Program-made: the position numbers and the translations under genes
The notes under the pieces: generated by a model
Told to the model about the DNA's origin: nothing
The model's input: only the letters and a program-made list of their open reading frames with translations
The model's database searches: none
Origin: an uncultured virus (IMG/VR IMGVR_UViG_3300033562_000771)
Taxonomy: Duplodnaviria; Heunggongvirae; Uroviricota; Caudoviricetes
Strand: one strand, 5' to 3'
Virus record (IMG/VR): IMGVR_UViG_3300033562_000771
Coordinates: 1-64,000 of that record
Length of the DNA: 64,000 nucleotides
Part shown: piece after piece, positions 1-64,000 of the stretch
Layout: every line of letters begins with the position of its first letter
Numbering within the stretch: position 1 is the stretch's first letter

Positions 1-85
1 GAACAATCAGAACAATCAGAACAATCAGAACAATCAGAACAATCAGAACAATCAGAACAATCAGAACAATCAGAACAATCAGAAC
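1..85. repeat. Tandem repeat of 9-bp unit GAACAATCA, about 9 copies, truncated by the window edge
   Basis: Directly visible; encodes SDC repeats on the minus strand. Confidence 0.97.
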
Positions 86-308
86 AGCAGGGTTCATTCT
101 TAAGTTCAGACTCATCAATAGTCCCAGAACAGCCACACCCAAGACACCGATAAGCCCCGGTACCCATGTCCCCAACACAACTGGGATGTTTATCCTCATG
201 GGATGGATTCGGGCAGTTCGACACGAATTTAGTCCCTTGAAGAGATACTGTTACGGGGGAGCCCTTCTTTTTTGAGAGATACTCAGTAATGTATGTGGTT
301 GAAAACAC
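1..308 (-). CDS. Partial CDS (runs off window edge): CHC2-type zinc-finger protein followed by (Ser-Asp-Cys)n repeats
   Basis: Manual translation from GTG at 308, which overlaps the TAG of the upstream ORF: MFSTTYITEYLSKKKGSPVTVSLQGTKFVSNCPNPSHEDKHPSCVGDMGTGAYRCLGCGCSG...CCSDCSDC. The CP..HED..PS...Y.C.GC pattern matches the DnaG zinc-binding domain. Not in the ORF track. Confidence 0.65.
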   Translation of the reverse strand, partial: MFSTTYITEYLSKKKGSPVTVSLQGTKFVSNCPNPSHEDKHPSCVGDMGTGAYRCLGCGCSGTIDESELKNEPCCSDCSDCSDCSDCSDCSDCSDCSDCSDC

Positions 309-577
309 TAGATGCTCCTATATGTTATGGTTTGACGCAGTTTACGAAGAAGATTCTCCAGGGGGGCTATTGGACATGACTCGGTATGAAGTGTCCCACT
401 AGTGGCAATAAACCCACAAAGTGTGCAGGTGGGTTTGTCGTTAATATCATCATATGGGAGTTCCAGAAACATCTCGTCAATAATATCTGAAGCCATATTG
501 ATATCTTGCGCCAAACATCTGGGGCACTCTTGTTGGTAAAAACTTAACTCGAAAGAGCAGCGTGGGCAGGGGATCAT
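308..577 (-). CDS. Small Cys-rich (double zinc-ribbon-like) hypothetical protein
   Basis: CPRC...CPRC and CTLC...H..SC motifs; overlaps neighbouring genes at start and stop. Confidence 0.6.
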   Translation of the reverse strand: MIPCPRCSFELSFYQQECPRCLAQDINMASDIIDEMFLELPYDDINDKPTCTLCGFIATSGTLHTESCPIAPLENLLRKLRQTITYRSI

Positions 578-772
578 ACATTTTTTCTAAATCGAGTATA
601 TTCAATGAAGAATAATACTCGGTAAAAAACTGTAACCCCAAAGGTAATTGAGTAGTTAGGGGATACTCTGGGCCTAAACTCTAGCCCAACTAGCATATCA
701 GGCCAGGAGGACCATATAGACAGTTCCAAAAAAGACTTTTTAGATCTTTTCTCAAAATACATTTTAATGCCC

Positions 773-1147
773 CTAAGATAGAACCTCACGAAGCGTTTCT
801 ATTGGTTGAATCCCTATGAATCTAACCGGCCAGTTAGCAGTCTCTGGATGATACTTCGCATAAATTGCAAGGGCGTCATCAAGTTTACCCGCCATGAAAA
901 GTTCTTTAATATATTTAAACTCCTGTGACTGTTGATAGCACGTAAGCTTTCCATAAAGGATGGGCTCGTGGTGCCAGTCTGTGGATTCGGAGAGATTCTT
1001 GGAAGGCCATATAAAAGCCATGGGACGGATCTGCCAATGAGGGGGATATACCTTTTTACGGTGTTTGTGCCCCGTAGTAGGTTTGGGATCGATCCTCTTG
1101 GCCTCAGAGGGCTTAAGAATCCCCAGGTCTTTCTCATACTTGGACAT
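773..1147 (-). CDS. Hypothetical protein
   Basis: ORF with an AGGAGG RBS upstream, in a tightly packed minus-strand array. Confidence 0.6.
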   Translation of the reverse strand: MSKYEKDLGILKPSEAKRIDPKPTTGHKHRKKVYPPHWQIRPMAFIWPSKNLSESTDWHHEPILYGKLTCYQQSQEFKYIKELFMAGKLDDALAIYAKYHPETANWPVRFIGIQPIETLREVLS

Positions 1148-1393
1148 TGGGGTCCTCCTTAATACCCGGCTTCCGTGAGCGTTTTACATATGAGTTTGGC
1201 GATTGTGTATGATTGAACATCCTCAACGTGGTCGTGCCCATCACCGGGTTCCCAGCCCCCAGCAATCTCACGCTCAGACGCAAAAATACCCGCATAATGG
1301 TCTGGAGTCCAGATAGTAATCTCATGCTCCATATCTTGGGCATCTGTAAATTCAACTTTGGTGCCATAATACTTACCATTCAGGGGTAGGATC

Positions 1394-1648
1394 TTAGCCA
1401 TTAGTTCTCCGTATAAATAGATTGTCCAGCAAAATATCAATTTCTTGGGGAGTTAACATGGGAGACTGTATGCGCTTACAGGCAAGGCACAGTTTAAAAC
1501 GAATATAATCCCCACCCCCCATTCCCAGATCTTTGGGGACATACCCACTAAAGGTCTTGCCAGATGAGAGGTCCTGTATTGTAAATGTATCTTCACACTT
1601 TGCCTGAATTGCAACCATCTTAGTTGACTGGCAAAACTTGCAGATCAT
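1394..1648 (-). CDS. Small zinc-ribbon hypothetical protein
   Basis: CKFC...CLAC motifs; probable start at ATG 1648 after a GGAG RBS and a CGTATTTA motif. Confidence 0.6.
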   Translation of the reverse strand: MICKFCQSTKMVAIQAKCEDTFTIQDLSSGKTFSGYVPKDLGMGGGDYIRFKLCLACKRIQSPMLTPQEIDILLDNLFIRRTNG

Positions 1649-1696
1649 ATGGACTCCCGTTCTATAAATACGGGACCTTTTCAAGAAAGATTCAAA

Positions 1697-2191
1697 TTAA
1701 TCCCAAAGCGAGTCGAAATGTTTTACGAAAAGGGCTGACCCCTCTGCCCACTGAGCCTCAAGAGGAGATCTCCAGGCTTCATACAATTCGGGGTCAAACT
1801 CCCCCACAAGATCCCTATCACTCTGCTTGACCCAGCAATGCTCCCCATAGGTCAAATCATCTAGAAGTTGCAACTTAGCGGCAAAGCCATTAATCATTTT
1901 ATCCAGGATGTCATTCCAGGATTCCTCTGTAAGGTCACAGGGATGCCCATGAGTAGACTTCTTGAAGTGAAGAAGGGCGTGGTAGATCACATCCGCCGCG
2001 TAATCATTCAAGTTCCAAGTATCTGAGTCGGCATATCCCCGCGCCATTCTCTGCCACTTAGTTTTAAAAAACTGCTTATAAATCCATGGCGTGAACCAAT
2101 GTGCCCACCAGCTACTACAGAACCTGCGATAGCCACAGGGGAAAATGGGATACCAAAAGTTAAAAGCGTAGTATTTCTTTGGACTAAACAC
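1697..2191 (-). CDS. Phage hypothetical protein
   Basis: RGYADSDTWNL...W..IL.KMI.GF...F.KHF.SLWD pattern recalled from phage hypotheticals. Confidence 0.65.
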   Translation of the reverse strand: MFSPKKYYAFNFWYPIFPCGYRRFCSSWWAHWFTPWIYKQFFKTKWQRMARGYADSDTWNLNDYAADVIYHALLHFKKSTHGHPCDLTEESWNDILDKMINGFAAKLQLLDDLTYGEHCWVKQSDRDLVGEFDPELYEAWRSPLEAQWAEGSALFVKHFDSLWD

Positions 2192-2656
2192 CGCTAGGAA
2201 CTCCTATCCTATTCATTTTAAGTTCATGCAGCAGTTGCTTACCCACCATACTACATAGGCGGGGCGTTGCGTCTGGGAAGAGGCCTTCATATTCATAGAG
2301 TAGGTCAAGAGTAAAAAATTGCTCGACCCACGGCCATAGAGGAGCCGTGGGGTCATACCCCCAGGTAGTTGGCATTATATTCTCCATGCGTATAGATACG
2401 CGATAAACTATTTGAAAAACCAGTATTTTTAGAATAAGTCTATGGAAACTTGGTTGGGTCCATGGGGCGTTCCATTATCTTCTCGATATACAACCCAAAC
2501 CCCTTCGGAATGATCTGCATCCTCCAGAATAGATATCTCATGGGGGTGTAAATTATCCAAAGGGGTATTTATGGGCTTCCAGGTTAAATTATGGGCATCT
2601 AGGGCGATACCTTGGGATTCTGCGGGACTCATGAAAATAACCCTCCAATATAAGAC

Positions 2657-2836
2657 TTAATTAGAGGGTTGTCTTAATTTAGATATAAGTTCAACCGAGA
2701 GTGCAGGGGAGATGTCCCCCCTGCACTTGCAGCATCTATAAACCGACACACGGACAATACCATCTCGATATGTGTGGTAAACGGGTAACAGTTCCCGTGG
2801 TGTCATTTCGTGCCCACAACTAGCACACGTAAACAT
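2657..2836 (-). CDS. 59-aa zinc-ribbon protein (below the ORF-track cut-off)
   Basis: Manual translation MFTCASCGHEM...YRCCKCRGD...; ATG directly follows the stop of the RNA ligase gene. Confidence 0.55.
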   Translation of the reverse strand: MFTCASCGHEMTPRELLPVYHTYRDGIVRVSVYRCCKCRGDISPALSVELISKLRQPSN

Positions 2837-3961
2837 TTAGTTCTCAACATCCTCAAGTGGAACTTTCATCCAGTCTAGGGTAGATTTAGGGCTAGCAGTC
2901 TTAAACCAATCCATTGCCGAATCTATTCGTCCCCCACGAAGAGCAAAAAGAACTGCAGAGTATTTATACGTAAGCGCCACACCCGCAAAATCCTTCTGGA
3001 GTTCTATATCCTTAAGCTTACTATATACAAGGTTAATTTCAGAGACCAATTCAAGCAATTTACCTTGGAGGTCTACAATACGAGACTGTAGAATCTTAGG
3101 GAGAACCGACAGGACATCATCAGTCTTACCGCTAAGGAGAAGTTCTAGACGGGATCGGTTGCTACGCCCCAAACCATCAACCTGATGAGAAATGAGGCAG
3201 TATGCGTCACTCTTCAGCTTTACACGGTTAAACTTAGAGTCCATCAACACAAAACCTTCATACTGAAGAGGGTGTCGAGTCTGAACAAACTCTCGAATAG
3301 CCTCCTGAGAGAACTTTTCATAGAGCTTAACGATGGGAAGAGGAAACTCGGGATGCTCCAACGACCAACTCTGGACATCTAACTCCGTGTTAGAGCACAG
3401 GTCTCGAATAGCCAGAAGAACCAAATTGCGGCCACTGTGACGGACAACAACCTGATTTTCTTCGCAGAGCAACTCACATACATAACAATAATTAGGATCC
3501 AAGTGGGTCTGCAAAGCTTCCCAGGAGGTCCCCATGTCGCTCAATGCTTGAAGAACAAGTTGGTAGAAAGTCATACCAAAATCCCCAACAGGAGTCGAAC
3601 CGTCTGGAACCGAACGAGTCGAAACTTGCCAACCAGCGGTGTTATGATGCCAGAGAGTAATCAGAGAACCATCAAGCTTTTCGGTAGTCTTAAAATTCTC
3701 CCAATCAAAATCTGCGGGGATATGCCCCTCCCCATAGTTAAAGAAGCGGGGGAATGCCCACGCCTTAATATCCCAGCTATCTAATTCTAGGGTTAAAGAA
3801 CGGCACTCCTGAACTAGAGGGTGGCTTATGGGGGACTCAAACTGAGAGTAGTTCAGGCACACCACATTAAGGTCCGAGTTGACTCGAAACCCAATACCAA
3901 ACTCGGCCTTGAGATCCTCAAGACTCTTACCGCCTCGCAGATATTCTTGAACCTTGAGCAT
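2837..3961 (-). CDS. T4 Rnl1-like RNA ligase
   Basis: ECRSLTL, FPRFFNYGE, motif I EKLDGS, EGFV and RVKLKS motifs. Confidence 0.88.
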   Translation of the reverse strand: MLKVQEYLRGGKSLEDLKAEFGIGFRVNSDLNVVCLNYSQFESPISHPLVQECRSLTLELDSWDIKAWAFPRFFNYGEGHIPADFDWENFKTTEKLDGSLITLWHHNTAGWQVSTRSVPDGSTPVGDFGMTFYQLVLQALSDMGTSWEALQTHLDPNYCYVCELLCEENQVVVRHSGRNLVLLAIRDLCSNTELDVQSWSLEHPEFPLPIVKLYEKFSQEAIREFVQTRHPLQYEGFVLMDSKFNRVKLKSDAYCLISHQVDGLGRSNRSRLELLLSGKTDDVLSVLPKILQSRIVDLQGKLLELVSEINLVYSKLKDIELQKDFAGVALTYKYSAVLFALRGGRIDSAMDWFKTASPKSTLDWMKVPLEDVEN

Positions 3962-3976
3962 AATATCTCCTCGCTA

Positions 3977-3984
3977 TAAATACG
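3977..3984 (-). promoter_or_regulatory. Representative of the recurring CGTAT(C/T)TA upstream motif (putative early/middle promoter)
   Basis: Copies at 1665-1672, 2393-2400, 3977-3984, 17791-17798, 21187-21194, 23480-23487, 27133-27140 and 29697-29704, each shortly upstream of a start codon. Confidence 0.7.
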
Positions 3985-4008
3985 GGAGCTTTACTCAAAA
4001 GATCCATC

Positions 4009-4617
4009 TTAAATTTCTGGGGCAATTGTCATCAGAATTTCTTCCAGTCTACGTATTCCATATGGTTTAGCTAGAAGAGTTACCCCAACATACGTGGACG
4101 CAAGGAGTTGTGCAACCTCGTCAATGACTCCACTGGCTAAAATTATGGGTGTAGTTGCTAATAAATCACGTAGGCGTGGGAGGGTCCCCGCTCCACCTAG
4201 CCCAGGCATCCGCATGTCTAGGATAATAATATCTGGCTTGAGCCCCCCCTGAATAAGCGCGAGACTTTCCTCCCCACTTTGTGCGGTGGCTACCTCATAC
4301 CCGAGAGTAGTTAAAAGACTCACACCAGCTTCAAGCAATAAATCATTGTCATCTATGAATAACACTTTTACATTTCTCATGGCCAATTTACCCCCGTGGG
4401 TCAATTTCTTAACCTGAAGTTCTCGCTTAAGCGCTTCAGATTTATTTCCGGCCTTTACTAAAAAGATTAACTGTATAGGACCGCGCCCTCTGGTATATTT
4501 AGCACCCTTCCCCGCCTGATGTGCCCGTAGTCTTTTAAATGGATCTGGGGAGATCCCTGTATAAATTGAACCGTCACCGCACAACAGGAGGTAGAGATAC
4601 CATAGGTTCGATTTCAT
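4009..4617 (-). CDS. GIY-YIG nuclease fused to a response-regulator receiver (REC) domain
   Basis: N-terminal WYLYLL.C.DGSIYTGI...RL.AH..GKGAKYTRGRGP (UPF0213-type GIY-YIG). C-terminal VLFIDD...IILDMRMP...LASG...LLAKPY (REC with Asp, Ser/Thr and Lys-Pro). Confidence 0.88.
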   Translation of the reverse strand: MKSNLWYLYLLLCGDGSIYTGISPDPFKRLRAHQAGKGAKYTRGRGPIQLIFLVKAGNKSEALKRELQVKKLTHGGKLAMRNVKVLFIDDNDLLLEAGVSLLTTLGYEVATAQSGEESLALIQGGLKPDIIILDMRMPGLGGAGTLPRLRDLLATTPIILASGVIDEVAQLLASTYVGVTLLAKPYGIRRLEEILMTIAPEI

Positions 4618-5188
4618 GTAGAAGTTTTTCCATGAGAGCTGGAGTTCTAGTTTTATTGTATGTATCTAGTTGCTTTTTACTTATGGAACGTCCAGGGGCA
4701 CCTTGAAGGGCTTCAGACATATTTCTAGCTCGGATAGTTCCCATATAGCAATCATTGGGTCTCCCGCCCACGATATACTGGATATCTTTAAGAACATCTT
4801 CTCGATATCGGCAAGGCCAAAAATAATATGTCTTGATCGTTGGGTCCTGCTTGACGGTATTAGATCTAGTTTTATAAGGTATGCCCAATCTATCCAAGGC
4901 GGCAGTAACTGTATAGAAACTCACCCCCAAGGTTTCGGATACCGCCAACCTCGAATTTAATTTCGAGAAAGACTTCTGAATATCTGCGTCCGAAACATAC
5001 ATAGCTACTCTAGGGGTTTGAATAACTCGTGCTCTATAAAGTCTAGCCATGATAGCTCGAACAGAGATACCTAGGTTCTTTGAGATAAGCTTAACGCCCT
5101 CTATTGAGGGGTTCTCATTATAGAGAGCCACAATAGAGGGCGTAGAATGCTTTATACGCATCGAAAGCTCTCTAGTGCCCCGCACCAT
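4574..5188 (-). CDS. Putative HTH DNA-binding protein
   Basis: Two HTH-like segments (ISKNLGISVRAIMARL; VSETLGVSFYTVTAAL). Confidence 0.5.
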   Translation of the reverse strand: MVRGTRELSMRIKHSTPSIVALYNENPSIEGVKLISKNLGISVRAIMARLYRARVIQTPRVAMYVSDADIQKSFSKLNSRLAVSETLGVSFYTVTAALDRLGIPYKTRSNTVKQDPTIKTYYFWPCRYREDVLKDIQYIVGGRPNDCYMGTIRARNMSEALQGAPGRSISKKQLDTYNKTRTPALMEKLLHEIEPMVSLPPVVR

Positions 5189-5615
5189 TCAAAAATTCCA
5201 AGAAGGCGTTGTAGACCTCTCTAGCCTCACCTGGACCCTGCTCAACAGCAACCCCACGGACCCAGAAACCATCTGGACCAATCTTTAGGATCTCATTATT
5301 CTCTTGAGTATGAAAAACGATGTTGTTTGGTTTAATTTCATTAGAGAGTATTTGGTCTGACACTCTGAGGCTCCTCAAGGATGTAACAGTCTGTTTTTTT
5401 AACGATATTGATATACCCGGAGGGTTCTCTACTCTTAAACCCTTCAGTCCAGACACCTAAAAATGGGACGGTGGTACCCACCAGGGGTGCATACCACATC
5501 AGGGGGTCCGAACATTTAGTTATATAAAGCAGCTTATCCATATCAATATCTTAATACAGACTAGAAACATCCTGACGAGAGTTTACGAAACTTTAAACCA
5601 ATTAAATGCCCTACC

Positions 5616-6278
5616 TTAATTCTCTGCTTCTATATAAACATCTTTAATGTAAAAGCTTCCTGAGGCATACATGGTTTTTAAAAGGGCATTTTTATATGGA
5701 TTAGATTTTGCTGTAAATCTTACTTTAAAGTTATCTAAAGATGTAGAAGGTAAAGTACCTAAATCAAATGGTGTTGTATAGGTTCTACTACCATTATTTG
5801 AAGATACATTGGTGATAAATACACTTGTCCAGACTGTTCCATTTATTGAATACTGTATTGTTAGGGCAGCTTGCACAGGTTCAAACGTCTCTTGATCTTC
5901 TTGTATTGTAGCACTCCAATCATATGTTAAATACAGCTTGTATTTTGTATATGTAGTAGAACCAGAAAAAGAGTATGTTTCATAAACTGTTACACTGTTA
6001 GCAAAACCACTCTGCAATGAAGCATAGGTTGTAGTAGTTCCCGGTGTTCCAGCACCATCATATGCACTAGCATAACCTGTCGCTGAACCTGCTCTTGCAG
6101 AAGGTTTTGCAAAAACATTTAAGCTATAGCTTTCAATTACACCGTTCCACATTGTTATAGCTGATCCAGCAGGTCCATACTTCAGGGGTGTTATTAACGC
6201 CCCCGTTGTTGTATTTAAGCAGGATGCTTCAATAGGCCGAACGATATTTCCGGTAGTAGCTGAGAATCTATAGGGCAT
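5616..6278 (-). CDS. Tail-fibre-associated beta-sandwich protein
   Basis: Ser/Thr-rich, AYDG...T, IQYS.NG..W, ends F.IKDVYIE; coupled to the tail fibre gene by a TAATG overlap. Confidence 0.55.
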   Translation of the reverse strand: MPYRFSATTGNIVRPIEASCLNTTTGALITPLKYGPAGSAITMWNGVIESYSLNVFAKPSARAGSATGYASAYDGAGTPGTTTTYASLQSGFANSVTVYETYSFSGSTTYTKYKLYLTYDWSATIQEDQETFEPVQAALTIQYSINGTVWTSVFITNVSSNNGSRTYTTPFDLGTLPSTSLDNFKVRFTAKSNPYKNALLKTMYASGSFYIKDVYIEAEN

Positions 6279-7460
6279 TAGATTGGATCCAGTTGTAGCT
6301 GATTGCTGGCGTTAATAGATAACCTGAAGCGAGTACCTGAAGGATTACGCATTATAATACCGCCTGCAGTGCCATTATTTGTAGCCTCAAATTGAGTACC
6401 TCCAATAGCAGCGCCAGTGGAACCAATGTTTACATCAGTAATAATCTTAGCCCATGGCGACCAAGCACCAGTATCATTATCTCTCTTCGACCTTATGTAG
6501 TTATCAGCGTGAGAGCCATCAGAACCAGACCAACCTAGTAAGAGTTGATTTGCACCCCCACCTCTCATATGAAGAACATTACCATAAGAGGTAGGATAAC
6601 CATCCCCAGAATAACATCCATAGAAGTTTAATCCATCTGTACCCCTAGTGGTTCCTGGCGCGGCTGCTGTATAAATACCTTTCCAGGCTAAAGAACCATT
6701 GAAAGATGGAGCAGTGATCACACCAGCACTATTGATTCTTACACCACCCGTACCATTCCAAGCACCGATAGTTAAAGAGCCCTGGCCTGAAGTTCCATTG
6801 GTAAATACAAGAACATTATCACCTTCTTGTACTGCTGGATTATAAGCACCCGTAGGTTGGTTATTGACTAATAGATTGTAAGCAGAGCCGGTTTGAGATT
6901 TAATACTAGAACCGATGATTTGACCAGTAGAGGTTAAAGGTCTATACATTAAAATAGTTCCGCCAGCACTATTAGGAATGACCAAAGGTTGATCAATCCA
7001 AACACCGCTACTATTCCAAGAGCTAAAAGAAACATTATTAGCATCACAATACAAAGCTGCTCTGGTTTGACCTGCTACACCAAACTGATATCCACCTATT
7101 TGCCCTGCTACAGCATTTACTCTGAAAATACTTGTAGAAGATGGATGAGAAACACTTACTGTATCAGTAAATCCACCGGAAGTACCGATAAAGGGTAAGT
7201 GAGCCTGCACATAGTTTCCACCACTAGATAAGGATAAACAATCTGTTCCTGCGGTTTGCAGTTTTAAACCACCCTGAGAAGAGCTATTCATTAAATAGCT
7301 CCAGTTATTTGTTTTTGGTAAGTCTATATCACCTGTAAAAGTGGCAAGGCCAGTAGCAGCAATGGTTAGTTTTGTTTCTAATCCAAGGGCGTCTGATGTC
7401 TTGGTCTTGAAGTACAAACAGCCGTGGCCGTAGTCGTTTGCAACCTGCTCCATAGACACC
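6278..7460 (-). CDS. Tail fibre, C-terminal part (frameshifted from the N-terminal part), with a knob-like receptor-binding domain
   Basis: Gly/Ser/Thr-rich; YPTSYGNVL...YIRSKRD...WSPWAKI knob-type motif; protein-like sequence begins at EQVANDYG, where the upstream ORF loses its tail-fibre character. Confidence 0.7.
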
Positions 7461-9236
7461 ACCAAAAGCAATACCTGCGGATCTACCCATGGTAATACCA
7501 CAAACCACTTGATCCATTGAGGTACCATAGTTATTAGTGATCACCAGGGGTTTTGTTGACACCGCTGACGAATCTGTAAGAGTGCTAACTCCTGCGGCGA
7601 AGGTACCAGTGAAAGATCCTGAGAGAGCGTTAATGGAACCATTAGCCGTTATATTACCGTGGAAGTTGACATTATTAGTTCCAGTTGGTAACGTCATTAC
7701 ATAGGCGGTATTAGCAGCATTAACTAAAGAAAAATCATAGGTTGATCCGGTCTTAGGCCATAACAATAAGCCCTGAGAAGGAGTCCATAAAATACTTCCA
7801 GCAGCACTATTAGTAGACCCATTTACAAGTAAACAAGAAGCTTGAATCGAGCTAGTGAATGTTCCTGTAGTGGCTGTTAAAGCTGCTGATGTTATTTCAT
7901 TCAGAGCATAAGAAGGCTTTGTAGCAGCTTTAGCCCATGCTGAAACATCTGATGCAGGTCTAGAGTTAGTCAGTCTAGAATCACTGGAGAGTATTACAGA
8001 AGTGTTTGTAGCTCCAGGAGTGAAGGTAAGGATTCCAGCAGTACCAGGAGCTTTCATTTCAAAGCCTGTCCTGTCTCCTGTTGTTCTGAAGTATCCAGAG
8101 ATAGCTGAAGCCTCTTCAATCTCTAAGCCAGAAACAGCACCAGAAGAAGCTACACCATTCTTATTAAGTGTTATTAGCTTATCTGATACTGCAATGTTAG
8201 TAGTATTGATTGTAGCTAGTGTTCCAGCTATGGCTACAGTGTCTCCAGCACCACCAAGATTAATGGTAGTGGTTCCTGATCCTGTTCCTATGTTGATTGT
8301 TTGGGTAGTAGAAGCTGTTCCAAGATTGATTGCTGAAGCTGTTGATGTTCCTAGATTCAGGGTGGCGGCATCAGCGGCTAGTGCGGTAGTTGCGGTAGCT
8401 GCATTTCCAGTAGTGGATTGATTCAAGACAGGGAATGTGCAGTTAGTAAGGTTCCCACTGGATGGGGTGCCCAACGCCCCACCTGGGGCTACATAATCAG
8501 ATCCTGCTGTGGCCGCAACCAATGCAGAAGCACTTCCCTTCAGAATCCCTGAAATTGTAGTAGTTAAAGTAATAGCTGGGGTTGTAGTTGAGTTAGCTAC
8601 GCTACCCCCAAATCCATTTGCAGAAGCTACGGATACCGAGACTACGGTTCCGGTGTTTGAGGTATATCCTGAAGGATTCGTAGCATTGTATGGGGTAAAC
8701 CCTAGGGCTGTTGTGACGTCCCCTGAGGATATGGATGTGATATACGTTGAGGTATCCACACTCCAAGTGTTTTCCGCTGTTTTCTTTAGAAGACCCGTAG
8801 TTCCAGATAACTCTGCAATAGCCGTTAAGTCACCATCAAGCGGCTGATATACTGAGGCATGGTTATGTGAATCTAATGAATACGTAGACGTATCATAATT
8901 GATGACCCCAGCCGTAGATTTTACAAAACCAGTCCCAGTTAGGGGCTCCTGGAAATCTACCCCAGCCACGGCAGCTACTACACTAGATCCGTTCCCCTTG
9001 AGCAAACCTACAACAGTAGTAGTTATAGAGGACCCACCAAAAACAGACCATCCTGCAGACCCATAGATATAAGGGAGTTGGTCGGTAGTATTATAATAAA
9101 ACCTTCCCACGGCAAGGCTTCCAGAATCCCCAGTAACCTCTGTAGGGTGCGAGGCTAGGTTCTCCATAACCGCTTGAATAAACGGTATTTGATTAAAATC
9201 CATCGCGGATCTTTGTTCGATACCCTTCTTGTCCAT
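7329..9236 (-). CDS. Tail fibre, N-terminal part
   Basis: Typical fibre repeats (YQPLDGDLTAIA, VTTALGFTPYNATNPSGY, DKLITLNKNG, DVSAWAKAATKPSY); start placed at ATG 9236 after GGAGGG. Confidence 0.75.
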   Translation of the reverse strand: MDKKGIEQRSAMDFNQIPFIQAVMENLASHPTEVTGDSGSLAVGRFYYNTTDQLPYIYGSAGWSVFGGSSITTTVVGLLKGNGSSVVAAVAGVDFQEPLTGTGFVKSTAGVINYDTSTYSLDSHNHASVYQPLDGDLTAIAELSGTTGLLKKTAENTWSVDTSTYITSISSGDVTTALGFTPYNATNPSGYTSNTGTVVSVSVASANGFGGSVANSTTTPAITLTTTISGILKGSASALVAATAGSDYVAPGGALGTPSSGNLTNCTFPVLNQSTTGNAATATTALAADAATLNLGTSTASAINLGTASTTQTINIGTGSGTTTINLGGAGDTVAIAGTLATINTTNIAVSDKLITLNKNGVASSGAVSGLEIEEASAISGYFRTTGDRTGFEMKAPGTAGILTFTPGATNTSVILSSDSRLTNSRPASDVSAWAKAATKPSYALNEITSAALTATTGTFTSSIQASCLLVNGSTNSAAGSILWTPSQGLLLWPKTGSTYDFSLVNAANTAYVMTLPTGTNNVNFHGNITANGSINALSGSFTGTFAAGVSTLTDSSAVSTKPLVITNNYGTSMDQVVCGITMGRSAGIAFGGVYGAGCKRLRPRLFVLQDQDIRRPWIRNKTNHCCYWPCHFYR

Positions 9237-9471
9237 TTGACCGCCCTCCCCAAAAGAAAAAGAAGGGCTCACCAAATAAGGTTGGTTGGGGGAGTGCTAC
9301 TCCACACAGATATCAGATTCCCCAATACACATAACGTGGGCCTCTTCTGTGAAGCTATCTTCAATGATTGCCAGAGCTTCCCCTATAGAGGCTGCTGTAG
9401 ATCTACAGACAACCCTCCGTGTGTCTTGACCAACCCCCCTACAAACAATTGCTATATACTGGGTTTCCATG

Positions 9472-10476
9472 CTAGCAACCACTACCAAGAACTCTAGGAT
9501 CTTTTCTAGACTCATTAGGGTAGGTTTTACGAAGTTGCGACCATCCCACGAGGTTCCCTGAGAGGGGGTTATTCATAACAGGTCCTAAATTAACACAATC
9601 CACATTGTAGTTGCAAACAATAGAGTAGTCAGGATCCCGTTTGGCATTCTCCAAATGATCCCGTAGTGCTTGCAGCTCTTCTACAGGGACCTCTGGAGCA
9701 ACCTTTGCCAATAGGTTTATGATGTCAGGGACCTGGGCAATATGCTCAAAGGCACTCCAATGCCCTGACGCAGCTAGGCGATCATGAAGCTTGAAGTCTT
9801 TCTGAACGTCTCTGGAACCGTCAAAGTTATTGTATGAAACTCGGGCAGATCTAGCTACCGCAACCTTAATCATATCGTCCCAGGAGAGTCCGTCTGGCAT
9901 ATCGTCTCCGAAAGGGATATGCCAGTCACCTGGATTCAAGACTTGAGGGGTTGATGCGTTATATGCATCAAGCATCTCATAGGCTAACTTCTGAATGTGA
10001 GGATCTGCAGCACTTTCAGCCCTCAACGCAAAGAAATTCTCCCAACCATCCTGGGTACCCGTTGCTAGAACTGTTACGGTAATGAAAGGTTCAAGCAGAC
10101 GGTTTGCAATTTGCTTATGGATTCCAAGTTCAACCATATCTTTTGCAGCATTTACGGCAGCATCTCTAGCTTCCAGCCATGCAAATTTTGCTGCACTTGC
10201 CGTTGCTTCATCTGCGATCACATGCGATTGCATATTTTCGCTATTCATCCCCCACTCAATGGGAACTACTGGTTCCTCTAGGGCCATCCGAATTCTCTTT
10301 TCGACTGGGATAGCACGGGATGACGGGCAATTTTTAGAAATGGCTCTGTGCGTGTTAAATTCGGCAAGGATGAACCTGGGCATGGTTAACAACCATGTAG
10401 TTAACCTGGGGGCACTTACACCAATTCCAATAGAGTCTAGAAGGATTCTTGCTTTAATCATTATAATGGTCCTCAT
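9472..10476 (-). CDS. thyX: Flavin-dependent thymidylate synthase
   Basis: PRFILAEFNTHR..S.N..SSRAIP (phage variant of RHRx7S), KQIANRLLEPF, ARSARVSY and H.SAFEH motifs. Confidence 0.88.
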   Translation of the reverse strand: MRTIIMIKARILLDSIGIGVSAPRLTTWLLTMPRFILAEFNTHRAISKNCPSSRAIPVEKRIRMALEEPVVPIEWGMNSENMQSHVIADEATASAAKFAWLEARDAAVNAAKDMVELGIHKQIANRLLEPFITVTVLATGTQDGWENFFALRAESAADPHIQKLAYEMLDAYNASTPQVLNPGDWHIPFGDDMPDGLSWDDMIKVAVARSARVSYNNFDGSRDVQKDFKLHDRLAASGHWSAFEHIAQVPDIINLLAKVAPEVPVEELQALRDHLENAKRDPDYSIVCNYNVDCVNLGPVMNNPLSGNLVGWSQLRKTYPNESRKDPRVLGSGC

Positions 10477-10795
10477 TATTCCAAAGTTCTTCTACAAAGG
10501 CTTCTGCACCAGACTTAGAAGCAAACACATGTCCCATCCCCTCTACAAGCCTAACAATACGTTCTCTTTCTTCAATAATACCATCATGGTATGTCCGAGA
10601 ATCCGCATCTGGGCACCCACACTTAGGACATGGATACACGGTAACGCACCTAGAATCTAGGGAGACCTCTTCAATAATCTCAGATTTAACAAAGCCCTTT
10701 GCCATACTTTCCGCAAGCTGGAGAGCTTCCTGTGGGTCTTTGGGAGTCCATGCGAGGGCAGTGGCTAGCATGGATTGCAAATTCTGTATCGACAT
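10454..10795 (-). CDS. Hypothetical protein with a CPKC motif
   Basis: ORF with a GGAG RBS in the operon. Confidence 0.55.
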   Translation of the reverse strand: MSIQNLQSMLATALAWTPKDPQEALQLAESMAKGFVKSEIIEEVSLDSRCVTVYPCPKCGCPDADSRTYHDGIIEERERIVRLVEGMGHVFASKSGAEAFVEELWNNEDHYND

Positions 10796-10802
10796 GTAGC
10801 TC

Positions 10803-11555
10803 CTACTTGGAGATCAAGCCAAGGGCTTGTTTAGCAATCTGAGAATCACCATAATGGACACTCTGGGCAATCCCACCTAGAGCTGTTTTATAGCGAATAA
10901 GCTCGTCATCCTTTAACGCACATTTAAGACAAGAAGTATTGTGAGACCCTCCTTTTTTGAAGAAGTTCAGGACCCACCTCAAGGGATTCTTAGATAAAAG
11001 TGATGATAATTGTGACTGTTGGGCCAAAAAGACTAATCGGGTCATCTTAGCATCTGTTAGTGCGTTATGTAGAGTCTCATGATCAGGCAAATGGATGCCA
11101 TAGAAAGACATTAAAGCTTCAAGCCCAAGCTTATCCCCTACAGAAACCCCCAAGGATTTTATAAACAGGGCATTCCCCATGGTATCTAAACTACGATAAG
11201 AATATGGGATAGGGGTGTTGGTTTCTCTGAAGAGTTGATCCAAGAACCCTAGGTCAAAAGAGGTATTATGCCCAACTACATGAGGTTTCTTTTCACCGAA
11301 ATAGTGGGATACCCATGCGGAGATACTCCGTGCAGCATCCTTTCGGCTGAGAGCTTTTTCTAGGTGATCCATCATGTTTATTTTATTGATTAATAGGGCA
11401 TCTGCCTCAACAATAAAGTCCTCTGGATGGATATTAAGATGGAGTGTCCCCAAAATATCACCATCATCACCTTGAACCACCATCCCCACAGTAAGCAGGG
11501 CATTTTTGGAGGGGTCAAGCCCACCTGTCTCTGTGTCTAAGAAAATATATTTCAT
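10803..11555 (-). CDS. DEDDh 3'-5' exonuclease (DnaQ/epsilon-like)
   Basis: FLDTETGG, VGHN..FD..FL, HNAL.DA motifs. Confidence 0.9.
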   Translation of the reverse strand: MKYIFLDTETGGLDPSKNALLTVGMVVQGDDGDILGTLHLNIHPEDFIVEADALLINKINMMDHLEKALSRKDAARSISAWVSHYFGEKKPHVVGHNTSFDLGFLDQLFRETNTPIPYSYRSLDTMGNALFIKSLGVSVGDKLGLEALMSFYGIHLPDHETLHNALTDAKMTRLVFLAQQSQLSSLLSKNPLRWVLNFFKKGGSHNTSCLKCALKDDELIRYKTALGGIAQSVHYGDSQIAKQALGLISK

Positions 11556-11732
11556 GTTCGGATCCTCGGTTCATGTTAGATACACTAGATTATTTTAGGC
11601 ATTGACACGTATTTTAGTGACTGATGTGTTAGCATGGGCGCAGTAAAAGTCGCTACGCTTCTATGTTGAAGTCAGTTAAAAATATGTGGGTGTTTTGTTA
11701 ACAGAAAATGAGGTCCAAATGAGTCAGGATCG

Positions 11733-11745
11733 TCTTTTTAGGAAG
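11733..11745 (+). promoter_or_regulatory. Representative of the CTTTT(T)AG motif (putative late promoter)
   Basis: TCTTTTTAGGAAG at 11733 (+) and 12596-12608 (-); CTTTAGGAAG at 63772-63781; CTTTTAGT at 32563-32570, 40865-40872 and 58395-58402 (all minus), mostly before virion genes. Confidence 0.55.
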
Positions 11746-11754
11746 AGGTCATAT

Positions 11755-12156
11755 ATGATTAAAGTATCTAGAGTGCTGAAGCATAGCACTAGGAATTATA
11801 AGAAAGCTGCCAATTGGTATGGGTTCTGGATAACCCCCGATAGACAAATCTACCCTGGGGAAGAGTCCCACCAAGAAATCCTCGAAGAAAGACTCGGCCC
11901 CGAGGCTACCTATGAAGAAGCATTTAATAAGGGGTGGGTTAGGGGTTTCTTCCAATCTGGTATGGCTGGATTTGAGGCTAACTCGCTAGTTGGATCTATC
12001 TTTAATTATATTCAGCGAATGGTCCAGGAAGAGTCCAAAACCTTCCGCATTGACGAGGTGCTCCTAGACTCGGGAGGTAGAAGCTATGCGGTGCCTCTCC
12101 AGGACTTCCTGAGTCTAAATAAATCTGGGGAACTCAGGCCATACTCGATCACATAA
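11755..12156 (+). CDS. Putative virion-associated hypothetical protein
   Basis: Probable start MIKVSR at 11755 after GAGG; the W..PD...H......EAF..GWVR domain is shared with the 1309-aa protein at 59834-63763. Confidence 0.65.
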   Translation: MIKVSRVLKHSTRNYKKAANWYGFWITPDRQIYPGEESHQEILEERLGPEATYEEAFNKGWVRGFFQSGMAGFEANSLVGSIFNYIQRMVQEESKTFRIDEVLLDSGGRSYAVPLQDFLSLNKSGELRPYSIT

Positions 12157-12187
12157 CAAAAAGCCCACCAATGGTGGGTTCTTTGTT
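12155..12187. terminator. Bidirectional intrinsic terminator between convergent genes
   Basis: AACAAAAAGCCCACC-AAT-GGTGGGTTCTTTGTT hairpin with A- and T-rich flanks. Confidence 0.7.
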
Positions 12188-12275
12188 TATGCCCTCCCTG
12201 CAGACCGTATTTGATTTAATACGGTTGTGTGTGGGTCACGGGCACAATATAGATACTAAACAACTTTATTTACTA

Positions 12276-12575
12276 TCAAACTAATTTTCTGAAACTAGCC
12301 GTGTGTGGTTGAATGGCTTCGAGTTCCTCGATTTGATGAGACCCTTTAAGTCCATTAATTGCAGCCGACCAAAGTCCCTCATCCAGCTCAAAGTCATCTA
12401 AGAGATGATATGTAGGTCCAAAATTCTGAGCTACATAAACCTTGAATTCATTAATGGGCTCTATCTTAGATAGAACTTCCATAATGTATTCTTTCAGAGC
12501 ATCGATAATTGAAGATCTACTATATTTTTCTTCAATACGACCTTTGGATACAAGTATTCGGCTCACTTTAATCAT
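12276..12575 (-). CDS. Hypothetical protein (MIKVSR N-terminus)
   Basis: ORF; its N-terminus and upstream motif are shared with the convergent gene at 11755. Confidence 0.6.
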   Translation of the reverse strand: MIKVSRILVSKGRIEEKYSRSSIIDALKEYIMEVLSKIEPINEFKVYVAQNFGPTYHLLDDFELDEGLWSAAINGLKGSHQIEELEAIQPHTASFRKLV

Positions 12576-12783
12576 TTTCAATCCACTCATCACAGCTTCC
12601 TAAAAAGAAGAATCATACTTTAGGTAACATAGGGTGGGGATGTTACTAATCGAATGGCAATAATTTCGGAGGGTTGCCACCCAGAGTTAACCATAGCTGC
12701 ATTAATATCCGTCCCCTGCACGGTGGTATGCTCAATTCGCTGGTAAGTATTATAGGGGTTGTATCGAGTAATCATAAATTCGT

Positions 12784-13158
12784 TCACTTGGTCTCCTCCC
12801 TTGAGTTTATCTCAGCCAGTTCTATTTCCCATTCTGGTCTAACAGGGAACCCTTCTTTTGTATATTCACTAATAGCCCGTTCTAAATCGGCTTTTCTAAG
12901 CTCAATCCAGACATAGGTAGGTGGGACGCCCAAGGGTGGTTTCAGGGGGTTCCTGATGTATGCTGAAGGTTCTAAAGCCTGTAAACGTGTGAGTTCAGCA
13001 TCCAGGTCTGCTTTAGCTTTAAGCGAGGTAAGCGGAAATTCCTTCCCGCAGTCGCAAAACAATCGGGTTCCATCACAAAAAAGCCAGTCTCCACAGTGGG
13101 GACATTCATCCAATCGCCACCGAACCCACCTACCCTCAACGGGCAACTTGTTTGGCAT
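12784..13158 (-). CDS. Zinc-ribbon hypothetical protein
   Basis: CPHC...C...C.C motif; GAGG RBS. Confidence 0.55.
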   Translation of the reverse strand: MPNKLPVEGRWVRWRLDECPHCGDWLFCDGTRLFCDCGKEFPLTSLKAKADLDAELTRLQALEPSAYIRNPLKPPLGVPPTYVWIELRKADLERAISEYTKEGFPVRPEWEIELAEINSREETK

Positions 13159-13173
13159 AAGAACCTCTACTGA

Positions 13174-13425
13174 TTACTGATTATCCAGTGCTATTTGATC
13201 TAATGTCTCAAAGTATGCATCCATCTGATACATTAACGATTCACCATTATCCCCATCCCCACCAGTCTTCCAGCAGAAATGGTCACCATAGTCTTGAAAG
13301 TCATGTTCTTTGATAAACTCCATTAGGCGCAACGATTGTGGGTGGTGAGGGGTCCCCTCCCCCCATCTATCCTTGTTCGTGAAACCCATATGAACTGCAT
13401 ATTCAAAATCAGATGGTGCAGTCAT
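13174..13425 (-). CDS. Phage hypothetical protein
   Basis: WKTGGDGDNGE.LMY..D.YF motif; coupled to the upstream gene. Confidence 0.6.
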   Translation of the reverse strand: MTAPSDFEYAVHMGFTNKDRWGEGTPHHPQSLRLMEFIKEHDFQDYGDHFCWKTGGDGDNGESLMYQMDAYFETLDQIALDNQ

Positions 13426-13679
13426 TAGTCGTAATCCTCGCAGTCATCATCTTCGTCAAGCGGCTCAAGGCCCAATTGAATTACTCTAGGCCCCGTAATC
13501 TTCCAAGATGCTGAACATTTGGGGCACGAGACGGTTTCTCCCAGGACCCCTCCAGCTACAGACAAAGGGGCTCGGGAGCCTCTGTAAGTCTTTAATGCAC
13601 ACGGGCCAGACTTAGTCTGTATTAGAATTGCGGTTGTGCAGGTAGGGCAACTAAACTTAACGGTATCAAAACAACTCAT
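13425..13679 (-). CDS. Zinc-ribbon hypothetical protein
   Basis: FD.V...CPTC....QTKSG.C.L...CPKC. Confidence 0.6.
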   Translation of the reverse strand: MSCFDTVKFSCPTCTTAILIQTKSGPCALKTYRGSRAPLSVAGGVLGETVSCPKCSASWKITGPRVIQLGLEPLDEDDDCEDYD

Positions 13680-14117
13680 CTAGAACCTCCCCTGCGACTC
13701 AAAAGCAGGGACAATTGCCTTTGTAAGGTCAGAAAGGAATGTTTCAGTTAGGTGGGCGGCAAACTGAGATTTTAATTCAGCTACCACCTGATCTGTCAGT
13801 TTAAGTTCCCATGGTAGGATGCCCTTGAACTCATGGGCCACACCATTGAGAACATATCGAATAATTAGAACATGGCGATATCCGATACAATCTCTGTTTA
13901 AAAAGGCTGTGCCCTCTAGAGTATTTAGATTGAGAGGGAAGGCTTTTCGAATTTGTTCTTCCGCCTTCGTCTCCATCTCTCGGAGCAGTTTAACACTATC
14001 ATCGGTGGGTGCTCTATGTTCGTGAACAGTTGTCGTTACGGACATATGAGAGGGGCCACTTTTAACATAGTTGTCGAACATTTGGGTCTCCCAAGATTTA
14101 AAAATACTGAGGTTCAT
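13680..14117 (-). CDS. Hypothetical protein
   Basis: EHRAPTDDSVKLLREME motif; lies in a contiguous operon. Confidence 0.6.
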   Translation of the reverse strand: MNLSIFKSWETQMFDNYVKSGPSHMSVTTTVHEHRAPTDDSVKLLREMETKAEEQIRKAFPLNLNTLEGTAFLNRDCIGYRHVLIIRYVLNGVAHEFKGILPWELKLTDQVVAELKSQFAAHLTETFLSDLTKAIVPAFESQGRF

Positions 14118-14326
14118 GCGCCTTTATAGTTGGATCTAAGGGGGTGCTTTCTTGCTTTTCACAACATAGACATTCTCGGATATTGTTTACAGATCTGGTT
14201 TCTCCAAGAGAATATGCAGCCGTGGGTTTCCAGGGAGACCACTGATGCCCCCCTGTAAGCCAACATATAAAATACACAAGCTGCCTACGTTTCTTACGAG
14301 TCCAGTAATCAAATTTGCGAACTAAT

Positions 14327-15037
14327 TTACGCTTGGTATTCATTTGGGAAAGCTTCCCGGACTTTGGCATTCAGAAAGGCATAAACAGCCCCCAGATCGG
14401 ACGATCCAGTATACCCCATATCCTTGATAGCTTTCTGACATTGAGGGCCAATCTGCCCATCAATTGCCCCAAAAGTAGCTCCAAGGCGAACCAGAGCACT
14501 TTGAATGACGAACCCCTGACGGTTTTCCTTAAGAACATCCACCTCAATACCCTGTTCAAGAATGGCTAACGCGGCCATAATCTGGTAGGGCTTCCAACTA
14601 GGGGAGTGGGCCTTTGCATAGTCATAAACTTTCTGAAAGCTACCCCTAAAGTCAAAATGCCAGGACTCAGAGGCTCCCATTTTGGGTTTATCAATAATAG
14701 GCATAAACCCAATAGGCTTGGCGATATCCCAGAACTCCTGCAAAGATAACGGGGAGATAGCTTCCAGGGAGATATCCATAGCTCGTCCAGCTTCATGCAT
14801 AGACCCGCCTGGGGCTGGAGAAAAAGCCTTCTTTTTCCCGCTTGTGTAATCCAAATGAGCTTGAAACTGCATGTCATAAGATCTAAATAGGTCCGAAAGT
14901 ATCAGTTTAGCGCCCTTAGCAGCCAGGGCCTCCTCAAGGGCCTTAATGCCATCAATCATATCAGATGTGCAGAGAGCCATACGAGAAGGCATGGGTTTGT
15001 TATTGTAAATGGAGGCAACTACGATAGGCTTAAGCAT
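14327..15037 (-). CDS. Endolysin: M15-family zinc peptidase with a C-terminal peptidoglycan-binding-like segment
   Basis: FRSY..Q, PGGSMHEAGRAMD (SxHxxGxAxD), ESWH; C-terminal IDGQIGPQC..AI. Confidence 0.82.
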   Translation of the reverse strand: MLKPIVVASIYNNKPMPSRMALCTSDMIDGIKALEEALAAKGAKLILSDLFRSYDMQFQAHLDYTSGKKKAFSPAPGGSMHEAGRAMDISLEAISPLSLQEFWDIAKPIGFMPIIDKPKMGASESWHFDFRGSFQKVYDYAKAHSPSWKPYQIMAALAILEQGIEVDVLKENRQGFVIQSALVRLGATFGAIDGQIGPQCQKAIKDMGYTGSSDLGAVYAFLNAKVREAFPNEYQA

Positions 15038-15296
15038 TGCGGAAGACCTTTCTTAGAAAGAACACTACAAAAGAAAAGAACTCAACGGGCCACAAACACA
15101 GGCACCACGGAATCGCAAGAATTCGTGCTAGTGTTCGATCCTCTGGAGCAACATTTGGGTCTTTATGAAGGGTGCTAGCCACCCAGATAGCAGTTGCAAC
15201 CCCCATCAATCCATAGAATAGAAAAATTTTATAAAGAGTATACGGCATATATACGGAACTCCCTAGGATGTTGGCCCCAATATCTATACACTCCAA
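15030..15296 (-). CDS. Small membrane protein (possible holin)
   Basis: Two hydrophobic segments and a basic C-terminus; overlaps the endolysin start. Confidence 0.4.
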   Translation of the reverse strand: MECIDIGANILGSSVYMPYTLYKIFLFYGLMGVATAIWVASTLHKDPNVAPEDRTLARILAIPWCLCLWPVEFFSFVVFFLRKVFRNA

Positions 15297-15298
15297 GT

Positions 15299-16408
15299 TT
15301 AGTGAATATCAGAGTTTTTGTTTCTAGATTTAGGCTCTTCATCCTTCTCAATAGTTTTCTTAAACCCAGTATTTGCAGCCACATGAAAAATAACAATTCC
15401 CTCTGGTTTCATAAACCCAGGGGCTGCAACACTACCTCCAGTTTTGAGCTTCTCCAAAACCTGATCAATGGTAGCTGTATCAAAAAGTCCTCGATAGAGT
15501 TCCGGGACCAAGTGGCAGCACTCAGGTAGCCGTTCCTGGGTATTTATAATACGAGGATCGGCTGTGGGGTAACTCATGGGTTCGGCGTTCCACAGACACC
15601 ATCTAGATGTATTGAACAGACTGAACCTTTTCTCACTGAGACCATATTTCCTCTGGATTCCGCTGTTGTGAACCAAAATATTGTTCGCAAAAAAGTTATG
15701 GTTATCCTCGATTTCCAGATCAAACCTATATTTTGACCTCCGCGAGTTAGCAAAAGCACGGTCAATTTCTACAATTTCAGCCCCCGCTAAATTTTGTAAC
15801 TCTGAGTATTTAATATCCTGAACTTCAGAGTTTATGTAAAGGATATCGCCTATGTGTAACTCTCCTGCTGGGCACTCTTCTTGTTGTCCCGAACTGTTTT
15901 TTCTAAAAACAATATGGTTAGGAGTTAAATTGACACAAGTTTGTTTTCCCCCCTTCCACTTTCGTCTAACCCGTATGGTCAACCAATCATTTGTTGAAGG
16001 GCCTCGTTTCCAACCAATTACTTTCTTTGGTTCTATCTTGTGCGTATCAAAGTTGTAGCTCAGCACAGTAACGGGTAGTCTGTTATTGACTATTTTACCA
16101 ATTTTTTCTGTAGAACCATCTGCTAAGGTTATGGAAACTTCACTGGCTAGGCACCCCCACCATTCACCTCGGTGGAGGCCTGGACCTAGCGAGACTAGGT
16201 CATCCTCATGATCCTGAACCCACCTAGCAAACCCGTAATTGTCATCCTCGGGAGTGATCCACCTATTTCTAGATCCAGCATAAATCTCTAGATTATCCGT
16301 GATATAGATTGTGCTGTTAGTGCCATCGATCTTCTCGCTAATGATCATTTCACGAGAAAGTCTTGAAATTTTTGGGAATTCGCAGAAATCCATTGGCGGG
16401 ATATTCAT
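15299..16408 (-). CDS. RNA ligase (Rnl2-like nucleotidyltransferase) containing a mini-intein
   Basis: EFPKI.RL, EKIDGTN, GSRNRW, GEWWG|SGIQ, LFN, VP.LY.G, PEGIV and KK motifs. Confidence 0.85.
   Translation of the reverse strand: MNIPPMDFCEFPKISRLSREMIISEKIDGTNSTIYITDNLEIYAGSRNRWITPEDDNYGFARWVQDHEDDLVSLGPGLHRGEWWGCLASEVSITLADGSTEKIGKIVNNRLPVTVLSYNFDTHKIEPKKVIGWKRGPSTNDWLTIRVRRKWKGGKQTCVNLTPNHIVFRKNSSGQQEECPAGELHIGDILYINSEVQDIKYSELQNLAGAEIVEIDRAFANSRRSKYRFDLEIEDNHNFFANNILVHNSGIQRKYGLSEKRFSLFNTSRWCLWNAEPMSYPTADPRIINTQERLPECCHLVPELYRGLFDTATIDQVLEKLKTGGSVAAPGFMKPEGIVIFHVAANTGFKKTIEKDEEPKSRNKNSDIH
15665..16153 (-). mobile_element. Mini-intein (163 aa) in the RNA ligase
   Basis: Starts CLASEV, block B LTPNH, ends FFANNILVHN followed by Ser; no LAGLIDADG motifs. 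Confidence 0.9.
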
Positions 16409-16678
16409 ACTTTTCTCCGTTTAGGTATGCCGCATAGCAACTACTGGATAAATTTTCAATAGAATTCTTTAGCTTTTCTGAACATCTCAGTCATTCGACG
16501 TTCTTGAGCGTGTGCTTTCTGAGCCTGTTCTTCTCGCTCACACATAAGACCTAACACAGCAAAGAGTTCGTCTCTAGTAAAATCTACAATAGGTTCACCG
16601 AAGACAAGAGTGGCCGCACCTTTTGATTTATATTTTTCAATAAAACTATCAGGTAGCATATTTATCTTATCCTTTTTC

Positions 16679-17143
16679 TTAAAAAATTGAGTTAGATCTA
16701 AAATCTACTGACCTAGCGACACGCAGAAACGCACCATCACATCCTAAAAATGAGTCCGCAAGTTGAACTACATTCAAGTTGGGCCAGATAATGGGTCTTG
16801 CGGTATGCAATGCTTGGTATGCTGTCTCATAATCCTCACCAAACATAACCAAAAGAGCCCATGCAATTGCAGCACTCCTAGAGACCCCCGCATGACAATG
16901 CACAAGAATTTTTTCTTTGCCCGTAAGGTTATGCTCCCTTACCCAGGAAAGAATCCTGGTGACACCCGCTACCATAGCTGTGTATGTTCGCTCATCTGGA
17001 TGTTCCGCATCCAGAAACCTAACATGGATATGATTTGGGCCTAGGCTAGGTAGTTTAACGTTGGGGTCAGTTATACTTATGATATAATCAAACGCACCGC
17101 AGATTTGCTTTGCCTCAGGTAAGGACGCAATTGTTACCGCCAT
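16679..17143 (-). CDS. Dual-specificity/tyrosine protein phosphatase
   Basis: VHCHAGVSRS (HCX5R) P-loop; ISI.DP; PN. Confidence 0.88.
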   Translation of the reverse strand: MAVTIASLPEAKQICGAFDYIISITDPNVKLPSLGPNHIHVRFLDAEHPDERTYTAMVAGVTRILSWVREHNLTGKEKILVHCHAGVSRSAAIAWALLVMFGEDYETAYQALHTARPIIWPNLNVVQLADSFLGCDGAFLRVARSVDFRSNSIF

Positions 17144-17775
17144 CGTTTAATCTCCTGTTTCATGAAGTGGAAGTCCCGATAATATGCAGAACGCTGGTAA
17201 TTAGCATACTCATCAAGGTAATCCCCATAGCTCATCTGGGTAGTTTTGTGAATCGCTACCTCGGGAAGCCTGGAATTCTTAAGGAAGACCTGAAGCCCCC
17301 AGAACCAAAAACCAAAGTGCTCCTCACGAAACTTTGCGTCAAGGGTGGTGTGATAATGTTCTTGTGCTTCTTCATAAACGGCTAAAGGGCAGTGCAATTC
17401 ATGAATATAAATCTTGGAATAGCGTTCTTCTGGAAACTCTCGCACGGCTGCTCGATCCCGAATCTCACTCCATCGAGCCTTTTCAAGAAGCTCGTCAGGG
17501 GTCAGGAGTTCCCCTGCGGCCTCCCTATCATGGAGAGCCCAGTAACGGTTATATGCGGTATCATATAGAGCCTTAAAAGGATGCTTACCACCCTTTCTAT
17601 TGAGCACTACAGAACACCAGTCATGGATTAACGACCCGTAACTGGGTGAAACATAGAGGCCTGACGCACCCCAAAACGTGGACCGAGCCTTCAAGCAGCT
17701 CAGTCTAGTGGGGGATACGTGCCAGAGCTGGACCCATTTGACCCCATTTTTCCAGCCTACAGACTTGGGCTTCAT
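17134..17775 (-). CDS. Hypothetical protein, possibly ADP-ribosyltransferase-like fold
   Basis: LWHVS...GLYVS resembles the H-x-S/T and Y-x-S/T strands of ART folds; weak. Confidence 0.3.
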   Translation of the reverse strand: MKPKSVGWKNGVKWVQLWHVSPTRLSCLKARSTFWGASGLYVSPSYGSLIHDWCSVVLNRKGGKHPFKALYDTAYNRYWALHDREAAGELLTPDELLEKARWSEIRDRAAVREFPEERYSKIYIHELHCPLAVYEEAQEHYHTTLDAKFREEHFGFWFWGLQVFLKNSRLPEVAIHKTTQMSYGDYLDEYANYQRSAYYRDFHFMKQEIKRWR

Positions 17776-18032
17776 TTAATCTCCTGAGTCTAGATACGAA
17801 AGGATTTTAAATTAAGTCCACAAAAAGGGTCTTTGCCGTAAAAAATGGTCTTAGATTTCCATATTACTCATCGGATATCATACCAACTTCGCCCCACATA
17901 TGGCTGCTGGTTATTTGAGCCCGTAGGTGGTATTTCCAGGGTTCGCTACCTTTACGGTAGTGCCTTCTTCGCCAGCTATGCCACTGCCGCATAAAGGACC
18001 ACCTGAAACGAGCTAGTTCAAGTAGCGCCCAT

Positions 18033-18422
18033 TTAGTCCAGGTCATACTCAATACCCTGCGGTGTCGAATCCCCACGCTTCTTAGTAAACTCTTTATAGG
18101 CGCTACGCATGGGCTCAGAAACCTCATCCTCCCAAACCCATGCGGTGACACAGTGGCACTTACGGCAGGCCCACCACATAGAGGTATCTGTATGGAATTC
18201 CAGAGCTTTTTTACCATATACAACTACATCCGGTAGCCAGGAACACTTATCACACATCCCCTTATGTATGTTTTTGCGTTCTCGTTTACGCCATTTTTTG
18301 AGAACTTTCTTGGAAACCACACCCGTGACGCGCATCTTGATGCTCAACCGCTTAATTTCAGCCAAGTCAATAGTGAAGTCAAAGCGTTCCAGCTTGAAAT
18401 TCCAGATGTTATGGCGACTCAT
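18033..18422 (-). CDS. Hypothetical zinc-binding protein
   Basis: CDKC...CRKC; CAGGAG RBS. Confidence 0.55.
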   Translation of the reverse strand: MSRHNIWNFKLERFDFTIDLAEIKRLSIKMRVTGVVSKKVLKKWRKRERKNIHKGMCDKCSWLPDVVVYGKKALEFHTDTSMWWACRKCHCVTAWVWEDEVSEPMRSAYKEFTKKRGDSTPQGIEYDLD

Positions 18423-18558
18423 TTAATCTCCTGGTATACGATATACGAAGGACTTCCCCCTGACCTCCCTGCAGTCACCCCCACCTACCAGGGTGGGGTG
18501 TAACCCATGTGCGGTTCTCAGCCAGGGGGTATGCCTTCAATACAAATACGAGTAAATG

Positions 18559-19143
18559 TTAGGATACTTCCAGAATATTTGCGATAACTTTATCTTTCCA
18601 GAAGTTTACAGAAATGTCAAGCATTTCCTCAAAATATCTAGGGTTCATCTTGGTGGAGGTCCCCCCGTCCAACTGAAAGTGGTTAGCAATAAGAGTTTCT
18701 GGTTGCATGGGTTCAACTTCATCTGTCATTGATGTAAGGTGGGTTACAACCCCCCAATCGGATTCAATGAAGTCCCCATCTTCAGCAAGAACGCTCTTAT
18801 TATAAAGGACCGCAAAAACATACTTCGCATCTTCTAGCTCAGCATGAGTCCGGTCAATAAAAATCTTTTTGCGGGGGGTTTCCCCTTCAATCCTAGACGC
18901 AAAAGCAGCTTTAAGAGTATCCGTGGGCTGGATGGTTACCGTTTTATGCTTAATGGAAACCCCAGTCCCCTCCAGGTGAAGGGGTAGGATTTTTACACCC
19001 TCTCGATACCCTTTACGGAAATCACCCTTCATGAAGGAATTTAGAAGGATCCCCCTCCACGTATCTAGGTTAAGACCCTGCTCAACTTCTTTGTTAAGCT
19101 GATGTTCTAAATAAAATGGCGTGAGTTGGATTGTATGGTGCAT
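18559..19143 (-). CDS. DUF3228-like protein
   Basis: F..GYR.GV, VLY...VL.E, WGVV, E.PM.PET...N pattern as recalled for this family. Confidence 0.55.
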   Translation of the reverse strand: MHHTIQLTPFYLEHQLNKEVEQGLNLDTWRGILLNSFMKGDFRKGYREGVKILPLHLEGTGVSIKHKTVTIQPTDTLKAAFASRIEGETPRKKIFIDRTHAELEDAKYVFAVLYNKSVLAEDGDFIESDWGVVTHLTSMTDEVEPMQPETLIANHFQLDGGTSTKMNPRYFEEMLDISVNFWKDKVIANILEVS

Positions 19144-19336
19144 ATGTTCTCCAGTTAACTAGCAACTTCCATGGATACCTCAAGCTGATCCATGAAGCTC
19201 CTAGCAGCCTCTTTCCCCTTAAAGTTAGAGGGGAACGCTTTTTTGAACGGTTCTCCGCCATTGGTCCACTCAACTACCCACATCCCAATACCGTCTGAAT
19301 ACTCCATCAGGGGGTAAAATACCAAGTTAGAATTCA

Positions 19337-19816
19337 TTAAAACTCCCAGGTTGAACCACTAGAATCAATCGTATAACCAGAACTATCAATACTGGCAACA
19401 TGCCCAATCAACTGCCCGTTTGAGTCAGTTACTGATGGAACAACTTCTCGGCTGCGGCGAGTCCTCGATCTAGGGGTATTAGGCACGACTACAGGTTCTT
19501 CGACCTGAATAGTCGGAGTTACGATCTGGGTATTGTGAAACCTTACACGTTGAATCCCCGATTCTGTAGCTGACCTAAGATCCTTCGAGAACATAGGTGC
19601 AACCCGTAGGACAGGCGAACCAATAGGGCGGGTATACGTAGCAAAACCACTCTGCTTTTTGGTGGGCGGCTTTGGGTCCCAGGTATACAACCGATGAATT
19701 GAGACGATGTAGCCCTCAAATTCACCCTCATAAAAGACCTTAGCATCATCCTCATGTTTTGTGAACATGATGGACCCGGACTCAGAAACTACTTTACGTT
19801 TAGAGTGTTTAGCCAT
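19337..19816 (-). CDS. Hypothetical protein
   Basis: ORF with a GGAG RBS, coupled to the downstream gene. Confidence 0.55.
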   Translation of the reverse strand: MAKHSKRKVVSESGSIMFTKHEDDAKVFYEGEFEGYIVSIHRLYTWDPKPPTKKQSGFATYTRPIGSPVLRVAPMFSKDLRSATESGIQRVRFHNTQIVTPTIQVEEPVVVPNTPRSRTRRSREVVPSVTDSNGQLIGHVASIDSSGYTIDSSGSTWEF

Positions 19817-20024
19817 GTGGTCTCCAGTCTAGGTGGTGGTTAGGCCATTGTTCCATCTGGAGACAATGGCGTTGCATAGGGCGCGGTCAGCTTCTGAAAC
19901 CTTAGGGTCGTAGCCGTAGCCTTCCATCCCGACCATGAAGATGCGGTCCCCAATGCAGATTCCGAATCGGGTTTGGCTGTAGCCTTCGCCGTAGTCGTGA
20001 CACTCGTTCACCACTTTAGCTCGT

Positions 20025-20294
20025 TCATTCAACATGAGTCACACCGGGGAACCGTGAAGCTAGAAGTGGCTTACCACAATATGGGCAAAAAGAGAAACCA
20101 TTTTCAACTGGACCCCCATCATCGAAAGCGAACGATGGTCCATCTCCGTTGGTTCTGTGGCAATCAGATGTCCACACACCATTACCGTCTGAAGCCCACA
20201 AGCAGGTTTCGTTCTCTAGCAATCCTGCAGGAGTTAAGGTTTGAACCCAGCATTCAGGCTCGTGGCTTCTACCATGTTCGGGGTCTTTATGCAT
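20025..20294 (-). CDS. Hypothetical zinc-binding protein
   Basis: C.W...W...C......F.FCPYCGK motif. Confidence 0.6.
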   Translation of the reverse strand: MHKDPEHGRSHEPECWVQTLTPAGLLENETCLWASDGNGVWTSDCHRTNGDGPSFAFDDGGPVENGFSFCPYCGKPLLASRFPGVTHVE

Positions 20295-20583
20295 TGGGTG
20301 GGCCTTTTAGGTAAAAAACAGTTTACATAAGTGGGGTGAATAAAAACCCATTCATACGCATATATTCATCAGCTTCTAGAGCCGTAGGAAACCCATCCTG
20401 AATGAGAAGATAGAATCCCCGGTATAAATCTAAGTCTGTTAAAACAACTGGCACTGTAACTACATCATACTTATCATTATAAAATGTGGAGAATACCAGC
20501 CTTGAACCTTCACTACATTCAATTAGGGCTTGTGTATTTAATGGGTGCATAGTTGATCTCGGGTTGCGTAAATACTAGTTTAA

Positions 20584-21168
20584 TTAGTCCGTTTGCTGAG
20601 AATGTTCAACTAGATGAAAGCTAACGGCTTTAATCTGACAGATGACACTCCAGTTTTTATCAGCCGCACAGTATTCAAACACAAACCCAGTTGGACTTAC
20701 CTTTATATCACCTGGGAACTTCTCTTCAATACTTTGGTATGCAAATGTGTCTTTATTAGTCTGCAAAGCTCTAATGTAAAGCTGTCGCATCATTTGTTCC
20801 CGGTCCTCAATGGGATCAATTATAACCGTGGGAAGCCTAGCATCTGACACGGAAGTCTCAGGAAGTTCCATGTAGACAATTGGGAGTGAACCCTCAACTT
20901 TTGGGGAATCTGCAAGAATTACACGGTTCGATGTGTCACTAGAACCCACACTTTCCATAATTTGATCAAATGACCTCAGCGTATCCTGTCTGTAAACGAG
21001 GGCTTCCACAACTCTGAACTTACGCTGTTTTAGATAATCTAAGATTCTAGCATGGTTTGGGTGATCTTCAGTTATACATATACTAGATCCCCTAAGACGT
21101 AGTGTTAATAGGCCATCTACCAATGTCCAAGGAATAGATCTCATAGCAGAGCTAGTCAAACTAGACAT
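20584..21168 (-). CDS. rIIB-like protein (N-terminal similarity only)
   Basis: Lies directly downstream of the rIIA-like gene; N-terminal beta strands followed by DHPNH..I...L. Confidence 0.45.
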   Translation of the reverse strand: MSSLTSSAMRSIPWTLVDGLLTLRLRGSSICITEDHPNHARILDYLKQRKFRVVEALVYRQDTLRSFDQIMESVGSSDTSNRVILADSPKVEGSLPIVYMELPETSVSDARLPTVIIDPIEDREQMMRQLYIRALQTNKDTFAYQSIEEKFPGDIKVSPTGFVFEYCAADKNWSVICQIKAVSFHLVEHSQQTD

Positions 21169-21218
21169 AATTTTAACCTCCTAGTATAGATACGGGTGAA
21201 TTACTTAAAGTATCCATA

Positions 21219-23447
21219 TTAGCCTAGATTCCTATCCTGGTCAGAGATATACCTACCCAGAATTGCATGATAAGTCGCATCTTGATGACCATAATAGCGA
21301 TCTGCCAGAGAGATCATGGGATACCACGTAGTGAGTTCTCCCAGGGTCAAGGCATCCATAAGAGTTTTAATAGACTGCGGAACCCCCATCTGGGTAATCT
21401 CCTGGCCTGTGAACCCAAGCAGGTGGGTCCAAGCGGTATTGACAGGAGTTGGAGTAACCAATCGTGAGATCAATTGGTTGAGTCTCCGCAGGATAACAGC
21501 CTGATGGTGGAACCTAGTCCCCTTGATATGGGCGCGGAGGGGTCCTCTAAGTTTACTCTGAACATACCCCTGGAAAATATTGGGCATACCAGAGGAAATC
21601 TGCCGTAAGCCCATCGAGGCTCTATATTGCAGGTAGGAACCTGGGGGCTCAAAAGAGGTTGCCTTGAGTAATTCAAAAATATTAATCCATGAAGAGTTGT
21701 TCTGAATCCGCTGAACACCCTGTCTGTTAAGGCCATAAAGAACACTGCTAGAGTCAACCGTATACTCGTCATCGCCAAGGGGGACCCGGAGAAGTCTCAG
21801 GGCCTTCCAGACATTAAAAAGTGTCTGAGTATTAAGGGTTGGGATGAGACACTCCAGGTGGTCCAGGGGGACATAATAAAAAGGCCCGTCACCATCAAAC
21901 TCACCTTGAGGCACCTTGGCCCACATAGCTACGTTAGCCTGGGGGGACGCAAAACGATCCCCTCTATAAGACCACGCAAATTTACAAGTATCACTTGGGG
22001 CACGGGGAGCCCTGGGCTTCTTAGGCACAGGGGGTAACTCCGAAGTAAGGAAGATATCGGGGTTCCCTAGAGCATCCACTAGAGACATTAATTCCCTGTC
22101 CCTGGTGGCCTGATTAGCAGTCCCCTCTGGGATAATAAGATATAGAGTTATGTTATAACTTGGGTGGATAGTGTGGAGCATATCCATGATACGCTTGGAA
22201 ATACGCGAAGGCTGTTCAGGCCCATCATGGAGGTAGAAGATAGATGCCTCTGAAGTTTCGACAACAATGGATCTCCGGTCCTCTTCCATAACTAGTTTAC
22301 AAAGCTTATTATTTCGAATGGTGTATCTTCTAGAAGCCAGGGAAAGTGTTGCAAACCCGCGCATATCCAAATCGGTAGACAGACCATCCAGGAGAAAGTT
22401 GGAATATTTCCCAAAATACTGGCGAATGGCAGTCTTAATAATGGGCTTGTAAGGGCTGGAATCAACAAGCCTATCTCTTAGAGCTAACTTAGCATACCAA
22501 ACAGATCTAGCCCCCTCAATTTCATCCTTTACACTTGTGATGATATGGGTATGAACTTCCGAAAGGCGGGTTGCAATAGCCGCAAACGTATCCTTTCTCA
22601 TATCTAGGGACTCTCGGGAAGGTGTTACTGACACCTCCCCGATATCAAAGAAGAGGTCCACAGGGAGCTTAAGAATGCTTTTTTCTGCATCTGTAAGTTT
22701 GGACTCATCCATAGATACAGGGTAGGCCACTTTCCCCATAATAACGCGAGGCCTGGAATGCCCTACATGGTCATTCGCGTGTGGGTCCCGCAGACCCCAC
22801 GTAGAATTCTTAGACACATATGTAGTTTTGGCGGCAGTAAACTCAGAAAGGTTAGTCGTGAAGGCTGGAATCAACTCAAGAACTTTAGCAGCTTTTCGAT
22901 AAAATTCCGAATGGTCCCAAGACCTTACAGGCAAAGAAACAAGAAGGCCATCTGCATTCCCAAGGTCTTCTTCCAGAAGAAGGTTCATTTCAGGTTTACC
23001 ATCTTCACCTTTAAGGGCGCTATAAACCCTAGTGACACCTAGATGCGTAGACTCAACTGAAAAGGTTGAAGTATACGCAAAAGGTGCTTTACACCCCAAG
23101 CCAAATCCACCCGTATTAGAGTTATCCCCAGTCTTGGTGGACGCAAAATACGTTGTATATAGATACATCATATCCTCATGACAAAGGCCAGGGCCAAAGT
23201 CACGGACATGAAAATAGGGTTCAAGGGCAGTTGGAAGGTGCAGTTCTACCGGGCGGTCAGGCTCACCTGATTCAATATGAGCGTCCACTGCATTAATGGT
23301 AACTTCCCTGATTACAGCCGTAACCTTATCGCTGTAGAGCCTATCAGACATAGTCTGGAAAGCATGTGCATTATTAGCCATGCTAAAACTAGACTTATCA
23401 AGAACTCCAGCAGACTCAACCTTATGCAGATGGGTGTTAATAATCAT
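21219..23447 (-). CDS. rIIA-like protein with a GHKL/Hsp90-type ATPase domain
   Basis: LYSDK..AVIRE...NA.DAH, VRDFGPGL, YF.STK, GGFGLG.K.PFAY, PSRESL. Confidence 0.85.
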   Translation of the reverse strand: MIINTHLHKVESAGVLDKSSFSMANNAHAFQTMSDRLYSDKVTAVIREVTINAVDAHIESGEPDRPVELHLPTALEPYFHVRDFGPGLCHEDMMYLYTTYFASTKTGDNSNTGGFGLGCKAPFAYTSTFSVESTHLGVTRVYSALKGEDGKPEMNLLLEEDLGNADGLLVSLPVRSWDHSEFYRKAAKVLELIPAFTTNLSEFTAAKTTYVSKNSTWGLRDPHANDHVGHSRPRVIMGKVAYPVSMDESKLTDAEKSILKLPVDLFFDIGEVSVTPSRESLDMRKDTFAAIATRLSEVHTHIITSVKDEIEGARSVWYAKLALRDRLVDSSPYKPIIKTAIRQYFGKYSNFLLDGLSTDLDMRGFATLSLASRRYTIRNNKLCKLVMEEDRRSIVVETSEASIFYLHDGPEQPSRISKRIMDMLHTIHPSYNITLYLIIPEGTANQATRDRELMSLVDALGNPDIFLTSELPPVPKKPRAPRAPSDTCKFAWSYRGDRFASPQANVAMWAKVPQGEFDGDGPFYYVPLDHLECLIPTLNTQTLFNVWKALRLLRVPLGDDEYTVDSSSVLYGLNRQGVQRIQNNSSWINIFELLKATSFEPPGSYLQYRASMGLRQISSGMPNIFQGYVQSKLRGPLRAHIKGTRFHHQAVILRRLNQLISRLVTPTPVNTAWTHLLGFTGQEITQMGVPQSIKTLMDALTLGELTTWYPMISLADRYYGHQDATYHAILGRYISDQDRNLG

Positions 23448-24221
23448 CGGGGCTCCAAGATCAGGCAATTGGCCTAATCTAAATACGGCCCCTCAAAGAT
23501 AAAAATACAGGACTCTTAAATTTTGTGTAGTTTTGTGATAACGGGAGTTCCACTTGAAACGTTGGGATACTTATACCCATGCACCACTTCAGGTGGCAAC
23601 TCCAAAATTTGGACGATTTTATCCATTAATTGGCATTCTTTACAACTAGGATGCCTGCCCTCATATTGGCAATCAAAGGCACAGTCATAGGGATGTGTAA
23701 GGAAATACTCAGTAAAAATGGCTTTTTCCTGGGGGTCCATAGGCTACTCTGCGATATACTTTCGAATACGGAACTTAAATCTTGGGTTCTCGTTATCAAT
23801 AGTTATCTTATCTTCCCTAGCCAGGGTCCTACTACAATGAACCCAGTTAGTGGGCTCCCATTGCGCCTTGTCTGCATTAAACATTTCGATGACCCAAAGA
23901 AACATAGGGACTCCTGCTACCATTTGTGGGTTAATAACATCTAGTTGCCTGGATAGATATATTATGGGAACTTGCAAAAATTTCAACGTCTTTTAGAGAG
24001 TTAAAGGGGCCATATTCATGCAACTTAGCCTTAGTTGCATCACTGAATCCACACAAGAAGTATCCACGCTCTCGGGTATATGGGAAAATAACTTCATCCC
24101 CAGTGTCAAAATCAGGCCCTCTAGTGGGCTTAGCAATGACCCACTCAGACGGAACGATTACCCACGATTCTTTTTTTACGCTACACATTTACTTCCTCAG
24201 ATAATATATACAAACTAAATT

Positions 24222-24878
24222 TTAGAAACCTTGATGGCTATGTGGTAAGGGAACCCTCACCTTAAGATTCCAACCTTGATTATTCCCTGTCCTAAACATT
24301 AGGTCAAGAGCGCCCTTGGGATTTTTCAAAACGAGGCCCTCAACAGCTTTATCCCCAGCCTCTTTGATGCCTCTAAATGTCTCCGCGAACCCTTCATTAA
24401 GAGTTTTAGCAAGCCAGATCCCAGGGGCCACCACAGTATGAGAGGGTGCGTTATTCTCCATAGGGGGGAGAATAGACCTAAGGAACTCCTGCCGTTCATC
24501 AAACGTAGTCCCGATGAGTTGAATGGAATCACTGACCAGGATATCAAAAATATACAGAGTATCCTTGATAAGCGGGGTCTTGTCATTCAGGAGTTCAGCC
24601 AGAAAAACGGTCCACTTGCCCCTGGTCCCAAACTCAGCAATAGCCTTGGTCTTGTTCCCAAGGCTCCACATCTTATGGGGAGTGTTATGTCGCGTGAGCG
24701 TATGAACAGTACCCGTTGGGCTAACCCCAATCAAACTACAAGTTCCGTTCATCTTATAGGTCCCAATCCAACCCTTGAGTTCCATATCAGTTAAAACATC
24801 GGGAGATACGGCTGTTTCTGGACGAGGGGGATACAAAAATTGCCAGGATTCATAAGGAATCTTGATCGTAGGGTTCAT
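24222..24878 (-). CDS. Minimal ATP-dependent DNA ligase (adenylation domain)
   Basis: KMNG motif I variant, LAEL, YIFDIL, ER...L, EGLVLK and K.R; start placed at MNPT after GGAGG. Confidence 0.75.
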   Translation of the reverse strand: MNPTIKIPYESWQFLYPPRPETAVSPDVLTDMELKGWIGTYKMNGTCSLIGVSPTGTVHTLTRHNTPHKMWSLGNKTKAIAEFGTRGKWTVFLAELLNDKTPLIKDTLYIFDILVSDSIQLIGTTFDERQEFLRSILPPMENNAPSHTVVAPGIWLAKTLNEGFAETFRGIKEAGDKAVEGLVLKNPKGALDLMFRTGNNQGWNLKVRVPLPHSHQGF

Positions 24879-24956
24879 AGTAACCTCCAAAGTTAAGATA
24901 CGATCAGATCCCCACAAAGATACAGCAAGTCCCATTTTCCCTTTAGGGGGTGCTTC

Positions 24957-25829
24957 ATGACAAATCAGGAATTAGAGGCCTTATTGCTTAATACTTCAGA
25001 TGAGGTAGTTTGGGTGGCTAAATATATTAATTTAGTTACCACTCAACTACACTATGAAACTGGGGGGGAACAACACCATATTCTCCCACGATGTATGTGG
25101 CCCGAGTTTTCTAAATTAAGTAAGAATCCTTGGAATAGGGTTTGTTTATCTCTACAAAATCATTTCATGGCACATTACTATCTTTACAGGGCATTCCCGA
25201 CTAATAGAGGAGTCGCATATGGATTATGGTTTATGTTATCCCGACACTCAGTTACGTTATCCGAAGCAGAAGCGCGTATTTTTTCAAGTAAGTATGCGGA
25301 TATAAGAACTGAGATTCTCAAAAAATCAGTGGGTAGCCCGAATCCTAGTATAAAAGGCACACTAGTGGTCCGTGATGCTACTAATAACTGTATGAGAGTC
25401 CAAAGTAATGATCCTAGGTTACTCCGGAAAGAGCTTAAACCTGTGGGTGCAGGGCCAAAAAATATGGTGAATAAAGTTAGAATTAATAAGGACGGGGTTG
25501 AGAAAGGGGTCCCTGAGGGGGATGTCCCCAAGTATTTAAGTTTAGGATGGTCCCTTGGCCGTATTTTTAAGTTTAGTTCTTCTAAAGGTCATCAATGGAT
25601 GAACTTTAATGGAAAAGATAAATTAATACCGCCTGATCAAGTTGAGGAAATGGTGACTCTGGGATGGTCCCCCGGAAGGCTTAAAGGGAATTTTATTACA
25701 AATGTTCATAGTAAAGGGAGGGTATGGGTCACTAACGGGATCCAGAACAGGATGGTAACTATTTCCGAAAGTAAAAAAGCCATACAAGAGGGTTGGTCCC
25801 TAGGATGCACACAAAAGCATTCTACCTAA
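24957..25829 (+). CDS. HNH homing endonuclease with C-terminal NUMOD-like repeats (on the PLUS strand; the ORF track labels it minus)
   Basis: ATGACAAATCAGGAATTA (MTNQEL) reads on the + strand at 24957 and ends TAA at 25829; EQHHILPRC...N.V.L...NH..AH; repeated W.N.G...GW..GR units. Confidence 0.85.
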   Translation: MTNQELEALLLNTSDEVVWVAKYINLVTTQLHYETGGEQHHILPRCMWPEFSKLSKNPWNRVCLSLQNHFMAHYYLYRAFPTNRGVAYGLWFMLSRHSVTLSEAEARIFSSKYADIRTEILKKSVGSPNPSIKGTLVVRDATNNCMRVQSNDPRLLRKELKPVGAGPKNMVNKVRINKDGVEKGVPEGDVPKYLSLGWSLGRIFKFSSSKGHQWMNFNGKDKLIPPDQVEEMVTLGWSPGRLKGNFITNVHSKGRVWVTNGIQNRMVTISESKKAIQEGWSLGCTQKHST

Positions 25830-25842
25830 CTCAGAAAAAGAT

Positions 25843-26232
25843 CCACCTACCAGCCAGATTTATCCTAATCTTCTACTAAGTGTACACCGTCTAGTTCATA
25901 TACTCCAGAATCTAGGAGGAAAGAACTAATAAGGATTTTCATTTCGTCTTTGTTTTCTGGTCTCGGTCTGGATCTATTTGTAAGATACCATTCGTAATAC
26001 CATCCTCGAATTTCATCTAGGTTATTAAATATTTCTATAATCTTATCTTGCTCCCTAGGAGAATGGAGGATTAGGAAGCGGGAATAACCTGTAACGTCCA
26101 AACAGGCAGAGGGTTCGAGTTCTCCTTCCCTCTTGATAGCTTCGAACTCTATTAGAGTTTTGTTCTTGGAATCTCTAATAAACAGTGTCATCAGGTCTCC
26201 TTTTTTTGAGCCACCTACCAGCCAGATTTATC
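25843..26232. repeat. 22-bp direct repeat CCACCTACCAGCCAGATTTATC at 25843-25864 and 26211-26232
   Basis: Exact match visible; the two copies flank the CDS at 25865-26191. Confidence 0.92.
25865..26191 (-). CDS. Hypothetical protein flanked by direct repeats
   Basis: ORF with an AAGGAG RBS. Confidence 0.65.
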   Translation of the reverse strand: MTLFIRDSKNKTLIEFEAIKREGELEPSACLDVTGYSRFLILHSPREQDKIIEIFNNLDEIRGWYYEWYLTNRSRPRPENKDEMKILISSFLLDSGVYELDGVHLVED

Positions 26233-26532
26233 TTCTGAGAACCCATACCGATGCTCAAATCGCCTAGCATCTACTTCATTATCATAGAGCCTACACCCCC
26301 AAAGTGCAGGGGGATTTGGGGTGAAGCTCCCATAGTGTTTTTGGACTTCTGGAGTTGCAAAATTTTGACAAGCTTCCTCAAAAGTTTCTCCCCAGGAGGT
26401 GCCAAGGTATTGAGCGGTGGCTCTATCCCCTGAAGCCATATACCCTTCAGACCAGATCGAGAACTGTCTGAGGTGTTTCTTTTCAGGAGGTGGGGGTAGA
26501 TCCTTGAGCGTTGGAGTTGTAATTGAATTCAC
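26215..26532 (-). CDS. Phage hypothetical protein
   Basis: IWSEGY.A.G....A.YLG...TF.EAC...WGCRLYDNE..AR motif; GGAGG RBS. Confidence 0.65.
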   Translation of the reverse strand: MNSITTPTLKDLPPPPEKKHLRQFSIWSEGYMASGDRATAQYLGTSWGETFEEACQNFATPEVQKHYGSFTPNPPALWGCRLYDNEVDARRFEHRYGFSEDKSGW

Positions 26533-26566
26533 AGATCCTCCCTGTTAGAGGGTAGTTTCAAGATGC

Positions 26567-26592
26567 TTGTTTGTTTGTTTGTTTGTTTGTTT
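26567..26592. repeat. (TTGT)6.5 microsatellite
   Basis: Directly visible in the intergenic region. Confidence 0.95.
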
Positions 26593-27131
26593 CAATCCAC
26601 TCACCACTGTTTAGGTGGTGAGACCCGCGCACAGGGTGAGTGTGCGGAAGTGGGTTTGCGGGGGGAATCTCCAGGGGTCTACCCGACCACTTTGAATAGA
26701 TCCACCCCCAAAAATCTCCACGGAAGGACATAGACCCTCAATTAGCACTAAACGCCCCCTTTTCGAGAAGGTGGTTGATGGCTGCAATAACCGAAGCAGC
26801 CCTCCCCGCGCACCATCTGTCAGAACAATAATGGATCTGACCCGCGAGATCCTCAAGAGTCTTGAAAGAATCTAGAGGATAATAGATATACCCGTCATAT
26901 TCTTTTTCAGCACCCACAATTCGCATGAGAGCCCGGCGAAAGTTCATGAGGGTAGAGGGATCAATCTTTCCGCGATCCAATTGTCGAGATACCCGCAGAC
27001 TGAATAGGAAGAGGGTGGCACTAGGACCATTCAGCCTAACCACCCCATAGTAAGGTCGGCGCATATTTTTGAATTTTGATACATACCTAAGTTTCATCCT
27101 AGTTCCTTTTACCGCCAAATTCTACGTTAAC

Positions 27132-29681
27132 CTAGATACGGTGAGAATATATAGGAAGTCCAACTCTCTTACTACGAATATAAGTAATAATCTCTTCCAT
27201 TTCAGAGCGAGGGTTCAAAGCTTGAACTTCCGCCTCGGTCATGGACTCCCAGTTAGTGACTAGAGTGGACTTTTCGAGGAGTTTGGCAGAGAGTTGCTCA
27301 TCGTAGGTTCCAGGAGCGGTCATATAAATGATGTTAACACTCTTAGTTTGACCAATGCGGTAGGCCCTATCTTCAGCCTGAGCAGCCAAAGCAGGGTTCC
27401 AAGGCTTATCATTGAAGATAACATGGCTGGCAGCAGTCAGAGTAATAGCCACACCGCAAGCCTTGATATTACCTACTAGAACACGGATTTCCGGGTTGTC
27501 TTGGAAGGCTTCTACCGAAGCTTCCCGCTTAGCCCCCGTGATGGAGCCATCAATATATACAGCTTTTTCACCGAAGTGCTCAAGGATACTCTGCAAAACA
27601 TCAGTATACTCAGTGAAAATAATCACCTTGTTCCCAGCGTCAACTACAGCATCAGCCTCAGCCAGAGTAGCTTCCACCTTCATTCTAGCTGTAGCAATCT
27701 TCATTTCCGTAATGTAAGGCAGGATGCAGGGAGCCTCGTCCTCTTCGTCAGCACCTTCCAAGGCCAGTTCAATAGCCCGTTCCAGTCTACGGATTTCCAT
27801 CAAATCCTTGTTGGAAACTTCGACCTGGAAGTCATCACGCATTTTATTGGGGAGGTCCTTAAGAACATCCACCTTCATAACTTTACGATAGATGGGGGCC
27901 AACTTAGAAGCCAACTCGGGAAGGTTGGAGGCACCATTAGCCATCCAAACCGTGCGCCCATGACCAACATAGCGAGACTCACCGCCACAGTAGCGTTCTT
28001 CAAATTGACGCTTAGACCGACCCAATCGGTGGTCAACAGCACGAAGGGTGGTAAAGAGTTCCTTCATTCTATTCATAATGAAGGTTCCGGTCATCGTCCA
28101 GACATTAGGAATATTCGAAAGAATTGCCTTATCCATGGTCTGCGTGGTGCGATTAAACGTAGGAATCAGTGCAGCCGCTCTCTGGGTTGAATAGGTCTTA
28201 ATCTGATGGCACTCATCAAGGATAGCGATATCAAACTTTGCGCTCATAAGAGCGTCTTTGTAATAGCTGATGATGTCATAATTGATGATGGTCCAACGAG
28301 CCGCAGGGTCCAGTGTCGCACTGCGACCAACGACCACCTGAATCTTCTCCTCTGCACCAATCCACTTCTTGATTTCCTTAGCCCAGTTAAGCTTGGCTAC
28401 AGCAGGAACGACCACCAGGAAACGCCCGGTTGGGCATTTAAAGTTTGCAGCCACTAGACTTGACAGGGTCTTGCCCGTCCCCATGTCATTGCCAAGCAAC
28501 TTGGAACAGCCCTTGGCATCAGCCGCAGGTTTGATCAAAAAGGCCACATCATCAACCTGATGGGGGAAAAGACTAAACCCTGTGGGAGTCTTGGTGGGGA
28601 TGGCAGAATCCGAAGCAAGGCGATGCTCAAGATCAGCTTCCGAAGGCAGGAAAGCATCCAGCGCAGAGGTATCAAACTGAGGATTGGTTGCGAGAGACGC
28701 CGCAATAGCTGGGATAGAGGTTTGATCAACCACCCATCCACCCGCACCATCATAACGTCCCTGTGCGTTGCGACAAACGCTGATGAAATTCTCCTGATAC
28801 TTACGAATGGAGAGCTTAACCTTGTTCTCACCAACCTTGGTAAGCTTGACGCGCAAAGAGTTAGTTGCAATTTCTTCTTTCAGAGCCTGAATTTCAGGGT
28901 CCGAAGTGACAAAAGGTTCCAGAGCAGAGGTGTCCACCTTATCCAGGTTGAGGTCAAGCATGGTCAGAGCTAGCACGGAAAGATTCTCGGGTTTCATTTC
29001 CCAACCCCCCGCACCATTGTATCGCGCTCCAATACTCTTCACGATATCCTTAATCTGTCCAAACAGGGGGTTGGCACTAGAATACGTCCAACTGACAGTA
29101 TTCTCTGAGACAGTAAAGGTGATACCATTCTTCTGTTTTTCTGGAAGAGATCCAGTAGGGATAACCATCTGAGGGCAAGACTCAATAATTGATTCCAGAG
29201 CTTCAGCATGGAGAATGGTTGCACCAAGGACACGGGTAGCCTCCTGCACCCGAGAGTTAGCTAGCAACCATCCCGTAGAGGTTCTGGTAGCACCCAGCCG
29301 TTTCAAGGAACGAGTGGTCTCAAGGCCAAGACGAACCCCATTAAAAATCACCCCAGACTCAGTAGCAACGAAGCCTAGCTTGCCCTCAAGATTAGTTCGG
29401 GCATCATTGAGAATGGTTCTAGCGGAAGCCCTACTCCCATCGAAATCTTCCGGCAAATGCTCCAAAAGATCCGCTTTCAAGATCCCGTGCCCCTCAGCCT
29501 GACCCGTGTAGAGCCAAAGCAGGGCCGCAGATTTCTCTACGTCCCCTGTCACGGATAGAACCATTCCAAGCGGAAAATCAGCATTACTGAAACCCGTTGC
29601 ATCCTTCTCCCCAGGGGAAGCCGCCTGAACTGATGCCATCATATCGGTCACAGCCAGGATACGTTCTACGGAGTTAGTCAC
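27132..29681 (-). CDS. SNF2/SMARCAL1-like helicase (annealing helicase type)
   Basis: LFPHQ, DMGTGKT, VVVPA..K.NW..EI..W, INYD, LDECH, MTGT, GVAITLTAA, WNP....QAEDRAYRIGQ; two N-terminal G.RY.G.GGW repeats resembling HARP-like domains. Confidence 0.92.
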   Translation of the reverse strand: MTNSVERILAVTDMMASVQAASPGEKDATGFSNADFPLGMVLSVTGDVEKSAALLWLYTGQAEGHGILKADLLEHLPEDFDGSRASARTILNDARTNLEGKLGFVATESGVIFNGVRLGLETTRSLKRLGATRTSTGWLLANSRVQEATRVLGATILHAEALESIIESCPQMVIPTGSLPEKQKNGITFTVSENTVSWTYSSANPLFGQIKDIVKSIGARYNGAGGWEMKPENLSVLALTMLDLNLDKVDTSALEPFVTSDPEIQALKEEIATNSLRVKLTKVGENKVKLSIRKYQENFISVCRNAQGRYDGAGGWVVDQTSIPAIAASLATNPQFDTSALDAFLPSEADLEHRLASDSAIPTKTPTGFSLFPHQVDDVAFLIKPAADAKGCSKLLGNDMGTGKTLSSLVAANFKCPTGRFLVVVPAVAKLNWAKEIKKWIGAEEKIQVVVGRSATLDPAARWTIINYDIISYYKDALMSAKFDIAILDECHQIKTYSTQRAAALIPTFNRTTQTMDKAILSNIPNVWTMTGTFIMNRMKELFTTLRAVDHRLGRSKRQFEERYCGGESRYVGHGRTVWMANGASNLPELASKLAPIYRKVMKVDVLKDLPNKMRDDFQVEVSNKDLMEIRRLERAIELALEGADEEDEAPCILPYITEMKIATARMKVEATLAEADAVVDAGNKVIIFTEYTDVLQSILEHFGEKAVYIDGSITGAKREASVEAFQDNPEIRVLVGNIKACGVAITLTAASHVIFNDKPWNPALAAQAEDRAYRIGQTKSVNIIYMTAPGTYDEQLSAKLLEKSTLVTNWESMTEAEVQALNPRSEMEEIITYIRSKRVGLPIYSHRI

Positions 29682-29889
29682 TGGTCCCCCATGCCCTAGA
29701 TACGGGTGGGCTATCCAAAAAATCCAATGACAATGGCTTCTGCTTAGAAATTGGGGGAGCTTTCACAACCAAAATTTCGGAAGTGGTCCCCTTCCAATGA
29801 CAGTGATCACACTCCCACCAATCAGTAGTATGGAACTTGTGCAAAGTTCCTCTACAGGATTCATTTGGACAGGACTCTTTAGCAATCAT
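29674..29889 (-). CDS. Small zinc-ribbon protein
   Basis: CPNESC...CDHC; GGAGG RBS. Confidence 0.55.
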   Translation of the reverse strand: MIAKESCPNESCRGTLHKFHTTDWWECDHCHWKGTTSEILVVKAPPISKQKPLSLDFLDSPPVSRAWGTSD

Positions 29890-30066
29890 TAGCTACCTCC
29901 CTAGGCACCATAATAGGGTAAGGGTGTCGTGGTGATGGGGTAATGTTCAAGTAAGTGTAAGAAATATAGAGGGGATTTCCCCAATAGTTTACCTGCGCGG
30001 AAGGCATCCTCTGGAGTGATCCGAATTGGCACAGTGGTCTGGTAGATATATGCAGCTATCATGGCC

Positions 30067-30363
30067 TCACTCGGGGGATTGCTTCTTCTTAATGCTGAAT
30101 TTAAGTGTAGTCAAGTCATAGCCCCTCGCTTCTAGTTCCTCCAGGAAGCTGGGATCATGGACGGTATGCCCAAGCCCCCAATCCATGCGCTCTCGCTTGC
30201 ACCCAAACACAGAAGCTAGAAGGTGCCCGTCTGGTCTTGCACACCCATCCCCCCGATGGTATATGATGGTGGGCTCAGGTTCATATTTCATCACGCCCCA
30301 ATAGACCTCCAGGACGCCGGGTTTAAATGGGTGGGGTCTATATCGTTTCGTAGTCATGGTCAT
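30067..30363 (-). CDS. Phage hypothetical protein
   Basis: S...ELE.RGYD.TTLKFSI.KK motif. Confidence 0.6.
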   Translation of the reverse strand: MTMTTKRYRPHPFKPGVLEVYWGVMKYEPEPTIIYHRGDGCARPDGHLLASVFGCKRERMDWGLGHTVHDPSFLEELEARGYDLTTLKFSIKKKQSPE

Positions 30364-30695
30364 CCTTGATACGGATAATTAGGATCGAAAGATCCGTAAG
30401 CCCAATAGCCCACCACCTTCCCTCCGCGTCCTCGGTATTCGATTTCAGAGACAACGTGATCAGCTACGTGGGCTGTGATGTGTTCCGTGATCGTCCCGAA
30501 CAGAATCCATTGCCAGATGCGTTTCATTATAAGTCCCTACTATGGGTATTTATTCACTAAATGTCGGGGTTTCAAGTTTGGTGAGGAGCGCTTCAACAGC
30601 AGCCCAATCTCGCAAAATGTATGCATCACGCAATTCTTTAGCCCATTTAACACGGACGCTCTCTGAGTAACTTGCATAACTAGAACTTGAGATAC

Positions 30696-31364
30696 TCACA
30701 GTTCCCCCTCTGGTTGATGGATAATATCGAATATTCTTCGGACTGAATCAACAGCCGAATCCATTGATGTATTGAATATTTTGCGAATGTCTTCTAGTTC
30801 TGGTTTCACCACTTGAGGGTATTGGAGAAGGACCAATCTAACAGTATACCTACAACAATCTACAGTGAAGATGGCCCATTCACTGGATTTGAAGTCTTCA
30901 ATGACCACTTCAGTCCAATCCTCTTTATCTGTATTTTCTTGAAGATGGCAGCTTCTATCTGTTGCACTGATAGAAAACCCCAATTGACCTTCGCTGCCTG
31001 AAAAAGTCGAGTCTATAAAACACCACTTGGTATGCATATCAATTTCTACGGCAATGAACCCAGCCCCTTGGCGGATAATATCAACATTATTCGTATTGAC
31101 TATAGGGGCTCCCTGTCTAATTATACCAATATTAAACTTTTGGATGGGTGTGTATGCTTGCAGTTCCATGAGTTTTCTACGAATTGATTCATTTTTATTA
31201 TGTGTTTTCTGCATAATTTCAACTAGTTCATCATGCCTCTTAATGGCTGCGTCCTTCTCCCTAATCAGGGCGACTACTTTAGGGCCACAGGTGCAGCGAT
31301 CTTGGGGGAGATCTACCCCTGGAGAATCAATGTTGCCTAGGCAAACTGGACAGATTACACTCAT
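30696..31364 (-). CDS. Hypothetical protein
   Basis: ORF with an N-terminal Cys cluster and coiled coil; GGAG RBS. Confidence 0.55.
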   Translation of the reverse strand: MSVICPVCLGNIDSPGVDLPQDRCTCGPKVVALIREKDAAIKRHDELVEIMQKTHNKNESIRRKLMELQAYTPIQKFNIGIIRQGAPIVNTNNVDIIRQGAGFIAVEIDMHTKWCFIDSTFSGSEGQLGFSISATDRSCHLQENTDKEDWTEVVIEDFKSSEWAIFTVDCCRYTVRLVLLQYPQVVKPELEDIRKIFNTSMDSAVDSVRRIFDIIHQPEGEL

Positions 31365-31846
31365 GAGAACTCCAAACTTATGAAAATGGTGGGGACTCTG
31401 GCTTTTGCCCAGAAACGTTCGGCGGTCTGTTCCCGCCCGTCACACCCCCCGCTCAATCTGTTCGACCCCGGCTCTGCGGCTATGGATGACATGCGGTTCG
31501 TCACCGGGTAGATATTATAAATTTAGGACTTAAGGTATTAGCTTGTAGATTTGAGCCGAAAGTGGTGAAGGTAGCGCACAATTTCGCTGAATAGTAAGAA
31601 GCAAAGACTCCAACTTAGCGTTGTGAGCGATGAGTTCCTGGTTATTGGTTTCAAGTTGGGAGATCAGGTTGATTGCGGTTTGTGTCCCAGCCGCCTCAAG
31701 TTCTGCAATACGGAGGTGGAGGCTATCCAACCCACAGGTGCAGGGTGGACCATCTTCATCAGTAGAAAAACAATCAGGATGATGCTTCATGGAATCTCCA
31801 AAACTGTGGACACCCAAGATACGTTGGGTTTAATGGAAAAATCTAA

Positions 31847-32518
31847 CTATTCTTCCCGTAACTCGGACTCCCCATAGATATGCAGGCCTGAATTGACGTC
31901 GAGAGGGCTGGCATCTGGCGTTCCCGTATTATGGCCCCACGAAGCACAGAACTGACGGAGATACTCATGATGTATAAGCTTGGGCTGACCCTTAATCTCA
32001 ACACCTGTATACACAGCAAATGCAAGCTGAGTTTGGCGACTAAACGGTAGAATAAGCTTGTCTAGATGTGCTGTAGGTAGTCCTCCAAACTGAGCTAGGG
32101 CATAAATTTTATCCGGAACCAGAGACCCCCATGATGGGCTAACTAAAGATAGGCGCTCTTTTTGAAGATCCACTAGTCTAGACAAAGATGGGTTATAGTC
32201 CTTAGTTTTCAAATCGGCGTAGGCACCCAGAATAGACTGAACCGGGGTCCATTTAAAAACTTTAAGTTTCTTATACGTTTTGGGATGGGCGGCTTGCTGA
32301 AGAAGATAATACATAAGATCCCTCTTCTTCGTGTCTGGATTTAAGTTGGCTAACACTAATGCAGAGAAGGTTGCCGCTGATAAGAGGTTTATAGGGAGGG
32401 GTTTTTTACCCCCAGAACAGTATTCATGAAAGGCTCGTAAAATGTCCTGATTCATTTGGTGGCCAGAACGCTTTAAAATGTCGGAAGTCCATAGGTTTTG
32501 TGGCATGAGTTGCTCCAT
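31847..32518 (-). CDS. Hypothetical protein
   Basis: 223-aa ORF; preceded by the CTTTTAGT motif. Confidence 0.55.
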   Translation of the reverse strand: MEQLMPQNLWTSDILKRSGHQMNQDILRAFHEYCSGGKKPLPINLLSAATFSALVLANLNPDTKKRDLMYYLLQQAAHPKTYKKLKVFKWTPVQSILGAYADLKTKDYNPSLSRLVDLQKERLSLVSPSWGSLVPDKIYALAQFGGLPTAHLDKLILPFSRQTQLAFAVYTGVEIKGQPKLIHHEYLRQFCASWGHNTGTPDASPLDVNSGLHIYGESELREE

Positions 32519-32682
32519 AATATGGCCTGGGAGTGTGCAAGTCTAATCAGAAGTCCTACACTACTAAAAGAGAGTATTAATCAGAGGTCTACCTTAAGTC
32601 AGTTCACCTATAGAAAAAATCCTAGGTCGGCTCAATTAAGAACGTCCCTAGGATTAGGTGAAGCTATACAATAGATCTAGCC

Positions 32683-34533
32683 TTAAAAGGCACCTAAACT
32701 ATTGTAAACAGATGTAAAAACAGTCGTTACATGGTCAGTATTATGTAGGGTTGCTGAGAGTTCTTCGAGACCACTGGGGTAGGGGATTTCATAGTCAATT
32801 AGAACGGGGGGCAGCTCAGTCTTGTCAGAACCCAAATGAATAAATGCAGTGTTTAGCGCAATCAGGCTTACTTTGAGAGTATTGGATGTGGTTAGAATAG
32901 CCTTAAAAGTAGTAACTAACGCGGGATCTATTATGACTCCTAGCTCTGACTGAGGTAGCTGCAAAGGGAAGTAGGTAGCTTCCAACTTAGCCAAGGCAGG
33001 TTCGGGGGCTGATATTTTCAATAAAGAATACCCCAATTTAACATCAGGGTGAGGGGCCTGATATATCTGAGATGAGGTAGCAACTAAGAGCCCCTGGACC
33101 GATACTGGGTTGGGGGTGGGGGGAACATTCTGACTAACAATGTAGGACCCGGTGGGGTCTAGTCTGTTCAAAGGACCTGACGTAGTGAATGGGGGGGTTG
33201 CTAACAACCTTAGGTTAGTGTTTCCGGGGGTGGGTTTCACAACCTCCGGGGCATTATATACAATTCTATCATCCCACCTAGGGGTATCTAAGGCCACGGG
33301 TTGGATATTAATAGAAGAAGCCCACGAAGGAGTTTCTTCTAGACTAGCAAACCTAAAGAACTCAGTTGTAATTAGGCTGAGAGTCTCTGAAGAAGCTTCT
33401 AGGGGATACTGAGTATTTGTAAGAACATGGACCCCAATAATAGACGTATTGGTTGAGGGGTCGAGAGGGTCACCATCCGACCAAACAACAGGCAACACCC
33501 CCAGTGCAGGAGGCCCCCCGAAACCTTCCCAGGTGCTACCCCCATCAGATCCACTTCCGTTAAACTTCCACAAGCCAGATTGCGAGGTTAGAAACACGCC
33601 ACTGGGGGTTACAGATATATCTGACCACTCTAGATCAGAATAATTGGCGCATCCATAATAGTGAGGGGTGTCTAAAAGGTCATATTTTATTAATTCTGGG
33701 AGTCCACTTGTAATGCCTAAAAGCCATATAGTTGTTGGGTTCCCAATTACTACTGCTTTTGAAATATCAACATCACTCTCTAATCCGTTAATGACCTCAT
33801 TGACACCTAGGAGAGAACCTTGGGATGGGAGCCACACGGACGCACCATAAAGCTCTTTGCATACAAGCAAAGGCCTCCCGTTTAATAGCGAGGAAGCTAA
33901 AATATCCCTGGAGTACCCTGGTGTCCCCCCTGCAAACTGAGTAAAACTAACAGATGCTAAAGAGCTATTGGTAACATCAGGGATGGGGCATACAAACGAC
34001 AGGATATCGGATTCAAGTCGAGCATTTACAAGGAGTTTATTCTCTGCCAAGGTTATTTGGAAACTCAATGCGTCTGCGACCACCGAAGGCAACATAGACC
34101 ATGTTAGGAGTGATGGGTCCATAGGAGCATATGATCCCAGAGCTAATAGCTTCGTGATAGGATGCAAGCTAATAAAATGGAAACATGTTTGACTAGTCAC
34201 AAAATTGCTCAGGGGGACTATGGTATTAGGTAGGATCCCTAGAATAGATGAAGGGTGTGTTGAAGCTGGGGATAGGGGGAGGCCCTCTGGGGATACGAAC
34301 CCATCTGCCTCGATACTTAAGGACATGGGCATACCGCAAATTTCAGTGGTAAGAGGGTAGCTACACACACCCAATCCAGGGCCTTCATCCCAGACAACCG
34401 ACACAGATGGCCCACCGCCTATTTTTAGAGACAGATCCACCTCAAAGGATGGTGCCCCCATCAAGGTCCCGTTAGTCTCACGAGTAGTGACCCAAAGAGG
34501 GGTTGAATGAGTTGATCCAAATGTGTGTGTCAT
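32683..34533 (-). CDS. Probable virion structural protein
   Basis: 616-aa Ser/Thr/Pro-rich, beta-rich ORF in the structural module. Confidence 0.5.
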   Translation of the reverse strand: MTHTFGSTHSTPLWVTTRETNGTLMGAPSFEVDLSLKIGGGPSVSVVWDEGPGLGVCSYPLTTEICGMPMSLSIEADGFVSPEGLPLSPASTHPSSILGILPNTIVPLSNFVTSQTCFHFISLHPITKLLALGSYAPMDPSLLTWSMLPSVVADALSFQITLAENKLLVNARLESDILSFVCPIPDVTNSSLASVSFTQFAGGTPGYSRDILASSLLNGRPLLVCKELYGASVWLPSQGSLLGVNEVINGLESDVDISKAVVIGNPTTIWLLGITSGLPELIKYDLLDTPHYYGCANYSDLEWSDISVTPSGVFLTSQSGLWKFNGSGSDGGSTWEGFGGPPALGVLPVVWSDGDPLDPSTNTSIIGVHVLTNTQYPLEASSETLSLITTEFFRFASLEETPSWASSINIQPVALDTPRWDDRIVYNAPEVVKPTPGNTNLRLLATPPFTTSGPLNRLDPTGSYIVSQNVPPTPNPVSVQGLLVATSSQIYQAPHPDVKLGYSLLKISAPEPALAKLEATYFPLQLPQSELGVIIDPALVTTFKAILTTSNTLKVSLIALNTAFIHLGSDKTELPPVLIDYEIPYPSGLEELSATLHNTDHVTTVFTSVYNSLGAF

Positions 34534-35358
34534 TTAAGGCTCTACATTTACGTAAGTAACAATAGCATCAGAGATACCCGTAGCAATATTGGTTACCATT
34601 AAGGTAACCGGGACAACCATACTAACGGTAGAGGTAAACGTGGTCACAACCTGGATACCCGATAACACTGGATTATCAGGTATATACCAAGTGAACCTGT
34701 GCGTAGTTGTGGCTTGAAGCCCCTGGTCTGCACTCAACATTACGGGGCTCCCAGATAAAACCTGGGTCCCAGGAGTCGGGTAAAGAATTGCTGCCTTAGC
34801 ATGTGTTTTATGGAACTGATTTAGGTCAACTATTTCTAACTCAGAGAACGGAATCGATGGGGGTACATGAACCTGCAGCGCTGGTATATACGCAGGGGCA
34901 ATCTCTGGGACGGTTAGATCCGAGAACTCAGCTACTAATGATGGTGGGGCTAAGTTTGGGCAGGCCAGAGATATCGTGTATGGAACGCCTCGTCTAACAC
35001 TATTTACAAAGTAGGTACGAATAGATGGCCAGATAGACACAAGCCAGTTAAATAAATTTTGACTTGTTAGATTTGTGGTGCGACCTTGTTGTCCTAGAGT
35101 GGCCAAATGCGTTTGAGTTAACGCGGCCATGGTAGCTCTATAATCTCCAAGGAGGGCTACCTCCGCCCTAGTCCACCCATACTTGCGTCTCGCTTCTATT
35201 TCAGAAGCTGTCTCAGACGGGAGTTCCTTAAAAAACTCACCAGTTTTTACGGAATGCATGAGTCCAATGGATATGGTTGCATTAAGCCCAGTGCTACTAA
35301 ACGTAGCAATTGTAAAGCTCAACCCACCAGGATGTGCGTTGGTTAAAATTAAATCCAT
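34534..35358 (-). CDS. Probable virion protein with a C-terminal PKD/Ig-like domain
   Basis: YPTPG....G.PV.L.A......FTW......G......F......VTL.VTN. Confidence 0.5.
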   Translation of the reverse strand: MDLILTNAHPGGLSFTIATFSSTGLNATISIGLMHSVKTGEFFKELPSETASEIEARRKYGWTRAEVALLGDYRATMAALTQTHLATLGQQGRTTNLTSQNLFNWLVSIWPSIRTYFVNSVRRGVPYTISLACPNLAPPSLVAEFSDLTVPEIAPAYIPALQVHVPPSIPFSELEIVDLNQFHKTHAKAAILYPTPGTQVLSGSPVMLSADQGLQATTTHRFTWYIPDNPVLSGIQVVTTFTSTVSMVVPVTLMVTNIATGISDAIVTYVNVEP

Positions 35359-35957
35359 CAGTAGATCCCTAGTTTAAGCCGAGCTTTACTATATGCGGTA
35401 ATGGCCTGAGCATCCTCAAGGGCACAAACATCAGACCCATACACCCAAACAGCGGGGGCTAGATCTCCCTTTGACCCATCTCCAAGAGCCTTCGTAGGGG
35501 TCTGCCCTGCAAGATCAACCGCATACAAGAAGTAGTATGTATCTGAAGATTTTGTCCCTCGACATTTCCCTAAAAATTCGAACTTATCTGGAGCTATGGT
35601 ATACCCAGCCTCCTCTTTTAGTTCTCTAACAGCATCCTCAAGGGGTTCTCCGTTTTCTACGCCACCTGTGATAGCACTTCTGGTTGGTTTATCACCCCCC
35701 CAACAAGGGGTAACTTCGTCTCGTAAAAGAAACTCCCATGCGTCCTTCCCAACTCTACGGTATGGAAGCACTACTACAATACTCCCATTACACCTAATTT
35801 CGTGGCTATACACATACCCATCAACTTCTTTGAGTTGCAACCACTCCGTATCAAACAAAACTCGTGAGGAATCCCTATCCGCAAAATGGCGGAGGGCAGT
35901 TTTATGCTGAGAGGGGGTCATAACTCGCATGGGTGGAACCTTACCAAAAGGTTGCAA
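35358..35957 (-). CDS. Nudix hydrolase
   Basis: Nudix box GGVENGE.PLEDAVRELKEEAG. Confidence 0.88.
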   Translation of the reverse strand: MQPFGKVPPMRVMTPSQHKTALRHFADRDSSRVLFDTEWLQLKEVDGYVYSHEIRCNGSIVVVLPYRRVGKDAWEFLLRDEVTPCWGGDKPTRSAITGGVENGEPLEDAVRELKEEAGYTIAPDKFEFLGKCRGTKSSDTYYFLYAVDLAGQTPTKALGDGSKGDLAPAVWVYGSDVCALEDAQAITAYSKARLKLGIY

Positions 35958-35972
35958 ACTAGATACATGAAG

Positions 35973-38273
35973 CTATGCTTCGGAGTCTTTTTTATCGTCG
36001 GATTTTTCGTCATGAATACCAGGAATAACAATCTCATCAATGAACTCTCTCACACTGCTTTTCTGGCTCTTGGGAAGCTTCATATCAGTCATTATCTCCG
36101 TGGTCACCTTGGTATTTTCTTTATTCCCAATGTAGTCTTCACAGATTTCCTTAGCCTTAAGTAGAACATTGTTAACAGAATCCTTATTTAGGTCAAGCTC
36201 GTCAGCAATATCCCGAATACTTTTGCCTTCAACTGTCTTATCTAAGATATCTCCAATTTCTTCTCCAGATAGCTTGGCCCCAAAGAATTCAGTGCATTTG
36301 GTCTCGGAAAAGCGAGTTTTACAGGTTGAACAGTAAATCATATGTCTATCTGAATTGACTCCATAGGCAAACTCCTGCGAGAGATTACCATGGTCAACCT
36401 TTTCAAAGTCAGCACAATCTGGGTTTGGACAAAAAAGTTGGGACATATCCGTAGCTACCTTACGCTTAAAATGAGCAGTGAGGATTCTGGATGCCACATT
36501 CATCTTAGGTTTTAACGATACCTCAGTGCAAATTTGCATGATCTCAGCCCCGGATTTTATTGACATTGCATCTTCTTTCTTAAATTTCCAAGCCCTTGTA
36601 GGCATAACGGTCCCTGAATGGCTTACGTGGGCACCCCAGGCTAGCATTGCTTGAGTGATTGAATCTGGCAAGACTTTTTGTAGTTTCTTACCGGATCTCG
36701 CCCATTCAGCATATTCACCATGCCTCACTCGTTTGATTTGCCCATCCGTCAACTTATTCTTGGCTAGGGCGAGTAGTTCAAGACGAATCGACTCATTAAC
36801 TGGGTTATTAATGGGTTCCCTACCCATTTCATCCACACGATCTTTAAGATTATCCAACTCACTCCCAGACCTTGGTTGGGACCCATTTTCAATATTAGCT
36901 AATCTTTTCAATGCATCTGAATATGTCCAAGCAACCCAAAGGGTTCTCCCAATATAATCCTCATCTGGCTGGACATCCCCGGCAAGATCCTTCCCCGACA
37001 CTTCAAATATGAACCCATGGGGGTCTTTGTTAGCCACAAAATTAGTAATGCTTGAGGACCCGAATATATCCCCACCTAGAGCATAGATAGCTGCATACCC
37101 AAGACTTGGCGTAATGTAGACCCTACCCTTAGGAGGGGCCATCCACCCGCGTCCACGATACTCTGGGTTCACAACATCCCTGGGTTGGATACCATTTTGA
37201 ATGATGCTCTGAGCGGAAGATTCTGAGTCAGTCCCATGAAAAAAAATAGTTGAGGCGTGGGACTCGGTTAATTTAAATGCTTTTTTATGCGAAGACATTT
37301 CTTTTGCCTTATTGAGTTCTTCCCAAGCCAGGGCTATCAACTTTGGGTCTGCATTGGTTAATACATTTAAGACAGCCTCTTTTTCGGGTAAGTAGACCCT
37401 GGCTGCAAACTTCGGGTCATTCGTAGCTATGTCTCGAACATTATGGATTAAATCTGCTAGTTTAATATTTTGACCATCTGGAGATGCCTGAGCAGCATGG
37501 TCTTTATTAATAGACATCCTAACGGCACGGTTCCCATCCTCAGGTTTTGCCACATCCGTAAGCATGGCAACTAACCCGGCAATCTCATCCCCGAATTCCT
37601 GCTTAATGTCTTCCAAAGTAACCGCTGTATCCTCAACGGTATCATGTAGATAGGCAGCAGCCAATACATTAGGAGAGAGCACCCCATTTTCCTGAAGAAT
37701 CTTTACAACCCCCTCAGGATGTATAATATAGGGTTCATTCGTATATTTCCGTAGTTGTCCAGCATTTTCATGAGCTTTTGCTGCGAATTCCCTCGCCTTT
37801 GATAGAATCGTGGAGGCTTGATGCCCTGGGGGTAATTTTACCATCAAGGAAGGTTCTCCATCCTCAAGCTCCTCGCTATGTTGGAACCCCATTTGGTCAT
37901 ATAATTCATGGTCAGCCGTTTGCGCGGACACCGTGAGAGTCTTTTGGTGGTTGAGGGTCCTGATCAAAGACCGGGCCGTAGCATCCCCAGAAACTACCCC
38001 CAAGCTTTTTATTTCTTGCTCATCTTTGGCATCAACATATGTTAACGCACCAAGAAGTTTACCCCCAGAATCCTTAGCTAAAACAAGCATCCTAGCTGGA
38101 GCACCGGATACGAAATCCTGTAGGGTAGCCTTTAGAGCCCCTACCTGAGGGTGTAGGGACGTATGCTCAATTTGGTCTAAAAGTTTCCTAACCAAATCTA
38201 GGTTGGGTCTTGTGCGATCATAAACCTTAGTAGATGCCGCAGTATGTCTAAAAAGCCCAGCGGAATATATCAA
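35973..38273 (-). CDS. Multidomain polyprotein: GNAT-like, HD (Mesh1/SpoT-type) hydrolase, ART-like, and IS1 InsA-like zinc-ribbon/HTH domains
   Basis: HD: AH..Q.RK...PYI.HP, AAYLHDTVEDT, IKLAD..HN. ART-like: FFHGT...I...GI...VYIT...A..YA. InsA-like: CPNPDC...C..C...FSE...G.SIR.IA..L. GNAT-like: Y.QMGF. Confidence 0.8.
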   Translation of the reverse strand: MIYSAGLFRHTAASTKVYDRTRPNLDLVRKLLDQIEHTSLHPQVGALKATLQDFVSGAPARMLVLAKDSGGKLLGALTYVDAKDEQEIKSLGVVSGDATARSLIRTLNHQKTLTVSAQTADHELYDQMGFQHSEELEDGEPSLMVKLPPGHQASTILSKAREFAAKAHENAGQLRKYTNEPYIIHPEGVVKILQENGVLSPNVLAAAYLHDTVEDTAVTLEDIKQEFGDEIAGLVAMLTDVAKPEDGNRAVRMSINKDHAAQASPDGQNIKLADLIHNVRDIATNDPKFAARVYLPEKEAVLNVLTNADPKLIALAWEELNKAKEMSSHKKAFKLTESHASTIFFHGTDSESSAQSIIQNGIQPRDVVNPEYRGRGWMAPPKGRVYITPSLGYAAIYALGGDIFGSSSITNFVANKDPHGFIFEVSGKDLAGDVQPDEDYIGRTLWVAWTYSDALKRLANIENGSQPRSGSELDNLKDRVDEMGREPINNPVNESIRLELLALAKNKLTDGQIKRVRHGEYAEWARSGKKLQKVLPDSITQAMLAWGAHVSHSGTVMPTRAWKFKKEDAMSIKSGAEIMQICTEVSLKPKMNVASRILTAHFKRKVATDMSQLFCPNPDCADFEKVDHGNLSQEFAYGVNSDRHMIYCSTCKTRFSETKCTEFFGAKLSGEEIGDILDKTVEGKSIRDIADELDLNKDSVNNVLLKAKEICEDYIGNKENTKVTTEIMTDMKLPKSQKSSVREFIDEIVIPGIHDEKSDDKKDSEA

Positions 38274-38369
38274 AACGAATCCTCAGCTAAGAACTACATC
38301 TCACCAAAAGGAATACAACCATGTTTTCTGGTATGAACTGCGTGTATCTACGTTATTATGCGGTTTACA

Positions 38370-40850
38370 TCAATTTGAGTCAATATTAAGTTGAAAAGTT
38401 AGGTTTTCAAATGTTGGGTTCCCCTCGATAACTTTTATTTGAAGAAAGTCATCTGCCTGAAGAGTCTCTGATAGATTTGAGAAAAGTGTAACCCAGGAGT
38501 TGCCTGGAAGGGTGTCATCCAAGTTTAAGGTATACAAAGCTGTGGTTTCGCTATTCTTATAGATAGCTAACTGAGCTACACCAGATAATATAGTTAGACT
38601 ATTTCTAAATAACTTAATAGTTTTAAGCGTAGATGCGACTTCTATTAAATAGACAGGCTGACGATCTACAACAGTTAGGGGTGTTTCAAAAAACCATTTA
38701 AATCTAAACTGTTGGGTATTCCAGGAAGTCTTTTCAGCATCAGTCACAAACCTATTTAGAGAGTCCTGCTCAATTATGGAGGGTGGGTGCGTTAAAGGGT
38801 GGGCCTCTAAAAGGGCAAGCTTACTTGCTTGGTCCCCTGACATATACCCATCCACCCCACTTATTGCGGCGGGTATTGAGATTACAGGGGAAGTCCCGCC
38901 ACTTGAAAGAATCGGGAGCGTAGCTGAAATAGATGCAACACCCGTCCCCGTTGGAGTTGAGAAAGTCCCATCCGCACATAAAAATTGAGACGCATTAGGT
39001 GTGACCCCCGGAACGAGGCCCTTTGAAGTCCCAAAAACGTTTAATAGAGAAGTTGCTTGAGTTGCGGATAGCTCTTCAACATTTCCAGTAGACTCAGAAG
39101 ACCTCCCCAAAAATGTAGCACTTCCCACCAAAGCTAAATGAGGCAGGGTGACTTTATTAACCCCTATCTGTGTGACATTACCCAGTGAGGATACATCACC
39201 TAATAAATTAGCGTTTGTAGATACAGTAGCGGCATTCCCGGTAAGATCCCCAACGAAGGTGGTAGCAGCCACAGACGTCAATCCTTCAAGAGTATCTACG
39301 GAGCCCCCAAGAGATAACGTAGTGGTTCCAATACTAACAGTGGAATTCACAAGAGAACTATTAGGGATACCCGATAAACCAGCCCCTGACCCCTCAAATT
39401 GTATAGCTGAGAGCACCCCTGTTGAAGGTATAAACGATAAAGATGACTCGGTTGCTCGTAAAGGAGCCTCCCCAATAGCCCCCGCCCAGATAGGGTAAAC
39501 AGGAGTGCTCGTCCAAGTATCGCTGGAGATAACTAACTTAGTGGCAGTATCCGCAGAAGCAACTGCGCTAGAAATAGCTGAACCGGGAATATCCGTAATG
39601 TGGAACCCTTGAATAGCTGGAGACGTTGAAAAACTAGGGGCAAGTCCACCTACTAGGACCCCTGCGCCTGATGCAAATGAAGTAATCCCCTCGGAACTTT
39701 GGAATGGAACAGCTCCAGGGCTACCCCCACTTAAGTTAATAGTGGAGGTAGCAGCAGAAGCCGTTCCCGATAAATTTCCAACAAATGTAGACGCACTAAC
39801 AGAGGTTAAATTAGACAGGCTACTCGTGGATTCACCTAAAGAAATACTGGTAGAGCCTATCATAATACTTGAGTTGCTTAGGGACCCATTCGGCAAATCT
39901 GTTAGAAGCGCCCCTGAGCCACTAAAACCTGTTGCGTATAACACTCCAGTAGCAGGGATAAATGTAAGTTTGGAGCTAGATACCTTATGGGAGGATTCCC
40001 CATTAGCCTCAGAAACCCATGTTGGGTAAACCGTATTGAATGACTCATTAGAATCAGTAATACCTGTGGCAATGGCAGAGCTTACGCTACTAGAAATAGC
40101 GGACCCTGGAATCCCTGAGAAATGCAACCCCTGTAAAGAGGGGGTTTGTGTGAAGCTTGGAACCGCACCCCCAACTAGCACCCCAACCCCTGACGGGATA
40201 AAACTAGTCCCTCCCACCCCAGTTTGATATGGGATATACCCCGAGTTGCCCCCCGCTAGGTTAGTAGCTACCGTGGCTGATGAAGCATTCCCGGAAAGTG
40301 CCCCTAAAAAAGTTGTAGCTGCAATAGACACCAAGCCTGCCAGCGAGAGAGTTTCTTCTCCCAACGCTACTATGGACGTCCCTAGGCGCAAGGATGAGTT
40401 CACTAGCGCACCATTGGGGATCTCAGTGAGCCCAGCCCCCGATCCTGTAAAGACACTAGAGGCTAAGTTGCCCGTATTTGGGGTAAAGGACAACTTTGAC
40501 GATGATATACTAATCGCCTGGGGACCACTCCCAAGCACCCATGTGGGGAAGCATGTGGTAGTTATAGAAGATTCGTCAAATATAGCAGAGTTTATATCCG
40601 CAGAGGTTTTCCATAAAGATCCATCAAACGTGACTTCAAGAGCCTCATCAAGCACCCAAGTTGAGACACCTATTGTTGGGATGATAAATTTCCACCTACT
40701 GCCATCCCAGGTGGTTATTTGCATGGCGTGGGATGCCCAAACCCCACTAGGGTTTTCAGCAACGATGTATCTAGAGCCACGAACAGGAGTCTCTGGAGGG
40801 GCAGAGATACTGCGTGAGTTAACTGTGGTTGGGATATATATTGTTGCCAT
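38370..40850 (-). CDS. Tail fibre/tail-associated protein with an N-terminal DUF2793 domain and internal repeats
   Basis: PP..P..G.RYIVA..P.G.W......I..W.G..W.F..P; three ~160-aa repeats (FTP.TG.L....F.GSGA.L..IPN..L.NS). Confidence 0.75.
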   Translation of the reverse strand: MATIYIPTTVNSRSISAPPETPVRGSRYIVAENPSGVWASHAMQITTWDGSRWKFIIPTIGVSTWVLDEALEVTFDGSLWKTSADINSAIFDESSITTTCFPTWVLGSGPQAISISSSKLSFTPNTGNLASSVFTGSGAGLTEIPNGALVNSSLRLGTSIVALGEETLSLAGLVSIAATTFLGALSGNASSATVATNLAGGNSGYIPYQTGVGGTSFIPSGVGVLVGGAVPSFTQTPSLQGLHFSGIPGSAISSSVSSAIATGITDSNESFNTVYPTWVSEANGESSHKVSSSKLTFIPATGVLYATGFSGSGALLTDLPNGSLSNSSIMIGSTSISLGESTSSLSNLTSVSASTFVGNLSGTASAATSTINLSGGSPGAVPFQSSEGITSFASGAGVLVGGLAPSFSTSPAIQGFHITDIPGSAISSAVASADTATKLVISSDTWTSTPVYPIWAGAIGEAPLRATESSLSFIPSTGVLSAIQFEGSGAGLSGIPNSSLVNSTVSIGTTTLSLGGSVDTLEGLTSVAATTFVGDLTGNAATVSTNANLLGDVSSLGNVTQIGVNKVTLPHLALVGSATFLGRSSESTGNVEELSATQATSLLNVFGTSKGLVPGVTPNASQFLCADGTFSTPTGTGVASISATLPILSSGGTSPVISIPAAISGVDGYMSGDQASKLALLEAHPLTHPPSIIEQDSLNRFVTDAEKTSWNTQQFRFKWFFETPLTVVDRQPVYLIEVASTLKTIKLFRNSLTILSGVAQLAIYKNSETTALYTLNLDDTLPGNSWVTLFSNLSETLQADDFLQIKVIEGNPTFENLTFQLNIDSN

Positions 40851-40865
40851 AGGTTAGACCACCTA

Positions 40866-40903
40866 CTAAAAGAAAGAGGCCATAGAAGACCTCTTTCTTT
40901 TAG
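40866..40903. terminator. Perfect 14-bp inverted repeat (terminator/regulatory hairpin)
   Basis: CTAAAAGAAAGAGG-N10-CCTCTTTCTTTTAG between two structural genes. Confidence 0.65.
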
Positions 40904-40921
40904 ACTATGCTATTTCTATGA

Positions 40922-43900
40922 TTAACTTGCTGCTGCAGATTTTTTACCCGACTTAGGGATATCAACAGTAATAAGCTTACTTACGGTAAAGGTGTCCCCT
41001 GCTAGATTGGTTATCGTTAATGTATAAGTAATGTCTTCGGAGGGGGTTACTTGGATTGCCTGCCCATTAGTTACAAACCCAATACCGTGATCTAAACTCA
41101 CAGAAGCAGCACCCCCGTCTACCGAGAAAGTAGGAGTGATAGCTACAGTGCCACCATGAAGTACTGATGAGTCCCCTTCAATACTTAAGCTTGGGGCCGC
41201 TAAGACTTGTATAACTCTTGAATTGGACTTAGCGGGATCTACCACAGACGTTGCTGTTATTGTAAAGGCACCTGTTGCCTCAGAAGTCCAATAGTTAGAA
41301 TCCCAAATACCAATACCAGACCCCGTGGTAGACCACGCAACTGAGGTGTCTACCGCCCCAGTAACTTCTGCGGTATATGCTCTACTGGTGTTAATGGTCT
41401 GATATGTAAATCCCAACTCCTGCGATGGAGTATTCACTACAACTATCTGTGGAGCTACCAAAACAGAGCTATCCACAAAGTCACTCGCCGCATTGGTCAC
41501 ACGTAGCGTGTATGTATTAGCAGCACTGGATACCAAGATCTCCTGACCAGAGATAGCACTCGCAGATACATTATTGGACCCTGCAGAAGTCCCAAGTATC
41601 GCAGTCCCACCCGTGAACGTTGGAGTTAGGGCTACAGTGGCTCCAACAAGAGGGTTTGTGGTATCAGCTACTAGATTTGCGGTGGCGGCAGCTACCACAG
41701 TTTCCGTAAAGCTCCGAGAGGTGACCCCATCAGCTTGAGCAGTTGCTGTAATAGTATAGGTTCCGGGGGTCCCAGGGGACGTCCAGGAACTCCCCGTCCA
41801 GGACCCACCCCCACCTGGGCCAGATGCTGTCCAAGTAATGAGATTGAAAGCCGCCCCAGCCGCAGTTGCATAGAATTGTTCAATAGTCCCTACAGTTGTA
41901 ATAGCGTTTGAAACCGTAATGGGGGTAAGTGTTACTTCAGTATTAGTAATGGTAATAGAAGCTATAGCGGAGTCGCCTGCAGCGTTCGTAACTGTTAGCG
42001 TATAGGATTTTGGAGTCCCTACCATAGCCCCCGTGCTCAAGTTAGCTTGGCCTGACGTAACGGTCCCAAACCCACTGAGAACCCCCACTCCATTAGTAAA
42101 GGTTGGAGTTAGAAATGCTGCAGATCCATAGGGGACTGGATTCGAAGAAGCAGTTAGTGAAGCAGTTGGCATCGCAACAGTTGTTACGGTATGTGTACGT
42201 GACTTGGTATTATCTGACTGGCTAGTTGCAGTAACTGTGTATGTCCCAATAGTTGCTGGGGCGGTATATAACCCGCTAGAAGTTATGGAGCCACCTGAGC
42301 ATGTCCAAGTAACTGCAGTATTTACAGCCCCTGTAACGGTAGCGTAGTATTGAACCTGACTTCCAACTGATTTCGTAATGCTAGCAGCATTTAAGTAGGT
42401 TACGTCCACGGGGAAATCAGAAACCCAAAAGAACCCATTGGCCGATATGTTAAATTGAATTGATAGGCGTAGATTACTCAAGTTCCCGAGAGTTTGGACT
42501 TGAGCAGGGGTCAAAGTTAACCCTGCCCCATTGGGGACAAGGGTAGGAGACGATATCCAACTTGCACCATTATCTAGGCTAATCCAACATGAGGTAGAGA
42601 GTGCTCCAGACCCACCAGCAAAAGCTATAGAAGGGATTGATAAGGAGGTTATATCTGAAATGCTGGGGAAATTATAAATCTGCATCCCATACAGTCCAGC
42701 GGGATTGGCAGTCCCGGTGGTATATGAGCTAGGGTTTGCATCTATGAGATTACCTGGAGTCCCTAATAAGGAACCCCCCGTGTGGGGAACTGCGTAGCTT
42801 GTTGCTCTGTAGCGAGAAGTTGTTTGGTTGCCAGGACTTCCTGGGGATGCTAGAGAGACTGCAACAGCATTTACGTTAACCGTTGCAGTAGCCTGGGCTG
42901 ATGTCCCAGCGGGGTTGGTGACGGTAAGTGTGTAAGTAGTGCCCACGGTAAGAGCTGGAGTATCCGAAGTGAGGCCACTGGCAACCGAACCAATCCCGTT
43001 GTTAATGACCCCGACACCGTTTGCAAACACATACGACAGTGTCCCTATAGCGCCTCTATCAATGGGATTACTAGCTACTGTAAAGCTGGAGATACTAGGA
43101 GCGGCATAACTAATGACAGAGGCCGTAGCTGTTACAACCCTACCCGCTGGATTTGTAACTGTGGCGGTATAAGTCTGTGAGGAACCTAATGTAGAGACCA
43201 CCCCCACACCGCTAGTGCAGCTTGCAGACGTATTAGATGAACCGGACCCGGTAGTTCCTAAGGTAGCGGTCCCACCCGTGAACGTGGGGGTAAGTGTTAC
43301 CGAGGCACCCTCTGTAATAATACCATCATTGGAAGTTCCACTAGCTTCCGTTAGAACTAGGGAAATTGTGGGAACGGCGTATACATTTACACCAACACTA
43401 GCAGTAGTAAAATCCCCCGCAGTGTTATACACGGTTAATGTGTATGTTTTATTGGAGTTAGGTGTTACTAGAACACCAGTTCCACTAGACACGGAAGGGT
43501 TAATATCCGAAGAACCCGACCCAGTGGTGCCAATCCTGGCAGAAGTGCCTGTAAATGTGGGGGTAATTGTTGTAGAATCCCCAGTGGTGATATTTGCTAG
43601 CGCAGTTACAAAATTAGAAATGGTTGGTAAAGCTACTAACGTTACAGATGTAGTTGCCACCTTTGTTGCATCAGCGGCAGATGTTGCTGTAATGGTGTAA
43701 TTTCCAGGAGTTGCAGGAGCAGTCCAAACCCCTCCTGCGGTAATGGACCCTCCTGTGCAAGTCCAATTAATTGTGGAATTAAGCGCTCCACTTACAGAGG
43801 AACTAAATGTAGTCTGGGTATTTATAGACTTTGTAGGAGCCGCTGGAGAAATAGCCGAAACAGACACAGTCTGGGGAATCACAGTTGTAGAAGTAGTGGC

Positions 43901-45208
43901 CGTAGCCCCAGCCAAATTTGTTACGGTCAAAGTATAGGTTTGAGCTGAAGTAATAGCTGAAGTAGTAAAAGCTTTGGGTGAAGAACCGATACCGCCCACG
44001 CCATTATCAACGATAGCAGACCCATCTGAGAAGGTGGCAGTAATGTCTACCGTAGCTCCGTATAGAGGATTAGAAGTGGCTGGAACTAAACTAGTAGCAA
44101 TTGGAAGGGCAACTAAGTTAACTGCAGTAGATGTAAATTTAGACCCATCAGCGGCAGATGTTGCTGTAATGGTGTAATTACCAGGAGTTGCTGGTGCAGT
44201 CCATATACCCCCGGATGTGATAGATCCACCTGTGCAAGTCCAGTTGATTGTGGAATTAATCGCTCCACTTACAGAGGAACTAAATGTAGTCTGGGTATTT
44301 ACAGACTTTGTAGGCGCTGCGGGAGAAATCGCTGAAACCGATACAGTCTGGGGTGTGATTGAGACCCCTGCGGTTGTAGTCGCAGGGGTTGTGGCCCCAT
44401 TGGACACCGTTAAAGTATACGCTAGCGTAGAGGTGACAGCTCCCGTCCCATAAGCGGTGCCACTTGCAACAGCTCCCACTCCGGTAATACTACCGGATCC
44501 ATTTGAGAACGTTGGTGTAATTGTAACGGATGCACCATATAACGGATTTGTATTAGAAGCCGTGAACGATGTAATAGAAGGTGCCGCTACTACATAGATC
44601 GTTTGCGTAGCCGTTACGGAAGTTCCTGCAGCGTTAGTTACTGTTAATGTATACGTCTGAGAGGCCCCTGGAGACAGTGCCCCAGTTGTTCCAGAAGCAG
44701 CTACAGACCCAACGGTAGGTGAAATAGAATAACTAGTTCCATTAGAAGCTACCCAAGATAAAGTTGTCGAGAGTCCAGCAGTGATTGTCTTCTGGCCAGT
44801 AAAACTTGAGATGATTGGCGCTGGGACTACAGTAACTGTTTGGGAAGAGGTGGTGGAATCCCCCGCTGCATTTGTTGCTGTAAGAGTGTATGTCTGAGAA
44901 GCCGAGGGAGTTACTGAGGTGCTACCAGACGCCATCACCCCACCTACTGTAGGGGAGATATTTACAGAAGTAGCATTAGAAACATTCCAGGATAGCGTGG
45001 TGCTAGTTCCAGCAGTTACAGTTGTAGCCCCCACAAAACTATTAATAATGGTAGCCGCGACAACATTCACAGTTACCTGGGAAGTTGCACTCTGCCCTGC
45101 AGCGTTAGTAGATGTAAGGGTATACGTTCTGGAGGCGGAGAGTGCCCCAGTGCTATAAGCTTGACCGCTAGTTACTACACCAATACCTTGATCAATTGAA
45201 CCGCTCAT
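40922..45208 (-). CDS. Large Ig-like repeat virion surface/tail protein
   Basis: Many ~80-aa YTLTVTN.AG repeats and W...GG.I...G.WTAP.T.G.YTITATS (Big-type) repeats; internal DNA duplication near 43670-43875 and 44147-44352. Confidence 0.8.
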   Translation of the reverse strand: MSGSIDQGIGVVTSGQAYSTGALSASRTYTLTSTNAAGQSATSQVTVNVVAATIINSFVGATTVTAGTSTTLSWNVSNATSVNISPTVGGVMASGSTSVTPSASQTYTLTATNAAGDSTTSSQTVTVVPAPIISSFTGQKTITAGLSTTLSWVASNGTSYSISPTVGSVAASGTTGALSPGASQTYTLTVTNAAGTSVTATQTIYVVAAPSITSFTASNTNPLYGASVTITPTFSNGSGSITGVGAVASGTAYGTGAVTSTLAYTLTVSNGATTPATTTAGVSITPQTVSVSAISPAAPTKSVNTQTTFSSSVSGAINSTINWTCTGGSITSGGIWTAPATPGNYTITATSAADGSKFTSTAVNLVALPIATSLVPATSNPLYGATVDITATFSDGSAIVDNGVGGIGSSPKAFTTSAITSAQTYTLTVTNLAGATATTSTTVIPQTVSVSAISPAAPTKSINTQTTFSSSVSGALNSTINWTCTGGSITAGGVWTAPATPGNYTITATSAADATKVATTSVTLVALPTISNFVTALANITTGDSTTITPTFTGTSARIGTTGSGSSDINPSVSSGTGVLVTPNSNKTYTLTVYNTAGDFTTASVGVNVYAVPTISLVLTEASGTSNDGIITEGASVTLTPTFTGGTATLGTTGSGSSNTSASCTSGVGVVSTLGSSQTYTATVTNPAGRVVTATASVISYAAPSISSFTVASNPIDRGAIGTLSYVFANGVGVINNGIGSVASGLTSDTPALTVGTTYTLTVTNPAGTSAQATATVNVNAVAVSLASPGSPGNQTTSRYRATSYAVPHTGGSLLGTPGNLIDANPSSYTTGTANPAGLYGMQIYNFPSISDITSLSIPSIAFAGGSGALSTSCWISLDNGASWISSPTLVPNGAGLTLTPAQVQTLGNLSNLRLSIQFNISANGFFWVSDFPVDVTYLNAASITKSVGSQVQYYATVTGAVNTAVTWTCSGGSITSSGLYTAPATIGTYTVTATSQSDNTKSRTHTVTTVAMPTASLTASSNPVPYGSAAFLTPTFTNGVGVLSGFGTVTSGQANLSTGAMVGTPKSYTLTVTNAAGDSAIASITITNTEVTLTPITVSNAITTVGTIEQFYATAAGAAFNLITWTASGPGGGGSWTGSSWTSPGTPGTYTITATAQADGVTSRSFTETVVAAATANLVADTTNPLVGATVALTPTFTGGTAILGTSAGSNNVSASAISGQEILVSSAANTYTLRVTNAASDFVDSSVLVAPQIVVVNTPSQELGFTYQTINTSRAYTAEVTGAVDTSVAWSTTGSGIGIWDSNYWTSEATGAFTITATSVVDPAKSNSRVIQVLAAPSLSIEGDSSVLHGGTVAITPTFSVDGGAASVSLDHGIGFVTNGQAIQVTPSEDITYTLTITNLAGDTFTVSKLITVDIPKSGKKSAAAS

Positions 45209-45220
45209 TCCATGTCCCCT

Positions 45221-45847
45221 TTAAGTAAATATTGGTGTTATTGTAGTGGATTGACCAGCGGTGATGGTTCCCCTAGTGGCGGAAAGGCTAGCTGTTGGGA
45301 GAGCAACTATATACACAGTGCAGCTATTACTCTTGGAAGAATCCGCAACTGAAGTATTCCAAATAGTGTATGTGCCTGAGGTACCAGGGGCGGTGTAGAG
45401 TCCAGATCCGGTAATGGACCCGCCGTTGGTTGACCATGTTACGGAGGTGTTAACAGCCCCCGAAACCCCCCCGCTTGTGAACTGTCGTGTATACCCCACA
45501 GAAGTATACTGACCACCAGGAGTAGGAGCCCCAACGGAGATTGTTGGGACGGTTAACGTTGAACCCCCAGATCCAGTCCCACTAGCAGTTGTAACTGAAA
45601 GAACCCCCGACCACCCTTGGTGAGCCGTGGTAAGCGTAAATGTAATGGAAGATGCAGATACAACGGTGTATGAGGATACCGAATTAGAACCTATCTTAAC
45701 CGCAGTTGCTCCCGTAAAATTAGCGCCTGTTACGGTTATAGTTGATCCAATTGTGGCTGACCCAGACCATGAAGAAACTGTAGGGGGAGGGGTGGTCCAG
45801 TTACCCTCTATCCACGCATCATATACATATGCAATAGCATAACTCAT
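45221..45847 (-). CDS. IPT/TIG plus Ig-like domain protein (middle fragment of a split virion protein)
   Basis: P.V.S.S....G..ITVTGANFTGATAV.IG (TIG) followed by a Big-like repeat; ends mid-repeat. Confidence 0.75.
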   Translation of the reverse strand: MSYAIAYVYDAWIEGNWTTPPPTVSSWSGSATIGSTITVTGANFTGATAVKIGSNSVSSYTVVSASSITFTLTTAHQGWSGVLSVTTASGTGSGGSTLTVPTISVGAPTPGGQYTSVGYTRQFTSGGVSGAVNTSVTWSTNGGSITGSGLYTAPGTSGTYTIWNTSVADSSKSNSCTVYIVALPTASLSATRGTITAGQSTTITPIFT

Positions 45848-45896
45848 GTATCACCTCAATTTATATATTTGTCATTACATATCAATTTATTAGGTA

Positions 45897-46361
45897 TTAC
45901 ACAGGTGCATCAGGGTAAATACAGTCACCAAAGGAACACAACACTCCATCCTTTACATTACACACAAAAGACTCGTCAGCTAGAAGAATAAATTTAACAC
46001 GAACATTAGCCATGTTAGTACCTACAGGGAGTGCATAGGAGATTGTCTGACGAAGCATTTTATTACTATCGTCTCCTATAAATATGGTGGCATAATTCGT
46101 AGCATCGGTGCTTACTTGGACAGTAACCCTGGACCCAGCTTGCTCTGTAAAGACATCGGGCATCAGATCTATCTTTAGCGTTAGCGTAGTATACGTATGT
46201 TGAGCCGCAGAGAATCCTTGTAGATTCCTTGTTATGGAAAGCCCCGTAGTATTGTTGGTTACAGTTGCTACTGTCGTGGTATTGCCATCATAAGCATATG
46301 CTGGGGTGGATATGCTAGCGGTAGTGTCCCATGAAGATGGTCTTAATATATCAATCGCCAT
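45897..46361 (-). CDS. Beta-sandwich virion protein fragment with a Cys-containing C-terminal tail
   Basis: I.RP, AYDG...T, VQVSTD, NVRVKF similar to the 5616-6278 protein; ends FVCNVKDGVLCSFGDCIYPDAPV. Confidence 0.65.
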   Translation of the reverse strand: MAIDILRPSSWDTTASISTPAYAYDGNTTTVATVTNNTTGLSITRNLQGFSAAQHTYTTLTLKIDLMPDVFTEQAGSRVTVQVSTDATNYATIFIGDDSNKMLRQTISYALPVGTNMANVRVKFILLADESFVCNVKDGVLCSFGDCIYPDAPV

Positions 46362-47622
46362 TTTCTACTCCTAAAAAAGGTATTGTGGAGCCTCGCTGAA
46401 GTAAAGCTATCTTAGATTTTCTCAGGTGACTTAAAAGATCGTGTCTAACCAAGTTGCATCTAAATCTCTTGGCATCTGCATCCTGATTAGTTATAAAACA
46501 ACCTCCAGCACAAGAAAATCTAGCTACACAAGAAACGCAATCTCCAACAACTGAAGTAAATTTGGATAGCTTGTCAAAGTTAAATACATAGTTGCCCTGT
46601 GTTGAATCAAACCTACCCACAAAAAGAGGATCTAACGCGGAACTCTCTGGGGTTGACTTTCTATGGCAAGTTGCCACTAGCCCGTTATTCATGAAGGTTA
46701 AAGAGGTATGTGGGTTGGTTAATCCACACCCAACAAACTTAATAGGAAGATATTCAGACTCTTCCATATCCCCATAGGAAACATGCCATAGCTTACCCAT
46801 CTGTCGTTGTTTAAGCCTTTCAAACGCTCCCAAAAAACGCAGATGATCTTGACATGTTAACGGGTCGGACACACTTCCTACATAAGGCTGTAAAACAACT
46901 CGAATAGGTTCTTTAAACATATCCGTATAACCCGGATGTTCTTGGAGGGTATCTAAAAAGTCAGCAATTGTTGTTATATAATCTAGCATTGGATCAGTAA
47001 TAGTCCCTCGAATCCCAAAGGGAATCCTATTCTCAATGAGTAGCAACAAAGCTTGTTTAACTATGTCAAAGGTATCCTGTCCCCCTAAGAAAGGTCTCTG
47101 GAAATTCTGGATATATTCACTTCCATCAAATGATGCGGAAACCCTAGAGAAATACTTCTTAATAAGATGGATATTTCTATTAGTTATTAAAGATAAATTG
47201 GTGGTTAATGAGAATGAATGCACCTTCCCCGTAGCGAGAAGCTTTTCACAGAGTTCAAAGAGAGAACTCTCAGTTGTGAGGGACTCCCCCTGAGGTAGGA
47301 AGGAGACCTTTACGGTCCCATTAACTTGGGATACAAGTGATATAATGGCGGACACCATCTCAGGGGACATATCCGGCTCATTATTAGCGTGTGCGTCTGC
47401 TGCATAACAGTATTTACAGGCAAAGTTACACTTGGATGTTAAAGATATGTTAATAGACCTTAGATCCTTAGGGTCAAATTCCTGGAAATCTCTAGGTGTT
47501 TTTGGGGGCCTTTCAAACTCAACAAGACTCTCCCCAGCATCTACAAGACAAAGATGTAAAGGGAAGTATCTATATGCGACTCCATCGAGTTCAACTAACA
47601 CATGCGGACTTTTGAAGGCCAT
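46351..47622 (-). CDS. Radical SAM/SPASM-domain protein (peptide/protein maturase family)
   Basis: CNFACKYC (CxxxCxxC), QGE, TTN, S.DG...QN.QR; SPASM CG...C...CVSC..RFSCAGGC...C. Confidence 0.92.
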   Translation of the reverse strand: MAFKSPHVLVELDGVAYRYFPLHLCLVDAGESLVEFERPPKTPRDFQEFDPKDLRSINISLTSKCNFACKYCYAADAHANNEPDMSPEMVSAIISLVSQVNGTVKVSFLPQGESLTTESSLFELCEKLLATGKVHSFSLTTNLSLITNRNIHLIKKYFSRVSASFDGSEYIQNFQRPFLGGQDTFDIVKQALLLLIENRIPFGIRGTITDPMLDYITTIADFLDTLQEHPGYTDMFKEPIRVVLQPYVGSVSDPLTCQDHLRFLGAFERLKQRQMGKLWHVSYGDMEESEYLPIKFVGCGLTNPHTSLTFMNNGLVATCHRKSTPESSALDPLFVGRFDSTQGNYVFNFDKLSKFTSVVGDCVSCVARFSCAGGCFITNQDADAKRFRCNLVRHDLLSHLRKSKIALLQRGSTIPFLGVENGD

Positions 47623-47630
47623 TTAAGATC

Positions 47631-48332
47631 CTAGTAGACAGCCTGCTCAATATCTAATTGAACAGTAAGATTATCTAGGGTGGCGTTGCCTGCGGTCACA
47701 ACCACCTCAAGATAATCACCGACTACAAGAGGGGAACTTAATCCCGTAAGGGCATCAACCCACAATTTACCGGAGGCATTATCTGGGATCGTAACTGTGT
47801 AGAGTGCTGTTGAGCTACTATTTTTATAAATAGCTATGGAAGCCACTCCGGACACAGCAGTAAGGGTATTTCTAAACCAGCGAATTGCCTTTAAATTCGA
47901 TAGTGTTTCCACGCGATACACAGGCTGGCGATCTAGGATATTAAGAGGAGTTTCATAAAACCAGCGAAAAGGTGCCCGTAGTGCCAATGACGTCAGAGCA
48001 ATCTGCGTAGCTGTTGACACGGGTTTATCCATGTCAGAAGTATTATTTACATTGTCTAATCCAATGTAGGTAGCTGTAACAACAGGGGTATTCCATGCAG
48101 ATCCATCCCAAGTAACCTCAACTCCCTCGTCAACAATCCAGGTAGAGACCCCCTGGATGGGCTTAATAAACTTCCAGGAGGACCCTGTCCAGGTGGCGAT
48201 GTGATGGTCTTTACCTTCCCAGAGACCTACTGCTGTTGCAGCAATAATCAGTTTGGATTGTCTGGTAGGATTTGAAACGGGTGCTTTGTAAGCACGGGAA
48301 TCAACCGTAGTAGGAATGAGGGGGCTAGCCAT
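47631..48332 (-). CDS. DUF2793-domain tail-associated protein
   Basis: DUF2793-type N-terminus; GLDNVNNTSD.DKPVSTATQ.AL fibre repeat; C-terminus homologous to that of the 38370-40850 protein. Confidence 0.75.
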   Translation of the reverse strand: MASPLIPTTVDSRAYKAPVSNPTRQSKLIIAATAVGLWEGKDHHIATWTGSSWKFIKPIQGVSTWIVDEGVEVTWDGSAWNTPVVTATYIGLDNVNNTSDMDKPVSTATQIALTSLALRAPFRWFYETPLNILDRQPVYRVETLSNLKAIRWFRNTLTAVSGVASIAIYKNSSSTALYTVTIPDNASGKLWVDALTGLSSPLVVGDYLEVVVTAGNATLDNLTVQLDIEQAVY

Positions 48333-49492
48333 ATATAGTTCTCACAAGAAAGGGGGTCCATGAGGAGTGTAGTAGATGGGTATGTTGTTATGATATGATC
48401 TTGGGCTCTTGAGCTGTTAGGAACTAAACCACCTTATAGTTTCACACTTCCGCCAGTTACATTACCCCCAACGGTTCCGGGTATTGCGTTGTTCGCAATA
48501 ATCACCGATAGAGCCTCACCGACATACCTGATACCAACAGGCTGTGCCCCAGTGAACGTGGCTGGTTTGAGCCTAATCGTAGACCCATTTATTGCATAGG
48601 CCATGATGCTTATCGTATAGGCTGATGCAATAAATACTGCTATCGAATACCCCATGGTGCCAACGTATCCCCCGTCTTCCGCGATAATGTGATGGATAGC
48701 GGGGCCATCAATAGAGTAATTCCCAATGATCTGGATTACAGAGCTTCTAGCCCACATATGCTGATCGTGTGCATATCCAAAAGAGATATCCGAAATAGTA
48801 AGGTATGCTCCCAGTTGCGCGAACAAAGCTAGCGAGCCATTTGCGATAACCCTAAACCCTCGAATAGTCCACTGTGATCTCATGCAATTAACCAACGGGC
48901 TGGACGTATTCGATATTATACAGTTTGATGGTGTTGTGATGTTCCCCTCAATGATTGGGGGCTTCCAGTTCCCGACATATTCACCCAATAACAAATTGGT
49001 CCCGCTCGTGTTGTAAGTTCCATCTGCGACCTTGATGGTCACCTGGAATATATTCATGTCTATGTCTAAGCTAACAACATTGACTGCTTTCTGGATAGTG
49101 AGGAAAGCTCCACTAGCATCATTGACTAGGCCGGTATTGCTGTCATTACCGTCTGTCCTGACGTAATAGATCCGATCAGCATGAAGGATTTCACGAGATT
49201 CACCTCCGCCGCTTCCACCAGAAGGAACCACCCATGCAGATCCATCCCAAGTAGCCTCAACTCCCTCATCAACAATCCAGGTAGAGACCCCCTGGATAGG
49301 CTTAATAAACTTCCAGGAGGACCCTGTCCAGGTGGCGATGTGATGGTCTTTACCTTCCCAGAGACCTACTGCTGTTGCAGCAATAATTAGTTTGGATTGT
49401 CTGGTAGGATTTGAAATGGGTGCTTTGTAAGCACGGGAATCAACCGTAGTAGGTATGAGTGGACTAGCCATATATAGTTCTCACAAGAAAGG
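48093..49492. repeat. Near-identical 261-bp direct repeat (48093-48353 and 49232-49492)
   Basis: Covers the upstream region and first ~80 codons of both DUF2793 genes; few substitutions. Confidence 0.92.
48434..49471 (-). CDS. DUF2793-domain tail spike-like protein with a beta-helix-type C-terminus
   Basis: YYVRTDGNDSNTG......FLTIQKAV...I.VADGTY (pectin-lyase-like fold entry motif). Confidence 0.75.
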   Translation of the reverse strand: MASPLIPTTVDSRAYKAPISNPTRQSKLIIAATAVGLWEGKDHHIATWTGSSWKFIKPIQGVSTWIVDEGVEATWDGSAWVVPSGGSGGGESREILHADRIYYVRTDGNDSNTGLVNDASGAFLTIQKAVNVVSLDIDMNIFQVTIKVADGTYNTSGTNLLLGEYVGNWKPPIIEGNITTPSNCIISNTSSPLVNCMRSQWTIRGFRVIANGSLALFAQLGAYLTISDISFGYAHDQHMWARSSVIQIIGNYSIDGPAIHHIIAEDGGYVGTMGYSIAVFIASAYTISIMAYAINGSTIRLKPATFTGAQPVGIRYVGEALSVIIANNAIPGTVGGNVTGGSVKL

Positions 49493-49509
49493 ACCCTAAA
49501 TAACGGGTG

Positions 49510-50337
49510 TTAGCTGGCATTCTGAATGAGATTGGTGCAGGTATATATAGACCCGTCCCACAGGAACTCAAAGTAGTCAGTAGCATTTGCTGTTAAAGAA
49601 CCCTCAGGTTGATAACCATTTGGCCACGCTACATTAGACCCCCAGTATAAGTATCGGCCCCCAGTGGCATCCTGAGATACCTTAACGACAACCTTATCAC
49701 AGACCGTGCTACCTAGGTCTGATAGGGATAACACAGTTTCACCCGTGAGAATAACTGAAGCAAAGCGCGTAGGACCCCAATTAATTGTGGTTGCTCCAAA
49801 GACATTGCCCATAGTAGTAATCAGAACTGCAGTGCTCCCACCAAAAGATCCAACGGCACCCACCCCTGTAATGGAGGTTAGAAGGAATATGCCTGGAAAA
49901 GTAGCGGAGGCAGCTACGTTGAGTTTTACCGTCCCATTGTTAATGGGCTGAACTTCTACATATGTTTCTGTAGGGGTTCCAGAGGATATGTCAAAAACGG
50001 TCACATCAACAGACTGTGTGCTCAGAGTATGCGAGATGGTAAAAGAGGCGATGTCACCATCAACCGTCCAGTCATCTGCTAGAAACGACCCGGAAAGAAC
50101 ATTAGCCTTGGAGATGGCAGTTGCCTTCCAAAGTTTAAGGGTAGCATCATAAAGAGGAACCTGGGAATCCTGAGGTGCCACCACATTGGGGACAACACCA
50201 ACACCGCTGTCTAAACCCATGCGGAGCTGCTGATCTGAATCCATATACAGATGCGAGGGTGTATCAATAATTTCAGACTGCGGAGTGAAGTTTACCCCGT
50301 CAAAAAGTTGACGCCTAATACGATCAGATATGCCCAT
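49510..50337 (-). CDS. Tail-associated structural protein
   Basis: I.H.L.T..V.V.V; QDATGGR...W...V.WP.G..P..S..ANA.D motifs seen in tail proteins. Confidence 0.65.
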   Translation of the reverse strand: MGISDRIRRQLFDGVNFTPQSEIIDTPSHLYMDSDQQLRMGLDSGVGVVPNVVAPQDSQVPLYDATLKLWKATAISKANVLSGSFLADDWTVDGDIASFTISHTLSTQSVDVTVFDISSGTPTETYVEVQPINNGTVKLNVAASATFPGIFLLTSITGVGAVGSFGGSTAVLITTMGNVFGATTINWGPTRFASVILTGETVLSLSDLGSTVCDKVVVKVSQDATGGRYLYWGSNVAWPNGYQPEGSLTANATDYFEFLWDGSIYTCTNLIQNAS

Positions 50338-50420
50338 TGCAAGACTCCTTCATAGAAAGAGAATTCCTATAATAGTACCTCTAACTTAGCGTGAGAGTCT
50401 AGATGGATATTGCACTTAAT

Positions 50421-51821
50421 TCAAATAACTCGGTAGCAATTTCGCCCGGATCCCTTAGCATCGTAAAGGGCCTGATCTACCCGAGCCATAATAGCCTCTG
50501 CCGTATCAGTCATTTTTAATCCAGTAATACCGGATGAGACAGTCATGTTAAACGAAAGTGCCCCATGTGAAACAACTGTTTCAGACACAGATTGTCTAAT
50601 TCTCTCCACGAGAATCTTTGTGGCATCTACAGAAGTTCCCTGAAGAACCACTGCAAACTCCTCACCTCCCAATCTACCTAGGAAATCTGATTGGCGTAGA
50701 CACCCCTGAATGACACCCACAAATTGGAGCAGAGCTGAGTCCCCGGCTGGGTGCCCATATGTATCATTAATTTTCTTGAAGTAATCTATGTCTAGCATAG
50801 CCACGGATAGAGGTATTTTATATTTAAAAGCTCGATCCATCTCATCATTCAACCGTTCCATAAAATATCTACGGTTAATCACACCAGTAAGCCCATCCAG
50901 AGTTGCAAAATCCGTGAGGATAGACTCTTTTTTCTTCTGAGCAGTGATATCTGTAGACACGCCGACAAACCCAAATACCTCCCCCTTAGCACCCCTCAGC
51001 ACAGTATATCTAGTCAGCATCCAAATCGTAGACCCATCCTTACGGTAGACCTCTGCCTCTACTGAGTCCCCTATATACGTAGGGTCATCTAAAAAGCGAA
51101 GGCGTTTTTGGATAGTTTTAACCGTTCCAGGGGCGTATCGTTTTTCTAAAGGTAGCTTTAAAATCTCATCCACGGTAAACCCGGTATACCTAGTCACAGC
51201 AGGGTTTACATAAGACATATTAAAAGATTGGTCCATCATCCATACAATGTCAGTTAGAGATTCTGTTAGCGTTCTAAACTTAACCTCACTTAAGCTGAGC
51301 TGAAGCTCCGCAATTTTTCTATCCGTGATATCTTCTGAAACTCCGATAACTCCAGTAGGAACATCATTAACTATTAAAGGACATTTTGTGGTAAGTGTGT
51401 AGCGTTGTTTACTATCCGAGGGTGGACTCAAGGAGTAGACTCTTTTCAAAGTTGTCAACACCTCAAGATCCTCTGATCTGAAGTGTAGCGCTAAACTACT
51501 ATCCACCAGTTCGTAGTCAGTTTTTCCTATAACTTTATCCATAGATAGTTTATTCATATCCGCGAAAGGGCGGTTGCACCCCAGGAACACACTATCTGTG
51601 TCCTTCCAAAACACCCCCTGGGGGATTGAATCCAGGATACTGCTAATAAAAAGACGATCTTTAGCTAGTCTTTTACGCTCAGAATCCCAAGGTTTTGCGA
51701 GATCATTTAGCATAGAGACAAATTCACTACACTCAGGTGAAAGACCCTCAAGTGGGATGGTCCCACCCTTACGGAGGGTCTCAAAATTATCCCTTAATAG
51801 ATCAAGGCAAGACTTGGTCAT
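50421..51821 (-). CDS. PAS-PAS-GGDEF diguanylate cyclase
   Basis: Two PAS/PAC domains (VFWKD....F.GCN; Y.NPA...G; DIT..K); D.LTG..NRR, DIDYFK.IND.YGH..GD, RQSD I-site and GGEEF active site. Confidence 0.95.
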   Translation of the reverse strand: MTKSCLDLLRDNFETLRKGGTIPLEGLSPECSEFVSMLNDLAKPWDSERKRLAKDRLFISSILDSIPQGVFWKDTDSVFLGCNRPFADMNKLSMDKVIGKTDYELVDSSLALHFRSEDLEVLTTLKRVYSLSPPSDSKQRYTLTTKCPLIVNDVPTGVIGVSEDITDRKIAELQLSLSEVKFRTLTESLTDIVWMMDQSFNMSYVNPAVTRYTGFTVDEILKLPLEKRYAPGTVKTIQKRLRFLDDPTYIGDSVEAEVYRKDGSTIWMLTRYTVLRGAKGEVFGFVGVSTDITAQKKKESILTDFATLDGLTGVINRRYFMERLNDEMDRAFKYKIPLSVAMLDIDYFKKINDTYGHPAGDSALLQFVGVIQGCLRQSDFLGRLGGEEFAVVLQGTSVDATKILVERIRQSVSETVVSHGALSFNMTVSSGITGLKMTDTAEAIMARVDQALYDAKGSGRNCYRVI

Positions 51822-54517
51822 TATAGAGGAGGGCCTCCACCATCATCTGAGGGTTCTTCATATGTCAAACCCATATTCTTGGCTAACATTTCAGTTATGT
51901 TAGTTCGTTCAACGAGGGTCTGTGCAACATTCTGGTAGATACCCGCAAGAAGCTCTGTGAATTTGGGGTCCTTAATAGTAAAGAGTTCATCCTCAAGTTT
52001 CTGGGTTTCCTCTTCTTCATCAATATTCAGGATCTCATAAATTCTAGAAATAGATACGGAACCCTTAAGGTAGAGATTTATTAGCATGTCATAGGTATCA
52101 CCGGCATCACGGATAGCCAATCTGGAGAATGATATATTTGGGTATATAAGGATTTTCTGCCCAAATTCATCCACATCATAAAAACCTTTACGTTCTGCAA
52201 CAGGTCTAAAGATGCACTCCTGGATAAAAAATGAAATGTCTTCTCTGAAGGCTAAATACATAGTGTTCATGATTTCCTGTGGAGTCTTAGACCCACCATA
52301 GGAGATCTGTCCAGTAATAAACTCCTGGAAGAACGCTAATCCAGCAGTTAAATTGGTAAGAATATGAGAATACTCACCTTCAAAACTCTGAATGCGGTCT
52401 CCAACACCCATTTCTTGCCAAGTAACTGGATAATTAGTAATAATAGAGACGTCTGGGTCTACCGTGGAAGCATCCACCATATCCTGTAGTTTGGCCAACG
52501 TAGCGTCATCGACTCCCTCCGCCACCACGAGTCTCTTAGGCTGCATATTCCTAGCGAAAGTTTGGCTCTTTACCTGCCCAATTTTATCATCGTGAATCAA
52601 GTCACGTAAACAGGGCTCTACTAATCCATGCCCATACAACTCAAAGTCAGAACGGGCGTTAGATACTTGGACACAGTAAGACCCGTCTGCGGGAAGGTCC
52701 TTATTGGTTAGACTGGGCTCATTTGATGTTTCAGACGATAACAACAGCCGCTTTTTAGCCTTCCAGTAGCCTTGAGCCTCCTCAGATAAATCATCAAAAT
52801 TGGCTTGGATAGTTGCGGCTTCTTCTTCAGATGGGATATAAAATATTTCTTTAACATCTGAATTGGATTTTCTTGCCACCTCAATTTGATGGGGAGGCAA
52901 GGACCGCATAGCTTGCCAACCCTTATATTTAGGATATTTAATATTAGCAAAGCATCTATAGTCGGTTGCTTTAGACGTTAATTCATCTATTAGTTTTTCA
53001 AGAAGCTCCTTCTTGCGAACTAAGTTTTTATTATAGATTTCAAGATTTTCAATATATTCAGGGTCATTTTCGGGGGAGGCCATAATGTCATCTGGGAGTG
53101 GCCCCATGTCTAAGTCGGCTATATCCCCCATACCCATGTCTGAATCTTCCTCTGGGGTTTTCGCAAAAGTATCATCCTCTCGCAACGGCGTAACCCCATC
53201 GGGTCCATACACCATTACACTGACATCCTCCTCAGTTTTATTGATTTGAACGGGCTCATTTGGATTAGGTAGCTCCGAAAGCGCCTTCTGAATAGTCGGG
53301 TTATCCTGCAAGAACTTCTGAAAATCAAGGTTTGGCGTGGGGCTAACAGAGCGTTCATTTCTTGGGATATTCTGGACATTAATGGGGTCCAACCCGATGA
53401 GCTTAAACACCGGACGTTTGGATGGATCAAGTGCCATATCTACATCATTGGGACCCTCAGAATCCTCAGCCGCAACCTTAACTTCTGCAGTCTTAACAGA
53501 TCCACTTTTGTAGGCTACATACGCACTGTGATGTTTATACGATAAAAACTCAGGACCTAACTTAGCAAGCACCAAGGGATTTAGACGAGAAATATCCGCT
53601 TTACGCTTACCATTAATGGTATCAGCAAATTTCTTCAACTCGTAAGCCGCATTTTTAAGTGTATGGATTACTTGTAGAAACGAGTTTGCGTCATTACCAA
53701 AAACATCTTTAAATTCACACTCATCTAAGAAAGGCCCCGAGGGACGAGGGGTTGACCCCTGAAGGGCCTGCTCTCGCAATTGGGGGACCAGTGCAAACAG
53801 GGGATTTGCTAGCATTTTCGCGTATTTGACGTCCCAATCTTTTTGGGATGACGTATGTATATGCCGGTGGACGTCAAAGAAGTTTGTTCTAGCTTGGTTA
53901 TCGTATTCACTTGGAACTGTTTGATACTCACTATCATTCGTAGCATTAGGGTCTAATTTCTGGTCTTCTAGGAAGATGAAATCATCCCCATGAAGCCAAT
54001 ATGCCTTCCCCAGGTTGCTTCTCAATTTAGGTATCAGCTTCATATTCTTAGCCATGTCCAAGAAGAATTTATGGACATAATTGCTAAATGCCTGTGAAGA
54101 CGAAGCAGGTTTTGTGATAGTCATTTTAGACAGCGGTAGCTGAGAATGAAGATCAATTACCCGCCTAACAATGGGGTTCTCACGGTACCATCTGACGTTC
54201 CACTCGATCTGCTCCTGCCTACTTTGCGGACGTTCAAGAATATCTACCGGGAAGTTATGGGTATAAGGGTTAGTGTAATTTGAAGGATTGAGAGATCCAG
54301 TAGCCCCACCCATACCACCACCAACCCCAAAAAGAGCCGTGTGGGACGAGGCTGTTTTTTGGCTACGCATCTGACGCAGATTATCCATTCTCTCCACAGA
54401 AGACATGGATTGAGAATACTTAGGGACACCTAGAGAAACGGAGGTAGTCACAGAACTCCCACTAAATGAAGCTGGGATACTTGTGGGCTTTGCTGCGGCA
54501 ACTTTTTTCTTTGTCAT
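51821..54517 (-). CDS. Probable portal protein with a large central insertion
   Basis: Located just downstream of the terminase; NPIV...IDLH..LP.S N-terminus, YG.GL...L..L, and a helical C-terminal region resembling large-phage portals. Confidence 0.6.
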   Translation of the reverse strand: MTKKKVAAAKPTSIPASFSGSSVTTSVSLGVPKYSQSMSSVERMDNLRQMRSQKTASSHTALFGVGGGMGGATGSLNPSNYTNPYTHNFPVDILERPQSRQEQIEWNVRWYRENPIVRRVIDLHSQLPLSKMTITKPASSSQAFSNYVHKFFLDMAKNMKLIPKLRSNLGKAYWLHGDDFIFLEDQKLDPNATNDSEYQTVPSEYDNQARTNFFDVHRHIHTSSQKDWDVKYAKMLANPLFALVPQLREQALQGSTPRPSGPFLDECEFKDVFGNDANSFLQVIHTLKNAAYELKKFADTINGKRKADISRLNPLVLAKLGPEFLSYKHHSAYVAYKSGSVKTAEVKVAAEDSEGPNDVDMALDPSKRPVFKLIGLDPINVQNIPRNERSVSPTPNLDFQKFLQDNPTIQKALSELPNPNEPVQINKTEEDVSVMVYGPDGVTPLREDDTFAKTPEEDSDMGMGDIADLDMGPLPDDIMASPENDPEYIENLEIYNKNLVRKKELLEKLIDELTSKATDYRCFANIKYPKYKGWQAMRSLPPHQIEVARKSNSDVKEIFYIPSEEEAATIQANFDDLSEEAQGYWKAKKRLLLSSETSNEPSLTNKDLPADGSYCVQVSNARSDFELYGHGLVEPCLRDLIHDDKIGQVKSQTFARNMQPKRLVVAEGVDDATLAKLQDMVDASTVDPDVSIITNYPVTWQEMGVGDRIQSFEGEYSHILTNLTAGLAFFQEFITGQISYGGSKTPQEIMNTMYLAFREDISFFIQECIFRPVAERKGFYDVDEFGQKILIYPNISFSRLAIRDAGDTYDMLINLYLKGSVSISRIYEILNIDEEEETQKLEDELFTIKDPKFTELLAGIYQNVAQTLVERTNITEMLAKNMGLTYEEPSDDGGGPPL

Positions 54518-54567
54518 GTATGCTACCTCTAAAATATATCAGAGTCCAATTAAAGTGACTTTGGGGG

Positions 54568-55065
54568 TTAGCTGTTATGAGAGACAACCCCATTGGTTAT
54601 ATATGTGCAAATTATTGGGACTCTAATGTCGTAAACATCCTCTAGGCCATCTGAAATAGATACAATTGAAGTATGGTCAACAAGATACATTTCATCAGTA
54701 TTTTCCTGGCTAAGATCATACAACCCAACCCAGTAAACCTGATCGCCCTCCCTTAAGTCACACCCATACTTCCAGACAGCAACCTCATGGAGGTCCTCTG
54801 TAATAGAAGGTACTTTCAGGATGTGCTCTGGCGTCATGGACAGAGTTATCCCACTTGAAAAGCTTATAACAAGAACTTTTCTGGGACCTCCATAGTACAT
54901 TTCGGTAGCGTCCCCAGGCCCCAAATCAGTCGCTATTTTAACAGGCTTGGGAAATGTGTGGAGTGTGTCAGGAATAAGCGGAAGTTCCTCTGGCCAAAGA
55001 TCCTTCAATTTATGGAATCCTGACTCTGTTATGATATACGTGCCCCCAGCCACACAGTTCGCCAT
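54568..55065 (-). CDS. Free-standing mini-intein/Hint-domain protein
   Basis: MAN|CVAGGT...TPEH...VYDIRV.....YITNGVVSHN|S-stop. Confidence 0.85.
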   Translation of the reverse strand: MANCVAGGTYIITESGFHKLKDLWPEELPLIPDTLHTFPKPVKIATDLGPGDATEMYYGGPRKVLVISFSSGITLSMTPEHILKVPSITEDLHEVAVWKYGCDLREGDQVYWVGLYDLSQENTDEMYLVDHTSIVSISDGLEDVYDIRVPIICTYITNGVVSHNS

Positions 55066-55067
55066 GA

Positions 55068-58000
55068 TTATCTCTTCTTACTCTGCTTGATAGCCATCAT
55101 CCGAGCAAAGGATCTAGGGTCACTAGCGGCACTTGCTCGGTAGCGAGAAACTGCACCCCTGTCGGTCATATACCCAGGGTTACCCGAGACGGTCCCCATA
55201 CGAGTTACCTGCTGAGCTGGAGCCTTTCCTGACCCTCGTGACTCTAGGAAGCCCATGGCCACCCAGCAAGCTCTTGCGATAGCGTCAGCTCTATCATCGT
55301 GGTATTCGTCTCCGTGGGGGGCCTCAACCTTAATTCGATTCCCAGGACGCAACTCACATTGCAGAAGCTGAATTTCGTTCTCAAGATCTTTATTGTTAAG
55401 CGTGGGGATATTTAGCTCTTGATTTAATGATAATGCACGAAAGGATAGGTATACGAGGGAATTGGTTGACTCAGTGAAAGATTCCATTCTAAGGCCCTTA
55501 ATGCCCTTTTTGGCTAACATTTGCCCAAAAAGAGTCCCAGACCATTGGTCATAAACACCATCTGCAATGGGGTATACTTGAGATAACTGGTAGAGCCATT
55601 CAACGATATCATCCCCGGTTAGCTCTTTCTTATGTGCATACTGGCCTTCTCCAGCTTTTCTACGATCTACATAATCAAAGACCAATTTACGGGTTGCCAG
55701 CAACTCATTAGTTTCCCAATGGCAAATAGCTACCGCAGCAGCGTCATTCTTCAACCCCAAGTCGAAACCATAAAAGTATTGAGGCCAGATAGCTTTAGGG
55801 AAATACTGGTATGCAAGTGTGGGGTTATTCTGTCTAATAGTATTATTGGATCTGGATTGATTGAACATCTCATTTAACTCTTCCATGGAGAGCCACTGAG
55901 AGATCGAATCCACAAATTCAGACTGATACTCGGTACGGTAAGCGGTGTCACCATACCTATTGAAGTAAGCTAAAAGTTCATGAGAACTAATTCGTGTAGG
56001 GTTTAATTCGCAGGTAGGTGCCTGATACACAATGGCTGATGCATTATCCCCCTCTTTTTTAGCCTTTTCAATCATTTCAAAGAACTGGCCCGAGCGCACC
56101 CCCGCGTTAGAGATCAGGAAAATCATAGCTTCAGAGTGGGAGTCTTCTGAAGTTTTAAATGTGGCTAACGAAGGTTCAATAGCCTTCAGCACCTCTAGAT
56201 CTGATACCGCACCCCTATGCGGCCAGTGAGCGATCTCATCGCAAACAGACCTGTAAGATGCAGGGCCACGAACCTGGGATTCAGATAGAGGGAACGCTTG
56301 AACAATAATAGACGGGAACTGTGCATTTTGCTCACGCTGGAACGGTGTGTATATTTTACAGAATAGTTCCTGCAGATCTTCTTTGTTGCAGTAGTTTGTG
56401 AAGTATCCAGAGCTTGACAACATATTGCGAACTTTGCGGAAAGTTCGTTTAGATGAATCCTGAGAGGTTCCCAGCACAGGGATAAAGATTTCGGTGTTGG
56501 GTGGCATATGGTAATAATCATGGGGGTTATACTTCTCAAGGAGTAAGTAGATCCCATATGCCATATCCAATGCGGTGATCTCAGAATTATGAGAAACTAT
56601 ACCATTTGCTAGGTAGGTGTTCCCATCAGGAACATGTAAGTCGTAAACTTCTCCCTCGGACTCTTCAATGGAGACAATCTCAAGCGGGATTATTGTATCA
56701 AAAATCCACTTAAGTTCTTCCAGTTCTTTAGTAAACTCCGGTGAAGGAAGTGATTGTCCAATCTGAGAGTCTTGAGAATCCTTCCTATAATCAGCAATAG
56801 CCTTAGAAATAGCTCTGCCAATCTCAAGCCCTGTAGTTCTGCGGTTATTAGCTTTTTGGAAATGAAGGAGGTCACTAGCACTCAGTGTATGTGCATGAGC
56901 ATAGACTTCAAGATATTTTTGATAATAGGCATAGTAATCATTGAAGCCCTTAGGGGTGATTTTAAATGACTTGGTGCGATCAGTGTGATAGCCGAAGGAA
57001 TGCTGTGAGAAAATACGTTCGAATCTAGGCAGCAGATTGTCGTAAGCGCCGAAAGAAGACTTATAAGAATGCTTGGCTTGCTTGGTCAATAGCTCTTCTG
57101 TCTTACGCTTTAGTGGGCAATACTTAAAGATGTCCAGAAGCTTATTTGTGTTTGCGCCTACCGTGGTAAGTTTCCAATAGGTTCCACCCTGGTTCCCTGG
57201 CTTAGGCTTTACAACTTTCTGGTGGATGGTTGAATGCACACCTAATGAGAGAAATAACTGCTGAATATCCTCGATGAGGCCTTTAGGCTTTAGGGTAATT
57301 TCAAAATGACCTAAATCTTTAGTTACATGCCCATCTGTTGCAAGCAATCCTGAGAGGAAGGCTTTACGGGCTTCAGGGGGAAAGGCCAATATTTTTTCAG
57401 AAACTCTTTTTTGACTCTCCTGGTATGACGTGAGACCCCACGTCCTTTTGAAGGGTCTTCCTGAAGATGCATGGATAGTCCAAGCCCATACGTTGCTATT
57501 TGTTGTGTAGACACTTTTACGGTGAGAAAGTTCATGCGTTGTTAAAAAACTATCCACAAAGTTAACCAACCCCCACTCAGATTTATGACTGCATAAACCC
57601 AGGGAATACTCATCACCCCACCAACCATCCCCATAGAGCATCCCAAGGAAAAGAGCTGATTCTAGTGTGTCCTTAGAAGTGGGAGCTTCACTTATAGGTG
57701 TTTCAGCCAGTAAACAAAACGTATCCCCCACCACGAAATCCCCAGCCAATTTCCAGACATAGGCCCCTTCAAGATCAAGGGTCCTGAATTTATGTTCTGG
57801 GGAAGGCTCCACTGAGATTCCGTTGCTTAGCTTCAGTTTTAAGAGTTTCTTAACCCCTCCGTAGTAAATCTCAGTAGCCTGTTTCCATCCTCGATCAGTC
57901 ATGACAAAAGTCGGGGAAATTAGAGGCATATAGTTATCCTTAACCTTATCCTCTAGAGGCCAAAGATCACTTATTTTAACTAGTCCATTATCGTGTGTAT

Positions 58001-58361
58001 TAATTAGCGTGGAATGTAGGCACGTTTTGCCCGACCTCCTGCCCCAACAGCGAATGAAAGTGCTGAAGTTACCCTCTATGTGAGCCATATCATGGGTGAG
58101 ATTTAATCTACCAACTTCTTCGTTTAAATATTTTCGATATTCAGTCTCAGTAAGGGTGTAGAGCAAGTTCTCTTTGAACTTATCCCATACTCGGATGACT
58201 TTTGCCTTGTCATCCAAGGGTATCTTATAAATTAACTTGACCGAGAATCTTTGTGCCGGGGTTAGCTCAATTTGAGGCCCCCACGCTGCTTCTGCAAAGT
58301 CTAAAATTGAAACCAGATTACGCTTAACACGCTTATTTAGTGAATTAGCAAGTAAAGACAT
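55068..58361 (-). CDS. terL: Terminase large subunit with an intein
   Basis: Walker A GRRSGKT, Walker B VCDEIAH, ISN coupling motif, EY.SEF, RNase H-type GFDLG...D, YDQW, HDD.ADA. Confidence 0.9.
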   Translation of the reverse strand: MSLLANSLNKRVKRNLVSILDFAEAAWGPQIELTPAQRFSVKLIYKIPLDDKAKVIRVWDKFKENLLYTLTETEYRKYLNEEVGRLNLTHDMAHIEGNFSTFIRCWGRRSGKTCLHSTLINTHDNGLVKISDLWPLEDKVKDNYMPLISPTFVMTDRGWKQATEIYYGGVKKLLKLKLSNGISVEPSPEHKFRTLDLEGAYVWKLAGDFVVGDTFCLLAETPISEAPTSKDTLESALFLGMLYGDGWWGDEYSLGLCSHKSEWGLVNFVDSFLTTHELSHRKSVYTTNSNVWAWTIHASSGRPFKRTWGLTSYQESQKRVSEKILAFPPEARKAFLSGLLATDGHVTKDLGHFEITLKPKGLIEDIQQLFLSLGVHSTIHQKVVKPKPGNQGGTYWKLTTVGANTNKLLDIFKYCPLKRKTEELLTKQAKHSYKSSFGAYDNLLPRFERIFSQHSFGYHTDRTKSFKITPKGFNDYYAYYQKYLEVYAHAHTLSASDLLHFQKANNRRTTGLEIGRAISKAIADYRKDSQDSQIGQSLPSPEFTKELEELKWIFDTIIPLEIVSIEESEGEVYDLHVPDGNTYLANGIVSHNSEITALDMAYGIYLLLEKYNPHDYYHMPPNTEIFIPVLGTSQDSSKRTFRKVRNMLSSSGYFTNYCNKEDLQELFCKIYTPFQREQNAQFPSIIVQAFPLSESQVRGPASYRSVCDEIAHWPHRGAVSDLEVLKAIEPSLATFKTSEDSHSEAMIFLISNAGVRSGQFFEMIEKAKKEGDNASAIVYQAPTCELNPTRISSHELLAYFNRYGDTAYRTEYQSEFVDSISQWLSMEELNEMFNQSRSNNTIRQNNPTLAYQYFPKAIWPQYFYGFDLGLKNDAAAVAICHWETNELLATRKLVFDYVDRRKAGEGQYAHKKELTGDDIVEWLYQLSQVYPIADGVYDQWSGTLFGQMLAKKGIKGLRMESFTESTNSLVYLSFRALSLNQELNIPTLNNKDLENEIQLLQCELRPGNRIKVEAPHGDEYHDDRADAIARACWVAMGFLESRGSGKAPAQQVTRMGTVSGNPGYMTDRGAVSRYRASAASDPRSFARMMAIKQSKKR
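56586..58022 (-). mobile_element. Intein (479 aa) with a LAGLIDADG homing endonuclease in the terminase
   Basis: CLHST start, SPEH block B, FLGMLYGDG and FLSGLLATDG motifs, ends NGIVSHN followed by Ser. Confidence 0.93.
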
Positions 58362-58408
58362 TTATGAACTCCATTTGGATGCTCCAGGGGCATCACTAAA
58401 AGGAAAAC

Positions 58409-59086
58409 CTAGTCCCCCTCTTCTAGCTTATTAGGAACTATTGGCTGTTGTGTCCAGTGTGTCTCAGTTTGGACATGATTTGGCCGCACCCATTTAGCGA
58501 GTGCTTTTGAGAATTCCGCACGGTTAAACGCCCTAGCCAACCTAACTACAAAACCCTCCTGCCCACCCCCAAAAGAAGAGGTCCCCGAGAAAAATTTCTT
58601 CTCTAGGTTATCCTCCACAAAGGGTCCTTTATAGAGAATTGGAACTGTTTTTAAATTGAGTTCATTGCAAATTAGAACCGTGTCATCCCAGGACAAACAC
58701 GTATCTCCCTCCCATACACTAAACACTAAGAAATAACTGGGAAGCTTATCATACCCGAGTGAATGCTGGGCGAAAACATTCTCCCCACAGATCCGCATTC
58801 CATCAGGTATCTTATAACCAATCTCACTCTGGAGTCGTTTCACCCAATTCCTTGAGGGATGGTTATTACTATCTAGTGATCGAGAATGCAAATAGTCAGG
58901 GTAAATGGTTGTATTTTCCCCATCCATTTTCTCAGTTATTACGACCTCTTGTCCTTTAAAATGATCCATACTACTTAATATTTTATCATCTGAGGTAGCC
59001 CCAGGGCTCCCCGGAATATGAAACGTTCTAGGATACTTATATCTTGGGTTAGAATCAGCTAAAAACAGGCGAGACACTCTTAACAT
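58409..59086 (-). CDS. RNA ligase family protein
   Basis: KYPRT.H...SPG..SDD, TEKMDGEN, H.RS, CGEN, VF.VW, EGFVVR and KWVR motifs. Confidence 0.85.
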   Translation of the reverse strand: MLRVSRLFLADSNPRYKYPRTFHIPGSPGATSDDKILSSMDHFKGQEVVITEKMDGENTTIYPDYLHSRSLDSNNHPSRNWVKRLQSEIGYKIPDGMRICGENVFAQHSLGYDKLPSYFLVFSVWEGDTCLSWDDTVLICNELNLKTVPILYKGPFVEDNLEKKFFSGTSSFGGGQEGFVVRLARAFNRAEFSKALAKWVRPNHVQTETHWTQQPIVPNKLEEGD

Positions 59087-59095
59087 ACACTTTAC

Positions 59096-59815
59096 CTAGG
59101 CGTGATCATCGGCGGTGGGGAGGGGCGGAATCTTAATGGCAACGCCTTCAAGGTCTTCATGCTTAATAGCCTTTTCGCGTTTTTTATTCATGAGATTTGC
59201 ATCTTCCGAACGCTCAATACCCGCACCGTGTTTTGAAGCATTAAAAGAAACTGAGTTAACAAACTTCTTTTGTTTCTCTTCAAATGCAGGTAGTCTACTT
59301 TGCAGAACGAGAAAGAAATTATTAACTTGATCTTCCGAGAAACCACAATCCTTCATGACATTCTCAATGAGGTCCCAAAGAGCATCAATAAAGGCTTGCA
59401 AGCGAGGGCTATCAAAGTCGAGCCGATCTTTATAGAGGGATTTTTCACGCTCTTGCAGCGTCATGGATAGAGCGCGAAGAGCTTCCACCGCTCTGGATCC
59501 CGTCTGGGCTCTATTAAAAGACGGGGCCTTAGCAGCAGCTTCTTGCATTAGAATGAGGGCCATTACCCCCATCATTCGAGTTAACTGAGCATGGAGATCC
59601 TTGATATCAGCACTCGGGTCATCTAATAACGCTTGGAACCCAACAATATCCGGAAGGGCATACTTTGTATGAACCTCGGGGGGTTGTGAGGAAGCTGGGG
59701 GTATCCCAGATAAAGAAACTCCTGGGGCAGAAGAATAGCTCTCTCTAGAGGGGCCGTTTAAAGCTAATGGCAGCACTCTAGAGAGAGACGATTGAGGAAG
59801 AGCCGGGTCATCCAT
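59096..59815 (-). CDS. Helical hypothetical protein (possible terminase small subunit)
   Basis: Position upstream of terL and alpha-helical character only. Confidence 0.3.
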   Translation of the reverse strand: MDDPALPQSSLSRVLPLALNGPSRESYSSAPGVSLSGIPPASSQPPEVHTKYALPDIVGFQALLDDPSADIKDLHAQLTRMMGVMALILMQEAAAKAPSFNRAQTGSRAVEALRALSMTLQEREKSLYKDRLDFDSPRLQAFIDALWDLIENVMKDCGFSEDQVNNFFLVLQSRLPAFEEKQKKFVNSVSFNASKHGAGIERSEDANLMNKKREKAIKHEDLEGVAIKIPPLPTADDHA

Positions 59816-59833
59816 TTGAGTCCTTACGGAGGG

Positions 59834-62800
59834 CTACCTAATGTAATCTTGCAGGATGCCGAATTCTTCAGGGGTATCTGACTGAACCGACATTTCATTG
59901 ATATCTACGATCCCATCAGTCAAGGTGGGCTGTTCTTTAGCTATTTGCTCTTCGGCTAATTGCTTAAGGGTATCACCAAAAACATTGTCATTTGTAGTTA
60001 TTTCGGTATAGACTTCACCATTTGCAGATGATTGACTCTGAGTTAGATTGGTCTGCCCAGCAATTCTACTAACTAAACGTTGCAGTTGAGGCCTATCGGC
60101 AGCTCTGAAAGCTATCTTCATACTGTCATAGACTTGCTGTGGGGTCTTCTTAGCTACGAAAGCTTCCTTAATCTTGGTTGTAATGGCTTCGAGATCCTGA
60201 GTCTTAGGTTTGGAGGCTTCCATTGCAATATCCATTACATTCTTGGAAGTGCCCTCAACAACATCCTTCTCAGTTTCTACCGCAGCATTCTCTAGTTCCG
60301 TTTCCTCTGGTTCAACCTTTTCAGAAGGCATGTTAAAAGCCTTGAGGGAGGGGTGATCCTCGGAGACACCAATACTCTGAGCTAGATACGGAAGAGCTTC
60401 CTTGGCTAAATCTTCCTTAGTGGCAGCGGCCAACTTGGGAATCATTGCAGGGAAGGCAGTCGCTGCAACCAGCTTCATATCAGCTAGGGTGGATACCAAA
60501 GGTTTTCCATAAAGAGAGCAACGCTCCCCACCGGAGACATTCTTAACGCAATTCTGACACTTTGAGCAAGCAGCAATCTTGGTTACAGAATGGAATGGAA
60601 ACTTGCGTTTATCCTTAGCATTTGCCGCAAAATGTTTCCCATGAGTGACACTGCACGACCCAGCAAAATGAGGCATAACAGTTAGGAAGCCCATTAGACC
60701 CTTCTGAGCGTTCAACTCAGCCATGGCAGCTTCCTTAAACGAAGCACTATGGACAGTAGATCTGTCTAGGATTTCGGCAATTCTAGCGGGGGTCTGACCC
60801 TGTGATAAAGCCGCTACAATATATGTCTTGGGTGCTACTGAAGCTGTTGGAATCGATGCCTTCAAAGAAGGGCTTGGGCGACTCTCTGCCCCATCCCCAA
60901 AATCAACTGCAGCCGTTATAGTGGGGAGTGGAGACTTGGAAGCCGTAGAATTCTTTGACGCAAGGTGTGCAGCGGCCCTCTTACTCAATCCAGTAGGAGT
61001 CATAGCTTCCTGGGAAACACCCCAGACAGAATTGGCTAATTTATGCATTTCTTCAACAGACGCAACTATGGGCTTACTGTAAAGAGCACAATGTTTAACA
61101 CCTTGTGAATTGCACTTATAATTGGTGCATCCAGCGCAAGCAGATGTAGAAGCCACTGCATGATAGGGGGTCTTGGACCTAGTAGCTTTATGCTGACCAT
61201 TTAAAGCGGCATGGGTAACCGTGCAGGAATTCTTAATGAAGTTAGGCTGCAACACCAGATTCCCTGCAATACCAGCCAATTTAGCCAGGGTGCGCCTAAA
61301 GGTCTTTTGATCGGACCCAAAGTAGCTCACCAAAGAAGCCCTATGATCGCACTCTTCAGGGCTATACCCTAGATTGAGTTCAGCGGTAATAATCTCAGCA
61401 ATCCGACTAGAAGAAGTCCGAGCAGGAGTCAAATTAGCCTTATGAGACTCCACGGAAACCTTAACAGCAGATTCAATTGAGGCGCGAGTATGGGCATCAA
61501 AACTGGCCTGATGACCTCTGGTATGATCCACAGTCTGTTTAGCAAACAAGGTGGCAACCTTAGCCGAAGTAGCATCCATGGGCCTAACAGAGGGGTCTTG
61601 GAACATGGTGAGAACATCAGCCTGATGAGGTGCAGGGATGTCATGATCAACGGAGGCCACGTAAGAAGTAATAGGGGCATTGCTGATACTTCTGAAAACT
61701 TCCGGAGCCACAACAGGAGTTGGTTGAACTACTTCAGGGGTTCCTGTGGTAAGCGTAAAGTCATCCGCAGTTACATTCTTAGCCCCATGGGTAGACTCAA
61801 GCCACTCACGCAGTGAATCAGTGGAGGTAGTGACTATGTTTGAGTCATAGTTAGTCCATCCATTCTCAAACATGCTTAAATAGGCATCCCTAGCATCTTC
61901 TAATGACCAGAAGCCTAACCCAACTTTAATTTCATCGGGGACAACCTTATCCTGGGAATCATCATATTTAGTCTGGTTTACAATAAATACCCATGGTGCG
62001 TTAGTATCAGGCCCTAGGAAGACGTCAATGGCTTCACCGTCTCCACCAACGGTATCGATGATCTCACCATAATCAACACTCTGAATGCTCTCCCAGGCAT
62101 TCCCCTGGGGGTCTACCCCTGAGACCTTGCACCCAGCGGGACAATCTATACGAATTGGGAAAGTTCCAAATGTAGTCGTGACAGGCTCGGCATTACAGTT
62201 ACGGGCTTTTTTCACGGACGCATACGCATTTCTTCGGGTAACTTCCTTAACACAGGCTTGTGCATTCATTTCATAGAAATCCTTAATGTATACACTAGAA
62301 GTCCCACCTCTGTAGTCTTCTAATGTCACCTCAGTGGCACCATTCAAACTAAAATGAGTTTGAAGCGCATGAACTTGAGCATCACGCAGTTTATCTGCAT
62401 TAAACTCCATGTATCCATTGGTTCCAAACACGAATCCAGCCCTAACCCAGCCAGCCAGAAAAGCATCTTCCTGAGTATTAAACCCCTGTTCTAAGGCAAC
62501 GGTGGAATGATAAACCCCATCATTAACAGAACCTTTAACTTCAACAAGAGATCCATCCGGTTTGACCCAAACTCTAGCATAAAAACTCTCTGCGGTCTTG
62601 GCAGCGGCCATTTTAGTGGGAAGAACTTGTAAGTCGGCCACCAAGTCACGATTAAGAATAACAACCCTATCAGTTCCAACAGCCTTTAAGAGACTGAAAT
62701 CCTGCATGTAGTGTAGCATTTCCTTCCAGGAGGACGTAATGCTTTTAACCTGCTGTTTTAACTCGGGGAGAGTAACCTCGGACCCAGCATGTTCAGCAAC

Positions 62801-63763
62801 ATACTTATTGACAGCCTGAGCTATTACGGGTGAGTATGCTTTTTTTACCGAAGAAGTAGTGACGTCAGGTCGAAAGTCCAGGCTACTCGCAGACTTCGCG
62901 GTAGCCACCTCCTTTACGGACCCGTTTGCGACATCTTGCACGGGATTTTCGGTAGTCCCCATTAGCTGAGCCTCACCGTTAACGTTGGAGTCTGTGGTAA
63001 GGCCAGCGGTCCTGACTCGAAGTTGTGCTACCAGCTTGCTATCATCAGCTACTAGTAGACCCTTAGGGTTTACCCAAGGGGCAGAAGCTTCATGGGTAAA
63101 CCCAAATTGCTCAGAGGCTTCCTTGGAAGCCTGATGTTTTGCGAGGATATCAATTCCCCCCTGCTTATTCATAGACTCCTGCCCACCATGCTCATCGGCC
63201 CAGGAGTTCCAGTCATCTCGTAGCGTATTAACAAAATCAAGAGGGCGAACATACAGTTTGTCCTCTGGTTTGGGGCTGGGGTCAGAGGAGGCAGTTTTAA
63301 CCTTACCTGACACAGAGGCTAGTTTAGCCTTCATAGATTCTACCTCGGGACTCTTAGGTAGACTCGCAAGTTTGGCTGTCAGAGCGGCAACCCTAGCTTC
63401 CATATCGACATTAGAAGCCTGCTTAGGGGCTGGTGGAGCAGGGGAGGACGCTACCACGGGAGCGGCCTCTTCAGCAACCGTAGCTGCTGGACCGTCTGTG
63501 GGAAACTGATTCATCCAACCCTGTTTTTGGGCTGCTGAAAATAGCATCCTATAGCAACCCTGTAAGAATACTGAGTAGTTCTCATTTGAAGGGCCGAAGG
63601 TCATTTCACGAGCACCCACGGTAAAGTCAAGAGATCGACCTTCTGGGTCTATAACAATAGCTACAGGGGTCTCAGGGACAATCTCAGGGTAGAGGCTCTT
63701 GAATGGGTTCTGGCAGTCCTCAGGAAGTTGGGAAAAAGCGAGAACTACTTCTGTTTTACTCAT
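59834..63763 (-). CDS. Large head-associated multidomain protein with an inorganic pyrophosphatase-like domain and two Cys-rich repeats
   Basis: G..W......DYG.I..T.G.DG..IDVF.G....F.VNQ......DE.KV.LGF....A..AY; duplicated G...GN/F....P.F..SC.VTH....C..C..C......C.LY.KP.V units; many K/R/H-x-A motifs. Confidence 0.65.
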   Translation of the reverse strand: MSKTEVVLAFSQLPEDCQNPFKSLYPEIVPETPVAIVIDPEGRSLDFTVGAREMTFGPSNENYSVFLQGCYRMLFSAAQKQGWMNQFPTDGPAATVAEEAAPVVASSPAPPAPKQASNVDMEARVAALTAKLASLPKSPEVESMKAKLASVSGKVKTASSDPSPKPEDKLYVRPLDFVNTLRDDWNSWADEHGGQESMNKQGGIDILAKHQASKEASEQFGFTHEASAPWVNPKGLLVADDSKLVAQLRVRTAGLTTDSNVNGEAQLMGTTENPVQDVANGSVKEVATAKSASSLDFRPDVTTSSVKKAYSPVIAQAVNKYVAEHAGSEVTLPELKQQVKSITSSWKEMLHYMQDFSLLKAVGTDRVVILNRDLVADLQVLPTKMAAAKTAESFYARVWVKPDGSLVEVKGSVNDGVYHSTVALEQGFNTQEDAFLAGWVRAGFVFGTNGYMEFNADKLRDAQVHALQTHFSLNGATEVTLEDYRGGTSSVYIKDFYEMNAQACVKEVTRRNAYASVKKARNCNAEPVTTTFGTFPIRIDCPAGCKVSGVDPQGNAWESIQSVDYGEIIDTVGGDGEAIDVFLGPDTNAPWVFIVNQTKYDDSQDKVVPDEIKVGLGFWSLEDARDAYLSMFENGWTNYDSNIVTTSTDSLREWLESTHGAKNVTADDFTLTTGTPEVVQPTPVVAPEVFRSISNAPITSYVASVDHDIPAPHQADVLTMFQDPSVRPMDATSAKVATLFAKQTVDHTRGHQASFDAHTRASIESAVKVSVESHKANLTPARTSSSRIAEIITAELNLGYSPEECDHRASLVSYFGSDQKTFRRTLAKLAGIAGNLVLQPNFIKNSCTVTHAALNGQHKATRSKTPYHAVASTSACAGCTNYKCNSQGVKHCALYSKPIVASVEEMHKLANSVWGVSQEAMTPTGLSKRAAAHLASKNSTASKSPLPTITAAVDFGDGAESRPSPSLKASIPTASVAPKTYIVAALSQGQTPARIAEILDRSTVHSASFKEAAMAELNAQKGLMGFLTVMPHFAGSCSVTHGKHFAANAKDKRKFPFHSVTKIAACSKCQNCVKNVSGGERCSLYGKPLVSTLADMKLVAATAFPAMIPKLAAATKEDLAKEALPYLAQSIGVSEDHPSLKAFNMPSEKVEPEETELENAAVETEKDVVEGTSKNVMDIAMEASKPKTQDLEAITTKIKEAFVAKKTPQQVYDSMKIAFRAADRPQLQRLVSRIAGQTNLTQSQSSANGEVYTEITTNDNVFGDTLKQLAEEQIAKEQPTLTDGIVDINEMSVQSDTPEEFGILQDYIR

Positions 63764-63796
63764 GGGGGGACCTTCCTAAAGTGTCTATTTAAAGGA

Positions 63797-64000
63797 TTAG
63801 TATAGAGAAGCTTCAAGGCGACCCATGCTGTAGGCACTTGCAAGGTCGGAGTGGATCTTAGGGTCAAAAGCATCAATAGTACCATCAGCAAATGCGCCAT
63901 CTGCACCATCGCCAACCATACGACAGAGGTTCCCCTCGTTGTTGAAGCCCCAATATTCGTTTGTAGCGGCACTCACAAAAAGTGACGCGGTGATTCGTCG
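63797..64000 (-). CDS. 3' end of a hypothetical protein entering from beyond the window
   Basis: Open frame from 64000: RRITASLFVSAATNEYWGFNNEGNLCRMVG...EASLY, with TAA at 63797-63799. Confidence 0.65.
   Translation of the reverse strand, partial: RRITASLFVSAATNEYWGFNNEGNLCRMVGDGADGAFADGTIDAFDPKIHSDLASAYSMGRLEASLY

Follow-up and report, generated by a model that had tools for sequence, protein, structure and literature searches.

A Radical SAM/SPASM Enzyme Gene Coupled to a Split, Cys/Asp-Tailed Protein in the Tail-Fibre Module of a Jumbo Phage

Introduction

The known substrates of SPASM thioether enzymes are small peptides that are secreted and a very small number of proteins of cells. The SPASM region of these radical SAM (rSAM) enzymes has a seven-Cys motif (CX9-15GX4C, gap, CX2CX5CX3C, gap, C), and the maturases of the PapB family have an N-terminal RiPP recognition element (RRE) that binds the leader peptide. 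The described enzymes differ in their targets. CteB places alpha-carbon (sactionine) links on a 45-residue peptide with six Cys residues, the anSME target motif is Cys/Ser-x-Pro/Ala-x-Arg, and QhpD, also a SPASM rSAM, crosslinks Cys to Asp/Glu in QhpC, a protein that is later incorporated as a subunit into a larger assembly. Two other systems are relevant here for their architecture. In chaperone-usher pili, a beta-sandwich without its C-terminal strand is completed by the N-terminal strand of the next protein, and in the engineered SpyTag/SpyCatcher pair a reconstituted domain is locked covalently through Asp.

PapB is described as forming Cys-to-Asp/Glu crosslinks in Cys-X3-Asp/Glu motifs, as accepting unrelated sequences and as tolerating Cys-Xn-Asp with n from 0 to 6 (PMC9413430); the products are given as Cys-to-Asp/Glu thioethers (PMC9413430, PMC12373016). 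A precedent for a protein substrate is CrpC, which is described as putting ranthionine crosslinks on CrpA (PMC13692751). As for viruses, the rSAM genes of marine phages are counted in one paper (PMC5332604), and, judged by its listings, a full-text literature search gave no account of a SPASM enzyme from a phage that is linked to a fibre or virion protein.

This report concerns 64,000 nucleotides from an uncultured virus of the Caudoviricetes (IMG/VR IMGVR_UViG_3300033562_000771, positions 1 to 64,000), which we call the window; coordinates refer to it, and the unit described and its flanking genes from 40922 to 48332 lie on its minus strand. Three ORFs, encoding an rSAM/SPASM enzyme, a 154-aa protein and a 208-aa protein, form a unit within the tail-fibre module of a jumbo phage. 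We lean towards the view that the enzyme modifies the Cys/Asp tail of a two-piece fibre adhesin that is strand-complemented on an Ig stalk.

Genome Setting

Directly upstream of the rSAM gene is a gene for a 233-aa fibre-like protein (47631..48332), the stop codon of which lies 8 nt before the rSAM ATG. It has a DUF2793 N-terminus (Pfam, E 6.7e-16) and matches tail-fibre PHROGs, and its C-terminal domain matches the end of a 1079-aa fibre encoded upstream of the rSAM in a relative, L006, that is described below. Pfam and PHROG scans gave further DUF2793/tail-fibre matches at 48434-49471, 49510-50337 and 38370-40850. On the other side of the unit, a 1428-aa Ig-repeat protein (40922..45208) appears to continue the stalk of the 208-aa protein; it matches phrog_2155, "virion structural protein" (E 1e-24), and has a Pfam I-set match under the cut-off. 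An earlier reading of the sequence only, made by a model, had placed the rSAM gene amid tail-fibre and Ig-protein genes, and these matches agree with it. Judging from the PHROG and Pfam family names of the neighbouring genes, the proteins are presumably located on the virion. The same scans found no protease gene among the neighbours, and no exporter gene lies near the unit.

A 278,785-bp IMG/VR contig has an identical junction (13,269 of 13,269 bases), and so does a 1,627-bp metagenome contig that spans 45468-47094. It also has no differences in a contig of run X2, which is equal in length to the 1,627-bp contig and possibly the same data. The giant phage comes from microbial mats, and it has T4-like genes (RIIA/RIIB, RNA ligase).

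The Radical SAM/SPASM Enzyme

The enzyme (423 aa; 46351..47622) scores 45.3 bits against the Radical_SAM model PF04055, the cut-off of which is 29.5, and has the CX3CX2C site of the SAM-binding [4Fe-4S] cluster at codons 65-72 (CNFACKYC; 47407..47430). The SPASM region covers codons 299-389 (46456..46728) and has the complete seven-Cys motif, namely C299-x14-G314-x4-C319, C362-x2-C365-x5-C371-x3-C375 and C389. C65, C69 and C72 and all of these SPASM residues, including G314, are invariant in the six aligned sequences; the Pfam SPASM model gave no match at E 0.01. The gene is therefore an intact rSAM/SPASM gene, as had been claimed from the sequence.

The top NCBIfam family is the PapB ranthipeptide maturase (NF047865; E 4e-28, residues 54-382), and the score of 98.6 bits is so far under the cut-off of 340 that PapB is the nearest family and not one of which the enzyme is a member. 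The QhpD-type family follows (TIGR03906; E 1.6e-21, 76.5 bits against a cut-off of 453, residues 43-218 only), then nif11 (74.6 bits), SCIFF (67.5 bits) and anSME (TIGR03942; 60.9 bits against a cut-off of 349). The enzyme reaches no NCBIfam cut-off. By sequence profile, the nearest solved structure is CteB (5wgg, E 2.2e-17), with the rSAM core and the SPASM region aligned. The segment before the aligned core is just about 44 residues long, compared with about 85 in CteB, and Pfam found no RRE/PqqD family in the protein at E 0.01, so that the enzyme differs in this respect from the PapB family, which counts against the analogy with PapB.

The 154-Residue Protein and Its Tail

The end of the rSAM gene overlaps the start of the 154-aa ORF (45897..46361), as had been noted earlier; the overlap is 11 nt (46351..46361) and suggests translational coupling. 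In the AF2 model of this protein (mean pLDDT 71.6, pTM 0.69) residues 1-130 are folded. The top Foldseek match is the CBM32 domain 2w1u_B (E 7.8e-4, TM 0.47-0.49), and further matches are to Eph ligand-binding domains and a reelin subrepeat (2e26_A, TM 0.58). A relative, P0011, scores 22.3 bits against Reelin_subrepeat-B, under the cut-off of 27, and an Atlas search gave CBM32, F5_F8_type_C and MAM as leads at the level of the fold only, every score being below 0.9. In the model, residues 1-130 look like a galactose-binding-like (sugar-binding-like) jelly roll, and this model, Foldseek and the relatives P0009, P0011 and P0012 point to a jelly roll without its last strand, followed by a Cys/Asp tail. 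The sequence-only reading had also likened this ORF to the protein at 5616-6278. That likeness is there but is weak (BLASTP E 0.004, 25% identity over 56 aa; hhalign E 0.0046, probability 7.6%). The ORF that adjoins this paralogue (6278-7528) was considered as a second rSAM and turned out to be a tail-fibre protein.

The tail, residues 132-154 (FVCNVKDGVLCSFGDCIYPDAPV; 45900..45968), is the proposed substrate of the rSAM. It contains the only three Cys residues of the protein (134, 142 and 147), each with an Asp at +4, in CNVKD, CSFGD and CIYPD. The 53 minus-strand ORFs that are 100 aa or longer contain 18,119 residues (1.09% Cys, 5.2% Asp) and 19 CxxxD motifs, three of which fall in the tail; stretches of 23 residues with at least three such motifs occur in the tail and nowhere else in these ORFs. 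The pattern is beyond chance. Cys-X3-Asp next to the enzyme gene is what a PapB-type substrate would have, and the tails of two relatives have it as well, as CARGD in L006 (GGCARGDACCINLG) and CSRGD in P0009 (GGCSRGDSCCIQLG). A RiPP precursor would be a short peptide with a leader and a core that proteolysis releases, and the 154-aa protein does not fit this description, its tail following a predicted folded domain. The pLDDT of the tail is 30-40 in the AF2 model, so its position relative to the joint described below is unmodelled.

The Gene Split and the Donated Strand

A spacer of 49 nt (45848..45896) follows the 154-aa ORF. It has 11 G+C (22%, against about 45% in the window) and contains GAGGTG (45852-45857), which ends 4 nt short of the start codon of the 208-aa ORF (45221..45847); an AT-rich spacer with its own GAGGTG ribosome binding site had been reported from the sequence, and this stands. 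A promoter in the spacer was considered and dropped. The T4 late-promoter-like motif TATAAATW has 13 matches where 7.9 (sd 2.9) would be expected; 7 of 100 shuffles reach that number, and the non-coding strand carries most of the matches. A sigma-70 scan gave two sites against 6.6 expected, one of them in the spacer with 9 of 12 matches; neither count gives evidence for a promoter.

The 208-aa protein consists of a donated strand, a TIG domain (PF01833, E 2.7e-6, residues 23-99) and an Ig-like domain. Codons 4-15 (AIAYVYDAWIEG; 45803..45838) correspond to the last strand of the jelly roll, here in trans. VYDAWIEG in this segment matches AFIRVYEAWTEG of P0011, VVDVWTEG of L013 and FWDVWVEG of L015, three unsplit relatives in which the strand closes this domain in cis (VYEAWTEG in P0011). 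The earlier claim that the missing final strand opens the next ORF therefore holds, and the evidence for it is these relatives and not the protein at 5616-6278. The last-strand motif of the unsplit relatives, which was derived after the sequences had been seen, occurs once in the six frames of the 128,938-bp genome that was searched (window included), at the start of the 208-aa ORF.

A second break follows the 208-aa ORF. An Ig-like repeat is interrupted by an in-frame TAA (45221-45223) and by the 12 nt between it and the start codon of the 1428-aa ORF (45209..45223 together), and translation across the TAA reads TITPIFT, the stop and then RGHGMSGSIDQGIG. The 208-aa product is thus the first part of a longer Ig-repeat protein from which the in-frame TAA separates it. 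TAA is the commonest stop: of the 66 open frames on the minus strand with 200 codons or more, it ends 34. As for a suppressor tRNA, none of the 44 tRNAs called by ARAGORN has a stop-codon anticodon; one more call has an unreadable 2-base anticodon.

Split and Unsplit Relatives

The gene order of L006, a second phage contig, is the same: an rSAM, a 156-aa protein with a 3-Cys tail, a stop, an 11-nt gap and a strand-first TIG/Ig protein. The rSAM is 41% identical to that of the window, the 156-aa protein 26-27% and the TIG/Ig protein 42%, the last figure referring to the 208-aa protein and the first 210 aa of a 1644-aa protein. The latter begins MTATLNVYETYILG and is a single ORF where the window has the 208-aa and 1428-aa ORFs. 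In L006 the TAA of the rSAM is followed directly by the ATG of the 156-aa ORF. Just upstream of the rSAM L006 has a gene for a CxxCxxCC metal-chelating protein (PF03692, E 6.4e-12), a family that has no member in the genome record of the window. P0009, on a 10,315-bp contig, is a third Cys-tailed lineage.

A profile search with the Cys-tailed subfamily found these three lineages among 5.8 billion proteins; the system is rare. In all three, the protein has exactly three Cys residues, all in the tail, and a C-x-x-G-D, so the tail Cys residues are conserved, as the earlier reading would require. The CxxxD count is not conserved, being three in the window and one each in L006 and P0009. A Cys-tailed neighbour lies directly downstream of the orthologous rSAM in both contigs that provide context (the window's phage and L006), a co-occurrence that was also expected and that rests on two lineages of common ancestry.

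The unsplit relatives, which are compared on short contigs of 1.7-4 kb, lack a clustered Cys tail: P0011 is free of Cys, and L013 and L015 have two scattered Cys residues each near the C-terminus. In L013, L014 and L015 the gene directly upstream is a fibre-like ORF and not an rSAM. The strand is in cis in P0011, L013 and L015, and in trans in the window's phage and L006.

Positions 45000-48400 had no blastn match in 50,697 phage records, and tblastn of the rSAM against phages matched 37 records, all below 60% identity. A match labelled "Bacteriophage sp." (L004) was rejected as bacterial DNA on account of a SCIFF peptide and its maturase beside SecDF, and in the Campylobacter phage matches the rSAM core alone was covered. 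Scans of viral contigs returned the same two contigs only, and a metagenome scan gave four loci, namely the window's own sequence and three unsplit or partial relatives. The terminase-like and portal-like proteins of the window had no match in G001, a 38%-complete fragment, a result that gives no measure of how closely the two phages are related.

Predicted Docking of the Donated Strand

When the 154-aa and 208-aa proteins were co-folded, the ipSAE was 0.90 in each of three runs, against 0.00 for the best of three controls. At least 98% of the contacts are shared between the runs, and the partner pLDDT is 92 or higher. In the models, residues 1-19 of the 208-aa protein occupy the open slot of the jelly roll, against residues 1-8, 55-73 and 126-131 of the 154-aa protein, as the proposed strand complementation had predicted. 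In the calibration the mark was reached by 116 of 157 solved complexes and by 2 of 215 mismatched pairs, figures that apply only roughly here, the alignments having three and two rows; moreover, the pair represents two halves of one domain, and such pairs tend to pass through likeness to single-chain folds. Together with the cis strand of the unsplit relatives and the same split site in L006, the predicted complex supports strand complementation.

Proposed Mechanism

The enzyme, translated from the overlapping upstream gene, would act on the flexible 23-residue tail. In a PapB-like reaction a hydrogen would be abstracted from an Asp side chain and the carbon joined to the Cys sulfur, which would yield as many as three small thioether rings, with the loss of 2 Da per ring. 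The N-terminal strand (residues ~4-15) of the next protein would fill the open slot of the jelly roll and hang the modified domain on the long TIG/Ig-repeat stalk. The split at a loop may provide the enzyme with an unfolded peptide end that is free to be modified; a loop inside a folded domain would offer no such end. By analogy, thioether crosslinks in the tail are the most likely product, and the strongest point in their favor, which the sequence-only reading had missed, is the combination of three C-X3-D motifs with PapB as the top family match. We infer that the tail is the substrate and a Cys-Asp thioether the product. The rings may stiffen or protect a receptor-binding tip, for example where disulfides would be reduced.

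Alternative Explanations

The Cys residues of the tail could have some purpose other than thioether formation, such as metal or Fe-S binding or disulfides, or the enzyme could have another chemistry (an alpha-carbon sactionine, formylglycine, a C-C link) or another target. This is unlikely, in our judgment, although it deserves consideration in view of the stricter conservation of the three Cys residues than of the CxxxD count, the PF03692 protein next to the L006 rSAM, and the failure of the enzyme to reach any NCBIfam cut-off. However, the top-scoring SPASM families all modify Cys-containing peptides or proteins, the anSME motif is absent from the tail, and the neighbouring genes have no other Cys cluster (the 233-aa protein has no Cys and the 208-aa protein a single one). 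Coupling to the ORF with the tail is likewise conserved, and no PF03692 gene occurs in the window's genome. A more doubtful reading has the enzyme weld or clasp the joint, either by linking a tail Cys to an Asp/Glu of the donated strand (D10 or E14; E10 in L006) or by cyclising the tail so that it closes over the strand. A weld would make the non-covalent, strand-complemented joint covalent, an acidic residue is present in the donated strand of both phages, and in the co-fold the tail exits the fold at residue 131 while residues 126-131 touch the N-terminal segment of the partner. Yet the acidic residue is equally present in the unsplit relatives without the rSAM (VYEAWTEG, VVDVWTEG, FWDVWVEG) and so is a feature of the fold, and in the tail every Cys already has an Asp at +4. 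We know of no rSAM crosslink between two chains. The tolerance of PapB for spacings of 0-6 and for unrelated sequences (PMC9413430) would accommodate a weld, but the crosslinks in the indexed text of PMC9413430, PMC12373016 and PMC13692751 all lie within a single peptide or protein substrate.

It is very improbable that the split is accidental decay, in which a nonsense mutation or an indel disrupted a fibre gene beside a passenger rSAM gene that has nothing to do with it. The second break in the same phage, the in-frame TAA within an Ig-like repeat, would suggest that this gene string is prone to interruption. Nevertheless, the same break site, with its own ribosome binding site and ATG, occurs in a phage that is only 26-42% identical and has a gap of 11 nt instead of 49 nt; both halves are open and the rSAM is intact beside the split in both phages, and the sequence is identical across several assemblies. 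Least credible of all is a single fused protein made by frameshifting, readthrough or ribosome hopping over the spacer. The gap of 49 nt brings to mind the 50-nt bypass in gene 60 of T4, and the phage has T4-like genes, but stops in the target frames speak against all of these events: in the downstream frame a stop lies one codon ahead of the ATG (TGA TAC ATG), and in L006 two codons ahead (TGA CAT ATG), and further stops occur upstream in the 208-aa frame and in the zero frame. In addition, the frame offsets differ (+1 in the window's phage and +2 in L006), the sole GTG that matches the take-off codon lands out of frame with a stop after 10 codons, and L006 has no matching GGA landing site. 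Modification of the tail of a strand-complemented protein, the reading first made from the sequence, is supported by the co-occurrence, the Cys conservation and the co-fold.

Implications

If the tail is modified as proposed, a virus appears to have recruited a SPASM enzyme to modify its own structural protein. Phage particles could then carry RiPP-type crosslinks, which would be a new class of post-translational modification of virions; the isopeptide bonds of the HK97 capsid are one known example of a virion modification. It would also mean that, even where an RRE is lacking, a folded domain can take the part of the "leader" for an enzyme of this kind, and that loop fission plus strand complementation is a route for grafting a RiPP core onto a folded protein. 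The parts would make a compact natural tool consisting of a ~15-residue tag, a ~130-residue catcher and a leader-independent thioether ligase. In the doubtful case that the joint itself were welded, the system would be a natural, enzymatic and redox-proof counterpart of SpyTag/SpyCatcher, and the first rSAM (RiPP-type) modification found to build a virus particle.

Comparison with Known Systems

One of the closest described systems is PapB/PapA (freyrasin), in which an rSAM/SPASM gene also lies beside a substrate with repeated Cys-X3-Asp and which provides the top NCBIfam family. The phage enzyme differs in its score (98.6 against 340 bits), in having no N-terminus of RRE length and in having no protease or exporter nearby; its putative substrate is a 130-residue jelly roll of a fibre module and not a short leader peptide, with three motifs in the tail (one in the relatives) compared with six in PapA. 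The QhpD family is the second-best match (TIGR03906), but the phage substrate is unrelated to QhpC and is encoded in a phage structural module, with no dehydrogenase or qhp operon context. CteB, the SCIFF thioether synthase, is the nearest solved structure and has the longer segment before the core noted above. CrpC/CrpA of Methanococcus voltae is described as a SPASM rSAM that puts ranthionines on a Cys-rich protein rather than on a short peptide (PMC13692751). However, in that description CrpC has a predicted RRE and CrpA is Cys-rich throughout, while the Cys residues of the phage protein are in the C-terminal tail alone; the archaeal system is also cellular and has no split domain.

The joint resembles donor-strand complementation in chaperone-usher systems in that a truncated fold would be completed by the N-terminal strand of the next protein. 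Unlike the donor-strand systems, the phage fold is a jelly roll, and not an Ig or CnaB fold, and there is no chaperone or usher. Finally, in contrast to SpyCatcher, any covalent step in the phage pair would be enzymatic and radical-based, and it would proceed via Cys.

Gene order and source phage

The minus strand carries every gene of the region. In 5' to 3' order, the genes at 48434-49471 and 47631-48332 come first; both are fibre-like, and their N-termini match DUF2793. A radical SAM (rSAM) gene of 423 aa (46351-47622) follows, and the first 11 nt of a 154-aa ORF (45897-46361), ATG included, overlap its end. Next, 49 nt of spacer (22% G+C) carry a GAGGTG that stands 4 nt from the start codon of a 208-aa ORF with a TIG domain (45221-45847). 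That ORF ends at an in-frame TAA, and 12 nt further on a 1428-aa Ig-repeat ORF (40922-45208) begins. The neighbours of the rSAM gene are all tail-fibre or virion structural genes by their PHROG and Pfam names. The sequence-only reading had described an rSAM/SPASM gene amid tail-fibre and Ig genes that overlaps the start of the 154-aa ORF, and an AT-rich spacer with its own GAGGTG, and both descriptions stand.

The window, 64 kb long, opens a 128,938-bp IMG/VR virus record whose completeness is rated at 61%. Because a 278,785-bp IMG/VR contig is identical to it across all 13,269 bases compared, the source is a jumbo phage. The stretch is present without difference in contigs from runs labelled microbial mat metagenome; the mat samples with the phage are sequencing runs X1-X4, and in X2 30 of 30 bins of the stretch are covered by three contigs.

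The phage has several other features. The two fibre-like genes share a nearly identical N-terminus of about 80 residues (MASPLIPTTVDSRAYKAP...) and differ in their C-terminal domains, a pattern suggestive of an attachment module that was duplicated and whose tips were exchanged. A PAS-PAS-GGDEF diguanylate cyclase (50421-51821, minus strand; GGDEF E 1.4e-42) lies between portal-like and fibre genes, and a GIY-YIG nuclease is fused with a response-regulator receiver domain at 4009-4617 (minus strand). ARAGORN called 44 tRNA genes, one further tRNA with an unreadable 2-base anticodon, and a tmRNA whose tag is AEDTMLLQAA; these minus-strand genes lie at about 75,900-106,600 of the phage record (G000:C1), outside the window.

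A predicted jelly roll without its last strand

Residues 1-130 of the 154-aa protein are modelled as a beta-sandwich (AlphaFold2, 7-row alignment; mean pLDDT 71.6, pTM 0.69), and residues 131-154 are without confident structure (pLDDT 30-40). Foldseek groups the model with CBM32, Eph ligand-binding, reelin-B and APC10 domains (best E 7.8e-4, TM 0.47-0.58). By its predicted structure the protein is probably a galactose-binding-like jelly roll, and the Atlas leads are concordant.

Six matches at E <=0.001 came out of a full HMMER scan over 1.84 billion representatives; two of them, the repeat proteins P0010 and P0013, were set aside. In unsplit relatives the last strand is in cis, namely in the 160-aa protein P0011 (...IKLTVIADSYYYIDAFIRVYEAWTEG...) and in the metagenome loci L013 (...ASVVDVWTEG...) and L015 (...IFFWDVWVEG..., then an FN3-like domain). 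Comparing these with the start of the 208-aa ORF (MSYAIAYVYDAWIEG) indicates that the jelly roll's last strand is supplied by the opening codons of the next gene, as the sequence-only reading had proposed. A last-strand motif, composed from the relatives' sequences after viewing them, occurs once in the six frames of the whole genome, at the start of the 208-aa ORF. The proposed likeness to the protein at 5616-6278 fared less well and came down to a weak match (E 0.004; hhalign probability 7.6%).

At 5616-7528 (minus strand), a 416-aa tail-fibre protein (PHROG tail-fibre, E 3e-18) is directly followed by a 220-aa protein ending ...GSFYIKDVYIEAEN. The same order, a fibre gene and then a jelly-roll-like gene, is seen in L013-L015; neither there nor here does it include an rSAM gene. 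None was found upstream of the unsplit relatives in the short contigs L013, L014 and L015, where a fibre-like ORF comes directly before.

The 154-aa protein, with a three-row alignment of the split family only, was co-folded with residues 1-105 of the 208-aa protein (two-row alignment); unsplit relatives were left out because their cis strand could bias docking. The ipSAE was 0.90 in three of three runs vs at most 0.00 in three controls, for a pair that is two halves of one domain and hence of a kind that tends to pass through its likeness to a single-chain fold. In calibration, 116 of 157 solved complexes reached the tool's mark, and so did 2 of 215 mismatched pairs; these figures are only roughly valid with our own alignments. 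Contacts were at least 98% concordant between runs, with partner pLDDT of at least 92. Only residues 1-19 of the partner make contacts, and the segment lies antiparallel to jelly-roll residues 61-67 and beside residues 4-6. The model thus supports the strand complementation that had been suggested for the two products.

Between the 208-aa and 1428-aa ORFs (45209-45223, minus strand) there is a single in-frame TAA, then four codons (RGHG) and an ATG. The TAA interrupts an Ig-like repeat midway (...TITPIFT*RGHGMSGSIDQGIG...; compare ...TITPTFSNGSGSITGVGAV... inside the 1428-aa protein), and a second phage contig, L006, has one 1644-aa ORF as the counterpart of both. The break is either a nonsense change of recent date or a second fission that splits a domain; ARAGORN found no suppressor tRNA for this TAA in the phage record.

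The Cys/Asp tail and its relatives

The only Cys residues of the 154-aa protein are 134, 142 and 147, and each has an Asp at +4 (CNVKD, CSFGD and CIYPD), a feature absent from the sequence-only reading. PapB crosslinks Cys-X3-Asp/Glu motifs (PMC9413430). Across the window's minus-strand ORFs of 100 aa or longer (53 ORFs, 18,119 residues) there are 19 CxxxD, including the three of this tail. By simple arithmetic, given 5.2% Asp, the chance that all three tail Cys would have an Asp at +4 is about 1.4e-4.

L006 (IMG/VR, 105,575 bp) has the order 1079-aa fibre, 118-aa CxxCxxCC protein, rSAM/SPASM, 156-aa protein and 1644-aa protein. Its rSAM is 41% identical to the window's enzyme. The 156-aa protein abuts the rSAM's TAA, is 26-27% identical to the 154-aa ORF and ends ...YGASNYTGGCARGDACCINLG, a tail with one CxxxD and a CC pair; it is separated by a TGA and an 11-nt gap from the 1644-aa protein, which starts MTATLNVYETYILG, continues with TIG and Ig repeats and is 42% identical to its counterpart over the first 210 aa. 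The pairing of this rSAM with a Cys-tailed, putatively structural ORF, which the sequence-only reading had named as a check, recurs in another phage. A third lineage is represented by a protein, P0009, which is 74% identical to the 156-aa protein of L006 and ends GGCSRGDSCCIQLG. In 5.8 billion proteins no Cys-tailed member was found besides these three, and all of them have exactly three Cys, confined to the tail, with one C-x-x-G-D retained in each, so the tail Cys are conserved. The unsplit P0011 has no Cys; L013 and L015 have two scattered Cys apiece near the C-terminus, and a clustered three-Cys tail is absent.

The CxxCxxCC protein of L006 (4281-4637, plus strand; PF03692, E 6.4e-12), between fibre and rSAM, is a putative zinc- or iron-chelating protein that may assist the Fe-S enzyme. 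No gene of this PF03692 type was found in the window's genome record.

The radical SAM/SPASM enzyme

The enzyme matches Pfam Radical_SAM above threshold. In a six-sequence alignment C65-x3-C69-x2-C72 is invariant, as are seven SPASM Cys (299, 319, 362, 365, 371, 375 and 389) and G314, and the gene is intact, as first read. It falls below every NCBIfam cut-off; its best match there is the PapB ranthipeptide maturase family (98.6 bits vs a cut-off of 340, residues 54-382), followed by QhpD-type, nif11, SCIFF and anSME models. Among solved structures, the thioether synthase CteB is closest (E 2.2e-17); it has about 85 residues ahead of the core vs about 44 here. A Pfam scan of the phage rSAM found no RRE-like family. 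The enzyme is isolated, since its nearest non-self protein among 5.8 billion is only 27% identical.

That nearest relative, P0003, is 38% identical to an rSAM/SPASM protein in a Calditrichia MAG (L018, 3950-5305, plus strand). About 290 nt downstream lies a WD40-repeat protein (5594-7024, plus strand); its Cys-rich C-terminal tail has repeated CTCNTV-like units, after which the protein ends in a stretch rich in Arg and Gly. The two may be a further case of a SPASM enzyme beside a folded, Cys-tailed protein.

Proposed mechanism and known systems

In the most likely mechanism, the enzyme and the truncated jelly roll would be made together, the enzyme would join Cys to Asp within the free C-terminal tail, and the fold would then be completed by the N-terminal strand of the fibre protein. 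Gene fission at this loop would leave an unfolded peptide end open to the enzyme. In reducing surroundings a thioether would persist where a disulfide would not, which may fit the mat habitat.

Four other explanations carry less weight. The strongest is that the enzyme performs some other chemistry or that the tail binds metal. Next is an intermolecular weld to an acidic residue of the donated strand, and in the co-fold residues 126-131, just ahead of the tail, contact the partner too. Accidental decay of the gene is less probable, and a recoded fusion protein the least probable of all. L006 has its break at the same loop with an unlike gap length and frame offset, which argues for selection keeping the split arrangement and against an artefact of sequencing or recoding common to both. 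As routes to a fusion, a frameshift was rejected, since a TGA stands one codon ahead of the ATG in the downstream frame and further stops occur in the zero frame, and so was a gene-60-style hop over the spacer, for which an in-frame landing codon is absent.

Our literature search found no description of a SPASM maturase combined with a split jelly roll in a viral structural setting, and with three lineages the system is rare. Taken singly, its parts are familiar: SPASM maturases that make thioethers, jelly-roll domains of adhesins, and strand complementation. Two features of the phage system, a folded domain standing in for a leader peptide and the missing RRE, are reminiscent of enzymes whose targets are proteins, such as anSME and QhpD. 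CrpC/CrpA is another enzyme-protein pair of this sort (PMC13692751).

Follow-up and report, generated by a model that had tools for sequence, protein, structure and literature searches.

Class 1 mini-inteins, such as TvoVMA (4O1S), Mxe GyrA (1AM2), Ssp DnaB M86 (6FRH) and Pho RadA, are characterized by a Hint fold without endonuclease in which Cys1, Thr B7 and His B10, Asp F4, the terminal His-Asn and a +1 Ser are found. These traits are common to the stand-alone Hint gene described here, whose model is matched to these structures by Foldseek with E values of ~1e-8 and TM scores of 0.70-0.81, but which has no host protein, its exteins being reduced to 3 and 1 residues between its own start and stop. 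BIL domains of types A and B are likewise Hint domains found outside the usual intein setting and devoid of an endonuclease; as they are described in the available text of PMC4031507 they lack the +1 nucleophile, whereas the stand-alone Hint has Ser+1 and is for this reason not assigned to the BILs. Moreover, unlike BILs, it does not belong to any larger protein, and its nearest sequence relatives beyond one homologue of similar size (P0013) are inteins embedded in RNR, DnaB, polymerase and terminase. Phages are also said to harbour "fractured genes", in which the parts of split inteins lie on separate ORFs in replication or packaging loci; in contrast, both halves of the Hint described here are in one chain and the intein of the neighbouring terminase is also complete, which distinguishes the locus from a split intein.

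The yeast HO and WHO genes are intein-derived, independently expressed and free of exteins in the same way, but in the available text of PMC7282813 they keep the endonuclease, have added a zinc finger and lack motif G; the stand-alone Hint gene, in which motif G and the rest of the predicted splicing chemistry are kept and the endonuclease is lost, is their mirror image rather than a further member. The only structural precedent for two interacting Hint domains is given by domain-swapped inteins and iPAS (Npu DnaE variant 4KLS, Pho PolII 5BKH), whose swaps are homodimers of engineered or crystallised proteins, with no natural hetero-pair in the excerpts available of PMC8175363. A literature search by title or abstract start returned no stand-alone, free-standing or orphan intein or Hint gene like this one. 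In particular, the accessible part of a 2025 survey of actinophage inteins discusses free-standing endonucleases and reports inteins of class 1 and class 3 only, and the domesticated inteins named in the accessible part of PMC8987985 are all embedded regulatory inteins.

The stand-alone Hint gene and its locus

The window, i.e., the whole stretch of 64,000 nucleotides that was analysed, corresponds to bases 1-64000 of a 128,938-bp virus record from a jumbo phage. A second IMG/VR record of 278,785 bp (estimated 95% complete) is 100% identical to it over 12.5-15.4 kb across the locus and, since it may derive from the same sample, is not regarded as independent support.

Positions 54568-55065 hold a genuine class 1 mini-intein gene, probably translated on its own, with an established ORF, fold and catalytic set (Table 1). 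The architecture MAN-C...HN-S-stop of the original prediction, with Cys1, block B TxxH, the terminal His-Asn and a +1 Ser, is present in each of its elements (codons ATG-GCG-AAC-TGT...CAT-AAC-AGC-TAA), and the catalytic set of a class 1 intein is complete (C4, T78, H81, D146, H163, N164 and S165). The N- and C-terminal intein profiles both match this one ORF, at residues 4-83 and 143-165; the match to NCBIfam intein_Cterm exceeds its cut-off, and the match to Pfam Intein_splicing (E 3e-4) lies under the curated one. No match to an endonuclease was found in the ORF, as predicted, and its place is occupied by a linker of ~20 aa. The protein is confidently modelled by AlphaFold2 as a Hint fold (pLDDT 90.5, pTM 0.84), and the best Foldseek matches of this model are all inteins, e.g., TvoVMA with an E value of 1.3e-8 and a TM score of 0.76. 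The host protein expected for a class 1 intein is missing, the exteins being MAN and S, with stops on both sides and neighbours out of frame; given the full residue set and the lack of any fusion to either neighbour, the description of a free-standing, catalytically complete mini-intein holds. Codon usage and GC resemble those of the neighbours (0.712 against a 5-95% range of 0.696-0.776). Stop-codon recoding at the gene was rejected because all three stops are in ordinary use (TAA 30, TAG 15, TGA 14).

Table 1. Coordinates of the Hint gene, of its neighbours and of the octapeptide ORFs (positions in the window unless the genome is named; a slash in a motif marks an extein-intein junction or an insertion site).
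Feature	Position	Strand	Remark
Portal protein, 898 aa	51821..54517	-	no intein; 67% identical to the L005 portal
Spacer, 50 nt, with portal Shine-Dalgarno-like AGAGGT	54518..54567	-	missing from intein-free relative L005
Stand-alone mini-intein gene	54568..55065	-	165 aa = MAN + 161-aa Hint + S, stop TAA
His163-Asn164 and +1 Ser165	54571..54579	-	Ser codon AGC
Block F Asp146 (F4)	54628..54630	-	class 1 type, not class 3 Cys
Linker motif WVGLYDLS	54709..54732	-	at the usual endonuclease site
Block B T78-P-E-H81 (Thr B7, His B10)	54823..54834	-	from sequence
Cys4, predicted nucleophile at intein position 1	55054..55056	-	TIGR01445 position 1 = residue 4
N-extein MAN, 3 residues	55057..55065	-	differs in homologue P0013 (MDGLSYT)
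Terminase large subunit, 1097 aa	55068..58361	-	one intein in Walker A motif (GRRSGK/SEIT)
Terminase intein, 480 aa	56586..58025	-	probable Thr1...P-S-P-E-H...D(F4)...His-Asn/Ser+1; LAGLIDADG endonuclease
Thr113, probable terminase intein position 1	58023..58025	-	empty-allele comparison and profile register
RNA-ligase-family gene	58409..59086	-	between upstream 239-aa gene and terminase; no counterpart there in L005, L006
Octapeptide ORFs in the window	59086; 11755; 12575	-; +; -	
Octapeptide ORFs in the genome	85852; 87556; 91347; 94121; 94894; 99392; 99869		

The ORF starts 2 nt after the terminase stop and out of frame with it, in agreement with the original prediction: the terminase TAA is followed by TC and then by ATG, and a TAA lies four codons upstream of this ATG in the Hint frame. 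On the opposite side, the 50-nt spacer contains stops in the Hint frame and in the portal frame, and an N-terminal portal intein was rejected because stops block the frames between Hint and portal. The assignment of the two flanking genes is supported by PHROGs, with E values of 2e-20 for the terminase (through an intein-free relative) and 3e-10 for the portal. In L005, whose terminase is 75% and whose portal is 67% identical, and which is the only close relative whose terminase-portal junction was read, the stop of the intein-free terminase overlaps the portal start (TAATG) with no gene between; relative to L005, the Hint gene is an insertion of ~550 nt made up of the 2 nt, the ORF and the spacer. 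The operon takes inserts readily, since the RNA-ligase gene upstream of the terminase is also missing from L005 and L006. The ribosome-binding site of the portal is stronger than that of the Hint gene (-7.1 against -3.1 kcal/mol), so that Hint translation would most simply depend on coupling to the terminase stop.

Neither a promoter nor a terminator signal exceeded chance at the locus, and no convincing flanking repeat around the insertion and no shared spacer motif were found. The contigs of four of the seven sequencing runs listed, all of low share (X3, X4, X5 and X7), left almost the whole ORF uncovered and contained no joints. Ten distant terminase-portal loci of 25-31% identity, of which three have a Cys1 intein in the terminase, yielded no stand-alone Hint, a result that excludes close kin only, because the 5-sequence profile also missed the portal inteins of L002, an unrelated virus.

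Several other features of the phage and its relatives were recorded. About 340 residues of the portal (about 190-530) are conserved in L005 and missing from the distant portals of ~590 aa, and the 898-aa protein has no match in Pfam or NCBIfam. In distant relatives (L011, L013, L014, L017, L018, L021-L023 and L025), 2-4 similar genes of ~175 aa with an R[ST]RD[CV]I motif are arranged in tandem between terminase and portal. A PAS-PAS-GGDEF diguanylate cyclase gene at 50421-51821 (-) overlaps the portal stop by 1 nt, and a different gene is located there in L005. The adjacent genes at 47631-48332 and 48434-49471 (-) share a 5' region of ~260 nt, upstream sequence included, at 97% identity and then diverge; this fibre-like pair is a recent duplication or a module swap. 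An octapeptide, M[LI][KR][VI]S[KR][IL][LF], opens ten ORFs (Table 1) with different downstream sequences and varying codons, and looks like a targeting or packaging leader of head-internal or injected proteins. 

Besides the Hint gene, three embedded inteins are encoded in the 279-kb record, in the terminase, in an RNA ligase and in a gene that appears by eye to be metallophosphoesterase-like. RNA ligase is an unusual host for an intein; the gene (Rnl2-like, 15299-16408, -) carries an endonuclease-less Cys1 mini-intein at GEWWG/S, and a further ligase-like gene was noticed by eye at 2837-3961. The metallophosphoesterase-like gene lies outside the window (L032 1-1737; G001 near 14,554), shows GNHG, HGD and GHYH motifs by eye and contains a Cys1 intein with an apparent endonuclease at IING/SLCG. 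In L002, a portal-like ORF (2674-8229, +; 1852 aa stop to stop) seemingly contains four inteins, judged by eye.

Relatives and origin of the Hint domain

The Hint protein gave 124 phmmer matches among 1,835,955,588 representatives; P0013 (169 aa, E 5e-36) is the only short full-length match besides the query, and the next match has an E value of 6.5e-18. P0013, which reads MDGLSYT/C...TPDH...D...YN/SLDLGVC, is 46-48% identical to the window Hint and shares with it Ser+1 and the linker pattern W.GL.DL, found only in these two among 137 proteins. Its C-flank SLDLG presumably resembles an RNase-H-like motif; the sequence sits on a single 7,812-bp contig and might be a piece of some host gene. When proteins of 90-296 aa in 5.8 billion clusters were searched with a profile, the window Hint and P0013 were again the only two recovered among 179 candidates, and none of the 124 phmmer matches is a host-embedded member of their lineage. 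Searches of IMG/VR with the Hint, its alignment with P0013, the terminase C-extein, alignment and intein, and the portal recovered only the phage's own 279-kb record and the weak, unrelated L002; nothing was found in GTDB genome scans, and among cultured phages the best matches were RNR inteins at 27% and a terminase at 31%, with no closer relative.

The exteins of the two proteins share nothing (MAN and S against MDGLSYT and SLDLGVC), so that no spliced peptide is conserved: a conserved spliced micro-peptide as the product was rejected on these grounds, and the ligation onto other proteins that had been put forward in the original prediction is weakened by them.

For the phylogenetic analysis, 126 Hint domains were extracted from the matches, 66 with clean junctions were kept and the 24 nearest were used in a likelihood tree, in which the window Hint and P0013 form a clade (UFBoot 97) and the window Hint has a long branch (0.76 against 0.50). 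The three motif pairs reported to be shared with the terminase intein all fall within BLASTP alignments of 38% identity over 95 aa (E 7e-14) and over 77 aa (E 2e-8), and the two inteins belong to the same broad sub-clade; their +1 Ser codons are AGC in the Hint gene and TCT in the terminase intein. Two of the terminase-intein alleles are 39-40% identical to the window Hint and P0013, and the remaining one, P0007, ranked below the nine closest listed for either; the three alleles are 72-75% identical to one another. In AU tests on 24 domains and 135 columns, the placement of the window Hint as sister to the terminase intein of its own genome was rejected (p=0.0009), and an old sister relation of the extein-poor pair and the terminase intein was not (p=0.057). 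The stand-alone Hint is not a recent copy of the neighbouring terminase intein, and an orphaned duplication, the other origin considered in the original prediction, does not survive as a recent event in view of the 40% identity, against 72-75% among the alleles, and of the AU result.

Conservation was evaluated against 60 host-embedded Cys1 domains, after one mis-assigned row had been dropped. The most conserved Hint columns are kept by the window copy in 15/15 and 24/30 cases and by P0013 in 12/15 and 25/30, the medians of the 60 embedded inteins being 14 and 26. In a neutral-decay simulation of 3000 runs, an open frame with six catalytic residues was kept in 28% of copies at 0.05 substitutions per site, in 1% at 0.2 and in 0/3000 at 0.4 (~47% identity), so that the Hint gene is either under selection or was orphaned very recently. 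Identity between the window Hint and P0013 is only weakly enriched at conserved columns (29/47 against 19/47, Fisher p=0.06), and the block F stretch of the window Hint is unusual, with P-I-I-C where its relatives carry P-D-x-H/N. The existence of a second extein-poor homologue with the same endonuclease-less linker suggests selection without proving it; the main weakness of this argument is P0013, which is only a putative complete free gene.

The intein of the neighbouring terminase

The kind of intein closest to that of the terminase is represented by the Ser1/Ser+1 inteins PolB16, Aes123 and Psp Pol-1, which, as described in the accessible text of PMC10189870, use hydroxyl nucleophiles at both junctions together with Asp F4, His B10 and His-Asn, traits that the terminase intein appears to share. 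The same text states that the change of Cys1 to Ser is usually inactivating and that Ser1/Ser+1 inteins carry an extra His at motif NX, where Tyr or Asn are also permitted. In contrast, the terminase intein appears to start with Thr1, is nested among Cys1 inteins and shows, in the N-terminal splicing region, no additional His that is invariant. The six close intein-free terminases read GRR[SA]GK/SE[IV]T at the insertion site (GK/SE in 6/6), and the three intein alleles, i.e., those of the window, P0003 and P0007, read GK/T-CLHSTLI, GK/T-IGKDCLI and GK/T-LSKSTII and end in HN/SEIT; from this comparison the intein would begin with Thr in all three. The TIGR01445 register agrees, since position 5 corresponds to residue 117 in P0002 and position 2 to residue 113 in P0007, which puts Thr at position 1. 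Cys114 was rejected as a general nucleophile of the terminase intein because it is found in the window allele only and is missing in two of the three alleles. To judge from these alignments, the terminase intein is very probably a natural Thr1 intein; Cys1 is present in 60/60 background domains.

All three alleles have Pro-Ser at B6-B7, where Pro occurs in 0/60 and Ser in 6/60 of the Cys1 domains, and Asp at F4; a His at F6, common to the alleles, is found in 3/60 background domains and also in P0013. Within residues 1-104, a single His, His78 (B10), is invariant across the three alleles, and the remodelled block B looks like an internal compensation for Thr1. The WCT triplet of class 3 (Trp B12, Cys F4 and Thr G5 in the available text of PMC2807308) is replaced by Phe B12, Asp F4 and Ser G5 in 3/3 alleles, and instead of the Ala1, Cys+1 and Ser G6 given for class 2 (KlbA type) in the excerpt of PMC4031507 the terminase intein shows Thr1, Ser+1 and His G6. 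In 2009, according to the accessible part of PMC2807308, Thr1 had not been observed in inteins, yet the S1T mutant of Tli Pol-2 splices; a figure legend of a 2020 review allows Thr1 generically (PMC7765530, seen as an excerpt). Our search, with subscription literature outside its scope, returned no description of a natural Thr1 intein.

The acidic residues D133 and D231 of the endonuclease are invariant in 3/3 alleles, and the terminases that carry the intein are not monophyletic (AU p=0.019), which is consistent with homing or repeated loss of an intein that is apparently mobile. A 151-nt record from run X4 (depth ~2) covers 56632-56765, in the C-terminal part of the intein, with 22 differences; of those listed, most lie at intervals divisible by three, the pattern expected of another allele subject to purifying selection. 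A single-sequence model of this intein, with a pLDDT of 40.8, was too poor for use, and a complex prediction for the Hint with terminase residues 95-610 gave no answer (score 0.00).

Possible roles of the Hint gene

The reading that we prefer, with a probability of about 0.42, is that the Hint gene is a selected, dispensable, self-processing cassette. The gene would have entered the terminase-portal junction in a cassette of ~550 nt and would be one of a small group of extein-less Hint genes, a lineage kept by selection on fold and active site. The protein would be made through translational coupling to the terminase stop and would process itself in cis by class 1 chemistry, as outlined in the available text of PMC4031507, with an N-S shift at Asn3-Cys4, transfer to Ser165 and cyclisation of Asn164; the predicted products are a free Hint of ~161 aa that begins with Cys and a negligible peptide of 3-4 residues. 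Since the exteins are not conserved, the selected product would be the reactive Hint domain and not a cargo, and the maturation of the terminase would be independent of it; as there is neither cargo nor endonuclease, selection would have to act on the Hint alone. Our guess is a sacrificial decoy, whose Cys/His/Asp centre might absorb splicing inhibitors (metal ions, oxidants, intein-binding factors) in a phage reliant on three embedded inteins. Against a selected cassette stand the presence of only two members, of which P0013 could be a host-gene fragment, the weak enrichment of their identity at conserved columns, the long branch, the odd block F, the weak ribosome-binding site and the 28% of neutral copies intact at 0.05.

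The weak ribosome-binding site and the long branch would equally suit an ordinary mini-intein that lost its host gene, or that illegitimate recombination brought to this site, and that is still intact because of the short time elapsed, the insert being tolerated since the portal has its own start signals. Such a recent orphan would agree with a gene known from one phage lineage only and absent in the 75% relative L005, with an operon that gains inserts as easily as the RNA ligase gene, with the simulation, in which 28% of copies were still intact after neutral drift to 0.05 substitutions per site, and with P0013 as a possible host-gene fragment. This account is possible, but we regard it as somewhat unlikely: no extein remnants are left, the start lying three codons before Cys1, the stop following the +1 Ser and the flanks measuring 2 + 50 nt; an unsampled embedded parent lineage is required, with none among the 124 matches; and, the nearest relative being also extein-poor, two independent orphanings or a mis-called P0013 are needed. 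It is very improbable, on the other hand, that there is no separate gene and that a programmed -1 frameshift close to the end of the terminase, within its final codons, or a faulty assembly fuses the Hint to the C-terminus of the terminase (or to the portal) as an autoprocessing domain. The genes are just 2 nt apart and the four codons that precede the ATG are open in the Hint frame, but no canonical slippery heptamer is found after the in-frame TAA, the C-terminus of the terminase ends where those of its relatives do, both relevant frames are stopped before the portal, all three stop codons are in normal use, a second assembly (perhaps of the same sample) is identical and P0013 has the same short form.

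The Hint gene adjoins the terminase, is probably translationally coupled to it and is absent where the terminase has no intein (L005), as would suit a trans partner of the Thr1 terminase intein, either helper or attenuator. Action in trans on terminase splicing was already considered in the original prediction; the Thr start of the terminase intein and its apparent lack of known alternative activators, which were not noticed there, would give it a motive. A helper would donate its block B lobe, with the canonical Thr-x-x-His, through a central domain swap, with both terminase junctions staying in cis; Thr1 itself could not just be substituted by a Cys1 from another chain, since the residue at position 1 has to be joined to the N-extein of the terminase. 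In an attenuator the N- and C-halves would be swapped and the terminase fragments capped by null exteins (N-extein-Ser and MAN-C-extein), a variant that the null exteins and the full active site of the Hint gene would fit. A partnership is further favoured by the common broad sub-clade, with an ancient sisterhood at AU p=0.057, by the features of the terminase intein (Thr1/Ser+1, B6-B7 Pro-Ser, Asp F4, no invariant His in the N-terminal region except B10), by the usual inactivation on Cys1-to-Ser change and the need of Ser1 inteins for an extra NX His in the text available of PMC10189870, and by the occurrence of both swap topologies in the crystals described in PMC8175363 (accessible part). 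However, no partner was detected with the Thr1 terminases P0003 (7 contigs, longest 30,914) and P0007 (19,881), which is indirect evidence, the sole homologue being on a separate 7,812-bp contig; no other 90-296-aa homologue was found, the remodelled block B may already compensate for Thr1 internally and the two Hint domains are only 40% identical. In addition, the accessible part of PMC8175363 judges the central-swap structure unlikely to be catalytically competent and reports that mixed products were not found, and in that of PMC2807308 S1T still splices in Tli Pol-2. Taken together, a partner in trans is unlikely, and the full proposal of a natural two-component splicing, in which a coupled, extein-less Cys1 Hint assists or throttles, by domain swapping in trans, a Thr1 terminase intein apparently without known alternative activators, is more doubtful still; if true, it would set the timing or the amount of the packaging motor. 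The stand-alone Hint could also be directed at competitors or the host, whose related proteins with inteins it would cap and destroy.

The two inteins are of interest for different reasons. A Thr1/Ser+1 homing terminase intein inside a Cys1 clade would represent a natural thiol-to-hydroxyl switch, a change that, according to the available text of a 2023 paper, has not been usefully achieved by engineering, and its three putative Thr1 alleles could be used for mechanism work and as cysteine-independent ligation tools. As regards the Hint gene, inteins are defined by their hosts, and here the whole predicted splicing chemistry is kept with neither host nor nuclease, so that the domestication of inteins becomes testable with a protein of 165 aa. 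A Hint gene of this kind has no selfish route to persist and, if selection is confirmed, would have a job of its own in infection.
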